A stretch of DNA of 63,926 nucleotides, the filler included, from Intoshia linei (taxonomy: Eukaryota > Animalia > Orthonectida): NCBI GenBank assembly GCA_001642005.1. It is 5 parts of 5 records of this genome, joined end to end, with 100 filler letters (N's around TTAATTAATTAA, not from the genome) between each part and the next. Parts side by side here need not be neighbours in the genome. Positions count along the whole stretch, not along the records: positions 30,458 to 52,332 come from LWCA01000616.1; 4 more parts are not named here. One strand, written 5' to 3'. This document shows, piece after piece, positions 1 through 63,926 of the stretch. A model generated the notes under the pieces. That model had not been told where the DNA came from, searched no databases, and was given only the letters and a program-made list of their open reading frames with translations. The translations under genes were made by a program, and so were the position numbers. Numbering within the stretch: the first letter of the stretch is position 1; every line of letters begins with the position of its first letter.

Positions 1-501
1 CAGTATTTAGTTGATTGTTGTAAAATATCATATCTTCTTGACATAACCATTCACTATTTTTCTTAGTTATATCAAAAACTATTTTTATTGTATTTACGAA
101 ATCTGCCTTATCATTCAAATACTTTTGATACCTTTCCATCAACTTAATTAATACTATTAATTTAACTACATTAAGATTAAGATTACTTATGATAAGTACG
201 TTATTATAAATGTGAGTCGTTTTTGTCTGTGCCGTTTTTACCATACTTCCATTTATTAGTATTAGTAACCATTGAAAAAATAAAATTATTATTTTGTGAT
301 AATATTGACTAGTTGCGTGTGGTATTTCAGTATTTTTAAAAAAATAATTATAAACATTTGTTAACAGTACTATTCCTCACAAAAATTTGGTACAGGACAT
401 TTAAATTAGAAATAGTCATATGTCTAATGTACAGTGTACATTGTATAATTTCATTGATATTAGAAAATGTGCAAATGTTACTCATTGTCATTTATATATA
501 G

Positions 502-3500
502 TTGAAACAATATTCGATATATAGCCGTTTGTGTTTAAGTTATCCTTTAAAAAGACATTTGTCAAGGATATCCGACGAGTGGTTAAATAATCCCATTTCT
601 TATTACAGAAATATTGTATGGATCCATCTATTAGGAGTAAAAGTAAATTTTATTATATATGAATTAAATGAATACTGTGGTTGATCTAATTATCATCTAA
701 TGAGATCAGAATTAGTATTTTATCTCTTGATATTTTATAAATTAGGAGGTAAAAATTTCAATTCTGATAAAATTTGCTGTAATACTCCCCAAATTTTAAT
801 TTTTTCTATTTATTTCTGATTTTTTCATTAATTCTAGCGGTTAAATAAATTAAATGGTTACATGACCAAAGTTAGGAATCCTGCACTAAATAAAACATTA
901 GTAATTTCATTTTTACTTATTTATTTTACTGGGCGATCTAAAAATGTATTCCAATAAAATCGTAAAAAATGAACGATGACACAATAGAGTGGGGAAATAT
1001 TCCTATAATCAAATTAGATGGTGAACAATTAGTTAGGCAATTTTTGTTAGACGACATAATTATCGATTTTGTTAATTAATCATAATATTTATTTTTGACA
1101 ATATTTTTGTGGGTTCTTCAAGGTTTCTTTAATTATAATGACCAACATTTTGTAGTGGTTTTAAGGGAATTTTTTTTGACCCAATTTTTAAAGGTTATCC
1201 AAAAATATCTTCAAAATCTTTAAAACTTGAGTAAATAAAAATTTCCTTAAAAACCCTACATAATTTTGGTTCCAATATTATCTTCAAAATTTTTTTATTA
1301 TGGTAGAAAAAATATTCCCTTAACGCCCCACAAAATTTTGATTCACAATTATCTTCAAAATCTTTTAAAGTTAGTAGAAAAAATATTCTCTTAAAAGCCC
1401 TACAAAATAATAAAATTAGAAACTCACTAAAATTTCTTGAAAAATCAACGATACGGTAAATTAGTAAAATATATGATTATGTCGCTCTAAGATGTATCGC
1501 TCAAATGAATGGACGTCAAACCAGTTACATTTATATATTACTAGCTTGACTGTTATGTACTTCGTAGAAACAGTATTCTAAATCTGCCGAGGGCGGACAT
1601 TTTTGAACATTCTACCAGAAAAATAGATTTAAATAGAAAATTTAATCTAAAAATGCTACTATTCACTATTATATATTATTTAAAGGAGTGGTTGCAAACT
1701 TGTTACACGTGGACCCGTAATATCTAGGGCAAACTTTTTCTAAACTATAAAATCGTCAAATTATAATTTATCAAAATAAAATTCTAACTTTTTTAAGCTA
1801 TAAAAAATACCATAAAAATTCAATTTGGTCCCCCCTGTTAAAAACTTTTTTTTTAAAAATACAATGTAATTTTAAAAAATTAAATATTTATTGTAATACT
1901 TTATTAATTATTTTTTAATGTTGCTAGATAAAAAATTCCTTTGTTTTGTGAGTAATGTATTTAGCATGCTAAAACCTCTTTCTAAACCGTTAGAAGTTGA
2001 AGGGCCATTTCTCAATTGGTTGTACAATCAAGAAGGTTTGGACTGATGTATAGCTAACATAATTTTTTCGATATCATTCTTTTTTAGTCTTTTTTCTATA
2101 TTGTTAATGTTAACGTTGAAGTTTCCAAATATGATAATGTTTATGATTTTAAAAACTATCTCAGAATGTATGTTTTATTAAATTTTTGGGCTTATTTTGT
2201 GTTTAAACAAAAGGGTAAATTGGGTTTTGACCATGAAGGACTCAAATTCTGAAACTGAAAAATAAATAAAAACACGATCTGGGAAAAAATGTATTAGAAA
2301 TTGATTTTTTAAATGCTTCGACTGTCAATTGCTTCAATAAATGGTTACACACAAAAACACACACAGACATTCATTTTTATATAAGTAAAGGATTAATCCA
2401 TTTTATAACTATTTATGGTTATTTTAAAAAATTGGATTGAGTATGGTAGTTTTTTTAAAAAAATATTTAGATTAAATCTACCTTAATTAACGTAAATAAA
2501 AAAGTTTTGATTTTTGCTATAATTATAGTACTTCATTGTAGGTACTTAAAAAATGGCAATATAGCTTAAAATTAAATGGACACCCATAATGATAATACTG
2601 TTTTTATTTTTTATATTGTATACTGATTTAGGGAGATACAAAATTGATTTATGATGAAATAAAATTAATAGAAGATGAAGTACTGGATAAACAAGTAATT
2701 TTAATTATCAAAACCAAAAAATAATAAAATGTTTACAATAGTTGGCAGTTGATTTACCAAGATGTCATAAGTACTATTCATTATTAAACAATAACATTGG
2801 ACGTGAAAAGATACGGCAAGTTATTTTAAAATGGATTTCATCTGATCAAAAAAATGTTTATTGGCAAGGTTTGGATTCAATATGTGCGCCGTTTGTTGTT
2901 TTAAATTACAATCGATTGGGTTTTATTAATCAAAAACCCAATTAAAACCGTTAATTTAGATTTAGCTCTAGTATGCATTGAACAATTTATAAACAAATTT
3001 TTGGATAATTTTTTTGTTACTACAAATATGCATGTTTTAGCCGAGTATTTACAATGTTTTGTTTGTCTCATATCATTTCATGATCCAGAGTTGAGCCACC
3101 ACTTGTTAAAAATAAAATTTGATCCAAATTTGTATGCAATTTCATGGTTTTTAACCTTGTTTGGGCACGTTTTTCAAATGGAAAATCTCATGTTATTATG
3201 GGACAATTGGCTTGCCGGAGATTCGACAATGCCACTTTTTACCGGCTTGACGGTACAATTACTAAAGTTAACATTTAAAGTTTAGTTAATTAAAGAAATC
3301 CACAGGGATAAAATTCTTGAATCAGATTTTGATTCTTGTATCACAATATTTTCCAAAAAGTTTAGTAATTTTTTTTTTATTATTATTATCGCGATAATAT
3401 TATTCACCATCAAAAAAATAGCATATTATTTATTTGTTGGTCCATAATTATGCACCCATTTTTTTAATAAATTATTATTATTAATTTAGTAACAAATGTC

Positions 3501-5710
3501 AATGATTTAAATTCATTCGCTAATATGTACTATATTTCAACACCATCCAGTATTACTTTCCGAAAACACATGAATCTTTCTGCATATTCATCATCTCTTA
3601 TTAATTCTAAATTTGTAAGTTGTACATATAATATTCACTAAGACAGAAATTGGCGATTTTTCATCGAGTAAATAACCATTTACTCGATGTAATGGTTTAA
3701 TGTGATGGTTTTAAGTTTATTAAAGGTCTGATGACTAGAAAAATATGACGTTTATTCTCTGGAGCGACATTCATTTGAGCTACATACATTTAATCGATGT
3801 ATTGTTGGAGCGATACATTTTAGAGCGACATAATCATCGATTATACTAATTTATGTTATCATTGGTTTTTGTCACGAAATTTTAGTGGTTTTTTTTATTC
3901 ATATTTATATTCATGATTTTGGGACCAAGTTTTGTAGGCTTTTTAAGAAAGTTTTTTTTTATTCTATTTTTAAAGATTTTAAAGATAATTTTGGTTCCAA
4001 GATTTGGTAGGGTTTTTAAGGGAACATTTTTTGCACGCAATTTTTAAAGATTTTAAGATCCTATAAAATATTAAAAATATTCGTTCAAAACCTACAAAAA
4101 TTTTGGTCCCAAAATTGCCCTCAAAATATTGTAAAATTGAGTAAAAAAAAAAAAAATCTCTTAAAAACACTACAAATTTTTGGTCCCAAAATAATGAATA
4201 TAAATATGAATAAAGAAACCCACTAAAATTTTGTGACAAAAATCAATGATATACATAAATGTATCTTCAAAATCTTTAAAAAATGATAGAAAAAAAATAT
4301 TTCATTAAAAACCTTCCAAATTTTTGGTTATTGTCATTAAAGAAACTTAAAGAAACCACAAAAATATTTTCAAAAAATAAATATTATAATGAATTAACAA
4401 AATCGATGACTATGTCGCTCTAACAAACATCGCTCAAATGAAGGTTCGCCTAAAAATGTATAAAAATCGCTTGGAGGTGAGATCGGTCTAAGGCCTTTAT
4501 CTATGAAAAATATCTAATAAATTTGAGATAAATACGGTGTATTTAGACCAGTGGTTTCCGATTGGGTCCTTGTACCCATTACTGGTCCTGAGTCCGTGAG
4601 TTCAAATAAAAATTAAAAAAAAAATTTTATCAACTTTTCTCTATTTTATAGGAGAGTTTTTAATATTTATTATAGAATTGTCAGATTTTATTAATTAAAA
4701 TATTTTAACCCAAATCCTATACGACCGCTACATTATTATTTCAAAAACACCACTTATAGTCCATCATTAATAAAATTTACAATGTCATAAGTGTTAATAA
4801 AAAATAGCATTTAAAATACCCAGAGAAAATCTACTTTTACTAATATTTTTTTGAAAAATCCACTTAATCCAATCACAATATAAAAAGTCTAATTTTACTA
4901 ACGCTTAAAGAAGAATCCCTTTTCTCCAATATATTTTTGAAAACCGATTTTACGTAATTTTATGAGAAAAAATGTTTTATATTTGGTTTGGGGTCCAAAA
5001 AAATAAATATTTTGAAATAGGGGTCCGTATATTATTTGAATCGGGGAAAACTAGTCTAGACAGTGTCAAACCTACCACACCCAGAAGTCTTTTCTGGGGA
5101 CTTAGGCGAAATTTTGGTAAAATTTTTAATATGGAAACCTTTTTTGTGTTCCATTGTGAATAATTTGATAATTACTAATGAATTGTACAATAAAAAAAAT
5201 TAATTAAAAAATTTAGATAGTCAACCCTATTCATTACAACCTAGATATAACAATTGGAAAAATATTTGGACAAGAACTTGCAGATATCATTGATGGGATT
5301 CATTCACATTTTAATCTCGAAAAAATAAAAATAATTGACATCCGTTCAAAAGCAGAGTAATAAAAAACGAATTTGCAAATAAAAATAATACAATTTACAG
5401 ATACCAACGTGGACATTTACCTCAAAGCGTCCATTTCCCAATAACAATTGAACAATTAACAAAAAATGGTAAATCGACAATAGCAAAATTTGAAAATTTG
5501 CAATCCAACATAAAAAATTATAAATTAAAAATAATTATTGGAGAAGAATTTGATATTAGATTAAAGGTATACTATGAAAATTATTTAAAAATATTCTAAA
5601 ATTAGTTGGGAAACTATATTGTGTACAAACTCTACATTCCAAATGTTTGCATATGTTCAACAGAAATGGATATTTTTTCCAAATACAACATGTTAACCAG
5701 TATTGTCTAA
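502..5710 (+). CDS. TBCK: TBC domain-containing protein kinase-like protein, 3' multi-exon part (Rab-GAP TBC + rhodanese-like C-terminus); 5' exons not resolved or outside window
   Basis: Exons translate to ...YRNIVWIHLLGVK (to 641), GDTKLIYDEIKLIEDEVLDKQ, LAVDLPRCHKYYSLL...VYWQGLDSICAPF, LISFHDPELSHHL...PNLYAISWFLTLFGHVF...LWD, then IIDIRSKAE/YQRGHLPQSVHFP (rhodanese-like). Stop TAA at 5708-5710. GT-AG junctions are visible. Confidence 0.9.
928..1520. repeat. Foldback/MITE-like intronic repeat, copy 1
   Basis: Ends carry inverted CGACATAAT / ATTATGTCGCTC motifs. Segments match the 3745-4450 copy in reverse complement. Boundaries approximate. Confidence 0.6.
1541..2392 (-). mobile_element. 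Non-autonomous Helitron-like element (Lep1-style)
   Basis: On the minus strand it begins A|TC (2392) followed by a (TG)n-like tract and ends CTAG|T (1541). The 3' end is preceded by a hairpin CTGTTTCTACGAAGTACATAACAG. The same 3' end recurs at ~13988, ~15224, ~25870, ~27075 and ~58260. Confidence 0.75.
3745..4450. repeat. Foldback/MITE-like intronic repeat, copy 2
   Basis: Internal arms ~3860-4080 and ~4090-4250 are reverse complements (TTTTTGTCACGAAATTTTAGTGG.. / ..CCACTAAAATTTTGTGACAAAAA). Flanked by GAGCGACAT / ATGTCGCTC motifs. Confidence 0.7.
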
Positions 5711-5728
5711 ACTTGTAAATAAAATTTA

Positions 5729-6873
5729 TTAAGTAAGTCGGACACTGTGGGAAACATTTTTACGAATTCCATATTTTTCACCATCATATTTGTCCAATTC
5801 TTTTCGGTGTGGTCTAACTTGTCCCCGTCTTCGTATAAGTGCTTTTCTGTATTTATGTTTATGTTTAATTCTAGAATTTCTATCAATTTTCTTTCTTCGA
5901 GGCGTTAAACCACGATTTTTCATTATCTGCTTAGTAATTAATCTTTTTGGTTCATTTTGTACAATTTCTGTATTAATTTCTGATTTGTCATTAGATAAAT
6001 TAAATTCAACATTTCTTTTTTTCAGTATAGGTTGAATTTTGGTATTAAATTCAGTTAGTAAATTTTTTAATTGTATTAATGTGTTGTAAACTTTTTTAGA
6101 TAATTTTTTATTTCCAGATTTAATTGATTGCAAGTAAAAAAGTGAATTCATAATATATGTTTTTTTAATTTTATCCATTGGAGTAATTTCATTTGTACTT
6201 TTTACACTATTAATAAAAAGTATAGCAGTCTTGAAAATACTCGTATCCAATTTTTCATTCGATTCAGTAGTCAAAATATCTTCAGAAACTTGTTTATTTT
6301 TTATTGTTTCAGTTATTAAAAAATCGTCATTTTTAAATTTTGAATACAACTCTTTTTGAAGAAATAATGCTTCCTTTTGTTCCAAATCTTCAGCAATTTC
6401 ATTATCTGAAACATCTATATTGTGACCTTCGTCCACACCTCCATAAAAATCTTTTGATTTCCATTTATATTTAATATGATCAGGTTCGGATTCAGATTCT
6501 AAAATATTAAATTAAGAATTATACAGTATTCTATTTATAATTCGCCAATCATTTACAATATAAAATTTACAATGGTATAAATTTATTAAAAAATTTGTTG
6601 AAAAAACAGGTATGAAATGTCAATGTATGAAAATTTTTCTAATAAAAATTAATAGTATTATACAATAAAATGTATTGTATTATGCAAATTCCAACATTGA
6701 CCAAGTAAAATTGTAGAAAGAAAATACAGTTTTGTACTATATTATAAAAAATTAATTTAATCGATACCACTGGACATTGATGATACACTATCAGTTTGAT
6801 TTGAATCTTCATTTAAATTTTCTTCATCGGATGGTTCATATTTATCAGCAATGTATGATTCAGAATCAGACAT
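5729..6873 (-). CDS. UTP3: SAS10/UTP3 SSU processome component; exons 6873-6768 and 6498-5729
   Basis: Acidic N-terminus MSDSESY..., then WKSKDFYGG, and a Sas10 C-terminal domain KRLITKQIMKNRGLTPRRKKIDRNSRIKHKHKY...YDGEKYGIRKNVSHSVRL. The phase-1 GT-AG intron splices in frame. Confidence 0.92.
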
Positions 6874-6960
6874 TTTAATTTATAATTTAAGTTGACGATA
6901 ATAGATTACTGTAATATTTATTTCAGGTATAAATACAAGTACGCACTGCGCAATATCCAT

Positions 6961-9900
6961 TTAAAATTTGAATCCTATACGTTCCATTGATTGTTTGTAG
7001 TAAGATTCTTGCATCATTTCATGTAGTCTAGATTTTGTGCGAACTATGGAAAATTTTTCTTCGTCACCTCCAAACATGTATTTCGTTGCATTCAGCAAAT
7101 CTTTGGATTTATGATTTGAACTTACATTCTAAACATTTATTATTTACTATTATGTCAATTTAGATACAAATGTAATCTACCTGATCCAAGTCTCCATACA
7201 AAGTAATCATTTCCTTTTCATCCTGAGAATTGTTTTCAAATTCAAAAATATTTTTTGCCTCTCTTTGAGAATGAAAGATGAATATATTCTTAGCAAAATA
7301 GTAAAATTAACAAAATATAACTCAAAAATAAATTTTCACGATTTAAAAATTTTCAAGGACTTTAATTTTCTGATTGATGTTTTTTGAAATAACCTTAACT
7401 TCCTAAACAAACTCTTGAATAACAGAATATATCATCTTACGATTTTAAAGTTACGGTCCAATTTAAAAATCTTTATCACTTTATTTTTATATAAGACTTA
7501 TAAGTAAATTGAATTTTTTTAGAACGTACCTTGTTTTTAGTAGAATTGGTTAAGTTTTAGTGATCATAGTTAAATTATCCATACATTCAGACAAATATTT
7601 AATTAAAATTAGATAATTTTATTAGACAGGGACAAAGGCATGAAAATTATTTCTAACAAATATTCACAAAAAGTGCAAGTTTTTTTTATTAATTAAAAAA
7701 AATATGAACCTAGCCATTCTAATTAACACAATTTTCAGTCAAACCCGTCAAGTGTAAATTTTGAAAATCTTCTCATAAAACCATAAACTAATGTAAACAT
7801 TAATAATTTTCATATTTACCTTATTATCATAGAGAACATCGATAAATGTAATAAAACGGCGAGTTTGAATAAGATTGTTTTGGCCAAGTTTTGGAATATT
7901 TGACATAAAGATTATATTAAATTTTTTAGCAATAGCTAAAAAATCTGCTGCACCCAATGGCTAAATTATTAGAATTTTACGAAAATAACCAAAAAAAGAT
8001 AAAAAGTACAGTATACAATTTTACATGTATTTACAAAGATGGATTAAAGGTAATTCAGCATGATTTTCGTCCATTAATTTAAGCACAACAGTCTCTTCTT
8101 CTTCATTAAAACATACTATTTGACCTATTTCCTTGAAATATTCACCTTGCGTTACAATGACATTGCAATCAATTTTACTCGGTATAATAGGCTCGACATC
8201 AACAACATTGACTTCAGTGATGCGATTATCAATTTTTATGCTAACTTTGTCAAAACTAATACGATCAATCACTAGAGCAGGTATATTTTTATACAAAACA
8301 CAAACATTATGGATAACCCAAAATAAATTAGAAAGAGATTTAGCATGTTTTTTAACAGGTTTATTCACACTAATTTCAATAGATTCATTTTCCGATATGT
8401 CATGATTAATTTCTTGGTTTTCAGTGACAATTGTGTGATTTTTTTTATAATCGTTATATTTGTCTTCATTAATATACCTAATTTTACGTTTAAACTTTTT
8501 TTCAGAAATGAGTTTGATAACGTGTTGTGATAAGTTAACCATTTCTTTCGAATTGTGTAATAAACCAAATATTCTTGCATTGTCAAGTTCGATATCTTGT
8601 ATAGTACCACATTGGCCTTGATGTAAACCAGATTCAACAATAAAATGCGTACCTTTGACCATTTTCAATTCAAAATCATCATCATTTTTATGTCCATGTT
8701 TAGATTTATACTTACGTTTATTTGGGTTAACGTCAGCTGCTAAACCTAAACCTTTTGGGCGAACTTTGTAACTTTTAACAGAAACCAACTGTTTATTTTT
8801 CCCTATGCCTTCACCAGGATTCCAACCCATACCTCTTAATAAAGCAGATCCGTATTTTTCAATTGGAGTCGTTAAAATATCTTCCATAGTGCTACATTCT
8901 GCAAATGATTCAACGTCTACTTTATCGTTTAGTACATCATTTAATATTTTATTTATTTTAGAGTTTGGTTTTGATTTTAAATTGCTGTTTATTAACGGAA
9001 TTATAAATTCTTTGTCACTTTTTGATTGTTTTATCTCGTTATCTTTATTTTTTGTAGGATCGTTATGAAATATATCAATGTCTGTAGATCTTTTTATTTT
9101 GTTTTCAATTTTGGTAATTTTAAAGTTAATTGAAGACATTTTGATTATTTGAATATTAGAATTTGATTAGCTAATAATTGTAACTATGCCGACTCGTAAT
9201 TGATGACTAACTTTATTTTTATAGATGCATAATTTAATTATTTAAATTGAATTTAATTATTCACAATTATTGTCCAATTCCTGATTTGTGAAATATTTGA
9301 CCGTATAGTGCCAAATACTTAAAAAGTAAGCAAAACCCAAATTTTTTTTATTTCTCCAATATTTTTGTGTACCAATAAGTAAAGAATCACCATATTCGAA
9401 CAGAGCTGAACCTACCATGCTCGAGAGCACAAAAATTAAAAATTGCCCTAAAAAATTCATTACGATGCGGAATGCAATAGAACCGTTAGAATCCCTTCAC
9501 GGGCCTAGACTTGAAGTTATGATATTGGAAAATTTTTTTTATAGGTTGACTGTTGGCTCTACACTGCCATGGTAATCTAATTTCTCTTATCCACTGGTTT
9601 TTACTTGACAGTTCAAATTTTATACTAAGCACTTATCAACCGTTTAAAATTTAAATACTCAGGTTCATTTTACAAAAATTTTATCAAGGTCCCAAAAGCA
9701 TCGTTTACGGTAGGCTCAGTTCTGTATCTGAAAATATATCCTTTGGTTATTTAATGAAAAAATATTTAAAATACAGTAATTATTTATAAAAAATAAGTAT
9801 AAATTACTTTATCACAAATTTCTTCAAATTCTAAATAAACTGAATTTCCACATGTTAAATTCAAAACAATATTTCGACCGTAAATATTAATTTTTTCTTT

Positions 9901-12372
9901 AGTTATATCTAAAAACATATAAATAAATTTTATTAACAGGGGGGACCAATGTATAAAAAATTATCTAATAAAAATTAATAGTACATATTGAATTTCCAAT
10001 GGTTTTAAATACATTTTTATAATGTGGTTTCTATTTTGCCAAAATAATGTACTATGTCAAAGTTATGTCAACTACGAAGTTAGGACTTTGAACCAGAGCA
10101 CAATCTGTCATACCGAGACCCCTCCACGGCAGCCTGGCGAAATTTATGTAAAAATAGGGCCTCATTTATCCAAATTGATAATTTAATAAAATTTATATTT
10201 GCTTTGTGTAAAATTTAAACTGTAAAGTTCAGACCATTATAAAAGTTAATGGAGCTATGTCATTACCAGAGAAAACAGTTGAAGCCAACAGTGGATCCTA
10301 AATAAACAATAAAAAAATTTGGCTCATTGTTTAATCTAGTGGTAGTGTATTTTTTTAGTATTACCCTTAATTAGTAAAAAAATTTTACGTCACCATGATC
10401 CACCATCAGAAATTTTTTTAGTATCACCTATTATATTTGAGTGGCGAGGGTGCGATGATCGGAGCTCTTCATATGGCCCTGGTAATTAAGCTTCACTTTC
10501 AAAAAAAATTTGTGGTCTTTATTTAAAATTTATATAAAATTTTTTATTTTCGTGGGACGGAGCTCCAACATGGTAGGTTCGGTTCTGATCCCAACACTGA
10601 AATAATAGAGACAGAATAATGTAATTCAAATTTTTAAATTTTAAACCTAATTTGGCATGACCACATAATGAATCAAATATTTTGTTAAATTTTTCAATCG
10701 ATTTACTACATGTAGAGTTTACAATAATATCAATAATAATTGAAAAATTTTTGAAATTTACCAAAAAACAAAAGACTCAACTTGAGATTTAATAAGTCTA
10801 TAATCTTTCTCAGAATGTAAAGGAATTATTTGACAATTTAACTAAAATATATAATTAAATGTATAATGTACATAACATTAATTTGATAAACTACCATTAA
10901 ATCATCGATAAATGGAAGGAAGATGCATCTTTGAAGTCCATTTTTGTATAAATCTAATATTTTAAGGTAGTTAAATATTTATAATATTCCCAAACTGTCC
11001 GTTAAACAAATCAATTTTTAATAAAACATGCCATAAAATATTTTTCTATCAAATGGTTGAGGTTAGGACCCTCTTACCAATTTTAATAGTTTATTATAAA
11101 ATTGTAATTAAAGTTTAAAAAAATGTTTTGTACTTCCCATTCACACACAATCAGTCGCGTAAACTTAAATATGAATTTGGTTAATTTCTCATACAATACT
11201 ACTACTGGGTGGCGTAACAAAAACCTTTTATAAAATTAGCTAACGATTACTAAAAAGGGTGAGAACCACTGGGTGAATATATTTTAAGGTATCAAAAATC
11301 TTGTCATTTATTTAGTATCCAACATTTATAAAATTACCACTTGGAGCTCGATTAGATGTAGATACTAATATTAAATTGTTCTTCCACATTTCTTCAAATA
11401 ATCTCTGAAGTATAACCGCATCTGCAATATTATAAACCTAAAAAATAAAATGAATCTATATATTATAGTAATCACAGATATAAAGCACCTATGTTCTCTA
11501 AAATTCACAAATCCCCTACATGGCAATAATTGTTTTGGAAAAGTTAATTATATGTTGTTATAAGTTACGTTAACGTACGTAAGTTACGTAATACGTTGTA
11601 AGTTGTTATATCAACAGGGGGGACCACGGTATAAACTTTTTATAACAAAAATTAATGTTATAAATTCATGTTATGTTAATTAATACATGGTTGAAGTTTC
11701 TCTATTTCGGCAATTATTTACTACATATGTCAAAATTATGGCATGCGATATTTGTGAACTAGAGAGAATGTTATATAATTATTAATTAATAACCTGAAAT
11801 TCATCTAAACATAACAATTTATAATTTTGAACAAATATCTCTGCAACTGGTGGAATAGGATCATAAATTTGACGAGATTTTGTAATTAATGATTTTTTGT
11901 AATTATATATTTCTAAAGAGATTACTAAAAGTTATAATTAGAAATTACTTTTATGTACAATGTTCATAAATTCATTAAAATGAAGTCTTAATTTTTTTGG
12001 TTGAGGACACATTTCATAAAATAGATCCATTAACATGGTTTTCCCGGTTCCAACACTTCCAAAAATGTACAATCCCTTCACATTGTTATTTAAAGTTGAA
12101 AACTGATATTTTAAAAAAAGTTAATTTTTAAAAAAAATATTAATACACATTACATTGAAAAAAGGAAAATTAAATCTTTCATCATGTTTCAAATTTGAAA
12201 TTTTATCATTGAGTAAATCAAATTCTTTAATAGCTTCAATCTGATATTTGTCTTGTTTAAGCAAATTTTTATTGACTTTATCTTGATACACGGATAAAAG
12301 AGAAACTATATTTTTTGATGAATATATAGAAAAAGTATTAATATGAAGTAATAATTTTATACTATGCAACAT
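6961..12372 (-). CDS. AFG1L: AFG1-like mitochondrial ATPase (LACE1), about 10 exons
   Basis: Spliced exons give KGLYIFGSVGTGKTMLMDLFY (Walker A), RLHFNEFM, LLCLDEFQV.NIADAVIL (Walker B), VSTSNRAP.NLYKNGLQR, PLGAADFLAIA...RRFITFIDVLYDNK and EEKFSIVRTKSRLHEM. Stop TAA at 6963-6961. Confidence 0.93.
8021..9139 (-). CDS. GPKOW: G-patch and KOW motif protein (Spp2/MOS2-like), single exon, nested in an AFG1L intron
   Basis: 372-aa ORF with PIEKYGSALLRGMGWNPGEGIGK...RPKGLGL (G-patch_2) and two KOW-like segments (IVESGLHQGQCGTI; VIVTQGEYFKEIGQI). Confidence 0.9.
   Translation of the reverse strand: MSSINFKITKIENKIKRSTDIDIFHNDPTKNKDNEIKQSKSDKEFIIPLINSNLKSKPNSKINKILNDVLNDKVDVESFAECSTMEDILTTPIEKYGSALLRGMGWNPGEGIGKNKQLVSVKSYKVRPKGLGLAADVNPNKRKYKSKHGHKNDDDFELKMVKGTHFIVESGLHQGQCGTIQDIELDNARIFGLLHNSKEMVNLSQHVIKLISEKKFKRKIRYINEDKYNDYKKNHTIVTENQEINHDISENESIEISVNKPVKKHAKSLSNLFWVIHNVCVLYKNIPALVIDRISFDKVSIKIDNRITEVNVVDVEPIIPSKIDCNVIVTQGEYFKEIGQIVCFNEEEETVVLKLMDENHAELPLIHLCKYM
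9398..9729. mobile_element. MITE with ~20-bp imperfect terminal inverted repeats, just upstream of GPKOW
   Basis: GAACAGAGCTGAACCTACC at the left and GGTAGGCTCAGTTCTGTA at the right. A similar end occurs at ~10570. Confidence 0.5.
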
Positions 12373-12431
12373 TTTAGTATTGACAACAATAGGAAACTTT
12401 ATTATAATTTATAAAAATTTAATTTATCAGA

Positions 12432-12934
12432 ATGGACGAAGAAATTGGTAAAAATATTTTTATTTCTAAATGATTTAAATTGTAGAATGGCCACGAGAAA
12501 TTAAAGTAATTGAAGAATTGGATGAATCACAAAAAGGTGAATACAAAGGCATTAGTTGGGGCCCCGATAATATAGATAAAATTGATACATGTCATTGGAA
12601 TGCTATGATAATTATAGATAAATCTGTAATTTAAAATAATGTTTAAATTCATTAAAAATCTATTTTATAGCATATATATGTATTTTCCATTATTATGAAA
12701 ACGACATATCCTAAATATCCTCCCGAGTTTTATTTAACAAACACCAAAACAAGTGTTAAAGGAATTAAGAAATCTGGACTGGTATTTTAATTATATAATG
12801 ATAATATTTTAATATATACTAAGGTTGATGTTGATTATTATGATTCTCTTAAAAACTGGAAGTCGGCTTCTTGTATTAAAGATGTTTTACTGGAAATTAA
12901 ATGTTCTCTTACAAAAGGTCACCGAAAACATTAG
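12432..12934 (+). CDS. UBE2V: Ubiquitin-conjugating enzyme E2 variant (Uev1/Mms2), 4 exons, divergent
   Basis: Spliced translation MDEEIEWPREIKVIEELDESQKGEYKGISWGPDNID...HWNAMII...YPKYPPEF...LKNWKSASCIKDVLLEIK...KH* matches the UEV pattern PRxxxLLEELxxxQKG...SWG...W.GMII. Confidence 0.85.
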
Positions 12935-13047
12935 TATATGTATTATATTAACTTTTACCTATTTAATTAATGTCATTAAACGTGTACCTTTGCCAGTACT
13001 TTTAGTTGAATGGGAAAATTATATTTATTATGTACATTAATTGAATA

Positions 13048-16000
13048 TTATTCATATAATTCCGCCATTAAATCTTCAATAGAGTATGTCAACAAATGAT
13101 TCCATTGTTTAAGGTTTGAATTAGCATTTTCATATGGCTTGCTCATTTGAGGTATTATTTTGGATAAACTTTTGTATACTGGTAGGGCAATCTCTGATAG
13201 AAATTGTATTTGTATTTTTGGTATATCTGCTACATTATTTAAGTTGAATGAACGTTTTTGGTTCAAGGATTCTTCCAAATCTCCTTGAGCATTAAATTCT
13301 TCGTAAACTTTAAGCTAAAAAATAATGCATTTTAATAATAATTTCATAAATTATACATGTCAAATTGTATATTAATATAATTTTAATATTACTGCAGTCT
13401 GTTTTGAATTTTCCCAAGTTTTTGTTACATCGCATAAATCACAACATGTTATTATTAAACATTTTAAAAGTTTTCGATGGCTTTTGTCTTGTTTATTATA
13501 TACACTGTTTGCTAATTTTTCAATATCTTTTACAATTTTTAAATGATTTGATAAATCTGTTGCAAGAATAATTTCATGAATAGATTCCAATAAATATGCA
13601 TAATTCTCGCGATTGGAATTTTCAAATATATTACATCCTTCTACGTTTAATATGTTTAGTGTTTGAGCAAAATGATGTTCTTCCATTACAGAACCATGTG
13701 AGCTGTATAATGATGATAATGTCGATTTAGATTGCAAATGAAATGCATTATTGGTTCCTCGGTGGTCTAAAAGTTACATTATAAAGCAGTATATTCCAGG
13801 GGTTTAAAATTTAAATCAAAAATATTTATTGTTAATAACAATTTGTTATCCAATATATCAGGGTAACCAATCTTTTCAGTTCTCTCAATAAATGAATAAA
13901 TAATAAATTCCCACTTTTAAATACAATATTCGTGAAATTTAAATAATTTTTTACATAATATTGTTAATAATTACATTTTATCAATATCTAGCTCGGCTGT
14001 TTTGTACTTTGTACAAACAACACCTAGCTATGCCGAGGATAGCTTTTTAATTTTTACAATAAAAATAAAATCTTGCATAAAAATGTTACTACTATTCACT
14101 CTTATTAATCTGTTAAAGGAATGATTCCAAACGTGTGAAAGCAATTTTTTATTTTCAAATTCTCGGACCATTAATTATATCAAATTTTGTGTTTTAATGA
14201 AATAGTTACCGAAAAAAATAATCAATAGTAAATTTATTTGTTTTAAAATACGACAAAAAAAATTTTCTGAAATATTTTATTAATAAACAAAAAATGTGAA
14301 ATAAATAACGGTGCGAAAATTTAAAAAAAGATTATTCTGATAGAGCTTATTCCAGTTGATATAAATACGAAATTTCAATCTCTGAAATTTACGCATTCCC
14401 GGTGAAAAATAATTTTTAATATATTATTAACCAATATTTTTCAAATAAAAATTAAAAATAGAAATATTAGGGTTACCAACATTAAGTTATTCTCAACCCG
14501 AATTTTTGAGCGAAGCATGTTATTTTTTTTGTTATTTAAAAAATTTTTGATGGAGCACTCTTTTACTTTAGGATCTCTTTTTCAAAAAATAATAACAGTT
14601 TACACATCTTATACATCAAATACAGTCGCTTATTCATCCAATATAAATAAAATATGTCTGATCTGATGATAATGATTGAAATTATTAAATTACCCTGAGA
14701 AATATCATTTAACCTTGAGCCCTGAGTTAAATTTGAAAACCCGAAGTCTCAGGGGGAAAATAACGCAGTTGACAACTCTAGTAAATATTGATCCTACAAT
14801 TTCAAAAAAATGTGCATTGAACGTATACACATTTCCAATAATGAAATATGGGTGAAAATTTATATAATTCATTCCTTCGGAATTTTTGTCATTGCTACGC
14901 AATTTTTAATATTATACACAAAATATATTACATTTTGTCTAATAAATTAAAAAAATGGGATAACAATTGTTTTTAAAATTTTTTACGCAAATATTAACAA
15001 TATAAAATTAAAATGGAATAATTTACTTTAAAGTAAAAAGTAATGTGATATGATGGTTCCACCTGAAACAAATTTGGGGACCACTCTTTTAAAAGATTGA
15101 TAATAGTGAATAGTAGGATTTTTAAGTTAGATTTTCAACGTGAATTAATTTTTTTGGTATAATTAAAATGTGCCCTCAGTAGAGCTAGGTTCTGTTTGTA
15201 CGTAGTACATAACAGTCAACCTAGTCTTTTATAAAAAATATCTTTCCCTCAAACAATTATTATTGTATTGAAAAAAGTATATAGTTTTTTCTAAAAAAAA
15301 TTTTTAAAAATTAATTAAAATTGATGCACAGGGGGACCCAGACATAAAATAAAAATGGAATTTGGAAAAAATGATTTGATTATAAATATTATTTGCAAAC
15401 AATAAAAACTATTAATACCAATCAATATGTTAACTTTTAAATGCTTTTTTATTATTTATAAATATACCTAAATCATGGCAAAGACAAGAAACAATTATAA
15501 CAAATATATCAATATAATCGAGGTACAATGTGATATCGCAAACAGTATTCATGACATAAAAAAAATGAGCAACAGAAAAGGCATGTAACCAGTTATGATA
15601 TGGTAAATCTCTATATCCATTTCTGACACCAAGTATAAAATGGGCAAGAGTTTTTTTGTTAATTTTAAATGCGTGTTTTGGTACAATTGTCAACACCATA
15701 TTGAATGCAACATGAGTAAAATCATTAATTTGTGTATTACAGCGAGGTTGAAATTCAAAATTATTCAAATCTTTTATTTTATCACTAGTATAATTGATGC
15801 TGTTTTCAATAATTGAATTTATTTGATTTTTGTCAACTTTCATATAAAAAAGCATCATTTCACTTGCTAATTTTGATCGTTCGGAAGCTTTTCGAAGATT
15901 TTGATAAATAAGACTATGAGATATACTCAAATAACAATAAAGTCCAAATGTATTAGCCATACGTTCATCATTTTCTGTGAAACTACTTAAACCATTAGTT

Positions 16001-16970
16001 AGCTTTTTATTGCATAACTGAGCTACAGCCATAACTTGATTATTTTCATCTTTTATTGGAAAACATAAAATATTTTTTGTTATAAAACCAGTCATTTTAT
16101 CAATATCTTCGTTAAATAATGGATGAGCATAAGCATTTTCTATATTTAATACTTTTCCAGTTATAGCAACATGACCTGCTATACCTCGATCTATTGGTAT
16201 ACGAAAAGAATTTTTGGGGTTAATATCTTCTTTATCCATTTTTCCAAACACTAAAAATACAATACAATGTATTATAATTATACATGTACTAAAAATTACC
16301 TAACGCGACCAACTCATTATCTTCCTTAATAAAGACGGAACATCTTTCACAATTTGTTAATTTTTTTGCTTCGTCCATAATTGCCCATAAAAGAGAATTT
16401 AAATCATCTAAAAAAGATTACTTTTAATGAAAAACAATTTTTTTAAAAAATTTACCTAAATTGTTAAAAAATTTTCTAATAATTTTCAAAAATATCTAAA
16501 AAATATTAAAAAATTCGTTTAATAAAACTTACTTGGTTATGATTTGATCTCTTGCGTTCAAATTTCAATGTTTCTGCATTTTTAATTAGCGTAAAGAGAT
16601 ATTTCATCATTTTATTATATTCGGAAATAATATTTTTTACATCAATTTTTTTTTTTGCAGCAAATACGACTACACCCAAAGATTCATTTTGTTTTGAATT
16701 TAAAACTTTTTTGAATAAAACATTTTCCCATGTGTTTTTTCCAAATATTTTTGTCATTTCATTATCATGTTTCTAGGTGTAATTATAATAGATTTTTCAT
16801 CAAATTTATTTTTATTACTTTTACATCTTTTCCTTTTAAATGTTGAAATTTATTATACTTGTAAACATTGGATATTACATTTCCACTGGACTAATTTTTC
16901 ATTTATATTATATATTAAGTTAAATTACTTCAAAATATACATCTTCCGGTAATATTTTTGATCCGACAAC
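13048..16970 (-). CDS. PDE2A: cGMP-dependent (PDE2-type) cyclic nucleotide phosphodiesterase with GAF and HD catalytic domains; 5' end unresolved
   Basis: GAF motifs GIAGHVA...FNEDIDKMTGFITKNILCFPI...VAQLCNK. Catalytic PYHNWLHAFSVAHF, SCLCHDL|DHRGTNN, SHGSVMEEHHFAQ, ILATDLSNH and CCDLCD. These fit PDE2-type signatures. Confidence 0.85.
13988..15224. mobile_element. Two oppositely oriented Helitron-like copies in a PDE2 intron
   Basis: CTAG plus hairpin ends at 13988 (minus strand) and 15221-15224 (plus strand, CTAG|T). Internal sequence is shared with the 27075 copy. Confidence 0.6.
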
Positions 16971-19699
16971 CTGTTAATGTTTACAATTAGTTTTTTGCTT
17001 TTACATAATATTTATTACCATTAAATTGTAAAAGTAATATAAATATTAATGGATTTTAAATTGAGGTTACTAAATCATTTACGATATTTTAAACGAAAAT
17101 CGATAAAACTAGAGATTATGATACAAGAAAAACTCATTTTATGGTTTTTAATATTTTAATACTAATATGTGTGTTATGCATAACTAATAACTATTATAAT
17201 AATAACTACAGTATTATAACCAACTAACTATGCTCTTTTTTAAAAAATTATATTCGTAGAAATGTAATTTATTTTCGAAAATTCCCGGTAATTAAATTTA
17301 ATGGGTTTACACAAGTTCATGAAATTTTTTAACCAGTTTTTTCCAAAAATTTATTATTGCTAGAAGACCCGAACCTATCATACCTGACTCCTATTTGACT
17401 AAATTGACAAGTTAAGAAACTATATTCTTGAATATCATAAGTTATGATTCATAACTACATAATACATAAGTATATTGCATGTTAAATTTAAAATATCAAG
17501 TCCATGAGTAGTTTTATGTTTAGTTTTAGTTCCATAAATCCATGGAGAGATGGCTAGGGTTATATGAGAATAGGTCGTTTGCATCGTTTATGGAAAAAAT
17601 TTAAATACCTTTTTTCATTTTTAAGTGAATTAGATTAGTAAGTTGGGATTTAATTACTAGGCCGCCTATTTCATTTTTTGTTTGTATTTATCATCAATTT
17701 ATTAAGCACTGACAAAGATTTTTAATTTTATTTACATTTTTATATTTTCAAGCGATGCAGATTTTATGAAATTCATGAAATATTAAAAAAAGCAACATTT
17801 AAAACGAAATTTGCAAAAAATAATGATAAAAATATTATTATATTATTTTTTTTAGTTTTAACGGTATTATTATTTAAATATCCTAAAAATATATTTTTTC
17901 AATATTTATGAAAAATTCGTTGCAAATTACATTTTTTCAATATTTTTGAAAAATCACCTAAAAATTATTTAAATTTTCATAAAAATAGATACTTTGCTAG
18001 ATTTAGTCAAACTGTACATTAAACTAGGAATTCTCAATCCTTATTTACAGTGGAGTCCACAGTGTGGACTCCAAAAAATTACATACATTACATCAGAGAT
18101 GGGAAGCATTAATTGTTCGAATGCCGCACTAATGTCCTAAAAAAATTTAACAAAATACAGCAGTGCTTCTTATGCGGGTGACTGGTCACCCCAAGGTGTG
18201 AATAATTTTAGATGGTTGTGATAAATGATAAATTTTTAGCATAATGTATTTAATTTAGTATCTTATCTTAATTTATAAATCTTATGAGATAAAACCAAAA
18301 TTTTATTACCTCTTAAGGAAAAATCTTCTTTTACCAATATTTTTTTGAAAAATTCCATTTTATCAAACGTTTAGATCAAAAAGGTTTCTATTTGGTCCCA
18401 AGAGTAAAAACCAAAACGAAATTACGGCGAAAACCACAAATTACCCTTTTTTGTAAAAATTAAGAAAGTTTTATAATGTTATACAACATATATTCTGAAA
18501 TGGTTTTTAATTTCATAAGCATTATTATAAATGGTAACCTCAAAAAAAGTAATTTTTGTAATAAAAGTAATAATGTAAAACAACTGATGATAAAATTATA
18601 TTCAGTTAACACACAAAAAAATTTTCAATCTGATTAAGTGACGCTTTCATAATCAAAAAAGCACTTTAATAGTTATTTTTTTATTATATTATTTTATTAG
18701 ACCTATTAAATTTGAAATAATTAACGGTCAATTAAATTAATAAAATTAAAAAAAAGAAGATTATTCTGATACAGCTTATTCTAGTCGATATAAATACAAA
18801 ATTTCAACACCAGAAATCTACACATTCCCGGTGAAAAATAATTATATAATTAATAATTAATATTTCTGAAATGTTGGATTAAAATTAAAAATGAAAAAGT
18901 AAATAATCATCCTACAATTTAAAAAAAATAAATGCTGATTGTATATACAATGTATATAGTATATATATACTATATACCCAATATATTCATATATACATTT
19001 CCAATAAAGAAATATGGGTGGAAATCTATATAATTGATTCCTTCAGATTTTTTTTTATTGTTACGCAATTTTTCATTCAATGCTACGTAAAAACAACATC
19101 TATTTGCGTATATAGCAGGGTTCTCAACCTTTTTTCAGAAGGGCCAGATTTATCAATATATAATTATTTAGGACCATCGCGGATCACAATTTTTATTTTA
19201 TTGATAGACAATTTATAAAAGAATAGTTGACAATTAATGAGAATTGATTTTTGGGGGATTATAATTGAAATATCGGTAAATTTAAATTATTAAAAATATT
19301 CGGCGGACCACGAAAAATATAAAAAGGNATTATTTTATACTAAATAATGTTGAAATTTTATTTTATATCTTAATTGAGCCTAAATATTAATATTCCCTGA
19401 TCCGAATGTGTTGTGCTACATACAAAAAACATATATTTGTATGTATACAACAGGGTTCTCAACCTTTTTTCAAAAGGGCCAGATTTATCAATATAGAATA
19501 ATTTAGGACAATAGCGGACCACAATTTTTATTTTATTGATACAAATTTATAAAAGAGTAGTTGACAAATAATGAGATTGATTTTTTGAGGTTAATAATTG
19601 AAATATCGGTAAATTTAAATTATTAAAAATATTCGGCGGACCACGAAAAATATAAAATGGGCCATATTTAAGAATCATTGATATACAGTAATCGATAAC

Positions 19700-20134
19700 G
19701 GAATAATAATTTATTATGCATAAATAGGTAATTTTGCTTCTCTTTTTTGCGAAATTAATGGAAAAATTGCTTTATCCATGTTATCATTAGATCCCAATTT
19801 CAAAGATTTTCGATTTTTTAAAATTTTGTGTAATCATGGTTCATTTTCATAATATGTCCTTATTTTTGAATATAGTCACAATAGTTGATCTAGCCTTATT
19901 AAATTTTGCAGCTACTTGACCGTAGGTTTTTCCTGATTTCACCTCATCAATTATTTTCATTTTATCAAACAAATTTAGACTATCTTTTAATTTTCATTAT
20001 CGTTAATTAGTTTTCAAATGTGGCGCCTAATTACCTTTATTTATTAGTTGTAATTTAAATTTGTCTTAGTTATAACAAAAATAGCACAAAATTATTATTC
20101 ATATTGCTGTATGTATAATCGAGATTCCACTGTA
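19700..20134 (-). mobile_element. Tigger/pogo remnant (N-terminal psq-type HTH plus one TIR)
   Basis: Minus strand reads LNLFDKMKIIDEVKSGKTYGQVAAKFNKARSTIVTIFKNK. The end reads TA|CAGTGGAATCTCG. Confidence 0.65.
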
Positions 20135-20879
20135 ATTATAATGTATTACTATAATATATAATGTATAATGTATATTATATAATATCAACATGTCAGATTT
20201 ATCAACTTTTTATGTGCCCAATAGGATGAAGAACATTTTACCGATGGAATAAATAGAAAGTGAGAAAATAATTCGTTGATTTCATTCAATCAAATATTCA
20301 TTTATTTTTTAGTTATATCGCTATCGAAGGGTAAATTATAATAAATAATACGGTGAACAAAATATACATTTATATTCTAAAGTTTATAATACATTTATAA
20401 TAATGATAATAATATAAAGTATAAATATAATAACTGTATTATTATTCACCATTTTCCGAAAATTATAGGCTTTAATTGCATGATTGTTATGGTGTTAGTT
20501 TTCATGTATTAGGGGTGTCAATGGTTCTATATACAAATTAGTTAATGCCTATGTATTGATCAAATTAAAATTTCGATATCCAGAAAATACTTTTTTTATT
20601 AATGTCATAATTCTAGGAAGAAGAAATTCATTTGGTAAACATTTAATATGGTACATTTCACGAGCCTCTATATGAGGGGTGTTAGACTCAATTTGCTTGA
20701 CGGGCCAAATTTGAAAAAAAATCATTAATGAAACCATCATTAAATTAATTAATAATAATATTATTTAATAAGATACAATAATATAATTATATATTATATA
20801 TATATTGATTATAATAGAATAAGCGTGTAACTAATGTTAAAATTGTAATCATAAATAAATAAATCATGAAAAATATTGG

Positions 20880-21140
20880 AAAAAGGGGATTTTGTTCATT
20901 AAGGGTTGGTAAAATTGGATTTTTTATTTTGGGTTTTGTATTAAGAAGTTGTTGCTCATATAATTTAGTAGAATCGGATTTTTCAAATAGAAGGTTGGTA
21001 AATTTGGATTTTTCATTTAAGAGTTAGTAAATTTGGATTTTTCAATTAAGGTTTGGTAAAATTGAATTTTTTATTTTAGGTTTTGTATAAAGAAGTTGTT
21101 GCTAATGCGATTTGGTAAAATCGGATTTTTCCATGTAGGG
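20880..21140. repeat. Degenerate minisatellite (~30-35-bp unit GGTTGGTAAAATTGGATTTTT), probably internal to a MITE family
   Basis: Repeated TTGGTAAAxTxGATTTTT units. A related array lies at 55918-56230. Confidence 0.65.
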
Positions 21141-23581
21141 TTTAATTAAATATAGGTATAATAATAAATATATAAAAATATAGGTAAAAGTCGATTTTTC
21201 CCTAAATGTTTGAAATCGCATTTTTTATTAAATTTTATTAATGGTGGGATAAAAGTGGGATTTTTTAAATAATAAGGTAGCGTCTAAGCTTTGGGATAAA
21301 ATCCAAATATTTGGCAACTCGGTAATAAATATTAAAAATTCGGCTATAAAAATAAACAAAAGTTGATTAAAATTGTTTTATATTTAAATGTAACGAATCC
21401 CAGGCATAGAGTTTTAGATCCTAAAGGATCCAGGTATATATATACACATAGACCGCAATCGAGAACCACTACTCTAAATGGTTGGTAAAATTGTATTTTT
21501 TCTTGCAGATATAGAATAAATTTAAAATTAGACAAAATTTTTCATAATTCCGGAAATAACGAAATGGCTGATTTTTTATTATTATTTTAACGGACGGTAA
21601 CATATAAAATAATTATAATATAATACCAGCTGTAATTTGACCATAAGATTGACATACAAGTGTAGAAATTAAAAAAATTATAATTTTCATATTTCTGATA
21701 CTTTTCATAGTATGATTGTAAATATTTAGCTAAAATTGAAGCTATTAATTAATAATTGTAATGTTAAAACTTATAAACTATAATATAAATACTTAAAATG
21801 TTTTCTTTCATTATATATATAATATTGTTATAGTAAAGTTAAGAATGTATGAATTACTATTGTCACTTGCTAATAGATTTGTATCAAAATTTTTCTTACA
21901 TCTCATTCATTTTAACATTTACAACAATGTTAACGACAATGAAAAATAATACGTCTTAACACACATTTTAATAGTAAATATTCTTTAACGCCTACATTAA
22001 ATTCGTTTTAGACTAACTAAACATCGCACCTATCACGGCATTTTAAATTTAATGTTTAACATTTATTTAAATTTTTTTATAAATATATACCCGTAGACTT
22101 CTATTACTCTTGCGAAATGTAATAAATTATATTTTAAACAAAGAGTGTAACGGTTCGGGTAATTTCAGACAAAAATTAACATTTTAACACAAAATACACT
22201 AAGGATTCACAAAAGATTCTTATAATAACAATATTTATAATATTCTCTCTTCATTTCGCCAGTTTCGTATTTTTTCATTTTATATTTCTGTTTTTAATTT
22301 CTATATTTACGAATATTTTGTTAGAATAAATATTTAAATTTCTAATAAGGTCTAATTGGCAGATAATACTGTCTCGTTATAATATAATACACGATGAATA
22401 ATAAAAAAAAATTAAAAAAAACAAAATTTTTATAAATTTTAAATATCAAAAAATCTTACTTGACTATTAAAAATTTCCACTCTGAATAAATAGGTAAAAA
22501 TAAAATGAAACTTAATTTAGCAATAAAATTTTATCTTATTAATTGACCCCAATATTTAATAATATGACATACATGATACATGTATGTATTTATCATTACA
22601 AAATTCATGTATCATGTTATCGTGTTAATTTGAATAAACTATAATATTGAAATTATGGAATGATTATTAAATGTACACAGTAAATATATCTAGTTTCATA
22701 CATTATTTTAGATATAAATTAATTTTTTCCATTAAATTTTCAACACAATCAAAGTTTTATAATTAATAATAGTAATTAAATAATGTGTGTATAAAGGTCA
22801 GGAAGATATCTAACCGAAAATAATTTCACAATGACATGGTTTAATTTAGCATGAGTAACAATTTTTATCTATAACATTTTAATTTCATTTTACGTTTATC
22901 CTTTTTAAAAAATGTTTTATTGACTGGACCAAGGTATGGAAAAGTTTCTAATAATCCTTACTTATACAATATGTATAAAGTAAATTGGATAAAAATGTAT
23001 GTATGTTTATTTATTCCAGTTTATTTAAGAAAATAAGATGATTCGAGTTTTACAAATTCCATATTATCCCATTAACGGCCAAAACCAAATTAGACATGAT
23101 AAATAAAAAATAATCTATAAACATTTCATATAATATTGCCTTAATAAGATATAAGCTGATAAAACATAAAAAAATAAACACGAAGGAAATATAAAGATGT
23201 TCGTAAAAACGAACATTGGCCTATCAACTGAAAAATTATACAGTATTGGCCATATAATAATAATTTATAAAAAATTGTAAATATGGTTATATCTTTTGTT
23301 ATTTTAACATTAGATTATAATATTGAGCAAATATAGAAAGCTGAATTTTTATTCATTTAGAAAATGCATTGTTAAGCATTAAAACATAAATCCAACAAAT
23401 AAATTATAATTCAAATGCGCATCTAAAATATTGCGTATTTAGATTAACACTATTAGAGAGACAAAAATATGAACTTCTCTTTGTTATTCACGTAATCGAT
23501 GCTAATATCGTTTTAATATAAATCCTATCATTGTTATAGTTCTGCACGTTTATTTTTATTTTTGAAATTTCTTCATCTGCT

Positions 23582-23943
23582 ATGGGGAAAAAACAGGACA
23601 TTTCTTCTGAAAAAAAATCTATTATAATTGGTCAATCATACAAAAAAATTAGAAAACCCCTCCTTTCTACACGAATGAAAAAATCAAGTATGAAATGGGC
23701 AAAGTTATATCAAAATTGGAAAGATAAAGATTGGAATAAAGTTAGTGCTTTCAATATTAACAAAAATATAATTATATTTAAATTAATATTAATTAATATT
23801 TTGGAGGAAATATATTATTTTATTCTCGGATGAATCAATGATAACTGTCATGTGTGATCGATCAACTCGAGTTCGGAGAAAATCCAGTGATCCTCAAGAT
23901 CAGATTGTGTAAGACAAACTGTAAAATTTCCAGCGAAAGTGAT
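23582..23943 (+). mobile_element. Tc1-like transposase fragment
   Basis: MGKKQDIS..., KKIRKPLLSTRMKK..KWAKLYQNWKDKDWNKV, then FSDES and ..VRQTVKFPAKV. Truncated by the gap. Confidence 0.75.
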
Positions 23944-24043
23944 NNNNNNNNNNNNNNNNNNNNNNNNNNNNNNNNNNNNNNNNNNNNTTAATTAATTAAN
24001 NNNNNNNNNNNNNNNNNNNNNNNNNNNNNNNNNNNNNNNNNNN
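23944..24043. other. Scaffold gap with artificial TTAATTAATTAA six-frame-stop linker (same structure at 30358-30457, 52333-52432 and 62392-62491)
   Basis: An identical 100-nt N-linker-N block occurs four times. Confidence 0.95.
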
Positions 24044-24086
24044 TGTTCATTATGATTATTTATCATTGATAACATTTTTAATTTAG

Positions 24087-27000
24087 TATGCAAAAATAGA
24101 ATACCGAAATGTAAGACATGTTCAAAAGACGGACAAACATGCATAATCTGTGAAGAGAATTATAAATTAATAAAAAGATTTTGTTATGGTATATATAATT
24201 ATATAAAGTTACATAGTGAAACAAGTGATTTTGAAGTAGATTTTTTTAAAATATAAATATTGTTACATTAAAAATTATTTACATTGACTTGCGATTTAAC
24301 ATGTAATTTTAATGTTATAATATTTATATGACATAGATTGATATAGTATTATTATTAGATTGCCAAAATTTCTTACAAGTCGATTTGAAAAGATATCAAT
24401 TTAAACAAAAATATATTGCAAAATAAAAATTTATTATTGCTAATTTGAAATTTATATTTTTTTATAATTCAAAAATTTTTAAAGTTACATATTTTTTTTA
24501 TAAGTTACAATTGCTTTATGTTATAGATTAAAAATAAATTGCCGTATTAATAACATTTCAAGTTATTTATTCATTTATTGGTATATTTATTTAGAAAATT
24601 AGAGATTATATTTAAGTAATTTGTATAGTAAATGCATTTTGTGTTGAATATAATATAAAAATGTAACTTTGAATACAAATTGTACTAAGAAAGTTGGGTC
24701 AAAATTTTTAACAACGTGTTAAATTTATATTTCACCACTTTAATTGAGAAATTCAAACAAAAAAAATACAGCGTTAACCAAATTTCACAAAAAATTCTGG
24801 ACGATTCTTCACAAATGTTGTTTTCTTACTTTTTTTTAAAAAAAAATTAGATATGATATTATCAAAACTAATATTTTTTTTAATTGACATTAAGGAGAGC
24901 GCATTCAAACGAGGTTTAAGCTAAGCAATTTCGAAGTTTATTCTTAATTATTTTTAGTTTAGAAAATGTTCAAACTTCAATAAACTTTAAAATTTATAAA
25001 CTGATTCTTAAGATAATAATGTGAAGTATTTTTTAATAAATTGGAGCTTAGTTTTAAGATATAAATGTAAAGTACTTTTATTAATTTAGGGGCCTTTTTT
25101 TAAAATATAAATGTAAGTACTTTTATTAATTAATAGTACTTTTTGATGTTTTTATTTATGATAATGTGAATTATTATTTTTGTACATTTACGTGCAAGTT
25201 ATATTTAATTTTAGTTTTATTATTCAGAAGTTAACTTAAAAAAATAAATTTTACGCAATGGATAAACTATACAAAATAATATTTTATTTTTAATTTCCAG
25301 GATCGAATAATCGCAAAATAATGAAGAAAAAAATTTCATTTATTGTAAAACGGTTAATAAATAAAGCACTTATTTTTGATATTAACAATATAAGTTTCAG
25401 TTTATAATTGAAATCAATGGTTTTTAACTTTTTTTGACAATGAACTACTGGTAAAATAAAAAAATTCTTATAATTTTGTAGAATATGACGCATATCATTA
25501 GTAGGTTAAAATTGAAAAAATAGTTGTTTAGATATGTATGTAATTATTATTAACAAAATATATAATTTGATAGCCCAAAAAGTTACATTTATTATAAATA
25601 TTACGTAGGTAAATTACACTATATTTTTTTCTTTTAGTTCCCAATTGTAAAAAATATAGTCTTCACGAGCATCCTATAACTGGTGATGCATGTATAAAAT
25701 GTGATTTGGGATTTTCAAAAAAAAATTCCGGTGATGCATGTAAAGGTAACAATTATTATATTTTACTATTTAACAGGTTAGTGGAAAAGCATTTAGATTA
25801 TATAATTAACATAATTATTTTGAATATCTTAAAATGTTAACTTTAATATAATAAGATTATATTTAAAATAGGTGACTGTTATGTACTACGTACAAACAGT
25901 ACCTAGTTCTGTTAAAGCTTACAAACCCTGTTTTAATCGCTTCGTGGTTTGTATATATTTTGTTCTTTTAATTTAATTTGTTTGTTAGGAATATAATTGT
26001 CAGTGTGGTAACTTTTACTTTTCTAGACACGTTTATCGTAGTGATGTTTCATTCGATCCATGTAATTACGATTGTGGAAATTAATGGTTTTTTTGAATGT
26101 CTTCATCCCAGTTTTCAAAATTTTTTGTACATCGGGTTCTTAGTTTTTTGCGAAAGGTTCTGTTCAGCCGTTCTACAGTACCGATTTTCTGGTGGTAATA
26201 AGCTTTATTTTGAGTAAATGTACTTGATACTTTAAAATGTTTGCATAGTAGTTTAGTTAATGCTGTTTCGAATTGGTTACCCTGGTCGGTAAATTTCAAA
26301 TTCTTATTTTCAAAACATTTTATTTTTTACAAAATATTTTAATGTGTTAATAAACATTATTTATTCGTTTAGAATGTATACACGTGTACCTAGTTTTGTT
26401 TAGAGTACATTTATATTCTACCAAAAAAATAAATTTAATTAACAAAACACTTTTAATTATATTTAATCTTTAATTTTAATTTAATAAATATTATATTTAA
26501 ATATAATCTCTCCTAACTAGAACAATTTTTTTAATAATCTAACGACTGATTTTAGTAACATTTAGCTATTATCAGTAATTTTTAAAAAATATGATATGTA
26601 GACTAGACATGACTAATTTAAAAAATAAGTTAATTATAAATGTTTGTATGTTGAAACAATGAGAAAATAAATATAAAATAGTGTAATAATTTTAAAGTTC
26701 GTCGAAATTTTAAAAGACATACGCCATAATTTAAAAGCTTTATTTTATATATATAATATATAGTTATAACATTTGTCGCAATAAATTTTCCATTCAAATA
26801 TATTACATTAGAAACATCCCATATTTCTATTAATATGTTTATTATTCCTTGTTCATAAATTAGCATACATTTTTTGTTTTTTTGATGGATATTTTTGAAT
26901 GTATGACCAATTTAGCAGTACTGGAAGTATTATGACGTTTTAAAACATTCTTACTATATAAAACAATAGATTCTAAATTTTTCGGATCATTTAAAATTAC

Positions 27001-30000
27001 TTCATTATCATCATAGTTTAAATTTTCACATGTTGAAATACGAGAAGAACAGATATTATCATGGATATATTTAACTAGCTTGACAGTTTGGTATTACGTA
27101 CAAACAGCACCTAGTTCTGCCAAGGGCACTCTTTTATTATACTAAAAAAATAAATTTACGTTGAAAATCTAACTTAAAAATTGTACTAGTTACTATTATC
27201 AATCATTTAAAAGAGTGGTTCCCAAATTTGTTTCGGGTGGCACCGTCATATCACATTACTTTTTAATATAAAGTGTATAATAATTCATTCCATCTTAATT
27301 TTGTTTTGTTAACATTTGCGTAAAGTATTTTAAAAACAATTATTATCCAATTTTTTTAATTTATTAGACAGAATGTATGTATAATATTAAAAATAAAAAG
27401 TAAAAACGGTCCAATCTTAAAAATTGTCATAAATACCATAAATTTCAGAAAAAAATAAAATTATAAAAACCTATTTTGTCATTTTCAATGTAATCATATA
27501 TATTCAGTACTAATTTAATAAATACTTAAAAATACCGATAAGGTATTAATAATTAATTGAATCTTCACTTTATAAATATTTAAGTCGAATTTTATATTAT
27601 TGCAAAAAATTGTAACATAAAATTTTACTTTTTTTTTTGGCATTTTAATCAATTAGTAAAACAATAACATGTTTTAAATTAAATTAAGTTAGTATAAAAC
27701 TTTTATAAATTTGTTGCCGTAGTTTAATTAAGATGTGTTTAAAATGTTTTGAAAATGAAAAATTAAAATTTAAAAATTGCGTAGCAATTAAAAAAATTTC
27801 GAAGGAATGAATTTTATAGATTTTTATTTATATGTCTTTATTGGAAATGTGTAGTCGTACAATCCACATTTTTTTTGAAATTCTAGGATTAATATTTACA
27901 TTTTTAAGTTTTGATTTAAATAAAAATATTTGCAAAATATTGATTGATAGTATATGATGTCTTTATCCTAGTTCTCAAAATTATTTTGATATCTGTTTCT
28001 TAGTTTTTCGCGAAAGATTTTATTAAGCCATTTTACAGTACTGATTTTCTGGTGTTTATAAGCTTTATTTTGAGTTAGTGTACATGAAACTCCAAAATGT
28101 TTGCATAGTAGTTTAGTGAAATTCGCTTTGAATTGTCTACCCTGGTCGGTCTGTATTGGTTTTGGCGGACTGAATTTTACGATAATATTTTTGTATATAG
28201 CTCTTGACCCCGATTCAGCGGTTATATCGTTTAATGGCACGAATTCTAACCAACCTGTATAATAATCCAGATGTTAATTATATACTGATATCCGTTAATT
28301 GAAATTGGAAATGGTCTTAATATATTGACTTGCCATCTGACTTGTAAATAAAATTTAATTAAAGCGTAACACACACACAAACGAAAATCGCGTAGAGTTT
28401 TATATTAAGTTGGCAACTAAGTTCTTGCCATTTTTTAATTATGCAATAGTTACTGGCGATGAAAAATGGATCCTGTATATATATGAAGCAGCGCAAGGAA
28501 TGGCTTCGTTTTAATAAAAAAGCGACATTACGTGTGAAACACGATCTTTATTCGCGTAAAACAATGTTATATGTATGGTGAGACTGGGAGGGGATTATTT
28601 ATTAATAATTGCTATAAAGAAATCAAATAATCAATGTGAAACTTTATGTTTAACAGATGGAATGACTAAAAACGACTATTCAGGAAAAGAGACCTAATTG
28701 ACAGCACCTTGTTCTTTTACTGCATGACAACGCCCGCCCTCATATTGCAAATATGACCAAAGAAGCTATTTAAAAACACGAGGAAGGTGCTGCTATACTC
28801 GCCATACTCGCTGGATTTGGAACCACCATTTTTGGCGCTGCTTTATATTGATATACAGGCACCATTTTTCATTGCCAGTAACTATTGCATAATTATAAAA
28901 CGGCAAGAACTTAGTTGCCAACCCAATATAAATTAGGATTATTGCTATAAATGTATGACTTTTTATTTATTTTTTTCAGTTTTTTAGGAATATAAAGGCG
29001 TAACGTTTTAAAAATATCACCTTCTAATACTATTGTTTTGTCGACTAAATTCTCAGATAATTAAATAAATAAAATTATCCGTTATAATACGATTTAATTA
29101 GTAAATTCAACTAAATATTACACTTTAGATATAAATTGTGAAACTTGGGATGACAATAATATATACTGTTCAACATGTAAGGATAATTCTGAATTAATAT
29201 TTAAACCAAACGGAGAGGCAAATTGCCCAGGTTAGTAGTAATTTGATATTTAAGTGTTTTACGCAGAGTTGTCTACGTATCATCAAAAATCCAACTTTCT
29301 TATTAATTTATCAGGAAAAAACTCAACTGTGCAACAACATACCAATTTTTTTTATTTTTGCTTTACACTGAATTTATTTGTCAAATGAATGCTACTTTTT
29401 TTAAATTCTTTACTTATAATCAGGGCGATTATTTTTTAATTAGGGCAAATTTTGATATCTTCATACGCATCAAATTACAATAAAAATTATAATAATTTTA
29501 CGTATATTAATTAGCTAATAAAAATTTGATTAAGTTAATAAAGTTAAACGCCTTAATAAAATTAAAATAATAATTTCAAAAGTTAAATTATATTTTCAAC
29601 AATTAATTTTGTTTTATACAATTTTGTTTTGTTGTGTACTTTTATTTTAGACATGATTGTAGTAAATAAACTTATTGATTTTTATATTATTCACTTAAAG
29701 CAATTTGTATTTATTCTTAACTTATTTCTATTCACAATATAGGTAATTTAGCAATACGTTTATATGATTAATGTTTTTTTAAGCATGACCAAATTTAATT
29801 TAAAACTATAACAACGATTACTAAAAGTAATACCACTTTGTTAGTATCATTTTAGTCATTAATCGTTTTTATTATTCATTTCTAATTTCCAGGATCGAAT
29901 AATCGCAAAATAATGAAGACGAAAATTTCATTTATTGTAAAACGGTTAATAAATAAAGCACTTGTTCTTGATATTAACAAGATAAGTTTTAGTTAATAAT

Positions 30001-30337
30001 TGAAATCAATGGTTTTAAAATTTTTTTGACAGTGAACCGTTTGTAAAATAGAAAAATTATTATAACTTCGTAGGATATGACGCATATCATTATTAGGCTA
30101 CAATTATAAAAATTATTGTTTTGATATTTATGAATTCATTATTAACAAACTATAAGATTCTTTATAAAAAATGTTTTAATAACCCACAAAGTTACATTTA
30201 TTATAAAAATTATGTAGGTAAATTACATATATTTTTTATTTTAGTTCAAAATTGTCAAAAATATAAAGATAATGATTTTCTTGGATGTGATAAATGTCAT
30301 AATGGATTTTTACTAAATGAACATAATGTATGTTCAG
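24087..30337 (+). CDS. Four phase-1/phase-1 exons of a cysteine-rich CxxC (furin-like/VSP-like) repeat protein: 24087-24188, 25638-25745, 29129-29230, 30245-30337; both ends lost in gaps
   Basis: CKNRIPKCKTCSKDGQTCIICEENYKLIKRFCY; PNCKKYSLHEHPITGDACIKCDLGFSKKNSGDACK; INCETWDDNNIYCSTCKDNSELIFKPNGEANCP; QNCQKYKDNDFLGCDKCHNGFLLNEHNVCS. Each is stop-free and bounded by TTTAG| and G|GT. Confidence 0.75.
25930..26299 (-). mobile_element. Retroviral-type (Ginger/Gypsy-like) integrase fragment
   Basis: FTDQGNQF...KLLCKHF...AYYHQKIGTVERLNRTFRKKLR...W matches the rve D..E region. Confidence 0.75.
27960..28345 (-). mobile_element. Retroviral-type integrase fragment (paralogue of 25930-26299)
   Basis: ..INILDYYTGWLEFVPLNDITAE...IIVKFSPPKPIQTDQGRQF. 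Nucleotide similarity to the 26.1-26.3 kb copy is visible. Confidence 0.8.
28405..28926 (+). mobile_element. Internally deleted mariner (MITE-like), mellifera-type TIR, TA target duplication
   Basis: TA|TTAAGTTGGCAACTAAG ... CTTAGTTGCCAACCCAA|TA. Internal IVTGDEKW, LLHDNARPHIA and a decayed YSPDLAP (YSPYSLDLEP). Confidence 0.9.
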
Positions 30338-30457
30338 GTAACAATTATTATATTTTANNNNNNNNNNNNNNNNNNNNNNNNNNNNNNNNNNNNNNNNNNN
30401 NTTAATTAATTAANNNNNNNNNNNNNNNNNNNNNNNNNNNNNNNNNNNNNNNNNNNN

Positions 30458-31514
30458 GTGTATATGTATTGAGAGAAATGATGCTGGTACTTTTTAAAGA
30501 TAATGGACAAAGTGAATTTAGTATATTAATCGAAAATCAACTTTGGTGTATTAAATTGGCTTATCTCTCTGATATTTTTGATCATTTCAATAGAGTAAAT
30601 GCAAGTATGCAAGAGAAAGAAGAAAATATATTAACTTTAGTTGATAGAATTCATTCCTTAAAAGAGAAGTTGGGGTCTGGAAAAGGCGTATATAATAAAA
30701 GTATATATATTATAATAGAAAGAAATTTTGCCATTGCTATAAAAATCAATGAATGTAATTTGAAATATAGTATCACTTCTTTAATTGTTAATCATTTAAC
30801 GGATCTACAAGGTAAATTGCACCATTATTTTCCCAATATTAATACAAAGGATTATGACTGGATGATAAACCCATTCATCTCAATACCAAAAAATGCTAGT
30901 CTTATTGAGGAAGAAGAATTTATAGATATTAAAAATGACAGAAGTTTATCAGCTATGTATAATAACGTACAGCTCAGCAGTTTTTGTATAAATGTCTCGA
31001 AAATATACCCTACTGTAACTAATGAAGCATTAAAAATACTTTTACAGATTTCAACCACATACATATGTGAAATTTCATTTTCTGCGATGTTACTAATTAA
31101 ATCTTACAAACCAAGAAGCTTTAAAATGTTGGATGACGAATTGCGAGGATCATTAACACAAATACCTCTTAATATTAAAAGAATATGTTCATCCAAACAA
31201 TCAAAAATCTCTCATTAATTTTGTAATTTATTAGATATAAACATTGATGTTATACATGTATTTGAAATGATCTTATTATTTTTGTATTTGTTCATTTTTA
31301 TTCACACTTTCAATTTATACATTTTTTTTAATAACATTACCTATAATTATTTTTAATCTATAGTGGAGCAATAATTTTATATCATTTATTTTGAGATTAT
31401 TATTAGAAAAAATTTCATTTCAACGTATCAATAGTATATTTTTAGATTGGTGTGTCGCAAAAACTTTTCAGATTGAAATGTGTGTCGCCAACAAAAATGG
31501 GTTGGAAAGCACTG
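30458..31514 (+). mobile_element. hAT (Buster/Charlie-type) transposase 3' part with right TIR
   Basis: W.IKLAYLSDIFDHFNRVNASMQ, YFP, WMINPF, ALKILLQISTTYICEISFSAM..IKS, terminal SKQSKISH. The end reads GTTGGAAAGCACTG. Confidence 0.88.
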
Positions 31515-34500
31515 CGCTATACTCTCAATACCGAAATATCGGTAATCTTACTGTATTTAGCTGAAAGTAACACGTTAAATTTGATTCGAATGTAATAACA
31601 ATCAATATAAATCAGAATATATTGCAATTTGTAATATTTTAAAAATGAAATAATTTATTAAAACCTATTTTTGGGGTACTTTACAATAAAAGGTACCCAA
31701 ACCAAGGTCTTACTGTACAAGTGCTACGGAAAACATTAAAAAATTAAAATTTTTGTAACAACTGTATATTGGATTGTTTGTTCAACAAAAATCTTTTTTT
31801 GGTTGATATTGCGTATTAAATAGTTAAAATGTGAGAAATCGAAACGATCGACTTCAATTTGGTATATTTATAATATATACATTGAATTTGTTAATGAGAC
31901 TATACAAACATACATTTATTACAATATTTACAACTAAAAAAACTTACAATTAGAAATGAATATAAAAATAAACATTTTTGACGCGATAAATATATTTTAT
32001 CAAAAATATGAAAATCTGTTACACTTAAACTTGAAAACACCAATAAACGTATTACAAATAATTATGTAGATACACTCACTAAATATTAGGAATTGGAACA
32101 CTTAGTAGATCTGACCTACAAAAGCTACAATCGTATAGATTCCAGTTACAGTGTATAAAAAAGTAATGCATTAATGCCAACAATTTTAGACATTATTTGA
32201 TATAGAAAATTTACTCGAAAATATAAATGAAAATTGCGAAAATATTTTAAATAAATAATTTAATTTAAATTTTATACACCATACAAAATATTTGCAAAAC
32301 AAACAGTGTTGTCATAAAACGAACACGAAACAATATCATCAGAATGGCTAGAGGTTTTGGTATTGTCAAAATCAAATCCATAAACTAAAGACGAATGGGA
32401 AAAATTTTCAGATAAATTTAAACTCGTTGTAATATTAAAATTATCTAAATAAAATGTAAAAATATATTTTTTTAAATACCATCCAAAGTAATAATGGTTG
32501 GTCCAGCGTTCAGGCAGGCTAAATAGAGTCTACTAAATTCTTTATTGTAACGCATTCTCCAAGTTGGGGTACTTATTTTTAAAACATTGAAAGGGTTTGA
32601 TAAATTCCTCATATCGTATATTAAAATATCATTGTCATAACTAAATTAAAATTAATATTCCAGATCAGAGTCAGATTGGGTATTTTCAATGTATTTCTTA
32701 TAGTCACGAATGCACTTTGTAAAAAGTCACCGCACAATTTTTATTATCAAATACTGCTTAGATTTGTAAAATTCAATGAAATTATGTCATTTATTTTGTT
32801 TATTCATAAAAAATAAATATTTAAGACCGTTAATTATTTCACATTTTTTGTTTTATAGTCCTCAACATACACAAGCGTTATAAAATTAGATTCTAAAATA
32901 ATAAATGAAACAATCCACAAATTTTTAGAGGTATAAATAATGCAGGAGATTACAGCACAAATACTAATTAAACCAATCAAACGCGTTTAAAATAAACAAA
33001 AGTTCAAACCAAAATTGTAGTGAAATGTAATGTGACTAAAATGTAAACCAAAACGTAAAAAAACGTCGAAGTTGTATTTGTGCTGTTATAACCATAGTAC
33101 TAAATTATATAATTCATAAGGAACTAGAAATTTCTAATTTAAAACGACAGTTTTAAAGAGTACTGTAATAGGTGACGGGGACTATTAATAAAATATTTCG
33201 GAAAAAAATATATGAATACTAAAATGCTTTTTTGACCGTGAAATCGTCACTTATTCGGATTAAAATTTTTTGTGTGTGTTAACAGGATACAACTGTACAA
33301 CCTGTAAATTTTTTTCAATTCTAGGACTGTTTATATAAAAAAGGATAATTTGGTGTTTTGGCCATGAAGATATCTTTTTTTTAAATTTAAATTTGATAAT
33401 ATTGATAATTTCAGAATTCGTATCAGAGTATATATTTTTTTAAATTCTCGAACTCGTTTGCTTTTCAAAAAATGGACAATTAAGTTTTTTGACCCGTAAG
33501 ATGGGAGTTTGGGAGGTTGAAATTTATTTCGCTAACACCCCTGGAAAAAACTGTAATTGACTGTGGACTTTATAAAATTTGATTAAAAGTCAACATTTGG
33601 GCAAGTTTCAAATTTCGACTCAGTGTATGAAATGGTTATCTAATACTAAATAATCAAATGGACATAATTTATAACCAGTATAAATACCCCGATATACTCT
33701 ATATGCAAATGAGCTAAACATACCTCCCCACTAAAAATTGTTCATCAGATAGAAATTCTAGACATAAACCGCCAGTTTTGGTCCTAATGTATAAATATAA
33801 TTTAAATAAAAATAACACTGTTCTTCACTCATTCTCGTTCCTCACTTATTCAGATCTGGTTTACAAAATTTATATATTATATTATATAGGAATTTATTAC
33901 TATCCGATAAACTGTTATTCAATCTCTATTGACATATGTCAAAATATTTTATTACTAGAGACATTCATAGAACATAATGATTAGGTTACGTAACATTTTA
34001 ATTAAGCTCTTAAAGAAGTTTGCATCATTGCAAATTCAATAATGGCATAATTGTGTTTATGATAAAGTTTGATAATTGTTGTGCTGTGCTTAATGACTTT
34101 AGACTCTAAAGTGTTTCTTAAACGGTGTGCCGCGAGATTTTCTAGGCGTGCCGAGGAGAAATTTCATTTAATAATATTAATTAGTGTCGTATACGATTAC
34201 GGAACATACTATACATTTTTCATGGAAATAATGTAAAAAGTTTAATATTAGTTAAATTATTAATAAATTTAGTGATGTTTAAAAAAGTGACGGGATCACA
34301 TCAAAATATTAGCTTTTACTATTTCATTATACATTTTGTATATAAGATGTTTTATGCAGGACCGTGGAGAGGGGGCTAAGGGGCCATATGGCTTATTAAT
34401 ATTATTTGAAAACTTTTGAATTTGTACTTATGACTGTTATTTGGCTTAAAATACTTAGAGATAGATTATGTTAATTTAATCCTAGAATGCACTGATTTAA

Positions 34501-34759
34501 CTTAAAATGTTAAAAAGGGTAACATCATTCATCTCAAGGTCTAATAAGGTCAAGAACTAATCTCATTTCATATCATGGTTTAATGATTTTCCGATCTTTA
34601 TAAAACTTGTCTTGTTTTTTTAAAAAAGGGCGTACAAATGCGTAATTATTATTATAATAAGATTTTGATTTTTGAACGTGAAAATCGTAATTTTTTTCAT
34701 TAAGTTACAATATTGTTTTGACGCGTTTTTAAATAGAATTAAAATCAGATTAATTTTTC

Positions 34760-36540
34760 GATATCTGATCATACATGTTTGTTCCTATAACAATTTCAGA
34801 AGGTGATACACCATTCTTTGAAGTGATGGTACTGCGTAGGCTCATAAGAATACACTGAAGTGATTATTCCCATAACGGATCATCAGATTCACATAAAATA
34901 CGTAATCGTTCATTTAGCTCGATTATAGCGTTTTACCATTCTATTTTGTTTGTGTTCATATGGTGCTAAAAATGATTGTTCGACATTATACATTTTACAC
35001 AACTTTTTAATTATCTCAGCCTGAAACTGTTTAGCATAATCCATATGTAACCTATTAGGCGGCCCATAACGATATAATATTTTCCAAAATAGCAGTGTAA
35101 ATTAGGGTATTTCACAATTTTCAAATTTCATAATTTTTGAGAACTTTAGCATAAAAAATGATTAAATTGATATAAAAATCACTATATTGCAAAAAAAAAA
35201 TATATAAAATCTTTGTTTGAAGTTGCCCCATAAAAGAGGTTTTCAATATCAAAATTCATAATAAAAAGTAAAATAAACTTAAATTCTGAAATTATTCTGA
35301 AAATGGACTTAAAACAAGATTTTTTTGTAAATTTTTATATAAATTACCAATTTCACAACAGACTACCTACTAACGAACATGTTATCAATAGGATATTGGC
35401 AATGAAGCACGACAAAATCATAAAACCTTATAGAGTCATTTCAAGAGAAATTGAAAAAATTGTAATTGCTTCAGGATTAAAATCCTTCAGAATAGATCGA
35501 ATGGAAGTAAAAATTAAATTTTTATGGTCTATGTATAAATCAGGAAACAAGCGAAAATCATCCAAAGCAGCCAATAATCTAAAAAATTTTTACCAAATTT
35601 GTTTAAATTTTATAAAAAGTGTCAAGCAGGAACCTTGGAGGAAGATTTAAAATTTCTTGAAGTTCAAGAACAGAATGGTACAGGATTTATTTCAAATATC
35701 CCTATTGAAGATAACATTCACCTAACAAATTCTTCAAACCCAAAAAAATAATATTAATGACGATAAACGTATTAAAAAGGTGAAACGGGAGTATAATGAA
35801 ATTAAGTACATGATGTGGCCTTCCTCAAGTGAAAATGAAATACATAATTCCAAAGAGGTCAAACCAAATCTATGGAATGAAAGCGATAGAAGAGGAGCTA
35901 GTGCTTTGTTCAATGTTTCGTATTCTATTGTCAAAAGAAACAGACTAAAAAGTCGCTTGTCCTTAGCTAACAATATAAATTTGAACATTGACGCTATCAA
36001 AGAATGTGTTGTTTATTATGATGGTAAATCATTTAGGACTGGATACGAGCGCATTGCTGTAGTGGTAATTGATATAGCCACTTGTAAAGAATATATATTA
36101 TCAATCCCTGAACAAAGTGGCGGAAAAGGTGTCACCATCCTTCATATTTAGCCTTTTTTCAAAATTTAATTTAATCAATAATTGGGTTCTGACACCGTAA
36201 TTATCTTAAATTATCATTAAAATGCCAAAGAGTGAGACACATAGCAACGGAGTATGTATATAAGACTTAATTTTAAAAATGTAACTTTATTTCAATTTAT
36301 ATTATGCAATTTTACATTAAAAATTTATTTACTTTGGGGCAACTTCAAACAGTTTTTATATAAAAATTTTTGTATTTCACTGATTTCTATTTCAATTTAA
36401 TCATTTTGTATACTAAAGTTCTTACCAAATCTAAAATTTTTAAAAATGTGAAACACCCTAGTGTAAATATTATGTGCTGTAATAAATTGCATAGGTTGGA
36501 CTTCAATCCAACCTGAATAATGGTCTACCATAACCTAGCA
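34760..36540 (-). mobile_element. Retroviral-type integrase remnant split by the hATm insertion
   Basis: Joining across the TSD gives VMVDHYSGWIEVQPMQFITAHNIY|TAILENII.RYGPPNRLHMDYAKQFQAEIIKKLCKMYNV...APYEHKQN...ERLRILC...MSLRST...GVSPSEIV.G. Confidence 0.8.
35103..36460 (+). mobile_element. Internally deleted hATm-like DNA transposon with ~130-bp TIRs and an 8-bp TSD
   Basis: GTGTAAAT|TAGGGTATTTCACAATTTT ... AAAATGTGAAACACCCTA|GTGTAAAT. The ORFs contain RLPTNEHVI and VYYDGK...ERIAVVV. Confidence 0.85.
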
Positions 36541-36640
36541 TTAATTTATTAATTATAGAAAATAAAAATGATCACAAATATGATGATAAACTAAAAGCAA
36601 ACCTTTTAACTTATTTATTGAACAACAGAGCAAGAAATCC

Positions 36641-37057
36641 ATTTGTCCTGAAAATTTGACGGGCAATGTAGATGATGGCACATTCTATTTTGAAGATAAT
36701 TATATGAATATGCGCATTACAAAAGGAGCCAGCTATAAACATATGCTATGGCAACATTATATGGAGATTGTAACTGCAAGGGATGGTTTGTACATGACGT
36801 TTTTCGAATTCGTGTAGCGCCTCATAGATACGTTGTTATTTATACGCCACAAAGCTGCACACCAAACTATGTTTTAGACAAATTCGACAACTATGCTTCT
36901 CGACGAGTAGTCGTGAGCACCAACAATGGTGCCAACCTAATGCGGACAATCTGCAACGGGTTGTGCAATCACTGTTGACACTATTACCTATTCAATTTTT
37001 CACTCATGTATAATACAACTGGAAGCGAAGAACATAGAACCTGACAGTGAGTACTGA
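36641..37057 (+). pseudogene. Endogenous nodavirus-like element: fragment of the protein A N-terminal capping (MTase-GTase) region, frameshifted
   Basis: ICPENLTGNVDDGTFYFEDNYMNMRITKGASYKHMLWQH / GDCNCKGWFVHDVFRIRVAPHRYVVIYTP...RRVVVSTNNG / AITVDTITYSIFHSCII. This is colinear with the recalled nodavirus pattern F.P..V.G...D..F.....N...M.V.GGA.YKH.LWDY...P.R.++...P. Confidence 0.7.
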
Positions 37058-37606
37058 AGCTAAGAAAAAATTAATTGTTAGTTATCATTTAAACAATGTA
37101 TGATAGTGTAGAAATCTTTTTCTACTTAATTATTTTTAAAATAAATCTGCAATACCGATATTGCGGGTTTATTAAATACTCCTGGTTACACGGTAATATT
37201 TCACGTAAATAAATTTATATCTCATTTAAATTTCGAAACCGTAGGGTGGAAGATAAAAGCCAAGATAAATTGAAAATCAGATAATGGGTTGACAATAATC
37301 CAAATCTTTAACTTAATCTTTAAAATGTCTCACATTACAAGAGTTAAACATTGATTGTAGCACTACACATTTTAATGCTTAAATTAAAATAAATGAAATC
37401 GATTTAGAAAAAGTTGATGTTTAATTTAAAATAATAGATATTAAAAAGCAATATTGTTTTCAATTTCTAAGTATGCAATCAAATTCAAAAAAACAGACAA
37501 AAATGGGAGTTAAAATAGATATATTGTTATAACGTTTTGTTTTATTATTCATATTTTATTTTATCTATTTTTATAGGATCCATTAGAAGCAAATCCATGC
37601 GAAGTG

Positions 37607-37885
37607 ATGCAAAAGTTAGTGTTAGCAGCAGCTGTCGATGGAGATTGAAACTGGTAGCTTCGGCAAATGGTGTTTCTATCAATACTGCTTATGATTGGAT
37701 AAGGAAATGAACCAGAAAAACAACGAGGAGACAATGAGGAAAAAAAGGTACAAAAAATGGATGGATGACAAATGTAGGGGTCAATCTTACGACAATGCTG
37801 CCAACATGTCTGGGCGTTATAAAGGGATGCAGCAAATAATCTTAGAAACAGACAAGGTTGCTATATATGTGCCCTGTGCAGCAGA
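37607..37885 (+). mobile_element. Abutting fragments of a Tc1-like N-terminal HTH and a hAT (Tip100/ZMYM1-type) transposase
   Basis: KLVASANGVSINTAYDWIRK..RG, followed by KCRGQSYDNAANMSGRYKGMQ..I......AIYVPCAA. Confidence 0.7.
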
Positions 37886-40719
37886 AATCAGTCTCTGAAA
37901 CAGTGGATATTAAAAACAATTGATGCTGATATAACGTGGATATATCTGTTACCACATATTATACACTATTACCACTATTCACAGGGTGACATAAAAAATT
38001 CCATTTTCTATTTTTATGGGTAGCTCTGGTTTTAATACGTATTAATAAATGGAATAAGATAAATCAATTTTAAGATTTACATCAAACGTAAAATAACATG
38101 ACGGTAAGTCCACAAGTTATATTAAAAATATGCTTCGCGATGCGAATGCAAGTATACATGTCCTATACAAGTCACACAACACTACAATTATAAAAACACG
38201 TATCAAATTGAAACAAAATTCATTAAATTAATTAGTATATTATATAACATTCGAGTATATTAGTTATGGGTTTTCACCGATTGGCCTCCTGTGTCACTGA
38301 CAGTGGGCCAAAAAAATTTTTAAACGCAAAAATAAATCCATTGAAAAAATTTTTTATATTTTTTTTATTAAAGTTGTGATAACTGAATTTTATGAATACC
38401 ATATGATAAATTCATATATTGGCTACAATTTGATAAAATAATTAGGTATATTGACGATGCAGTTCTATAAATACACGCTTTTATTTGCCTTATACTCCCA
38501 ATGTGAACATATGGAATGTAAAATAACTCCATAACTACAATTGGTAATTACCAAAATTGAAAAAATTTGTCTGGGGATATTAGGATTAATTAAAATGGCA
38601 TTTTAATTGTAATGTAAACATTTCCATAATAAAATGCTATTGATTGCAAACATAACCTTATTGCTATTAAATGCAACGAGATGTAACTGTGGATAAGTAT
38701 CGATAAACATAATACCAATATTTATGTATTATTATTTAATTGTAATATTGTGAATTTAAATTGATTGACGACATAATAATCTAATCTGATACATATTCAT
38801 TCTAAATTCATTTTTGGTTCAGTGTACTTTTGATATACATTTAATTTATAAATTTTTGATTAAATTTTAATCGTGATTCGAACCAAAACTTTTCATTTTG
38901 TAATTACATATCACCACAACACTGTCCGATGCAGAACTCTGATAAGGTATAAATAAAATATTACGCTTTAATAGAATGAACCAGATTGGCACATTTTTTT
39001 GACCAAATTTTTATATAACAATCGTCGGATACTAAAATTACATATTATAGAATAAATAAACAGCAATTGAGTAATGTTAATATTATGTAATAATCTAGGG
39101 TGTCCAGATTTTATAATTACTAATTAAGTACTTTTCAAATTTCTTAGAAACAAAAAAAATCAATAAAATTGGAACTAAAAGTTCTAACAATTTTGAAATT
39201 TTCAAAAAAACCCAATTTCTAATGATTTTCCCCATAACGTGTTTTTATTCATTTTACAGTTTCAGAATTTGAGTTTTACAGTGTCCAAAACCTAATTTCC
39301 CCTTTTGTTTAAAAAAAATCAACCTAAAAATTTAATAAAACATACATTTTGGAAAATTTATTGTAAAAACAGCACATACAAAAACGGCACAACTTCAATA
39401 ATCATAATTACATAACAACGAAAATACAATTGTATTAATATGATTCACAAGTAGAACTTGACATTAAAAGACTATTGTAATAAATTCATTTTCGTAATTA
39501 ACATTTTAAAATTTGGGCTTGTAATAATTAAAACTAATTTCACTGCGTTAATAACAGGAATACTGCAAAATAGTAACTAATAATTAACACTTTTTAACAG
39601 CATAACTCTATTTTTCACTACGAAACATCATATATTGTATATTTTTAATTAGAATTATAATTGAATATAATAAAAAAATATTCTCTAGTGTGAACACAAT
39701 AGAATATTTTTAATTTTTTTGTAATATGGTTTGTAGGTAAAAAATTAATCTTAATACTTCAGTTTTAACTTAAATCTGTAGTGGATGAATTCTATAAAAT
39801 CTATTAATAATAATAAAAATGAATCTAATATAGGTCAAATTTTAATTGAAATTGCGTTATATCAGTGTAGTTTCGGTATTCATTATATTCATTATTCATT
39901 GCTATGTAATTATAATTATTTAAATTGTGCCGTTTTTGTAGATTACCTTCTGGAACGCGTTTTAAAAGCAATGAAATCGTATTTTTTAGTACAAAAATTG
40001 TATCGTTAAATTGAATACATATTAAATTTAGATTGGTAATAGTGCGTATTTAGTACGTTTTTCGGTGTTGCAAAAAAAAAGTACTTTTGGTCGCTTTTAT
40101 CTAAGTCGAACTGCTTCATTAAACTATAAAAATTACATGAATAAATGCAGCCATTGTTCCCAACTTTTCCATACCAACAGGTATATTCGTGAGCCTTTTC
40201 ATTAAATGATATCTGTTTTAAATTTTCATCAAATATACTCAAAGCTCCTGAATCATATGTTATACATCCAAATTTTCTATAATAATTTAATTTAATTACG
40301 ATTCTATTAACTAGGGCAAGTAAAAATTAATTTTTATATACGGCACACAATGTTTGGATCATTATAACAATACATGTACCATTGCAATAAATGAGTATTT
40401 CTATTAAGATGTTGCACCCCCATATAACTGTAGAGGTAATTGGAAAAGATGTAATATCATTCCTGACATTGAATGAGTCGTCAATTTTTGATAGAAGGAC
40501 GACTGAGAAATACTGAAACAATAGCTAAAACTTTTATATTTCTCAAGTACAAAAATTCCGATAAATTTAAACTTAAAATTATACTATCATAATTATATTC
40601 TAATTAATAATAAAGCTTTTTCGGTTCTAATCATATCTTTAGATACGCAAAACATTTTATTTTTACTCTAAATACAATTTATACACAACAATAATAAAAA
40701 TTAGAAAATCATTTTCTTT

Positions 40720-41463
40720 ACAAAAAAAAATTTTGGATATCAAAATACACCAACAAAAATTTGTCTGTGAAAAGTAGTCTTGCATCGTCAACTGTTTTAG
40801 ATATTAAAAAAAACTCAGAAATAATAATACATAATAAAAGAACAAACAAAAATTTTAAACAAAGAAAATGATTAACGAAGATTGTGGTGGATTAAAAAAG
40901 TTCAAAGCCAGTGATGGATAACTAAAGTCATTCAAACGCAGGTGATACATCCTATAAAACGTTGTCTGGTACAAAAGCATCATTTAGTCAAAATAATATT
41001 GATGATTTCTTTCACATTTTAAAAAATAAATTAATTGAGTATGAAATAAAGGACATTTTTAATGCCGATGAAACTGCACTATATTATAAAAAATTGCCTA
41101 CAAAAATCTTTAGTACATTTAGTTACATCTTTAGTGCACAGGAATCTACTAAAAAGATTAAAGACAATAAAGATAGAATAACAATTTTACTCAACTGTAG
41201 TGCTGATGGTAAACAAATCAAACCGTTATTCATTGAAAAAAGTGCCAAACCAAGGTATTTCAAAGGATTAAATATGAATGAACAACCTTTCTATTGTAAA
41301 AGTAATTCAAGTAATGACAAGTCGAATATTTCACGATTATATGAATAATTTAAATTATTTATTTTACAAAACTAATGGAAAGGTTCTTATTTTGATAGAC
41401 AATTGTCAATTCTATATAAAAAACAAGATAATCATTTCCTTTGAGTTCAATTTATATTTATAA
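40720..41463 (+). mobile_element. Tigger/pogo (DDE_1) transposase remnant
   Basis: FKASDG*LKSFKRR, DIFNADETALYYKKLP, KDRITILLNCSADG, KPLFIEKSAKPRYFK, KVLILIDNC. Confidence 0.9.
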
Positions 41464-41975
41464 ATAAAAAATTTTAACTTTCATTTTTTCGAGAAACCTC
41501 CAATGTTAATTGCGTTATCAACATTTATTAACAACCAAAAAAACAAAATTCCTTTACGATTTGAACAATTAACTATAAAAAAATGATTTTATTTTTTGAA
41601 AATATGAAGTTAGTTAAGAAACAACGACTTTATGTTACTGAAAATGTATATAATTTTCATAGACCTCAAAAAAGTGCTTTGGACCCAAAAGGTCTACATG
41701 GACCCCGTTGGGAATGCCTGGTTTAAATCGAAAACCACTGTATATGGAAAATGTTTTATGTTTATAAGGATAGATAGTTAGATATTTCACCATTTTTAAA
41801 ATAGTTATACTAATCGGTACATTTTGCTTGCCCTAATTAAATTTTAATAGATTACAAATTTTGATTGTAATCAATCGACAAAGATACATATCTATTGCTT
41901 TGATTTTCGAATGGCGGATCAAGCTAATTAAATATATAATATAATTAAATTTACGTTTATATACTTAAATACTTT

Positions 41976-44340
41976 AGATCCCTGTCACAATTGTTTAGTA
42001 GAATTTGCTAGAGGGCAGTTATTAGGAGAAAGTTATATGTCAATTTTTAAACATCAGTTATTTCATGAACATTCAGAAAACGGTATATGTCTCCAACAAT
42101 AGGGATAGTGTTAGTGGGCATAGTGAAATGGTTACTTAATGAGGAAACACATTGTTGTTTGAAGCATACATTAATAAAGTATTTTGGAAGTACAATAATA
42201 GGATCTAGTTTGAAATCGATGTTTGCAAATAAATTTTCATGTGTACCAGAAGGACAGATAAATACTTATGCACTTAATGGCATATATGAAGTTTTGTCCA
42301 CGCTTAATCCACTTGCAAATATGGACAAGAGTAGATATATGGAGGCTGCCAATTTTTCAAAAAGTTTTTCTTCTAATTGTACTGCAGTTCAAAAGTTAGA
42401 AATTACTTTACTAAGTTTACTAAATTGTTTAGTTACTGCTTATAAGTCATCTATGGAAATTTTGCCTTCAGAAGTATCTTCGTGGGTTAAAACAGTAGAT
42501 GACCTTCAAGTCCTCTATAAAGCTAATAAAGAATTCATGTTTAGTCGCCAATGAACAAGTTTAGCCTGTATCGATCAAAAATTTTTAACTTATATACAAC
42601 ATAAGGACTAAAATATCAGACCAAATTTTCACTTATAGATATTAAGAGTAAAAATTATCAAATCATTACCTCTAGAATGGCCAAACTTAAACAAATCATT
42701 ACACAATCATGTTCTTCTTACATGGGCAATGACAAAAAACAGAAGCCCTTACTTATTTACTTACATGAATTTCCTGGTATAAGTAAAACCATATGTGTAG
42801 ATCATCTTTTTACTGATCTCTTTGCTTTGTTAAAAAGAGATGTCTATAATCCGGAAACTGATAAATATTGTTATAATAGTTTAAGCCCTTTCTTTGACAC
42901 ATACAATCATCAACCAGTTTTTGAAATTTCAGACTTTATGCAGATGCGTAATAAAAATGTCCAAATGTGTGAAATAGTTAATGCACTAAAAGCCGGAGAT
43001 AAAAGTAGCTTTCCTTTGAATATTGCCAAATGTCAAGCCAAGGGTACTGTTTACTTCACATCAGACTTTTAGTTATAACGAGTAATTTGGATCCTCTTGC
43101 ACACAAAGCCACATTGGGTTCAGTTATGGATAAACCTGAAGCATTCAATAGAAGAATTGATGTTAAAGCTTATGTTACATGTGATTTTTCCATGGCATCA
43201 AAAAATTCCACTATTTATAATAAAGACAGCATGGTTATTCAATGTTAAATTAAGGGATGTTAAAAAAGTTTATGGATGGAACGATTTTGTGGCACTATTA
43301 TATCAAAAATATATAGCACAAAGAATAATATCCTCAAATATGACTGATTGTTCAGGTCATTATCATAAAGAACGTATACCACACATTGAATCTTTACTAA
43401 ATAAGGATTTTGGGGGTAGAGATACCGAACTACCAACTAAGGTGTCTCTTTTTGCAAACCTTTGACAATTTAATTCTTCACTGTGATAATGATTTTTGAC
43501 GTGATTGTAATAGAGTTGCTGAGACTCATCCAGAATTTGCAGACCACTGATACAATATTAGAAGACATACTTTCAAAAGTGAACAAGGAGCTGTGCACAA
43601 ATGTAATAAAACATGCAAATTTAAGATTGCTGTAGGACAATATTTAGAAACTAATTCACATCTAGAAATCCATCAATTGGATCTTTCTCTTGATGACTAT
43701 CCCATTGCGAAGTTGAAATTAAGTGAAAATATAAATAAATATCAAATCCAGTTTGATAAATTTGCGACCGATAATAAGATTTTTATAGAAGCGCAATTTT
43801 TAAATACTACGCAAACATTTGGCAAAAAAGACAATCCCCGATATATCATTGCTTGTAAGAATTGGGTGCTCGCAGTAAATGTATTAAGAGCCCAGAACTA
43901 AACAGTGAACGCAATTATGTTTTTACTGAGTCTGATACGATTGTAAAACCCTATGAAAAAACATTGAAAGAGTTTGTTAAAATGAGGGCTGAGAGTGTGA
44001 ATGCAAACAATGAAATTCATATTGGTAATCCCGTTGACGAAATGTTATCTGAGATAGATAATGAAAGAAAAACGCTTAGATCAAATTGGCCATGAAGGCG
44101 TTTTCGGCAATTGAACAATTCGGCGATTTGTGTGATTGGAGTGAATACCAAAAATCAAAATCACTGTGGTATGTTTTAAAGCGTAAAGCTTTAGAAAAAA
44201 TCAAAGCCGTTATGGGTGTGCCTAAACATGACGAGAAGTCATATTTGGCAATGAAGCTAATTGCTATGGGTGAATCACAACCAGGCGATCGTGAGAAACA
44301 AAATTTTGTGCTAGTGAATAGATGCGAATCAGAGATGGTA
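41976..44340 (+). pseudogene. Endogenous picorna-like viral element: 2B-like region, 2C/SF3 RNA helicase and downstream unassigned ORFs; stops and frameshifts present
   Basis: KPLLIYLHEFPGISKT (decayed Walker A), FFDTYNHQPVFEISDF (motif B), FPLNIAKCQAKGTVYFTSDF/LVITSN (motif C) and PEAFNRRID (Arg finger). Intronless, ORF-dense and less AT-rich than its flanks. Helicase core ~42740-43165; sequence after ~43500 is assigned only by continuity. Confidence 0.88.
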
Positions 44341-44399
44341 ATATTTTTTTATACTTGATAACTCAGGATAATCAAAAATATGATTTTTATTTTTTAGAT

Positions 44400-44650
44400 A
44401 TTTCAAAAAAATATATTTTGTTAAGGAAATTACTGAGAGAAATTTTGTTTCTTACTTGAAAACACCTGGGTCAAGAAGTTTCAACAAGTATTAAACATGA
44501 ATCAAATTTGGTATTATAAACTGCAAAAAGATGCAATATATGTCCAAGAAACACTGAAAAAAAATCAATGGTATATTGTAGTATATGCAAATTCATTGCA
44601 TGTAAAATACACAGAAAAGTTATGTGTTAGATGTGCGCATAAGTTTAGTC
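44400..44650 (+). mobile_element. piggyBac C-terminal cysteine-rich domain remnant
   Basis: KRCNICPRNTEKKSMVYCSICKFIACKIHRKVMC..C. Confidence 0.65.
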
Positions 44651-44696
44651 AGTGATTGTAAATAAATTATTTATGGATACTATTTAATGCTCCGAC

Positions 44697-47110
44697 TAAT
44701 TTAATAGTTTCAGCGTCTAATTAATCCCGCTTCTATAATTATAATTAGCATAATTATTAATTGTAATTAATTATATAAAATTAAAATTCTAAATTGATTG
44801 AAGTAAATTTTATTTTAAATAAACGTAACATTATTTAATATAAAACATAGCGTTTACTGAATTTATTGTATTAACGTCTTTTAATTTTTAATAAAACTTT
44901 AAAATTTCTATAAAACAGTAATTACTTTTTTTATAATCATAATAATTTTAAATAGATGTTTTCTACTATGAAAGATTACGTATCATCCAAATCGGAAAAT
45001 AATATTAATGATGACAGGCAAATCAGGGAAAGAGCAAGAATATATTCAATGAATACTGTGTTCAATTCTGCCGTGTAAGCGAAACAGTACATAGAAGTTG
45101 ATACTTGATCTATTAATACAACTGGAAAAACATTATGTGGTAAAAATGTGTTCTATCGTTGCAAAAAAACGATCAATACTAATAAAAATTCGTGTAAAGC
45201 TAGTTTATACTTGTTATATCATAATAATAATCAACAAGTATCGTTTTGAGCATTCTTAGAATGCAAAAATACGGTCCATGCTCTATTAGCATAGGCGATT
45301 TATATTATTTCTGTTTAAATAACTCAAGTATTCCGACTATTACTGATAATGCATATGTTGTTAAACATTCTATATGTAATGACAGCTTCAGTATATTTGT
45401 CTCTTCCCCTACTCTATTGAATTTATCCGGTAATATTAAATGCATCCACTCTGATGCCACATATAAACTAATATGGCAGGGATACCCTGTCTTGATCGTG
45501 GGTACAACAGATATAGACAGAAAATTCCATCCTTCAGGAGTTGGTGTTTGTACAAATGAAAAATCTAATGATTTCAAATTTTTATTTAATGGGTTAAAAA
45601 AAGGTGTTGAATAATGTAGTAATGTTAGTACATTTAATCCTCGAATACTAATAGCTGACAACAGTGCCGCCATAACATCAGGATTTTCTAACGTTTTTAA
45701 CATGAAAAAACGTATAAATTGTTGGTTTCATATAATCAAGTCTGTAGAAAAGCATGTCAGTTTCCTTTCTCTTAATTCTCGTACAAAAAACGAAATAAAG
45801 TCTGATATATGTCATATTCCACTGCAATTTTTCACAAGTATTCACGAGTTTTTGTTTAAAATGGTCACATTGCACCGAATTTATTCGTTATTTTGAACAC
45901 CAATGGAAGTCTCCACCAAATATGAATTGGTATGAAAGATTTGTTGATTTTTTACCTTCAACTAACAATGGTCTTGAGTCTTACAATCGATTGATTAAGG
46001 ATGAAAATACACTTAGAAATAGGTTACCACTGGGTCAATTTCTAAAAATTTTATTTGAAAGTATTATATTTCTAATAATTCTCGAAATTCTACAAATCCA
46101 AATGCCAAATTGTATGTGACAAAACAGACATTAACCACTAAAAATTAGACAGATGCGTATCAATGGATTCAAAAACGAAAGACTATTATTATGTCACATG
46201 ATCAGTATTATGTACCAACTGGAAATGATGTTGACTTGACCGAGGACCAAGTGAGTCAATATATGGATTCAATAAATCAAAACAGATTTAAAAATTTTTT
46301 CAATATGAGAAAATGTTTAAATTCTGTTTAGAAAGTATCGCTAAATCGTAATAATTGGAAGTTTTTGAAGTGTACGTGTCCCTTTTGGAGTAAACCTTAC
46401 ATGTGTAAACATTCCATCGGTATAGCAATACGATTAAAAATCGATGGGTGTATTGTACCTCGAGAGGCGAAAGCTCTGTCATTGAATATTAAAAAAAAGA
46501 GAGGACGACCAGCTCAGACTAATCAAGCTTTGATGAGGCAGTGATAAATTCAAATATAAATGTTTTTAATTAATAATAATAAATTTTAAATTTATTTACA
46601 GTGAACGACAGCTAGTATGCTAAAAAAATAAAATCTTTAATACTTAATATACATTTTATTTAAAAAAAAAACTATTTGAGTTAAAAAAGACAGCACAAAT
46701 ATTGTTCACTCTGAAATCGTTGTTATTTAGGCTGGGTTTTTAAATTTCATAAATCTAATATTACAAGTACGTGAGTTACAATAATAATAATTTCATTGAA
46801 CGTTTTTCGAAAATTAATTCATAACAAATAAAATAAAGTAAATTTATTAATAAAGTAAGCAATTTGATAGCCTAGAACAACTTGTGCTGTTTATATATAC
46901 ACCATATCAATAGATATAAAAGGGTAGAAAGTTTGAATTCAATTGAGAAAGGTTATATTTTTCCCCTAGCACAATAGCTGTCGAACACTATTAATATCAA
47001 TAAATTAAAAGTTAGTTTTATAAAAACCAATGTTATGTTTAAATAAAATAAATGCTACTTCTATTAATTTAGACGCTGAAATAACTATAGACGCTGTAAC
47101 TATTAAATTA
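44697..47110 (+). mobile_element. Decayed MULE/Mutator transposon with SWIM finger and TIRs
   Basis: HSDATYKLIWQGYPVLIVGTTD, LIADNSAAI, CWFHI, STNNGLESYNRLIK, CTCPFWSKPYMCKHSIGIA and KRGRP. TAATTTAATAGTTTCAGCGTCTA (44697) is the near reverse complement of TAGACGCTGTAACTATTAAATTA (ends 47110). Confidence 0.9.
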
Positions 47111-47441
47111 TATGTTGCAATAATAATAACTCATTATTTATTACCAATAAATTTTGACCCTTATAGTCACTCATTATTATCATTTTACATCGTGTCATTT
47201 TTTGTAATTATATATGGAATGTATGACAATATCATATTTCCATGCATTTTATAGATTGGGGTAGTTTTCTACCCCACGCGAGTAGCTACGTTATAAAGTT
47301 AAAATAACGCGATCCATTACGCGTTAAAATATTATTTTATTTGAATTATTTCAAATGATTTATTATTATGATGATATATCCGTTGATTATTTATTATATG
47401 ACAGTTCTGAAGATGAATTACAAAATACCTTTTTTGTCTAT

Positions 47442-48388
47442 ACCGTCTTAAAACACGGACAAAAGAGTTCAAGTTATACGCGAGTTATTCAAATAAAAAC
47501 GCGAATGGCAGAATTAATGTAATTTAGTGTGAGCTCTCAATGGCGAAACACTGGCCCGTCTTATAGTATATGCTATTGAAACAAAAACTTAATTGGTGTC
47601 GTAAGGCTATAGCTTCAGACCTGAAAGATAGTAAACTATGCCCGAGTAGACTAAAACCAGCGGAAACACTGGTGGAAACTCGAAGTGATTCTGAAGTGCC
47701 AATCGATCACAAAACTTGGTATAGGAGTTAAAAAATTAATCGAACCATCTAGTAGCTGGTTTTCTCCGAAGTTTCCCTCAGGATAGCTGGCGCCATAAGT
47801 AGTTGTGTCCGTTAAAGTAAATAATTAAGGGAATTGGTGGTGAAATGCCGTCAACCTATTCTCAAACTTTAAATGGACACGATACGCGACTCCACTTAAT
47901 TGGAGTCGCGGTTAGAATGCAGGTGCCCAGTGACCCATTTTTGGTAAGCAGAACAGGCGCTTTGAGATGAACCCAACGTACGGTTAAGGCGCTCGACATA
48001 ACGGTCATGACATACCATAAAAGGCGTTGATCAATATTGAAAGCAAAGCGGTGGCCACGGAAGTCGGAATCCGCTAAGGAGTGTGTTATAACTCACTTGC
48101 CGAATCGACTAGCCCTGAAAATGGATGGCGCTAGAGCGCTAGGCTTATACCTCACCGTTACTGTATATTGTACGCATTAATAAGTAGAAGGACGTTCTGG
48201 TAGTATCGAAGCTACTTGATTTGAACTTTGAAGGCTGACGTGGAGAAGGGTTCAATGTGAACATTAATTGGACATGGATTAGTCGGTCCTAAGCGATCGA
48301 AGAAATCCGTTCAGAATGTATTTATTTGATTGACAAGTTTTTGATTTTGTAAGGAATTTGATACTGTGATGGAAAGGGAATCAAGTTA
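47442..48388 (+). pseudogene. 28S (LSU) rRNA pseudo-fragment, about D3 to D7a; may extend upstream to ~47255
   Basis: ACCGTCTTAAAACACGGAC, TAATCGAACCATCTAGTAGCTGGTT..CCGAAGTTTCCCTCAGGATAGC, TTTTGGTAAGCAGAAC, GAAGTCGGAATCCGCTAAGGAGTGTGT, CCCTGAAAATGGATGGCGCT, GTGGAGAAGGGTTC and GAAAGGGAATC. There are substitutions at conserved sites, the GCAGATCTTGGTGGTAGTAGC block is missing, and no other rDNA is nearby. Confidence 0.93.
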
Positions 48389-48389
48389 A

Positions 48390-49193
48390 AAACGAACTTT
48401 CAACCGAATCCTTGCTCAGCAAGATATGATAAACCAAAATTTAGACGAACATCTTGCCACAACATTAGTTATTAAAGCAGCAATACCAGGTCTTACTAAA
48501 ATAACTTGAGCTCTTATTTTAGAGGTTAAGATTAGAGATTTTGCAAACCTTAAAGGGATACAGAAATTCTTCACTCAGAATATTGCCATTGCGTTCTCAT
48601 ACTCAAAATCCCTTTCACTTCTATTGACCAACAATATGAAGGCTATGATCGAATTTTTTCAAAGATTTAATTACACAAATCTTTACTCAAACATTACTCT
48701 ATTTGACCCGCTTATTATTTACATGCTTGCATTACCCTGGGGTAAGTCTTTCTTCAAACCACTTGGTCAGCTTTGAGCTTTTCGAGTATATTAGATTAGA
48801 GAAATATTTCGCAAAAGTCCCACAGCTGTTAAAAAAGGGATTTTCGCACTTCTCCAACCATCACGGTTGATCCAGGGTAAATCATTGACTCTGAATTGAA
48901 TTGAATCACTGACTCTCCTTAAAGAAATTAAGGATGACACCAATGTAACAACCATCACGACAACGGGATTGATACAAAATAAGCAAGATCTTTTGGATTT
49001 TTTAAAAAAATTAAAAATTAATGTATTCGAAAATGATCTGCCCACATTTGTTGATATTAATATAAACACTGATATAATTGATGAGATGGATGTAGATTAA
49101 GAGAAGTCGTTAATATCAGAATCCACAAATTCTATAAACGATCTCATTGATAAACTAATGAATATTAGTGTAGTGCCTATCTCGGATATATAA
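48390..49193 (+). pseudogene. Orphan decayed intronless coding sequence directly fused to the 28S fragment
   Basis: One frame of ~268 codons with only 5 internal stops (48507 TGA, 48774 TGA, 48792 TAG, 48897 TGA, 49098 TAA): KRTFNRILAQQDMINQNLDEHLATTLVIKAAIPGLTKIT*...YMLALPWGKSFFKPLGQL*...DIIDEMDVD*... Confidence 0.65.
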
Positions 49194-49380
49194 AAGTTAT
49201 TGGATATAAGAAAAAATTAATATGATAATTGTGATTGATCATTTAGTAACTAGCAACGACTAAATTGTTTGATTCTATATTAACAAAAAAAATTTAGATT
49301 TCCAAAAATCATATTCTCGGTTATGGTATTTATGTAAAGAAAGTAAGGTTTAGGTGTTTGAAAATAGTTATAATAATGGT

Positions 49381-49540
49381 AAAAAGTATTGTTAGTGTAA
49401 ATGCGGTAAATTGGAATATGATTTCATGATAGAGTGTGACACATGTAAAGATTGGTTCCATGGTAGGTGTGTTAAATTAAAAAAAACAGAGGCGGATAAA
49501 ATGCAAAATTTTGTTTGTAAAAATTGTAAAAAATTGGAGA
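49381..49540 (+). pseudogene. PHD finger remnant, probably TE-associated
   Basis: [32 protein letters not shown]......NFVCKNC (C4HC3), with an in-frame stop. Confidence 0.7.
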
Positions 49541-49689
49541 TGAAAATGTATAAAAAACGGCCTAATAAATTTAAAGATTTTGTTGTTGAAAACCAAATAT
49601 TGATGAAGATTAAAAGTTATGATCATAATGAAAAAGTTGTGGTGGAGAAAACCAATCTTAAAATAATGGTGGAAAAATAAGCAATATTT

Positions 49690-51390
49690 CGATAGTGGGT
49701 GAGAAGAAGAATTTCAAATTTCATTTGTATTGTATCAGATTGTATTTTAAAGTAACGATAACTATTTTGAATTTTGTTCTTAAATTTATTTTCTAGATCA
49801 TTAAAATTCTTCAACTTCAAGCATGAGACAACATGCTAGTAAGAAGCATGATGTGGTTTTGGATGATTCCTCATCTTTACATAGCACCAAAAGTTTTCTT
49901 CTAAATTTACCTAAGCATGAAGTTGAAAAATTAAATAATAATTAAATGGAAAATGATAATAGTGGATGGCAGATCATTTTCTGATTTTCAAAAAAAAATT
50001 AAATCATTTTTGAAAGATGGCATTCCAAAAAGTTACCAGTTGATAAGCCGGTTTCAAGCTGCACGGAAAATTACAGATTTATATATGAAAAAAACATTGA
50101 AATTAAAAAATGAATTGAAAGAAACTGATGTTCTAAGTCTTACCCCTGATATGTGGTCATCAAGCAATAAAAACACATTTATGGTGATAACAGCTCACTA
50201 TATACATCAAAATAATCTTAAATCCATTGTACTGGATTTTCGCCATTTTTCTGGTAGGTATACTGGTTTACATATTGCAAATAGAATGTTTGAAATTCAT
50301 AAAAAATTTGAAATTGTGGAAAAAACTAGATTTGCAACAACTGACAGCGGTGCCAATATTATCAAAGGTTTCAAAGACTTTAAATCAATGTATGGAGTTG
50401 ATATTGAACGATTTCCTTGTATTTCACATACATTGCATTTGATAATTACCAAGTCACTTCAGTTATGGAGTCAAAGAACTATTGCTAATGATGATAATGC
50501 TGACTATGAGTTTAGTATTGAAGATATTGATATAATTGCTGACATAAATATATCATCGGAAAATGAAGCAGACACTCATGAAACCATTGAAAGATATTTA
50601 TATGATAGTGAAAACGAAACTGATAATGATAAAGTATTGATAAATAATAGCATTGAAATATTCAGTTTAGCTCTTTAAAAAATTAAAAAAACGATTGTGT
50701 TACTAAATCAATGCCCCAGATTGAATATGGCATTACAAGAAAAGTTGAAAACAAATAGTGATAGCAAAGCAATTCCATGTTTAGATTCAAAAACTCGTTG
50801 GAATTCAACATATCACATGATAGATAGAATTAATAACATTCAGATAAATACATGCTTATCAGACAACAGATCACTAAGTTTCTGACAGATGCTGCTTTCG
50901 CAAAAAACCGTAAAAAGATTGATAAATTCCATAAACAAATTCTGAATTCAGAAGAGACCACTTCTTTGAGTGCATGCCTTGTAATAATTGAACCTTTTAT
51001 AAAATTTACTGTTATTTTGAGTGGAACGTCATATACAACATCAGCTTTAGCACTTCCAATGATTAAAATCATTTGTGAGGTTGCTTCGGCTAAGCAAACT
51101 GATGATTTATTATTGAAATTCTTAAGAAAGAATAAATAAATGGCTTGTCATTATTTCTATGATGAAGCTGGAGAACTCAAAAAGCACGTAATGAATCTGC
51201 TGTGGAATATTGGACCAAAAGCAACCTAACAATTTTAAAAAAAGTTTCTATCAAGTTTGTTGTCACTCCTTTAACCTCAGTAGCATCAGAATCAACTTTT
51301 AGTATTAGTGGCATCATCATTTCCAAAACAAGAGTAAGACTGAAAAATTATAACATAAAAAAACTGTTGTTTTTGAAAGACAAATTATAA
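49690..51390 (+). mobile_element. Decayed hAT (Ac/ZBED-type) transposase
   Basis: SLTPDMWSS, FMVITAHYI, TTDSGANI, PCISHTLHL, LDSKTRWNSTYHM, and the hATC motif PLTSVASESTFSISG.IISKTRVRL. Confidence 0.92.
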
Positions 51391-52432
51391 TGTTTTATTA
51401 TTCAAATTTCATTTTCTTATTTCCATTGTCTTAATCATACCATAATTAATTATAAAAAAATTTCATATAAAGCCCCCTTGAAAGTTAAGTTCAAAAAAAA
51501 TCTGAAAAAACCGCCGGTTAAAGTTTGGTTTAAAAAACATTTCTAAGAACCGCCTTAAAATTTGGGTTACAAAAATTTCTAAAAAAACCCTATATGCTAA
51601 AGCTGATGTTGCATATGACGTTCCAAGTATCCAACTCCAACAAATTCCAAAAAATGTATCAAGACTATTGGTATTAGTATTGAATATTTTTAGTATTGAG
51701 AGTCAATACCAAGACAATACCAAGAAGTATGGATTTGTGCACATGCCTAATTATGGTTACCAATAACAGAAAATAGTACGAATTGATAATAGATTGATTT
51801 ATAAAATTGAAAAGTCTGATGCAAAGATACTTCATAACAATTTTACAACTAAATCTTTTGATGTCATATTCGACTGGTTCAATAAGAAACGATCTCTCTA
51901 TTTATTTTTCATTGTGTTAGATTAAAAGAAATGACCTTAAAACTCGCCATTAAGGTGGGTTTTAAAATTTTTCAGTTTCAAATGGTTACCTAATATCATT
52001 TAAACAAAGACATAAAATAATCAGAAAAACCGTATGCGGAGAATCTGGCTTTGTTTATGAAAGTATTATAGACACTAGGGGTGTGAAGGAATTTTTATAT
52101 TAATAGTGCACCCTTCCACCATATGAATATTTTGAAAATATTCAATTTGCACCCAGTCTTACCTCTCACCTGTTAAAAAAACCCTGGGTCATCCCCTTTA
52201 AAGTTTTGAACAATATATCGCTCACAGTAACTAATATATAACAATTTTCTTAAAAACATTATTTTAAATAAAAAAAATTTTTATACAAATAGCTATAAAG
52301 ATGCGCAAAATTATCGTCTAGCAAATCATGAANNNNNNNNNNNNNNNNNNNNNNNNNNNNNNNNNNNNNNNNNNNNTTAATTAATTAANNNNNNNNNNNN
52401 NNNNNNNNNNNNNNNNNNNNNNNNNNNNNNNN

Positions 52433-52570
52433 AAGTTTCTTTAAGTGCAAGATCAAAGATGTGGTTGATCCTCCTGAAGACTTCATGGTTTTCTGACACT
52501 TCGTGCATTGAACGTCATCTTTGTTCTTCCGAATAAAAAATTTCCACACATTTGATTTCCTTTTTAACAT
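52433..52570 (-). mobile_element. BED zinc finger (hAT transposase N-terminus), truncated by the gap
   Basis: KSNVWKFF.....VQCTKCQKTMKSSGGSTTSLILHLKK. Confidence 0.8.
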
Positions 52571-52930
52571 GTTAGGGCTGAAAAGTAAAAGGGAAAATTA
52601 TAAAAATCATGAAAGCTATCATATCAATAAAAAGAATATTGATATTAAAAGATCATAACAAATGTAATTTTATTCTAAATAAACCCCTGTAAATCTTCTA
52701 TTGACTTACCAAAGAGAATCCAAAATCGAAAAGCGGATATAAAAAGTAAAATATTAAAACAAATATTACAAATAATAAAACCGATTTCATCCAATAAAAA
52801 TCCAATAAAATATTAAGGTAGTGTGTTACACATCACATTATTTGACATACAAAACGGTATAAAACTTGGCAAACAGTATATATATTATTGTATATGTTAT
52901 ATACTATATAACATAGGTAAAAAAAATTAC

Positions 52931-53763
52931 CCATAGCAGCAAATTGCATATTACAAACAGACCCATGTGGACTGATTCTGTATAAATGAGATCCTTTATT
53001 GTCCACTCCTCCAAGAATAAATGCAGCCGATATATACCCCATATGCCTAAATAATGAAGAATAAAGAAGATAAAAGACAAAAAACTTGAATAATTCTTGT
53101 CTAATTTGCCTACAAGCTGCAGAAACATATGGCTTTTTTTTCCAAGTCAATTGCATCAATTGCATTTTTGAAGATATAAGTCTATAAAATTATTAAATTT
53201 TAGCTAACTAAATTCTCAACATGAAAAGTTTAAGTTTTAAAAATAAATTAAAAATGACTAAAAATAAAAATACTCTGTAGTCATTTCAGCATCAGCTGCA
53301 GTGCCAGCTCCGCAACAACTAATTTAAATTAATAAAAAAACAATATAAACAAACTAAATATAATCGCTGATATAATGAATCTTTTCGCAATTTTTATCGG
53401 CTACAATAGGTCCATTTGTTGCTCTTGTATCTGCACCCAAAATTATACCACCCTAAAATTATAATTTAAAAATTAACATTGTATATATACAAAAATTACT
53501 TAGATTGAAAAAATAAAAATACTAATTTACTTTAAAAATAATCCCAACAATCGTAGTTCCCGTTTTAACTGATTTTAATTTTGCCTCTTTAAAAGTTTCA
53601 TTTCTAAATGTAAAAATATAAATTGAAATGCCTTGAAATTATCCAATCAACTAATAATCATATTTACTAATCATTGAAATTTTTTTAAATCAAATATATA
53701 CCTCGATACATTCTCAAAACAAAATCCTGGAACGTGATTTTCATTTTTTTGTAAATCTAACAT
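52931..53763 (-). CDS. PSMB7: Proteasome subunit beta type-7 (beta2), first six exons: 53763-53702, 53603-53531, 53452-53355, 53318-53274, 53181-53086, 53046-52931; 3' exons not seen
   Basis: [90 protein letters not shown]...AMG. All GT-AG introns splice in frame. Confidence 0.93.
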
Positions 53764-53966
53764 GACTTTTTACAAATTAATAGTAACTTTATATTATTTA
53801 AAAAAAAATTTTGATATTTTCAAAATGACTTGGATACCAAAAAAGAAAGGTGTTTATAGTTTTAGTTTAGCGTTTACAATTCAATTTAAAATTTATTTTA
53901 CGCATGTTAATTTAATTATTCCTCACATCTAACTGGGATTCTCAGATTGAAGGAACTTTTAAGTTT

Positions 53967-56900
53967 TTATAAACTATTTAATATATCTACAAGAGATTTA
54001 TTTTGATTTTGATTTGTTTTAATTCTTTTTTCTCTAATATACTCGATTGGAGTAGTTAAAATTTGACCAAAAGTTTCAGGTAGACATGTAATGTATGGTT
54101 TTATTTTTTCTAGCTTTTCAGTCGATTCTTTTCCATCCAAATAACTTTTTATTTGTAAATGTTGCATCTATTTTTTATGCATTAAATTTTATTTTATTTG
54201 TAAAAAATATTAAAAATACATGCATAAATACAAGATTGACTTTTATGCAGGATCACGGAGAACCAGAAATAGATACAAATCTACCGTACATGAGACTTCT
54301 CTTCGGATCTCGATAACAATTTTCTAAAAGGGTGGCCTCATTTTCCCAAATTTTAGATTTAAAAAATTATATTTTTGAATATCATCAGTGACCATCACTA
54401 ATAATTAAATGTTTTATTTCAAATTTAAAATATCGAGTACATATTCGTAGAGAGGTGGCTAGGGTTATTGGAATTTCCATAGATGGTTGATTTTTTTAGT
54501 GGTTATTTTGAATTTTCGGGTGACATTGAGACCCTTACCGGTAAAGGTTATAATATAAAAGAATAGTACCACATCACTATAAACTTGAATTGTACCAATG
54601 TCATATTGATCCAAATTATCAATAATATTTTGAATATAAATAAAAACTTTTTCGACAGGTTCAATTTCCAATATTGTTAAAATCTAGCATATAATTAACA
54701 AGTTTATAATAATTATATAAATACAGCAATTTTCAATTGTATTGTATATGTAGTCATTTTCAAAAAAATAAATACTCTTTAAAATTAGGTAATAGAAATT
54801 ATCCAAAATCCCATGAAAATTAGACAAAAAATTACTAAAAACTATATAAACATAGTAATGGAAACTGAGTACAATTCTATCTCAATTCAAGATATCTGAC
54901 GTCGATTCTCTACTCGAGACTCTAGAATCTAATCTAGACACAGGGGTGTCAGACTCAATTTTCTTGGCGGGCCAAATGTGAAAAAAATATTAAAATATTA
55001 TTATCTTTACTCAAACCATTATTAAACTAACAGTTTTAATTAATTAATAAAATCAAATACGAATCAATAATAATGGAATAAGTGTATAACTAATGTTAAA
55101 ATTATAATCATGAAAAATACATAAAAAAAAATTTGTGTAAAAAATTTTGTTATGAAAAGAAAAATTTATATTGTAACGCGGTCGCATAATTGACACCCTG
55201 CTTTATAGCGACATTATTATTGATTTTCTTAATTAATCATATTGATTTTTTGAAGAGTTTGAGTTTTTCCATTAAAATGTTAAAAATGTTCCCTTAAAAA
55301 CCCTACAAAAATGATGTTTAAAGTTGTATCAAAAAATGTAACCATAATTTTTTTTAAAATTAAGTCAAAAAATGTGTCATAAAAAATCCTATGAAATTTT
55401 GGTAACAAAATTATCTTGAAAATGTTTAAAGAAAAATTGAAAAATTTTGGTACTTACTAATGTTATTAAAAAAATTTTTGTTTATTTTGCTTGTTTTTAT
55501 TTTTAAAATCACCTTATAATTTATATAAAAAATATTTTAAATATAAAGAGCTTTTAGTTTAGATCCATAAATAAACCAACCCTTAAGGAAAAATTCCACT
55601 TTTACCTATTATTAAAACTTGAAAAATTTCTATTTTTTAAAGTGGAATATGATTGATCTTTTATGAAATAGTTTATGCAATTTTATAAATCTTGCGTAAT
55701 TATGCATTTATATAAATTCACAGTAGTCCATACAATACATAAAATATACATTTTTTCAATTCAATATGGGTAAAGGTAATAACATTTTATCTAATGCAAA
55801 CAATTTGTCTTAAAAATTATAATTTTGTAAATTATAAATAGAATTTCATGTTTCCATAAAGTAATCTAATCCAATACCCAAAATGAAAAAAGAGCCTCTT
55901 TTACAATCGCATGTAATAGTTGGTAAAAGTGGATTTTTCTTTTTAGAGTTGGTAAAACTGGATTTTGCTTTTTAAATTTGGTAAAATTACAATTTTCCCT
56001 ATTGGGTTGATAAAACGGACATTTTCCCTAATGGGTTGGTAAAACTGGATTTTTGCTTTTTAGATTTGGTAAAATTACAATTTTCCCTAAAGGGTTGATA
56101 AAACTGCCATTTTCCCTAATGAATTAGTTAAAACTGGTTTTTTCTTTTTAGAGTTGGTAAAACTAGATTTTTGTTTTTATGGTTGGTAAAACTAGAATTT
56201 TCGCTAAAGGGTTGACAAAACTGAATTTTTATTTTTAGTAAAAATTGAAGTAATTAATAATATGATTAATTAGCAAAATCTATGATTATGTCGCTCAACT
56301 GAATGTTCGTCAAGATATCTATAACAAATATTCAGTAATTCAATACCTTAAAATTGACAACTTGATCTTGTTTCATGATTCTTGGGTTATCATAAGTGGA
56401 GAGACGTTGCATAAGATTAAAATTTTGCTAAAAGTAAAAATATAAAAAATTAAAAAAAAAATGTGTAATTTCCTTACTCATTGTAAGTAAAATAAATTTT
56501 ATGAAAATGAATTGATTTTAATCCTGACTGACTTTACGTTAGGTTCATTTCAATCAATGGGTATCAAACTTTTATACTAAATATTAAAAGTTTATTTTAA
56601 GCTAAAAAAAAATCCGCGAGTCCAAAACATTTTTTTGTTTTTTCTAATCTGAATTAAATATCAATAGGCTTCCAACGATCTATATATGGTGAAACGTAAA
56701 ATTACAGTGGCACAATATCAGTTTGATTAAAATTTAGATAAAAATTTCGCAGGTCGAATTAAATTTAATGTGGTTGGTCACTGATTCAATATATCAATTT
56801 TAAATGTATCATTTAATATGATTTGAAAATTAATTGAAAGCAATACATGATTTAAAGCGAATTTAAACAAGAAAATAATGGCTCGCCGTGGAATATACTG

Positions 56901-58662
56901 AAAATTCGAAGAAAATATAACATCAATCATAGTTTCTGTATTTTTCGATAGATTCTAAAAAATTGAATAAAAGTAATTTACAAAATAAAAAATTATAATC
57001 TAGCCTAGTATAATGAAAATTAAAAAATTGGTTTATTAATAAATATACTAAAATTACTTGCTCTAAATTTGATCCACAAATAGCTGATATTAATCTAGAC
57101 GAATTTTTGTTAATGTCTTTGTACAAAAACAAATTCAACATGTCATCAAATTGTTTGTTTTTATAAAGCAAATCAAAAAATATCATTAACGAGGCAAAAT
57201 TGTCGAATACTCGAGTTAATTTCTAAAAATGGGATATATAATTTTTACATTCATAAAAACCTTGTAAATTTCTATAGCTTCATTTGGAAGGTTGATGTGA
57301 TGCAACGATCGCATAATTATTGGTCCAAAATTAAATTGATACATATTATTTACTTGGCGTAGGTATCTAAATGTCACCAATACATTGAAATAATGTCAGT
57401 ATTACAAAAATGTACCGGTCCATAATTAAAATGAGTATATTTACATCGTTTTGATTTTCCAAGAGGTGTATGAACGTTTTTATATCGGCTTCATATACGA
57501 TATAATCTTCATTTTTAATATTTTGAGAAATAATATCGATAAATTTTTCTAAGATTTAATATTCAAATCCATATTTAAAGTATATATAAAGTAATTTATT
57601 TAAAAGTGTATGTCTGTTTATTTAAAAAAAAAGTTAAAAGTTAATTTACGTTATTTTGGTAGCAAATACTTTATTTTAGTAGCTCATACTTTATTTTGGT
57701 AGTAAATACATTATTTTAGTAAATTACATTGTAATTATAAAGCTAATATAGTAATAATAGTACGTATTACTAAAATAAAGTACAATTTGTATGTAATTTA
57801 CTAAAATAAAGTATTTACTACCAAAATAAAGTATAGGCTACTAAAATAAAATACAATTTGTATGGAATTTACTAAAATAAAGTATTTGCTACCAAAATAA
57901 CGTATAATTACCAGGTAACCTTTAAAAAAGTAATAGGCGTAAAGTTTTAAGAATGGCCACTCTAATACAGTTTTTCCAAGGTGATGTTTTATCGCAAATT
58001 TCATTTTCAGAATTTAGTCCTTCAAGGTCAAAAACCCCAATTATCCTTTTTTTTTAAATTCAAATCGAGTCCTAGAATTATAAAACATTCACAATCTGAT
58101 AAATATTTTAAAATCATTAGCATAATGATAAATTTCAATTTTATGATTGATATGATTTTATTATTTAATTTTTGATTAATTAATTTTTTAGTAGCATTAA
58201 AACAGTCTGTACAAATAGCACCTAACCTGCCGAGGACGAAGTACATAACAGTCAACCTAGTAATAATAATAATTTATAATAAAAAACGAATACTTTACTG
58301 TAGTAGTAACTACAATGCAGTCCCATCTTAATTTTCTAAATATTTTTAAATACAACTCCACGCAACGTAGCCACTATAATTAATTAAAATAATCCCTTGA
58401 TAATTTAATATAATCCTTATCAAGGGGTTTGATTGTATTTACGTTTAAAACTTTTAGTTCTGTCGAATGCAAATTTTCTATTTTCTCTAAAAGAATCGAG
58501 ATTCAATGATTCGTAGAGGAACAGGCGTTTAGGTGATTCAATGTGATCTATATTATAATTTTGATCAGAATATAAAAATTTAATTTAATTACTGGATAAT
58601 GTGCGATATTTTATCTGGGTTGAAATAACTCTTGTAATAAATTTTATCTTGTTCAATATCAT
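53967..58662 (-). CDS. PTCD2: Mitochondrial pentatricopeptide repeat protein 2 homologue, multi-exon; middle exons only partly resolved
   Basis: Basic presequence-like MILNKIKFITRVISTQIKYRTLS, then PKRLFLYESLNLDSFRENRK, IVYEADIKTFIHLLEN, YQFNFGPIIMRSLHHINLPNEAIEIYK, LTRVFDNFASLMIFFDLLYKNKQFDDML, and C-terminal ETFGQILTTPI. Colinear with recalled PTCD2 motifs (FGP..MR; F....S..ILMDLL). Confidence 0.72.
55918..56230. repeat. Tandem array of about ten ~32-bp units (GTTGGTAAAACTGGATTTTT...) inside a foldback/MITE copy in a PTCD2 intron
   Basis: The repeated units are directly visible. Flanked by GCGACATTA (~55208) and TTATGTCGCTC (~56286). Confidence 0.75.
57568..58260 (+). mobile_element. Helitron-like copy containing a palindromic minisatellite (57650-57900)
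   Basis: Ends GTACATAACAGTCAACCTAG|T. TTATTTTGGTAG units are mirrored by CTACCAAAATAA units. Confidence 0.6.
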
Positions 58663-61615
58663 ACATTTATTTATAATCATAACATGTAAACTAATATTAA
58701 ACTTTTCAATTAAGTTTTAAAGTGTTTATTATTAAAATGAATTTATCTTTGTTTTATCAAAATGATTATTTTTGTAAAAAAATTCAATTTTAGTCTGATT
58801 TTTGACAACTTGTACTCAGAATTCATACTACAATATAAGGTGAATACCAAATCCTTACTTATATAAAATTGAATGTCTGAATATTACTGTTCACTTAAAA
58901 AATTAAGTCCTAGAATTTAAAAAACCTAATTTCTAATAGTTTTCGATAGTGATGTTTTTATCCAAGTTTCATTTACAGAAATTCAGTCCGTTAGGATCAA
59001 AGATAAAATATTTACCTTATACTTTAGTCAAATTGTTTTCAACTAATTTTTTCTCATTATGTATATTAAAATTAGAATAATGACAACTTTGAGTACATTT
59101 ATTTTTTGTTTATTCCAAAATACGAAGTCGAGTAGAAGAGAAAAACGTAAAGCGTATTTAAAATTTAATCTGCTTTTTTTTGTTTTTTATGTCTAAAAGT
59201 AGAAAATCCACATTCACATAAGTACGTAGCTAAAGGTAACAGAATTTTAATAGTTTTTTCCAAGTTTAGCATATGAATTACACATCTTTGACCAAAATTT
59301 TGTTATTGATTTTTCAATTTCCTCCTACCAATAGTAAAATTCCCCCATGGTGAGAATTACTGTTTTAGTCATTAAAGTTTAGTGTAAAACAATAAGTGTG
59401 AAAATAATTCCACACAACTTTACGAAACATACCAATAATAAATTTAAAATTATCTGATTTAATTTTTCCCATGTGAAATAAGAAAATGTACATTTATTAA
59501 TATTTACAAGATATATTTATATATTCATTCCGATAATAGCATTTTTGGAGTAATTTTAAACAATTCTTGAACAAGTTGTCTTGATACAATAGGGATAGAA
59601 TTTAACTGGAAAATATACAAAACTTCCGTATAATTGCACAAATTTATAAATATTTCTGGGTGAGTTTGATTAAGTCTAGATTTGACAATATAAAATAAAT
59701 AAGAGTCTTGAAAATACAGTACCGTGTATCAACAAGGGTGGTCGATTAGGAAAAAAGATTTTACCTTAACTTAAGGCTTAAGGATTGGAAATTCGATTTT
59801 TTCTCACAAAGTTTTTTGTAAAATCGTAAGGGGATTTTGTCATAAAGGGCTTGAAATATCTTTTTTTTAAACATTATTAACGGTGGGATAAAATCCCAAC
59901 ATCTGGCAACTCTGCAATAAAGTATTTACAAAAATAAACAAATTTTTTAATTTTGCTGGTAATAAAACCAAAAATGTTAGTACTAACATATGCTGGTAAC
60001 ATCTTTGTGAATCAGCTATCAAATTCAAAATAATAAATCCTCAAAAATGAGGAAACATAATAAAAAAGTTGAATTTAAGAAATACTAAACTTAAGACATT
60101 GTGAATAATTTTCCTTCAGTAATCTAATATATCAGTTAATAACCCAAATATCTGGAGCATCAAATTGAAAAATGGGGAGGCTAATAAAAATTTCGATTCG
60201 TACAGTTCATTGTATTAGTGTCTCAGTTTAAAAAGTGACTTTTGTCTGGAAATATCATCACTGGATCAGTTGCATGATCCCAGTTGATATTTCATTTGTG
60301 TATATTTTTAAGTTAAAATGTATTTTAAATAAATAAAAATTACCTAATTAAATTGGACAAGGATTCTTTGGAAAAAACAGAAAATTTGAATTTACAAAGA
60401 CAAAATAAAAATTTCTGTATATGCATGGATGTCTCATTTTTATCCGCACTATTGTGATTATGAGATAAACAGTGTTTTGAATTGTGATTATAGCGCATTA
60501 CTAATGGTTTATTTTCAACTGTATCCCAATTTCCAATTTCTTTATAAGCCTAGAAAATTTTTAGTAAAATACAAAGATATTAGATATACACAAATATCAA
60601 TAATTCACAAATACTCTTTAAACAATATCGAGACACCAGAACCTGTGAAACCGGTAATAAGTGTTATTAAGTTAATAACCAAAAATTAACCATAATGCGT
60701 TAATTAAATTAACTTAATTCAATGACCGCCAAATTGTTCAATATGGAGTAGTTAACCACATGACCGTGAAGAGCCAGCAGTAGGTCCGGCCAGATGGAAA
60801 TGGTAGGTCTGTTTAAAAATTTTTGCTTAATCATTCATTATCTAAAAATTAAAAATAATCGTTGGAAATCCCATTAATCATCGAAATATTAGTATACTTA
60901 ATAAATTTTCCAACTTTACCCATTAATACATTAAAACAGAAGGCCCATCTTGATTGTAGACCGGCCAATAGTGCCTCCTAGCCTCTGCCAACGGTCCTGG
61001 TTCATTAAAAACCACCTATCAACTCTATTACCAATATAACCCAAAGTATCTCACAATATAATGAGACGGCGAATTAAAAATTGAATATTTTTAATTTTTT
61101 GAAAAATGCAAGAGTTCTGCAACACGATACGAAGCACGATTCGAAGTTCGTGTTTGGATCGTTAGCGAGATTGGCGTTCGAATTAAAAAAAAATCGTAAA
61201 TTGAATGAATTACTGTCAATTAATTTTTTTGAGTAAATTGTAAATTTCCTGCTTCTGGCCTGTTGCAGAATTTCTAGTGGAGACTGGTCATAATTTACAA
61301 TCCTAATGGATCCTCATCAAAGTAAAATTGACGAGGGATTAGAATTAAATTAGAAAAAATTAAAATGTCGACACCTCGTAGAAATAGCTACTGTTTATAT
61401 CCACAACAACAAAAGAAATGGTAATAAATTATAATTTAAATATTTTATAAAACAAAAATGAAAAAACCTTAAATTCGGTTGTATCATTCCAAAACTTGGG
61501 AGCAGCAATCCATGATATTCCGTACAATCTAAATTAAAATTAATCCAAAATAAACACTGAATTACGAACATGAGAATAAATCGTCATTACTTTACAAACA
61601 TTCTAACTTATATAA

Positions 61616-62391
61616 CACGGTGCGCATTCTGAAAAACACCTAAACTTGTGTTATATCATTAAATCTATAATTTCATGTTGATTTGAATGTATAAATATTA
61701 AGGTGTGACGAGGTCATAATTATTTGCAATTATAGTTTTAAATTAATATTATTTTAAAACCGTCGTATAAGTAACTCGTTATTTTTCCATACAATAATAT
61801 CAATTAGTTTATTGTATNAATATTAAGGTGTGACGAGGTCATAATTATTTACAATTATAGTTTTAAATTAATATTATTTTAAAACCGTCGTATAAGTAAC
61901 TCGTTATTTTTTCATACAATAATATCAATTAGTTTATTGTATAAGGTTTAATTATATTTTTATTTTACACATGTATTGTGATTGCAAATATCATTCGGAT
62001 GCTGATAAATATTGCTACATGTGCGGTCACAGAATATTTAGTAAGAAAAAGCAATATCCAGTTGACGAAAAATTAAAAGATACATTAAAAAGTATCTATA
62101 ATATTAAATACATAAAAAATATCTGGACGCCTGGGTATATATGCTTATCTTGTGCAAATTCAGTTTACAAAAATTACAAAAGATACAAAAAACCTCAATC
62201 ATGAACATGCCCTGGTACAAAAAATAATTGCTATTTCTGCAAATGCAGAGATATCTCATTTAACAGTAAATTGAAAAATAAACATTTGCCAAATGTAGTT
62301 CAAAAAATGTTCAAAACCGATTCCAATACCCAAGAGAAAAAAATGATGTATTTATAACTACATCAGATTCTTCATTCGACGATGATTTATG
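61616..62391 (+). mobile_element. Chapaev/CMC-like transposon 5' part (Cys-rich N-terminus)
   Basis: C....DKYCYMCG...WTPGYICLSC...NNCYFC, with a candidate terminus CACGGTG at 61616. Family assignment is from memory. Confidence 0.5.
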
Positions 62392-62491
62392 NNNNNNNNN
62401 NNNNNNNNNNNNNNNNNNNNNNNNNNNNNNNNNNNTTAATTAATTAANNNNNNNNNNNNNNNNNNNNNNNNNNNNNNNNNNNNNNNNNNNN

Positions 62492-63606
62492 CTACCTTCA
62501 TAGGCTTTGATTTCACATTCCAGTGTCGACAAATACATTTACTAGGTGAAACATATTTTTCATCTAAAAAACTGTCTAGTTCACCCCAATCGGCTATATC
62601 TGAATATCTAAAATTATTATAATTATTTCTATTCTATAATGAAAATATTAGTTTTACCTACAAGTCAATAAATATTTTACCTAATAATAACATAAAATCG
62701 CATGCTTTAATTATTTTTGAGTTACGTATTTTTAACAAATATGCCTTTACTGCATAAATTGCTTTTGCATTCCATCCATTTAATGATAGGATTTTTGTTT
62801 TTTGATCTTTGTGTTAAGTACGCATTGGTAAGATTGAAAAGTTCTAAATAATCATTTCTTTATTGCCCATTGAATTGTAGGGTATTTTTTATCTTAATTG
62901 TTTTAATGTAATTATCATTAAAAATTTTGAAATTATTTCGAATTTCGACAACGAACGGGAAATTCAAATTTGGTCCTTATGTACCACATTCAAATATGTA
63001 GTTCAAGGTATGCTTCATTACTAGGTCTAAAACATGAAATCTGCAGCCTTCATAAACAATCGGTTGAGCCAATGATTTCATTGTAAGCTTTGCGGTCCCA
63101 TTTATATTCCTCGTATTGCCATAAATTGTGTCACATACAATTATTTGAATGTTATTTTTGATATTATATTCTTCTAATGTATCAAGTATGGCTTTATGCA
63201 TTGTTGCACCTTTTCCATTATCTAAAGTTTTTAGAGAAATACAAAGGGATAATCCTTTATCTGTTTTGTTTTGTTTAATTTTGTTTAAATTTTTGATGGT
63301 AGTTCGGATTTTTTAGATAGAGCGCATACTTGTTCATTAAATCTCTAATTTTGACTTTTACTAATCCTAATGAAATCGGTCCCAGAGTGCACTTTATCCA
63401 TAAAGAATATAGTTCTATTGCAGTTTTATCACAGTAATAAAATTTTCATTGTGAATTATTTTCCATTCTAAAAAATGATAATTTCCCATTATTTTTTTTA
63501 TAGTAGGTAATCTCGATAAATTACTAAGCGGTTCACTAACCACTACTCCATAAAGACGCGTCCACCTCATACTTTTTTTGAATAATTTATTTTTAGATCT
63601 TGACAT
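62492..63606 (-). mobile_element. Decayed hATm-like transposase (same broad family as 35103-36460)
   Basis: RLPTIKKIMG, IVCDTIYGNT..INGT, GCRFHVLDLVMKH and WNAKAIYAVK. Confidence 0.75.
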
Positions 63607-63926
63607 TTTAATTTTATATCATTAATTTATTAATTATAAGATTGATAAATAAAATAGTGTCACTAGGACTACTTGCAATAATATTAGTGTATGTGTCTAG
63701 CTATGCTAAACTACTTTCCATTCATGTGTAAAAATTTTTATGTGTTTTAACAAGATTATTTAATTGTTCAAGCCAAGAATTTAAGCTGTGGATTAATCAT
63801 GAAACTTAAGATAAAAGATTAAATAGACGAGAGGATATTATTTTATGAGTTTATGGTTTTGTTGATTTAAAAATTTATTTTAATTGAATAGAAATTCTAA
63901 TAATTCAGTTATTCACAGTACAATTA

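What the first reader, a model, noticed from the sequence alone, without database searches (positions are those of the whole stretch)
30458..51390. Candidate uni-strand piRNA-cluster-like 'memory' locus: co-oriented virus, rRNA and transposon fragments
Seen: this single contig has no recognisable host gene. It contains fragments of Buster-hAT, hATm, a noda-like virus, Tc1, Tip100-hAT, pogo, a picorna-like virus, piggyBac, MULE, 28S rRNA, an orphan ORF, a PHD finger and Ac-hAT, all on the + strand. Only the old integrase (34760-36540) is on the - strand, so the count is 13 of 14 (two-sided binomial about 0.002 if insertions were independent; some neighbours may not be). TE fragments elsewhere in the window are mixed in orientation. 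Established: uni-strand piRNA clusters (Drosophila flamenco, Aedes EVE-rich clusters) accumulate diverse TE and non-retroviral RNA virus fragments antisense to one long precursor. Inference: a minus-strand transcript across this region would yield antisense small RNAs against many DNA transposon families and at least two RNA virus lineages, i.e. a heritable antiviral archive. Alternative: the block lies in a giant intron of the minus-strand PSMB7, and the bias reflects selection against sense insertions.
Basis: partly seen in the sequence, partly recalled or inferred. Interest (0 to 1): 0.9.

Follow-up and report, generated by a model that had tools for sequence, protein, structure and literature searches.

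The report
One-way virus and transposon archive
In the genome of a tiny parasitic marine worm, a 22,000-base stretch with no recognisable host gene holds broken pieces of two RNA viruses, ribosomal RNA and many jumping genes that nearly all face the same way, and it likely serves as a template for small defensive RNAs, although no RNA from it has been seen.

Summary
Contig 30458-52332 lies between two scaffold gaps, in the orthonectid Intoshia linei (named protein hits). Both viral inserts are real and decayed: a nodavirus capping-domain piece (Pfam E 2e-7) and at least 1.4 kb of a calici/picorna-like polyprotein (63% identical to its best relative). A 28S fragment and hAT, MULE, pogo, piggyBac and PHD pieces lie on the same strand.

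My count is 14 plus to 2 minus (p 0.004). With firmly identified pieces only it is 8 to 1 (p 0.04). Outside the block it is 3 to 7. One hAT element keeps its terminal repeats and an 8-bp target duplication, so it inserted on its own.

The PSMB7-intron alternative is unsupported: the gene's 3' half is absent from the sequenced window. The block may instead lie just downstream of PSMB7, as in mosquito read-through piRNA clusters.

No RNA data could be reached. The host has three PAZ-PIWI genes, clade unknown. Composition gives only weak support for minus-strand transcription. Uni-strand piRNA source: about 50%. It is a known kind of locus; host and contents are unusual.

The parts
30458..52332 (.). 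Whole contig between two scaffold gaps; the candidate locus
   Evidence: GC 0.284; shares repeats with gene-bearing contigs
30460..31218 (+). hAT transposase C-terminal part (Buster-like by recall), cut by the gap
   Evidence: Pfam Dimer_Tnp_hAT E 0.012
34760..36540 (-). Decayed rve integrase, split by the hAT insertion; relatives at 26084 and 27971
   Evidence: Pfam rve E 9e-5; tblastn; outer limits approximate
35103..36460 (+). Short hAT element (hATm-like by recall) with about 190-bp inverted ends and 8-bp target duplication
   Evidence: Atlas lead only
36560..37010 (+). Noda-like virus replicase fragment (capping domain), broken
   Evidence: Pfam Noda_Vmethyltr E 1.9e-7; 3' limit read by eye
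37570..37710 (+). Tc1/IS630-like HTH fragment
   Evidence: recalled motif only; no hit
37695..37895 (+). Tip100-like hAT catalytic fragment
   Evidence: recalled motif only; no hit
40009..40326 (-). Unidentified 106-aa open frame; possible second exception
40525..41345 (+). pogo/Tigger transposase fragment
   Evidence: Pfam DDE_1 E 8e-4 on 40926-41345; 5' limit approximate
41956..44355 (+). Calici/picorna-like virus polyprotein fragment with the helicase; firm to about 43400, weak beyond; broken by a stop and frame changes
44437..44655 (+). piggyBac C-terminal cysteine-rich domain
   Evidence: best PDB hit 5lme, E 0.59
44665..47142 (+). MULE element with SWIM finger and decayed inverted ends
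47459..48391 (+). 28S rRNA fragment with an internal deletion
48390..49190 (+). Orphan decayed reading frame, about 267 codons
   Evidence: no significant hit; fold pLDDT 39
49396..49677 (+). PHD finger fragment
   Evidence: Pfam E 3e-9
49935..51387 (+). hAT transposase (Ac-like by recall), broken
51966..52100 (+). pogo/Tc5 HTH fragment
   Evidence: Pfam E 0.012
52929..53766 (-). 5' exons of PSMB7, pointing toward the block; candidate upstream driver gene; 3' half missing

Best explanation
The block is likely a uni-strand small-RNA (piRNA) source locus: one long minus-strand transcript, possibly read-through from the adjacent PSMB7 gene, would carry antisense copies of many DNA transposons and two RNA viruses. 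Shown: the fragments, their shared orientation, their decay, and separate DNA-level insertion of one element (a second is likely). Inferred: transposons and reverse-transcribed viral and rRNA pieces landed here one by one, and those antisense to the transcript were kept. Untested: transcription, processing by a Piwi protein, and any silencing. The inserts are decayed, so present-day antiviral use is doubtful even if the locus is active.
For: 14 of 16 fragments on one strand against 3 of 10 outside. Two unrelated RNA-virus inserts within 5 kb, plus a 28S piece, all co-oriented. A hAT element with target duplication and a MULE with decayed inverted ends argue against one single insertion. PSMB7 points into the block, and its 3' half is not in the sequenced window. 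Unannotated DNA in the block has A over T of +0.030, the sign of minus-gene introns (+0.043) and opposite to the putative plus-gene introns (-0.02 to -0.06). The host has 3 PAZ-PIWI proteins and 1 Dicer (PMC7943196 supplement). The same layout marks mosquito read-through clusters (abstract, passages).
Against: On firm identifications p is only 0.04-0.07, with no genome-wide control. The skew is weak: 11 of 19 windows. AATAAA is not depleted on the minus strand, 47 seen against 40 expected. Substitution asymmetry is not significant: 17 v 9 in inverted repeats and 12 v 8 by hand count in 28S. Two fragments lie on minus. Flamenco-like bias is driven by Gypsy elements, and no LTR element is identified here. 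Endoparasites often reduce Piwi genes. The link to PSMB7 rests on a scaffold join.
Confidence: 0.5

Rival explanations
1. The block is transcribed on the minus strand as a long intron, 3' extension or non-coding RNA. Sense insertions were purged because they disturb that transcript, and no small RNAs are made.
For: The same orientation bias and weak skew. PSMB7 is cut at the right-hand gap in mid-gene, and its 3' exons could hide in a gap further left.
Against: No PSMB7 3' exon among 4099 six-frame pieces, while 5' exons as short as 18 aa were found. The PSMB7 introns seen are under 200 bp, although a sense-oriented hAT sits in the last one. Minus-strand polyA signals are not depleted. It does not explain two viral inserts together.
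Confidence: 0.2
2. An ordinary gene-poor transposon graveyard whose orientation bias is chance, picked out from many TE-dense windows.
For: Firm count 7 of 8 or 8 of 9 (p 0.07, 0.04). Some neighbours may be single events (Tc1 with Tip100; orphan with PHD). The genome is about 42% repeats. A related viral insert lies on another contig of this species, so such inserts are not confined to this block.
Against: The full count gives p 0.004 and differs from the flanks (Fisher p 0.009). The label-free scan gives 40 of 46 windows. RNA-derived inserts of three origins lie together.
Confidence: 0.2
3. The orientation comes from how pieces arrived: template-switching reverse transcription joined sense RNAs (viral, rRNA, transposase mRNA) into chimeric cDNAs that integrated as blocks, or insertion followed a plus-strand transcript.
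For: Several fragments abut with almost no spacer (28S to orphan at 48391; virus to piggyBac; Tc1 to Tip100). Putative plus-strand cysteine-rich exons run into the left gap.
Against: The hAT element with target duplication and the MULE with inverted ends entered as DNA and share the bias. No cysteine-rich exon of that type was found in the block.
Confidence: 0.1

Closest known systems
Aedes core piRNA clusters made by read-through from upstream genes (bioRxiv 10.1101/2022.08.22.504762, abstract and outline read; PMC8048955, passages)
   Same: Several non-retroviral RNA-virus inserts and transposon remnants on one strand, possibly antisense to and downstream of a host gene.
   Different: Small RNAs and read-through are shown there and untested here. 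Aedes clusters are rich in LTR elements; this block is DNA-transposon dominated, with calici/picorna-like and noda-like inserts.
Drosophila flamenco and flam-like unistrand clusters (PMC10643416, passages)
   Same: Dense, strand-biased pile of transposon fragments that can be spotted from DNA alone.
   Different: Their bias is driven by Gypsy elements and they were sought in 100-kb windows. Here 22 kb are seen, no Gypsy element is identified, and the one integrase is on the minority strand.
Mammalian piC-DoG clusters (PMC11615739, passages)
   Same: Antisense transposon fragments packed behind a protein-coding gene.
   Different: Retroelement content and demonstrated read-through there. Adjacency to PSMB7 here depends on a scaffold gap.
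EVE-derived antisense piRNAs in dog whelk, starfish and sea anemone (PMC6085071, passages)
   Same: Shows that non-arthropod invertebrates make antisense 5'U piRNAs from endogenous viral copies.
   Different: Rhabdo-like and parvo-like sequences; the passages read describe no genomic cluster layout.

Membership tests
Uni-strand piRNA cluster | Dense transposon or viral fragments with strong strand bias | tested here: met
   14 of 16, 8 of 9 firm; about 12.0 of 21.9 kb annotated
Uni-strand piRNA cluster | Uniquely mapping 24-31 nt 1U small RNAs from one strand | not testable with these tools
   no run was listed to lay on the locus
Uni-strand piRNA cluster | One long precursor antisense to the fragments | tested here: inconclusive
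   only compositional proxies, weak or null
Uni-strand piRNA cluster | Host has Piwi-clade proteins and biogenesis factors | tested here: inconclusive
flamenco-like cluster (strict) | Antisense bias driven by Gypsy LTR elements | tested here: not met
   content is DNA transposons, viruses and rRNA; the only integrase is on the minority strand
Read-through cluster (Aedes core, piC-DoG) | Lies downstream of an expressed gene with fragments antisense to it | tested here: inconclusive
   PSMB7 points into the block but its end is in or beyond a gap
Non-retroviral endogenous viral elements | Homology to RNA-virus proteins, decayed, embedded in host DNA | tested here: met
   flanks share host repeats
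Giant intron of PSMB7 | 3' exons on the far side of the block | tested here: inconclusive
   none in the sequenced window; gaps unseen

The most novel reading that the evidence does not exclude
One of the most reduced animals keeps a heritable small-RNA archive, driven by read-through from a proteasome gene, built from DNA transposons instead of retrotransposons, and holding antisense memory of calici-like and noda-like RNA viruses. It would also record two virus lineages that infected orthonectids.
Probability: 0.25. Interest if true: 0.75.

Novelty: new member of a known kind. Interest (0 to 1): 0.5.

Why it matters
If active, it would extend virus-trapping uni-strand piRNA clusters from mosquitoes to a spiralian parasite with a minimal genome, and show that the strand bias can form against DNA transposons in a genome with few retroelements (DNA elements 8.0%, LTR 1.3%, LINE 0.02%). 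It gives one precise locus and strand to test by small-RNA sequencing. The viral inserts stand on their own: Picornavirales EVEs are described as rare (PMC12548735, passage), and these name virus lineages that likely infected orthonectids.

Tried and rejected
Genome-wide strand control and Piwi, Zucchini, Hen1 search: no genome is held. RNA evidence: no RNA holder listed, so no reads were laid.

Helicase search in the word-indexed database: none of 144 candidates scored; the full HMMER search then found 120 proteins. PDB gave nothing for it.

Orphan 48390-49190: no significant Pfam hit, no PDB hit, no viral contig; the single-sequence fold was unusable at pLDDT 39, so no fold search was run. 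It was not compared with the ESM Atlas, so its origin stays open. Minus frame 40009-40326: Atlas recognition low; phages and Pfam blank. Noda piece in viral contigs: none.

Mutational asymmetry: the one locus fetched as a 28S reference did not align as rRNA and was dropped. Inverted-repeat and hand counts were not significant. PolyA-signal depletion: none. The first codon scan had one training exon out of frame and was rerun.

Block inside the PDE gene: judged unlikely, its 5' exons appear to end near 16800 (by eye). Contamination from the worm's host: judged unlikely, GC and repeats match the gene-bearing contigs.

Literature: Intoshia with piRNA gave 5 papers, with piwi 3, with endogenous viral 0. 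None of the listings or passages read describes this locus. The supplement of PMC12147562, which may give the Piwi count for an orthonectid, could not be read.
Full report
Setting. The window is 25% GC animal DNA with compact genes at both ends. Its longer N-runs are 100-base scaffold spacers, so 30458-52332 is one contig. A PSMB7 exon and the noda-like piece each returned a single hit, both named Intoshia linei proteins, an orthonectid parasite.

Contents. Pfam on 141 stop-to-stop pieces gave, on plus: nodavirus methyltransferase (E 1.9e-7), RNA helicase (7e-9), pogo DDE, MULE, SWIM, PHD and hAT domains; on minus, an rve integrase. Rfam gave 28S on plus, ending near 48391 with an internal deletion. 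The helicase piece matched 120 proteins, the best at 63% identity. Five of the top hits were scanned and have helicase then RdRp, four with a 3C protease between; named relatives include Beihai sesarmid crab virus 2 and Cryptolin calicivirus 1. The insert is firm from about 41956 to 43400 and weak beyond, with a stop and frame changes. Another I. linei protein, A3Q56_02120, matches the same viral region at up to 44% on a different contig. The 3' hAT matches Hermes. The piggyBac piece has the piggyBac cysteine-rich domain as best but weak hit. Tc1 and Tip100 rest on recalled motifs. The orphan frame and a 106-aa minus frame stayed unidentified.

Orientation. All fragments: 14 plus, 2 minus, p 0.004. 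Firm only: 8 to 1, p 0.039. E-value only: 7 to 1, p 0.07. Outside the block: 3 to 7, Fisher p 0.009 against the block (the outside list comes, partly by eye, and leaves out one inverted internal mariner copy). A codon model trained on host exons put 40 of 46 coding-like windows on plus in the block and 5 of 9 in the neighbouring gene-poor stretch. The hAT at 35103-36460 has inverted ends and an exact 8-bp target duplication inside the integrase, and the MULE has decayed inverted ends, so the pile grew by separate events. Non-autonomous repeats could not be oriented.

Relation to genes. A profile from 48 of the 80 fetched PSMB7-homolog loci found three 5' exons, while a C-terminal profile found nothing among 4099 pieces. 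The last exon ends at a GT donor, and its intron holds a minus-strand BED-finger hAT beside the gap (E 1e-7). So the 3' half is in a gap or the join is false. The simplest reading puts the block just downstream of PSMB7 with everything antisense to it; an intron is not excluded. Putative plus-strand cysteine-rich exons also run into the left gap.

Proxies for transcription. Unannotated DNA in the block has A over T of +0.030, like minus-gene introns (+0.043), but in only 11 of 19 windows; AATAAA is not depleted on minus. Substitution asymmetry is not significant.

Pathway. A published table lists 3 PAZ-PIWI, 1 Dicer and 0 RdRP for I. linei (PMC7943196, supplement 15 read whole; repeat content from supplement 1 part 3). 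The clade is not given. PMC6396948 (passage) notes a viral-family RdRP gene in this species. PMC12147562 (passages) reports Piwi and Tudor reduction in endoparasites without a number for this host in the text seen.

Mechanism. Most likely a minus-strand precursor, perhaps read-through from PSMB7, is cut into piRNAs, and antisense insertions were retained (0.5). Fragments, orientation and separate insertion are shown; transcription, processing and function are inferred. Rivals: purging from a transcript that makes no small RNAs (0.2), chance (0.2), chimeric cDNA or insertion bias (0.1).

Comparison. It resembles Aedes read-through clusters (abstract, passages) and piC-DoGs (passages). It fails the Gypsy criterion of strict flamenco-like loci (passages). 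Antisense EVE piRNAs are known from a mollusc, a starfish and an anemone (passages). Picornavirales EVEs are called rare (passage). Searches for Intoshia with piRNA, piwi and endogenous viral showed nothing on this locus; the library lacks most subscription papers. Earlier scan notes list 20 findings on strand-biased blocks in other genomes (8 shown); they are unchecked and supplied only the read-through lead.

Verdict. Real features and a plausible but unproven function, in a known class of locus with an unusual host and cargo. Interest 0.5.

Noticed in passing
window 24056-30355, + strand: Four short cysteine-rich exon-like pieces with a duplicated unit (25283-25567 and 29875-30159, 87%); probably a repeat-exon host gene cut at the gap.
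   Followed up: partly
window 52433-52575, - strand: BED zinc finger of a hAT element inside the PSMB7 intron, sense to the gene, at the contig end (Pfam E 1e-7).
   Followed up: partly
window 52929-58566, - strand: The public model A3Q56_06907 appears to fuse PSMB7 with an upstream unrelated gene, and PSMB7 is partial.
   Followed up: partly
protein P0030 (A3Q56_02120): A second calici/picorna-like insert in the same species on a 43-kb contig, 28-44% identical to this one, annotated as a host hypothetical protein.
   Followed up: partly
protein P0124 (A3Q56_04668): A public gene model stitches the hAT, noda-like and Tc1-like fragments of this block into one 180-aa protein; likely an annotation artefact.
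   Followed up: yes
window 51022-51052 and 51595-51625: A 31-bp piece of the hAT coding region recurs inverted about 540 bp downstream (97%).
   Followed up: no
window 28359-28966: Mariner-like remnant with an internal inverted duplication (82 bp, 91%).
   Followed up: no
window 20970-21131 and 55895-56230: The same 29-bp tandem repeat family at two places.
   Followed up: no
window 60343-60977, - strand: Unidentified coding-like stretch with a high codon score and no significant Pfam hit.
   Followed up: no
window 31219-34759: 3.5 kb inside the block with no identified coding fragment; holds short repeats shared with other contigs.
   Followed up: partly

What the first reader, a model, noticed from the sequence alone, without database searches (positions are those of the whole stretch)
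36641..37057. Cryptic nodavirus-like endogenous element hidden by frameshifts
Seen: the ORF track shows only a 76-aa orphan. The overlapping frame from 36641 reads ICPENLTGNVDDGTFYFEDNYMNMRITKGASYKHMLWQH. It shifts into ...GWFVHDVFRIRVAPHRYVVIYTP and returns to AITVDTITYSIFHSCII. The block is visibly richer in GC than its flanks. Established (recalled, not searched): the nodavirus protein A capping region has YTF.P..V.G...D.......N......V.GG..Y.H.LWDY followed by P.R..+...P. Inference: a second, independent (+)RNA virus integration, ~100 bp from an integrase remnant.
Basis: partly seen in the sequence, partly recalled or inferred. Interest (0 to 1): 0.8.

Follow-up and report, generated by a model that had tools for sequence, protein, structure and literature searches.

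The report
Nodavirus-like fossil in orthonectid genome
A broken 0.3-0.4 kb piece of a nodavirus-like RNA virus gene sits in the chromosome of the tiny parasitic worm Intoshia linei, recording infection by a virus lineage with no close sequenced relative, and its edge is likely spliced backwards into the leader of a host RNA.

Summary
The element is real. 36638-36781 (+) matches the nodavirus capping-enzyme family PF19222 above its cut-off. After a frame break at about 36782-36789, 36790-36963 continues the same protein. The third frame is only weakly supported. The host is Intoshia linei, which holds a second, frame-intact copy elsewhere (A3Q56_02412, 71% alike). Both copies already carry PF19222 in database records, so the element is less cryptic than claimed. 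The copies form one very long branch among noda-like viruses. Neither keeps the catalytic His/Arg motif, and no polymerase part lies in the window. This copy is a dead fragment, about 110 bp from an LTR-type integrase remnant. Contigs of two runs join 36603-36684 to 38965 (GT-AG on the minus strand) and to about 33869, so 44-47 antisense viral bases likely enter the leader of a host WD40 gene. Independence from the picorna-like remnant at 42-44 kb is not shown: the second copy begins with sequence matching 43940-44002. Verdict: a new member of a known but rarely reported kind; function unshown.

The parts
36638..36781 (+). Noda-like protein A piece 1: end of the MTase-GTase core, including the conserved aromatic residue (Y here) and the H-x-x-W motif
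   Evidence: PF19222 E 1.9e-7, profile positions 100-147 of 148; 71% identical to P0002 over 48 aa; rank 1 of 2735 window segments, E 1.9e-11, against a profile of noda-like loci
36790..36963 (+). Noda-like protein A piece 2, in another frame: extension after the core
   Evidence: 72% identical to P0002 141-183 over 43 aa; rank 1 of 2735 segments, E 0.012-0.028, against profiles built only from sequence downstream of the selecting motif; 0 of 100 shuffles reach its pairwise score
36965..37054 (+). Probable piece 3, back in the first frame; weak
   Evidence: Rank 6 among the 2735 segments searched, E 7.2, at the profile positions that follow piece 2; mean pairwise score reached by 0 of 100 shuffles and top-10 score by 1 of 100; no match to P0002; GC 0.36 against 0.26 just beyond
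36603..36684 (-). Likely 82-nt exon of a minus-strand host RNA; its first 44-47 nt and its AG acceptor lie in antisense viral sequence
   Evidence: One contig each in runs X3 and X4 fits 36599-36684 and goes on at both sides with letters found at 38965 on and at 33849-33865; acceptor TAG at 36687-36685 and donor AG|GT at 36602; a contig of X2 starts exactly at 36603
36685..38964 (-). Likely 2280-nt intron that removes most of the viral fragment
   Evidence: Unique joint with GT..AG ends on the - strand; chance of canonical ends at a random joint here is 0.4%
33870..36602 (-). Possible second intron; donor is GT, but the acceptor reads AA in this assembly, so it is unresolved
   Evidence: the acceptor lay outside the stretch laid, so alleles there were not seen
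32275..33869 (-). Host WD40-type gene, likely DPH7 (name recalled from motifs; no call confirms it); likely ATG at 33832; two 35-nt GT-AG introns
   Evidence: Weak hits to WD40 proteins only, best E 0.052; none for the last exon or in Pfam; intron ends read
36469..36528 (-). LTR-retroelement integrase remnant, upstream half
   Evidence: Matches a gypsy-like pol at E 0.006 and residues 2-21 of the window's other integrase remnant at E 1.8e-4
34919..35092 (-). Same integrase, downstream half
   Evidence: Pfam rve E 9.5e-5, below its cut-off; matches residues 26-85 of the same query, E 1.4e-7
35103..36460 (.). DNA-transposon remnant that split the integrase: inverted ends of about 190 nt, 8-bp target duplication GTGTAAAT
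   Evidence: Arms 77% alike over 192 nt; outer 13 nt agree at 12 places and the same 8-mer flanks both sides
36545..36639 (.). 95-nt stretch also present in another genomic context; it ends where viral homology begins
   Evidence: A second contig in X2 fits 36545-36639 and has loose ends on both sides; the same variants appear in a second X1 contig
42069..44355 (+). Neighbouring picorna-like remnant; helicase at 42605-43069; outer limits inferred from open frames
   Evidence: PF00910 E 7.2e-9; Atlas first hit 0.95, clusters mostly viral with Pisuviricota commonest; frames
43940..44002 (+). Stretch matching residues 2-22 of the second noda-like copy (P0002); not noda-like itself
   Evidence: 33.1 bits, 0 of 100 shuffles reach it (best 20.4); its frame ranks 338th against the noda core profile

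Best explanation
This is a broken chromosomal fragment of the capping-enzyme region of a noda-like RNA virus replicase in Intoshia linei, likely copied into DNA by a retrotransposon's reverse transcriptase, unable to make a working enzyme, and likely read today only backwards as part of a host transcript. Shown: family identity, first frame break, absence of the catalytic His/Arg region and of any polymerase part in the window, contiguity with host-side DNA, a second copy in the species. Inferred: germ-line infection of the orthonectid itself; reverse transcription by an LTR element; later decay; chance use of an antisense AG as a splice acceptor, which would put 44-47 viral bases and two short upstream reading frames into the leader of a WD40 (likely DPH7) mRNA. 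No selected function is needed to explain any of it.
For: PF19222 above cut-off. The only real protein hits among 5.8 billion and 1.84 billion proteins are the two I. linei copies (2 of 2; 2 of 3, the third a spurious repeat). P0002 hits PF19222 at E 2.5e-26, the RNA-directed RNA polymerase of PDB 8FM9 at E 3.9e-7 (recalled as Flock House virus protein A), and 229 of 240 noda-like proteins at E 1e-5 or better. 9 of 10 Atlas structure rows are PF19222 clusters. Piece 1 begins at column 123 of a 172-column core profile; the H and R columns (32, 39) have no residue in either copy. tblastn of 240 noda-like proteins finds only 36590-36963 plus one stray hit from a single query. One 1411-nt X1 contig spans 36389-37799 with 5 differences and no gap, and a 322-nt X2 contig from a second study spans the left edge and the first break with no gap. 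Joined contigs in X3 and X4 have GT-AG ends at one joint. GC3 is 0.33-0.43 in the pieces against 0.15-0.21 in three host exons.
Against: No LTR pair, reverse transcriptase or retroelement sequence was found on the 3' side, so capture by the neighbouring element rests on proximity in a region crowded with TE remnants. Runs X2-X4 are of unrecorded kind and are contigs only, so strand and RNA nature are inferred from the joint. The second joint lacks an AG in this assembly. 53 loose-end rows and 82 pieces were not shown, so I cannot say that the joined form is absent from the DNA run X1. X1 may be the source of the assembly. Piece 3 is weak. The WD40 gene's name is recalled.
Confidence: 0.75

Rival explanations
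1. Antiviral memory: the fragment is kept because the minus-strand transcript carries it antisense and would feed small RNAs (piRNA- or siRNA-like) against a noda-like virus, as in mosquito EVE clusters.
For: The likely transcript is antisense to the viral gene. The picorna-like remnant 5 kb away has the same orientation. The region is dense in TE remnants. EVE-derived piRNAs are established in arthropods (search listings and abstract starts).
Against: No small-RNA data were available. Only 44-47 viral bases are in the spliced form. The transcript leads into an ordinary-looking protein gene. I found no paper on Piwi or Argonaute genes in Intoshia (one search listed none on it), and no genome was held to test for them.
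Confidence: 0.15
2. Not an independent insertion: noda-like and picorna-like RNAs were joined during reverse transcription, or one composite locus was copied and rearranged, so this piece, the 42-44 kb remnant and A3Q56_02412 share a history.
For: P0002 residues 2-22 match 43940-44002 (0 of 100 shuffles), and its noda homology starts only at about residue 12-22. Both remnants lie on the + strand within 8 kb.
Against: The order differs (noda before picorna here, the reverse in P0002). 5 kb of TE remnants and a likely host exon lie between them. The copies differ at 28-29% of residues. That 43940-44002 is picorna-like polyprotein is inferred from position only (searches gave no homolog).
Confidence: 0.3
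3. A domesticated protein: the NCBI model A3Q56_04668 (transposon exon + viral exon + transposon exon) is real and uses the viral piece.
For: The model exists and its three exons map to 35813-36064, about 36630-36787 and about 37580-37707.
Against: Exon 1 lies inside a DNA-transposon remnant. The cluster has one member. The joints seen are on the other strand. Catalytic residues are missing.
Confidence: 0.04
4. An assembly artefact or contaminant rather than chromosomal DNA.
For: Many places in the assembly differ from all contigs laid there, and X1 may be its source.
Against: An RNA virus should not be in a DNA library. The piece is frameshifted. Single contigs of two studies cross its left edge, and the X1 contig crosses both edges. 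The window holds ordinary eukaryotic genes.
Confidence: 0.02

Closest known systems
eBxnv-1, endogenous nodavirus-like element of Bursaphelenchus xylophilus (PMC5177903; parts 1-2 of 4 of the text read)
   Same: Noda-like protein A sequence in an animal genome, beside LTR-retrotransposon sequence, transcribed, not close to known viruses.
   Different: eBxnv-1 is an intact 570-aa polymerase ORF between two LTRs, single copy. This one is a frameshifted capping-domain fragment with no LTR pair found, has a second copy in the species, and is likely read antisense.
[quoted passage not shown]
   Same: End of the core with the aromatic residue equivalent to W215 and the conserved W220, and the start of the downstream extension.
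   Different: His, Arg and Asp positions lie upstream of the fragment's start; no polymerase; identity to 229 relatives is only 21-43% for the intact copy.
I. linei A3Q56_02412 (P0002; UniRef 'Nodavirus methyltransferase domain-containing protein')
   Same: 71-72% identical; sister rows at 100/99 support; both have WQH where 96% of relatives have Y at the last position.
   Different: 242-aa open frame without the break, covers more of the core, also lacks the His/Arg motif, and starts with non-noda sequence.
Viral-family RdRP genes in the I. linei proteome (PMC6396948, passages seen)
   Same: Shows that RNA-virus-derived genes in this species were already noted as probable transfers from viruses.
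   Different: The passages name no virus family, and concern polymerases rather than this capping fragment. The figure was not seen; 7 supplements held no 'Intoshia'.

Membership tests
Noda-group protein A capping domain (PF19222) | Score above the Pfam gathering cut-off | tested here: met
   31.3 bits against 30 for piece 1; 92.6 bits for P0002
Noda-group protein A capping domain (PF19222) | Conserved aromatic residue (W215 equivalent) and following H-x-x-W | tested here: met
   Y, H, L and W present in both copies at columns 90-100% conserved in 151 relatives; alignment to 8FM9 via P0002
Noda-group protein A capping domain (PF19222) | Catalytic His, Arg seven residues later, SAM-binding Asp (PMC4392871) | tested here: not met
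   Piece 1 starts at column 123 of 172, past all three. P0002 keeps the Asp but not His or Arg. This lowers 'active enzyme', not 'derived from the family'.
Noda-group protein A capping domain (PF19222) | Collinear downstream extension | tested here: met
   Piece 2 ranks first of 2735 segments against motif-independent profiles; piece 3 inconclusive
Nodaviridae (ICTV family) | RdRp placing it within alpha- or betanodaviruses; bipartite genome with capsid segment | not testable with these tools
   No polymerase or capsid part in the window. The capping-region tree gives a 3.0 changes/column stem with weak placement (68/74) and held no classified nodavirus row. Filed as noda-like only.
Non-retroviral endogenous viral element | Contiguous with host DNA in genomic reads | tested here: met
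   X1 contig 36389-37799; X2 contig 36603-36924; eukaryotic genes in the window
Non-retroviral endogenous viral element | Signs of decay (frame breaks, truncation) | tested here: met
   First break present without gap in contigs of two studies; 5' truncation
EVE captured inside an LTR retrotransposon (eBxnv-1 type) | Two LTRs and pol remnants around the viral sequence | tested here: inconclusive
   Integrase remnant 110 bp away on one side; no long direct repeat among the 20 of 41 families shown for 27-46 kb and no pol match on the 3' side
piRNA-producing EVE cluster | Antisense small RNAs from the element; host Piwi pathway | not testable with these tools
   No small-RNA reads or whole genome available

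The most novel reading that the evidence does not exclude
Orthonectids carry their own deep-branching noda-like and picorna-like viruses, whose RNAs were captured together more than once. In this locus the host transcribes the noda-like piece antisense within the leader and intron of a housekeeping gene, forming a heritable antiviral small-RNA source in a highly reduced animal genome.
Probability: 0.12. Interest if true: 0.72.

Novelty: new member of a known kind. Interest (0 to 1): 0.42.

Why it matters
Noda-like EVEs are rarely reported; the 2016 nematode case called itself the first (PMC5177903). My searches found no paper holding both 'Intoshia' and 'nodavirus', and none of the six listed for 'Intoshia linei' plus 'virus' describes this element in the passages or abstract starts I saw. 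The two copies give a host record for a noda-like lineage with no relative above 43% identity among 240 proteins, which makes a directed virus hunt in orthonectid RNA possible. The likely antisense exon is a clean, testable case of an RNA-virus fossil supplying a splice site to a host transcript. Without small-RNA or selection data it remains an ordinary decayed EVE with an unusual host.

Tried and rejected
No whole genome was held, so copy number and the second copy's flanks were not examined. No RNA holder was listed among sequencing runs; this is not evidence either way. A wider read-laying was not obtained, so the full exon structure and alleles at 33870 stay open. P0003, the third hit, is a tandem-repeat protein with no real match. 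P0002 found no longer relatives by word search (0 of 1099 candidates). Exact-peptide scans found nothing in viral contigs. The 3 metagenome loci do not match the noda profile or proteins. Piece 1 alone has no meaningful PDB hit. A stray hit at 37764-37976 came from 1 of 240 queries and crosses two stops; rejected. Atlas feature hits for P0002 were all under 0.9. Pfam gave nothing useful for 22 small frames or for the WD40 exons. The noda-like loci were picked by a motif that piece 1 partly shares (120 of about 660 matches), so piece 1's score is partly circular; Pfam and the downstream-only profiles are not. The tree used 48 of 240 relatives (best 45 by score plus named ones, proteins under 500 aa dropped), with P0002 residues 1-22 left out; the window rows filled only 18-21% of columns. 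Earlier findings of this scan: none relevant. Papers with nothing on this element in the passages seen: 10.1101/2023.11.03.565523 (its supplements were not seen and may list orthonectid viral reads), PMC12548735 (two supplements searched), PMC7943196. The 2016 I. linei genome paper was not read.

Full report
Observation. The block has 39.1% GC against 25.9% for the window, a level reached by 1.0% of 417-base stretches. The frame 36590-36814 hits Pfam PF19222 (nodavirus methyltransferase) at E 1.9e-7, 31.3 bits against a cut-off of 30.

Host and prior annotation. A protein search returned two proteins, both from Intoshia linei. A3Q56_04668 (P0001) is a gene model of this very locus, with the viral piece as its middle exon. 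A3Q56_02412 (P0002, 242 aa) is a second copy elsewhere, named in UniRef as a nodavirus methyltransferase domain protein. Both carry PF19222 in the precomputed record, so the element is auto-annotated, though I found no paper on it. PMC6396948 already says that the I. linei proteome holds viral-family RdRP genes, probably acquired from viruses (passages). An HMMER scan of 1.84 billion representatives added only a spurious repeat protein.

Anatomy. Against P0002 the window gives two collinear matches in two frames: 36638-36781 (71% over 48 aa) and 36790-36918 (72% over 43 aa). The first break therefore lies at about 36782-36789. I gathered 120 noda-like loci and 120 noda-like proteins. Piece 1 ranks first of 2735 window segments, which is partly circular because the loci were chosen by a shared motif. 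Piece 2 ranks first against profiles built only downstream of that motif (E 0.028 and 0.012), and 0 of 100 shuffles reach its pairwise score. Piece 3 ranks sixth (E 7.2) at the expected next profile positions: suggestive, not proven. Piece 1 starts at column 123 of a 172-column core profile. The His and Arg named as key in PMC4392871 (passages) have no residue in either copy, while the aromatic W215-equivalent and the H-x-x-W motif are kept. No polymerase part occurs in the searched window. This copy cannot encode a working enzyme.

Relationship. P0002 matches 229 of 240 noda-like proteins at only 21-43% identity, PDB 8FM9 at E 3.9e-7, and PF19222 clusters by predicted structure in 9 of 10 rows. 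In a tree of 51 rows the Intoshia rows group at 100/99 on a stem of 3.0 changes per column, with weak placement. I file it as noda-like, not as Nodaviridae.

Integration. In run X1 one 1411-nt contig spans 36389-37799 with five differences and no gap. In X2, from a second study, a 322-nt contig spans the left edge and the first break with no gap. X1 may be the assembly's source. The window holds eukaryotic genes and many TE remnants. An integrase remnant lies on the minus strand at 36469-36528 and continues at 34919-35092. It is split by a 1358-nt DNA-transposon remnant with inverted ends and an 8-bp target duplication. A 95-nt stretch found in another context ends at 36639, where viral homology starts. 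No LTR pair or pol sequence was found on the far side. Reverse transcription by a retroelement is therefore inferred from established knowledge and from the eBxnv-1 precedent (PMC5177903, parts 1-2 of 4 read), not shown.

Likely antisense exon. One contig each in X3 and X4 fits 36599-36684 and continues with letters that map at 38965 on one side and at 33849-33865 on the other. On the minus strand the first joint is unique and reads GT..AG over 2280 nt; the chance at a random joint here is 0.4%. The second has a good donor at 36602, and a contig of X2 begins exactly at 36603, but the acceptor reads AA in this assembly. The downstream exon lies a few bases from an ATG at 33832 that opens an intron-bearing WD40-type gene. 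Its 35-nt introns fit the short introns reported for this species (PMC6543705, passages). The name DPH7 is recalled from motifs. The 82-nt exon holds two ATGs, and two of its three frames stop inside it. Limits: the kind of X2-X4 is unrecorded, contigs show no strand, the joints were read from loose ends, and 53 loose-end rows were not shown, so absence of the joined form from DNA is not established.

Independence. The neighbouring remnant at 42-44 kb has a picorna-type SF3 helicase, so it comes from a different virus. But residues 2-22 of P0002 match 43940-44002 (0 of 100 shuffles), and that stretch is not noda-like. At the second locus the noda-like frame thus seems fused to sequence related to the tail of this remnant. 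Co-capture or copying of a composite locus stays open (0.3).

Verdict. A genuine, decayed noda-like EVE in an orthonectid (0.95 for identity and integration; 0.75 for the whole account). It is a new member of a known, rarely reported kind. The antisense exon (about 0.65) is the more interesting part; an antiviral small-RNA role is untested (0.15). Interest 0.42.

Noticed in passing
window 42069-44355 (+): Broken picorna-like polyprotein remnant with an SF3 helicase (PF00910 E 7.2e-9; Atlas 0.95); no close relative in viral contigs.
   Followed up: partly
window 43940-44002 (+): Matches the first 21 residues of the second noda-like copy A3Q56_02412, hinting at a picorna-like/noda-like fusion at that other locus.
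   Followed up: partly
window 35103-36460: DNA-transposon remnant with about 190-nt inverted ends and an 8-bp target duplication, nested in an LTR integrase; superfamily not determined.
   Followed up: yes
window 35813-37707 (+): NCBI model A3Q56_04668 stitches a transposon frame, the viral piece and a third remnant into one 180-aa protein; probably a false gene.
   Followed up: partly
window 32275-33869 (-): WD40-type gene, likely DPH7 (recalled), with 35-nt introns and likely long non-coding leader introns full of TE and viral remnants; one acceptor reads AA in the assembly.
   Followed up: partly
window 27971-28273 and 26084-26326 (-): Two further integrase remnants; an inverted repeat pair at 28399-28480/28851-28932 (91% over 82 nt) lies beside the first.
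   Followed up: no
window 34643-34677: A 35-nt stretch fits a contig with the same loose ends on both sides in all four runs laid; a repeat or a small exon, not examined.
   Followed up: no
window 34500-38500: Several places differ from the assembly in every contig laid there, including a 16-base gap at 35469 in X1 and X2; alleles or assembly errors.
   Followed up: no
window 45231-46541, 49396-51387, 40926-41345 (+): MULE/SWIM, PHD with hAT dimerisation domain, and DDE_1 transposase remnants.
   Followed up: no
window 2742-16772 and 52836-53189: Ordinary host genes: Rab-GAP TBC, Sas10, AFG1-like ATPase, G-patch/KOW, GAF-phosphodiesterase, proteasome subunit.
   Followed up: no

What the first reader, a model, noticed from the sequence alone, without database searches (positions are those of the whole stretch)
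41976..44340. Endogenous picorna-like RNA virus element (2C/SF3 helicase)
Seen: ~2.3 kb of intronless, broken ORFs with SF3 motifs A, B, C and the downstream A..RR motif in the order and spacing of Picornavirales 2C. Walker A and B are decayed (HEFPGISKT; ISDF), and a frameshift lies at ~43070. Established: the FPLxMA...KG..F.S..II.TSN...A+.RR pattern is typical of dicistro/marna/ifla-like viruses, which have no DNA stage, so integration needs a host or retroelement reverse transcriptase. Inference: this is a fossil of a probably undescribed virus infecting this host. No 3C or RdRp motifs were recognised downstream.
Basis: partly seen in the sequence, partly recalled or inferred. Interest (0 to 1): 0.82.

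Follow-up and report, generated by a model that had tools for sequence, protein, structure and literature searches.

The report
Fossil picorna-like virus in animal DNA
About 1.9 kb of this animal's DNA is a broken copy of the front part of an RNA virus genome from an unclassified picorna-like lineage, which likely records a past infection of the host's germ line and likely points to small worm-like animals as real hosts of a virus group known mostly from mixed samples.

Summary
The element is real. Window 41956-43874 (+) is collinear with the N-terminal part of a complete 2,453-aa picorna-like polyprotein (P0001): frameshift-aware score 851 against 39-40 for 3 shuffles, 239 of 605 residues identical, 5 frameshifts, 3 stops. 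The helicase piece passes Pfam RNA_helicase and is 63% identical to P0001. CRESS Rep and AAA+ score far lower. New: the element groups (95/86) with two Intoshia linei 'hypothetical proteins' that are themselves pieces of this virus lineage, and an acanthocephalan protein is a further piece. A nodavirus-like methyltransferase relic lies 5 kb upstream. The host is an unnamed, fast-evolving animal, possibly an orthonectid. Junction read support is untested. Verdict: new member of a known kind (non-retroviral endogenous viral element), useful as a host clue.

The parts
41956..43874 (+). Decayed picorna-like polyprotein remnant (N-terminal region, 2B-like region, 2C helicase, post-helicase region); 5 frameshifts, 3 in-frame stops
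   Evidence: Frameshift-aware alignment to P0001 residues 45-658, score 851 vs 39-40 shuffled. Piecewise tests put 8 of 12 pieces in order along P0001 45-733 (7 with 0 of 200 shuffles, 1 with 1 of 200). GC 31% vs 26% window; CpG o/e 0.45 vs 0.96.
41956..42551 (+). Pre-helicase region in two frame pieces (41956-42057 and 42069-42551), with a site resembling the relatives' recurring putative cleavage motif near 42246
   Evidence: P0001 45-78 (z 13) and 87-225 (z 22); P0002 133-285 (z 35); P0028 87-224 (z 35). Motif list; its role as a cleavage site is inferred.
42551..43245 (+). SF3 (2C-like) helicase: decayed Walker A 42767-42790, lineage-type Walker B 42917-42937, motif C 43072-43086, arginine finger 43141-43155; stop at 42602, frameshift near 43069
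   Evidence: PF00910 E 7.2e-9; 63% identity to P0001 over query 15-155; motif table
43223..43874 (+). Post-helicase polyprotein region
   Evidence: 43271-43399 to P0001 466-508 (z 9.4), 43554-43616 to 561-581 (z 3.9), 43701-43850 to 686-733 (z 8.3). One search places the last piece at P0001 up to 658 instead; P0001 has a weak internal repeat there (11-14 of 1000 shuffles).
43875..44340 (+). Unassigned GC-raised tail (36% GC, CpG o/e 1.06): possibly a diverged 3A/VPg-like region, possibly unrelated
   Evidence: Weak and unstable match to P0001 837-919; no Pfam hit in three frames; Atlas only sub-threshold; composition differs from the element
36590..36814 (+). Neighbouring nodavirus-like methyltransferase relic (a second, unrelated RNA-virus fragment)
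   Evidence: PF19222 Noda_Vmethyltr E 1.9e-7, 31.3 bits, cutoff 30; no support from PDB, Atlas or viral contigs
40926..41345 (+). Left neighbour: pogo/Tigger-like DDE transposase relic
   Evidence: DDE_1 E 8.3e-4, below cutoff
44788..47073 (+). Right neighbour: MULE-SWIM transposon relic with inverted ends of about 88 bp
   Evidence: MULE E 4.6e-4 and SWIM E 2.6e-5; inverted repeat 44788-44874 / 46991-47073, 77%

Best explanation
The stretch 41956-43874 is a broken DNA copy of the front part of a picorna-like RNA virus polyprotein gene, likely reverse-transcribed by a host retroelement, likely inserted once into the germ line of a fast-evolving animal, and decaying since. Shown: homology, gene order, breaks, a dead Walker A, and no protease or polymerase part. 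Inferred: picorna-like viruses have no DNA stage (established knowledge), so a borrowed reverse transcriptase is needed. The copy covers the 5' part of the genome, not the poly(A) end, and shows no poly(A) tail or target-site duplication, which fits template switching by an LTR-retrotransposon enzyme or repair-mediated capture of a cDNA better than LINE priming on the tail. Three stops in 634 codons suggest only about 3-4% neutral change since insertion (95% range 0.6-12%), so most of the roughly 40% distance from P0001 in the helicase was likely already there: the parent virus was likely a distinct, undescribed species. It likely makes no working protein.
For: identity of the helicase and of its relatives; collinearity over about 600 codons across frameshifts; Walker A lost only here; decay estimate. 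The host setting is ordinary animal DNA: transposon relics on both sides, long unbroken host frames for GPKOW, Sas10 and a phosphodiesterase in the same window, and no N gap between 30457 and 52333. The breaks are therefore unlikely to be general assembly noise. Related pieces occur in two named animal genomes. Integrase relics lie at 34913-35101 and 27971-28273.
Against: No read or independent-assembly support for either junction was obtained. No genome is held to look for an empty site or other copies. No reverse transcriptase or LTR adjoins the element; the two integrase relics are 7 and 14 kb away and below Pfam's cutoff. The right end is undefined. The CpG deficit is not specific: a hAT relic has the same value. 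The word-index protein search and three contig scans for relatives found nothing (one search found only its own query).
Confidence: 0.9

Rival explanations
1. The block is a real genomic sequence but a secondary copy, moved here with or between DNA transposons, and the original insertion lies elsewhere.
For: It sits between pogo-like and MULE relics in a repeat-rich block. Other pieces of the lineage exist in Intoshia linei.
Against: The Intoshia pieces are only 46% (94 columns) and 58% (74 columns) identical to the element, so they are not its recent duplicates. No second copy in the window. The MULE inverted ends do not enclose it.
Confidence: 0.12
2. Assembly artefact: sequence of an exogenous virus or of another organism joined into the scaffold.
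For: Junctions untested with reads. The scaffold has N gaps elsewhere.
Against: Five frameshifts, three stops and a dead Walker A cannot belong to a replicating virus. Host genes nearby are unbroken. No gap lies within 8 kb of it.
Confidence: 0.04
3. The helicase is from a DNA virus or plasmid-like element (CRESS Rep, parvovirus NS1, Polinton) or is a cellular AAA+ pseudogene.
For: SF3 motifs are shared; Rep structures match the relatives' profile at E 5e-8.
Against: 2C proteins score up to 24 orders of magnitude better. 13 of 15 top hits carry a picorna-type RdRp. Homology to P0001 extends far outside the helicase.
Confidence: 0.01
4. The element is kept as a small-RNA template: the 31-52 kb block is a piRNA-cluster-like locus that stores virus and transposon fragments for defence. 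This is compatible with the best explanation and adds a function to it.
For: Two unrelated RNA-virus fragments lie 5 kb apart on one strand. Pogo, MULE and hAT relics there read on the same strand. No conserved host gene other than a lone PHD finger was found between about 31 and 52.8 kb among the pieces scanned. EVE-derived piRNAs are described in Aedes and suspected in a whelk (PMC6085071, passages).
Against: No small-RNA or expression data. The integrase relics are on the other strand. The whole window is rich in repeats, so clustering may only reflect a tolerant region. The noda match passes its cutoff narrowly.
Confidence: 0.2

Closest known systems
[quoted passage not shown]
   Same: Collinear N-terminal polyprotein, 2C-like helicase with QD/SD Walker B, 37-63% identity in the helicase piece
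   Different: The element is DNA, broken, and ends before protease, polymerase and capsid; it is 59% identical to P0001 over 171 columns, so likely another species
Intoshia linei A3Q56_02120 (OAF70133) and A3Q56_06782 (OAF65502); Neoechinorhynchus agilis ACOME3_006771 (KAL7671869)
   Same: Truncated pieces of the same virus lineage annotated as hypothetical host proteins on cellular contigs of 43 kb, 10.5 kb and 16 Mb; the two Intoshia pieces share a 95/86 clade with the element, P0001 and P0002
   Different: Only 46-58% identical to the element; the three animal-genome rows are not shown to be one clade (p-AU 0.24 neither rejects nor shows it); their flanks were not seen
Non-retroviral integrated RNA virus sequences (NIRVS/EVEs) of arthropods
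   Same: Fragmentary, decayed, among transposons
   Different: Picorna-Calici EVEs are listed for arthropods but were absent from the nine clades found in basal hexapods (PMC6955108, passages) and from the families listed for Bombus (PMC12922265, passages); the host here appears not to be an arthropod (weak)
Picornaviridae 2C and calicivirus NTPase (solved structures)
   Same: SF3 motifs A, B, C and arginine finger in order
   Different: Non-canonical Walker B in the lineage; capsid region after the polymerase in the relatives

Membership tests
SF3 RNA helicase (PF00910, 2C-like) | Profile match above the curated cutoff; motifs A, B, C in order | tested here: met
   36.5 bits vs cutoff 21.5; motif table
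Picornavirales | Helicase-protease-polymerase block in the element itself | tested here: not met
   Only the helicase side is present; no 3C or RdRp remnant. The element is a fragment, so order membership rests on its relatives.
Picornavirales | Helicase-protease-polymerase block in the nearest complete relatives | tested here: met
   13 of 15 carry RdRP_1 after the helicase; 9 of 15 show Peptidase_C3 between them at E<=0.01
Dicistroviridae | Two ORFs separated by an intergenic IRES | tested here: not met
   10 of 11 nearest full-length relatives continue 946-1117 residues past GDD in one ORF, several with capsid-family hits
Iflaviridae | Capsid proteins N-terminal to the helicase | tested here: not met
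   Helicase at residues about 300-410 of P0001; capsid hits lie after RdRp in relatives
Marnaviridae | RdRp phylogeny with recognised members; protist hosts | not tested
   Non-structural-first layout is compatible (recalled), but no named marnavirus was among the 29 hits named
Caliciviridae | RdRp phylogeny and a single major capsid protein | tested here: inconclusive
   One relative is named 'calicivirus' and a preprint treats the clade beside Caliciviridae, another paper as invertebrate picorna-like; 2C structures outrank an NTPase entry only modestly; no reference tree built
CRESS Rep / parvovirus NS1 / AAA+ | Best matches to Rep or AAA+; HUH endonuclease upstream | tested here: not met
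   ranking; the upstream region matches viral polyproteins
Non-retroviral endogenous viral element | RNA-virus homology embedded in host DNA with inactivating changes | tested here: met
Non-retroviral endogenous viral element | Junctions supported by reads or PCR; empty site or orthologue in relatives | not testable with these tools
   No read layout was obtained for this stretch; no genome held

The most novel reading that the evidence does not exclude
This is an orthonectid genome that has archived at least three separate insertions from one unclassified picorna-like lineage, plus a nodavirus-like fragment, in a piRNA-cluster-like block. Together with the acanthocephalan piece, it would show that the 'sesarmid crab virus 2 / Cryptolin / Sphaeripse' clade infects parasitic worms and not the crabs, barnacles and birds it was sampled from, and that EVE-based antiviral memory reaches beyond arthropods.
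Probability: 0.2. Interest if true: 0.72.

Novelty: new member of a known kind. Interest (0 to 1): 0.46.

Why it matters
Endogenous copies are among the few direct proofs of which organism a metagenomic virus infects. Papers assign this clade loosely to 'invertebrates' or to diet (passages). A germ-line copy here, with related pieces in named orthonectid and acanthocephalan proteomes, gives a testable host range. It also shows that some 'hypothetical proteins' in those proteomes are virus fossils. Picorna-like EVEs seem uncommon in the two surveys read. The kind of object is well known, and viral RdRp genes in I. linei were already noted in passing (PMC6396948), so the surprise is moderate.

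Tried and rejected
3C protease remnant at 44140-44800, suggested by eye: rejected (best 26-32 of 500 shuffles; a profile of 9 relatives gave nothing). Collinear match of 44080-44355 to P0001 740-900: rejected (149-239 of 1000). A 12-bp direct repeat at 41778 and 44394 as target-site duplication: rejected, 196 of 1000 random placements give one. Poly(A) tail: no run of 8 or more A or T between 41400 and 44550. Extension left of 41956: no credible match. CpG deficit as a mark of foreign origin: not specific. Direct PDB search with the helicase piece alone: nothing below E 0.066. Word-index search for longer relatives: 0 of 144 candidates. Search with P0028: only itself, 1 of 726. Contig scans: no relative in viral contigs or metagenome contigs. 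Atlas: no usable answer for the helicase, sub-threshold for the tail, none for the noda piece. Host placement by a GPKOW tree: long branch (2.43), no starred group. Earlier findings of the scan: none bear on this.

Full report
Setting. The window is AT-rich animal DNA (26% GC) with N gaps, short repeats and many transposon relics. Host genes include GPKOW, Sas10, a phosphodiesterase, a TBC protein and a proteasome subunit. GPKOW finds 45 relatives; the named ones are all animals, none above 46% identity, and 40% or less where coverage passes 40%. In a tree it is a long branch without firm placement. No whole genome is held. The host is therefore not named by any search.

The observation. The frame piece 42605-43069 passes Pfam RNA_helicase (E 7.2e-9). 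Against 1.84 billion representatives it finds 120 proteins at E<=0.001, 38 at 1e-10 and 7 at 1e-30; the best is P0001, 2,453 aa, 63% identical. Of the top 15 scanned, all carry the helicase and 13 carry RdRP_1 after it; the other two are partial records. A profile of the piece and 13 short relatives ranks 2C structures first (E 2.7e-32 to 7.8e-20), an NTPase entry next (1e-19), Rep proteins at 5e-8 or weaker and AAA+ at 1.3e-6 or weaker.

Extent and decay. tblastn and piecewise alignment place eight of twelve tested pieces in order along P0001 residues 45-733, from 41956 to 43850. The four misses are an off-frame control, 43859-44092, 44080-44355 and 44437-44652 region pieces apart from 43404-43550, which scored z 0.8 although it lay in order; so the count of firm pieces is seven, plus one at z 3.9 counted among them being the weakest. 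A frameshift-aware alignment spans 41956-43874, score 851 against 39-40 for three shuffles, 239 identities in 605 pairs, five frameshifts and three stops. Walker A has lost two glycines kept by 57 of 57 other complete rows. Walker B 'SD' is shared with intact P0001, and its neighbours read QD or ND, so it is a lineage trait and not decay. Whether these viruses' helicases work with one aspartate there is untested. Three stops in 634 codons give about 0.03-0.04 changes per site (95% range 0.006-0.12) if decay was neutral from the start. Beyond 43874 the evidence is weak: one alignment to P0001 837-919 (1 of 500 shuffles, restricted target, read through a stop) fell to chance on retest. No protease or polymerase trace exists in the window.

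Which virus. Names were looked up for 29 of the 120 hits. Named viral relatives are Beihai sesarmid crab virus 2, Cryptolin calicivirus 1, Sphaeripse virus, Mute swan feces associated picorna-like virus 3, Beihai barnacle virus 4 and, further out, Dugejap, Schmimed and Dendrolac viruses. Ten of 11 full-length neighbours run on for 946-1,117 residues after GDD in the same ORF, several with capsid-family hits. This excludes Dicistroviridae and Iflaviridae layouts; Marnaviridae and Caliciviridae were not settled. Schmimed virus 1 is described as a planarian virus (PMC9241645, passages). That Cryptolin and Sphaeripse viruses come from trematodes is recalled from their names; the main text searched did not show it, and supplements, which may list hosts, were not read.

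Relatives in animal genomes. Three of the 29 named hits are cellular: Intoshia linei A3Q56_02120 and A3Q56_06782, and Neoechinorhynchus agilis ACOME3_006771. The first matches both the pre-helicase piece and the helicase start. In trees of 61 and 22 rows (the top 60 hits of 120, then a subset) the element, both Intoshia rows, P0001 and P0002 form a starred clade (96/87; 95/86). Two of the three cellular rows fill under half of the columns. The element is 46% and 58% identical to the Intoshia pieces, which suggests separate insertions from different viruses. That the window itself is an orthonectid genome is an inference from these hits, the low GC and the long-branch host gene; against it, the GPKOW search listed no Intoshia protein. 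I put it at roughly two in three.

How it got there. Established knowledge: such viruses have no DNA stage. Inferred: a retroelement enzyme made the cDNA. The copy covers the 5' part, with no poly(A) run and no credible target-site duplication, which favours template switching or repair capture over priming at the tail. Integrase relics lie 7 and 14 kb upstream, below cutoff. A nodavirus-like methyltransferase fragment lies 5 kb upstream on the same strand (31.3 bits vs cutoff 30; unsupported). Two RNA-virus fragments in one block without recognised host genes hint at a piRNA-cluster-like locus, but no RNA data bear on it.

What is open. Junction support from reads was not obtained, so an artefact is argued against only indirectly: the breaks, unbroken host frames and no gap within 8 kb.

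Literature. Ten searches listed no paper describing a picorna-like EVE in an orthonectid or acanthocephalan; the library lacks most subscription papers. Passages only were read from nine papers: 10.1101/2025.06.19.660416, PMC8624288, 10.1101/2023.11.03.565523 (51), PMC9241645, PMC6955108, PMC7019641, PMC12922265, PMC6085071, PMC6396948. The last already notes viral-family RdRp genes in the I. linei proteome, probably from viruses, which lowers the novelty of viral fossils in that genome.

Verdict. A real, dead, fairly young endogenous picorna-like fragment from an undescribed virus: a new member of a known kind, with value as a host clue. Interest 0.46.

Noticed in passing
window 36590-36975 (+): Nodavirus-like methyltransferase relic (PF19222, just above cutoff) with a further open piece in the next frame; 38% GC. 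A second RNA-virus fossil 5 kb from the first.
   Followed up: partly
P0028, P0031 (Intoshia linei), P0023 (Neoechinorhynchus agilis): Annotated 'hypothetical proteins' that are fragments of the same picorna-like lineage; their flanks were not seen.
   Followed up: partly
P0001-P0010, P0014 helicase Walker B: The whole near clade replaces the first Walker B aspartate (10 QD, 2 SD; a sister group of 7 has ND) among 61 rows.
   Followed up: partly
window 43875-44355: Two open pieces (78 and 92 aa) with raised GC and normal CpG that match nothing firmly.
   Followed up: partly
window 34913-35101 (-) and 27971-28273 (-): Integrase-core relics (rve E 9e-5 and 5e-5, below cutoff).
   Followed up: no
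window 44788-47073; 49396-49677; 49935-51387; 30406-31215: MULE-SWIM relic with inverted ends, a PHD finger, a hAT relic (CpG o/e 0.45) and a second transposase-like frame.
   Followed up: no
window 8024-9166 (-), 5732-6511 (-): GPKOW and Sas10 read as single long frames and are very divergent from all relatives found.
   Followed up: partly
P0001 590-670 vs 676-760: Weak internal repeat in the nearest virus's post-helicase region (11-14 of 1000 shuffles); the element appears to hold one unit.
   Followed up: partly
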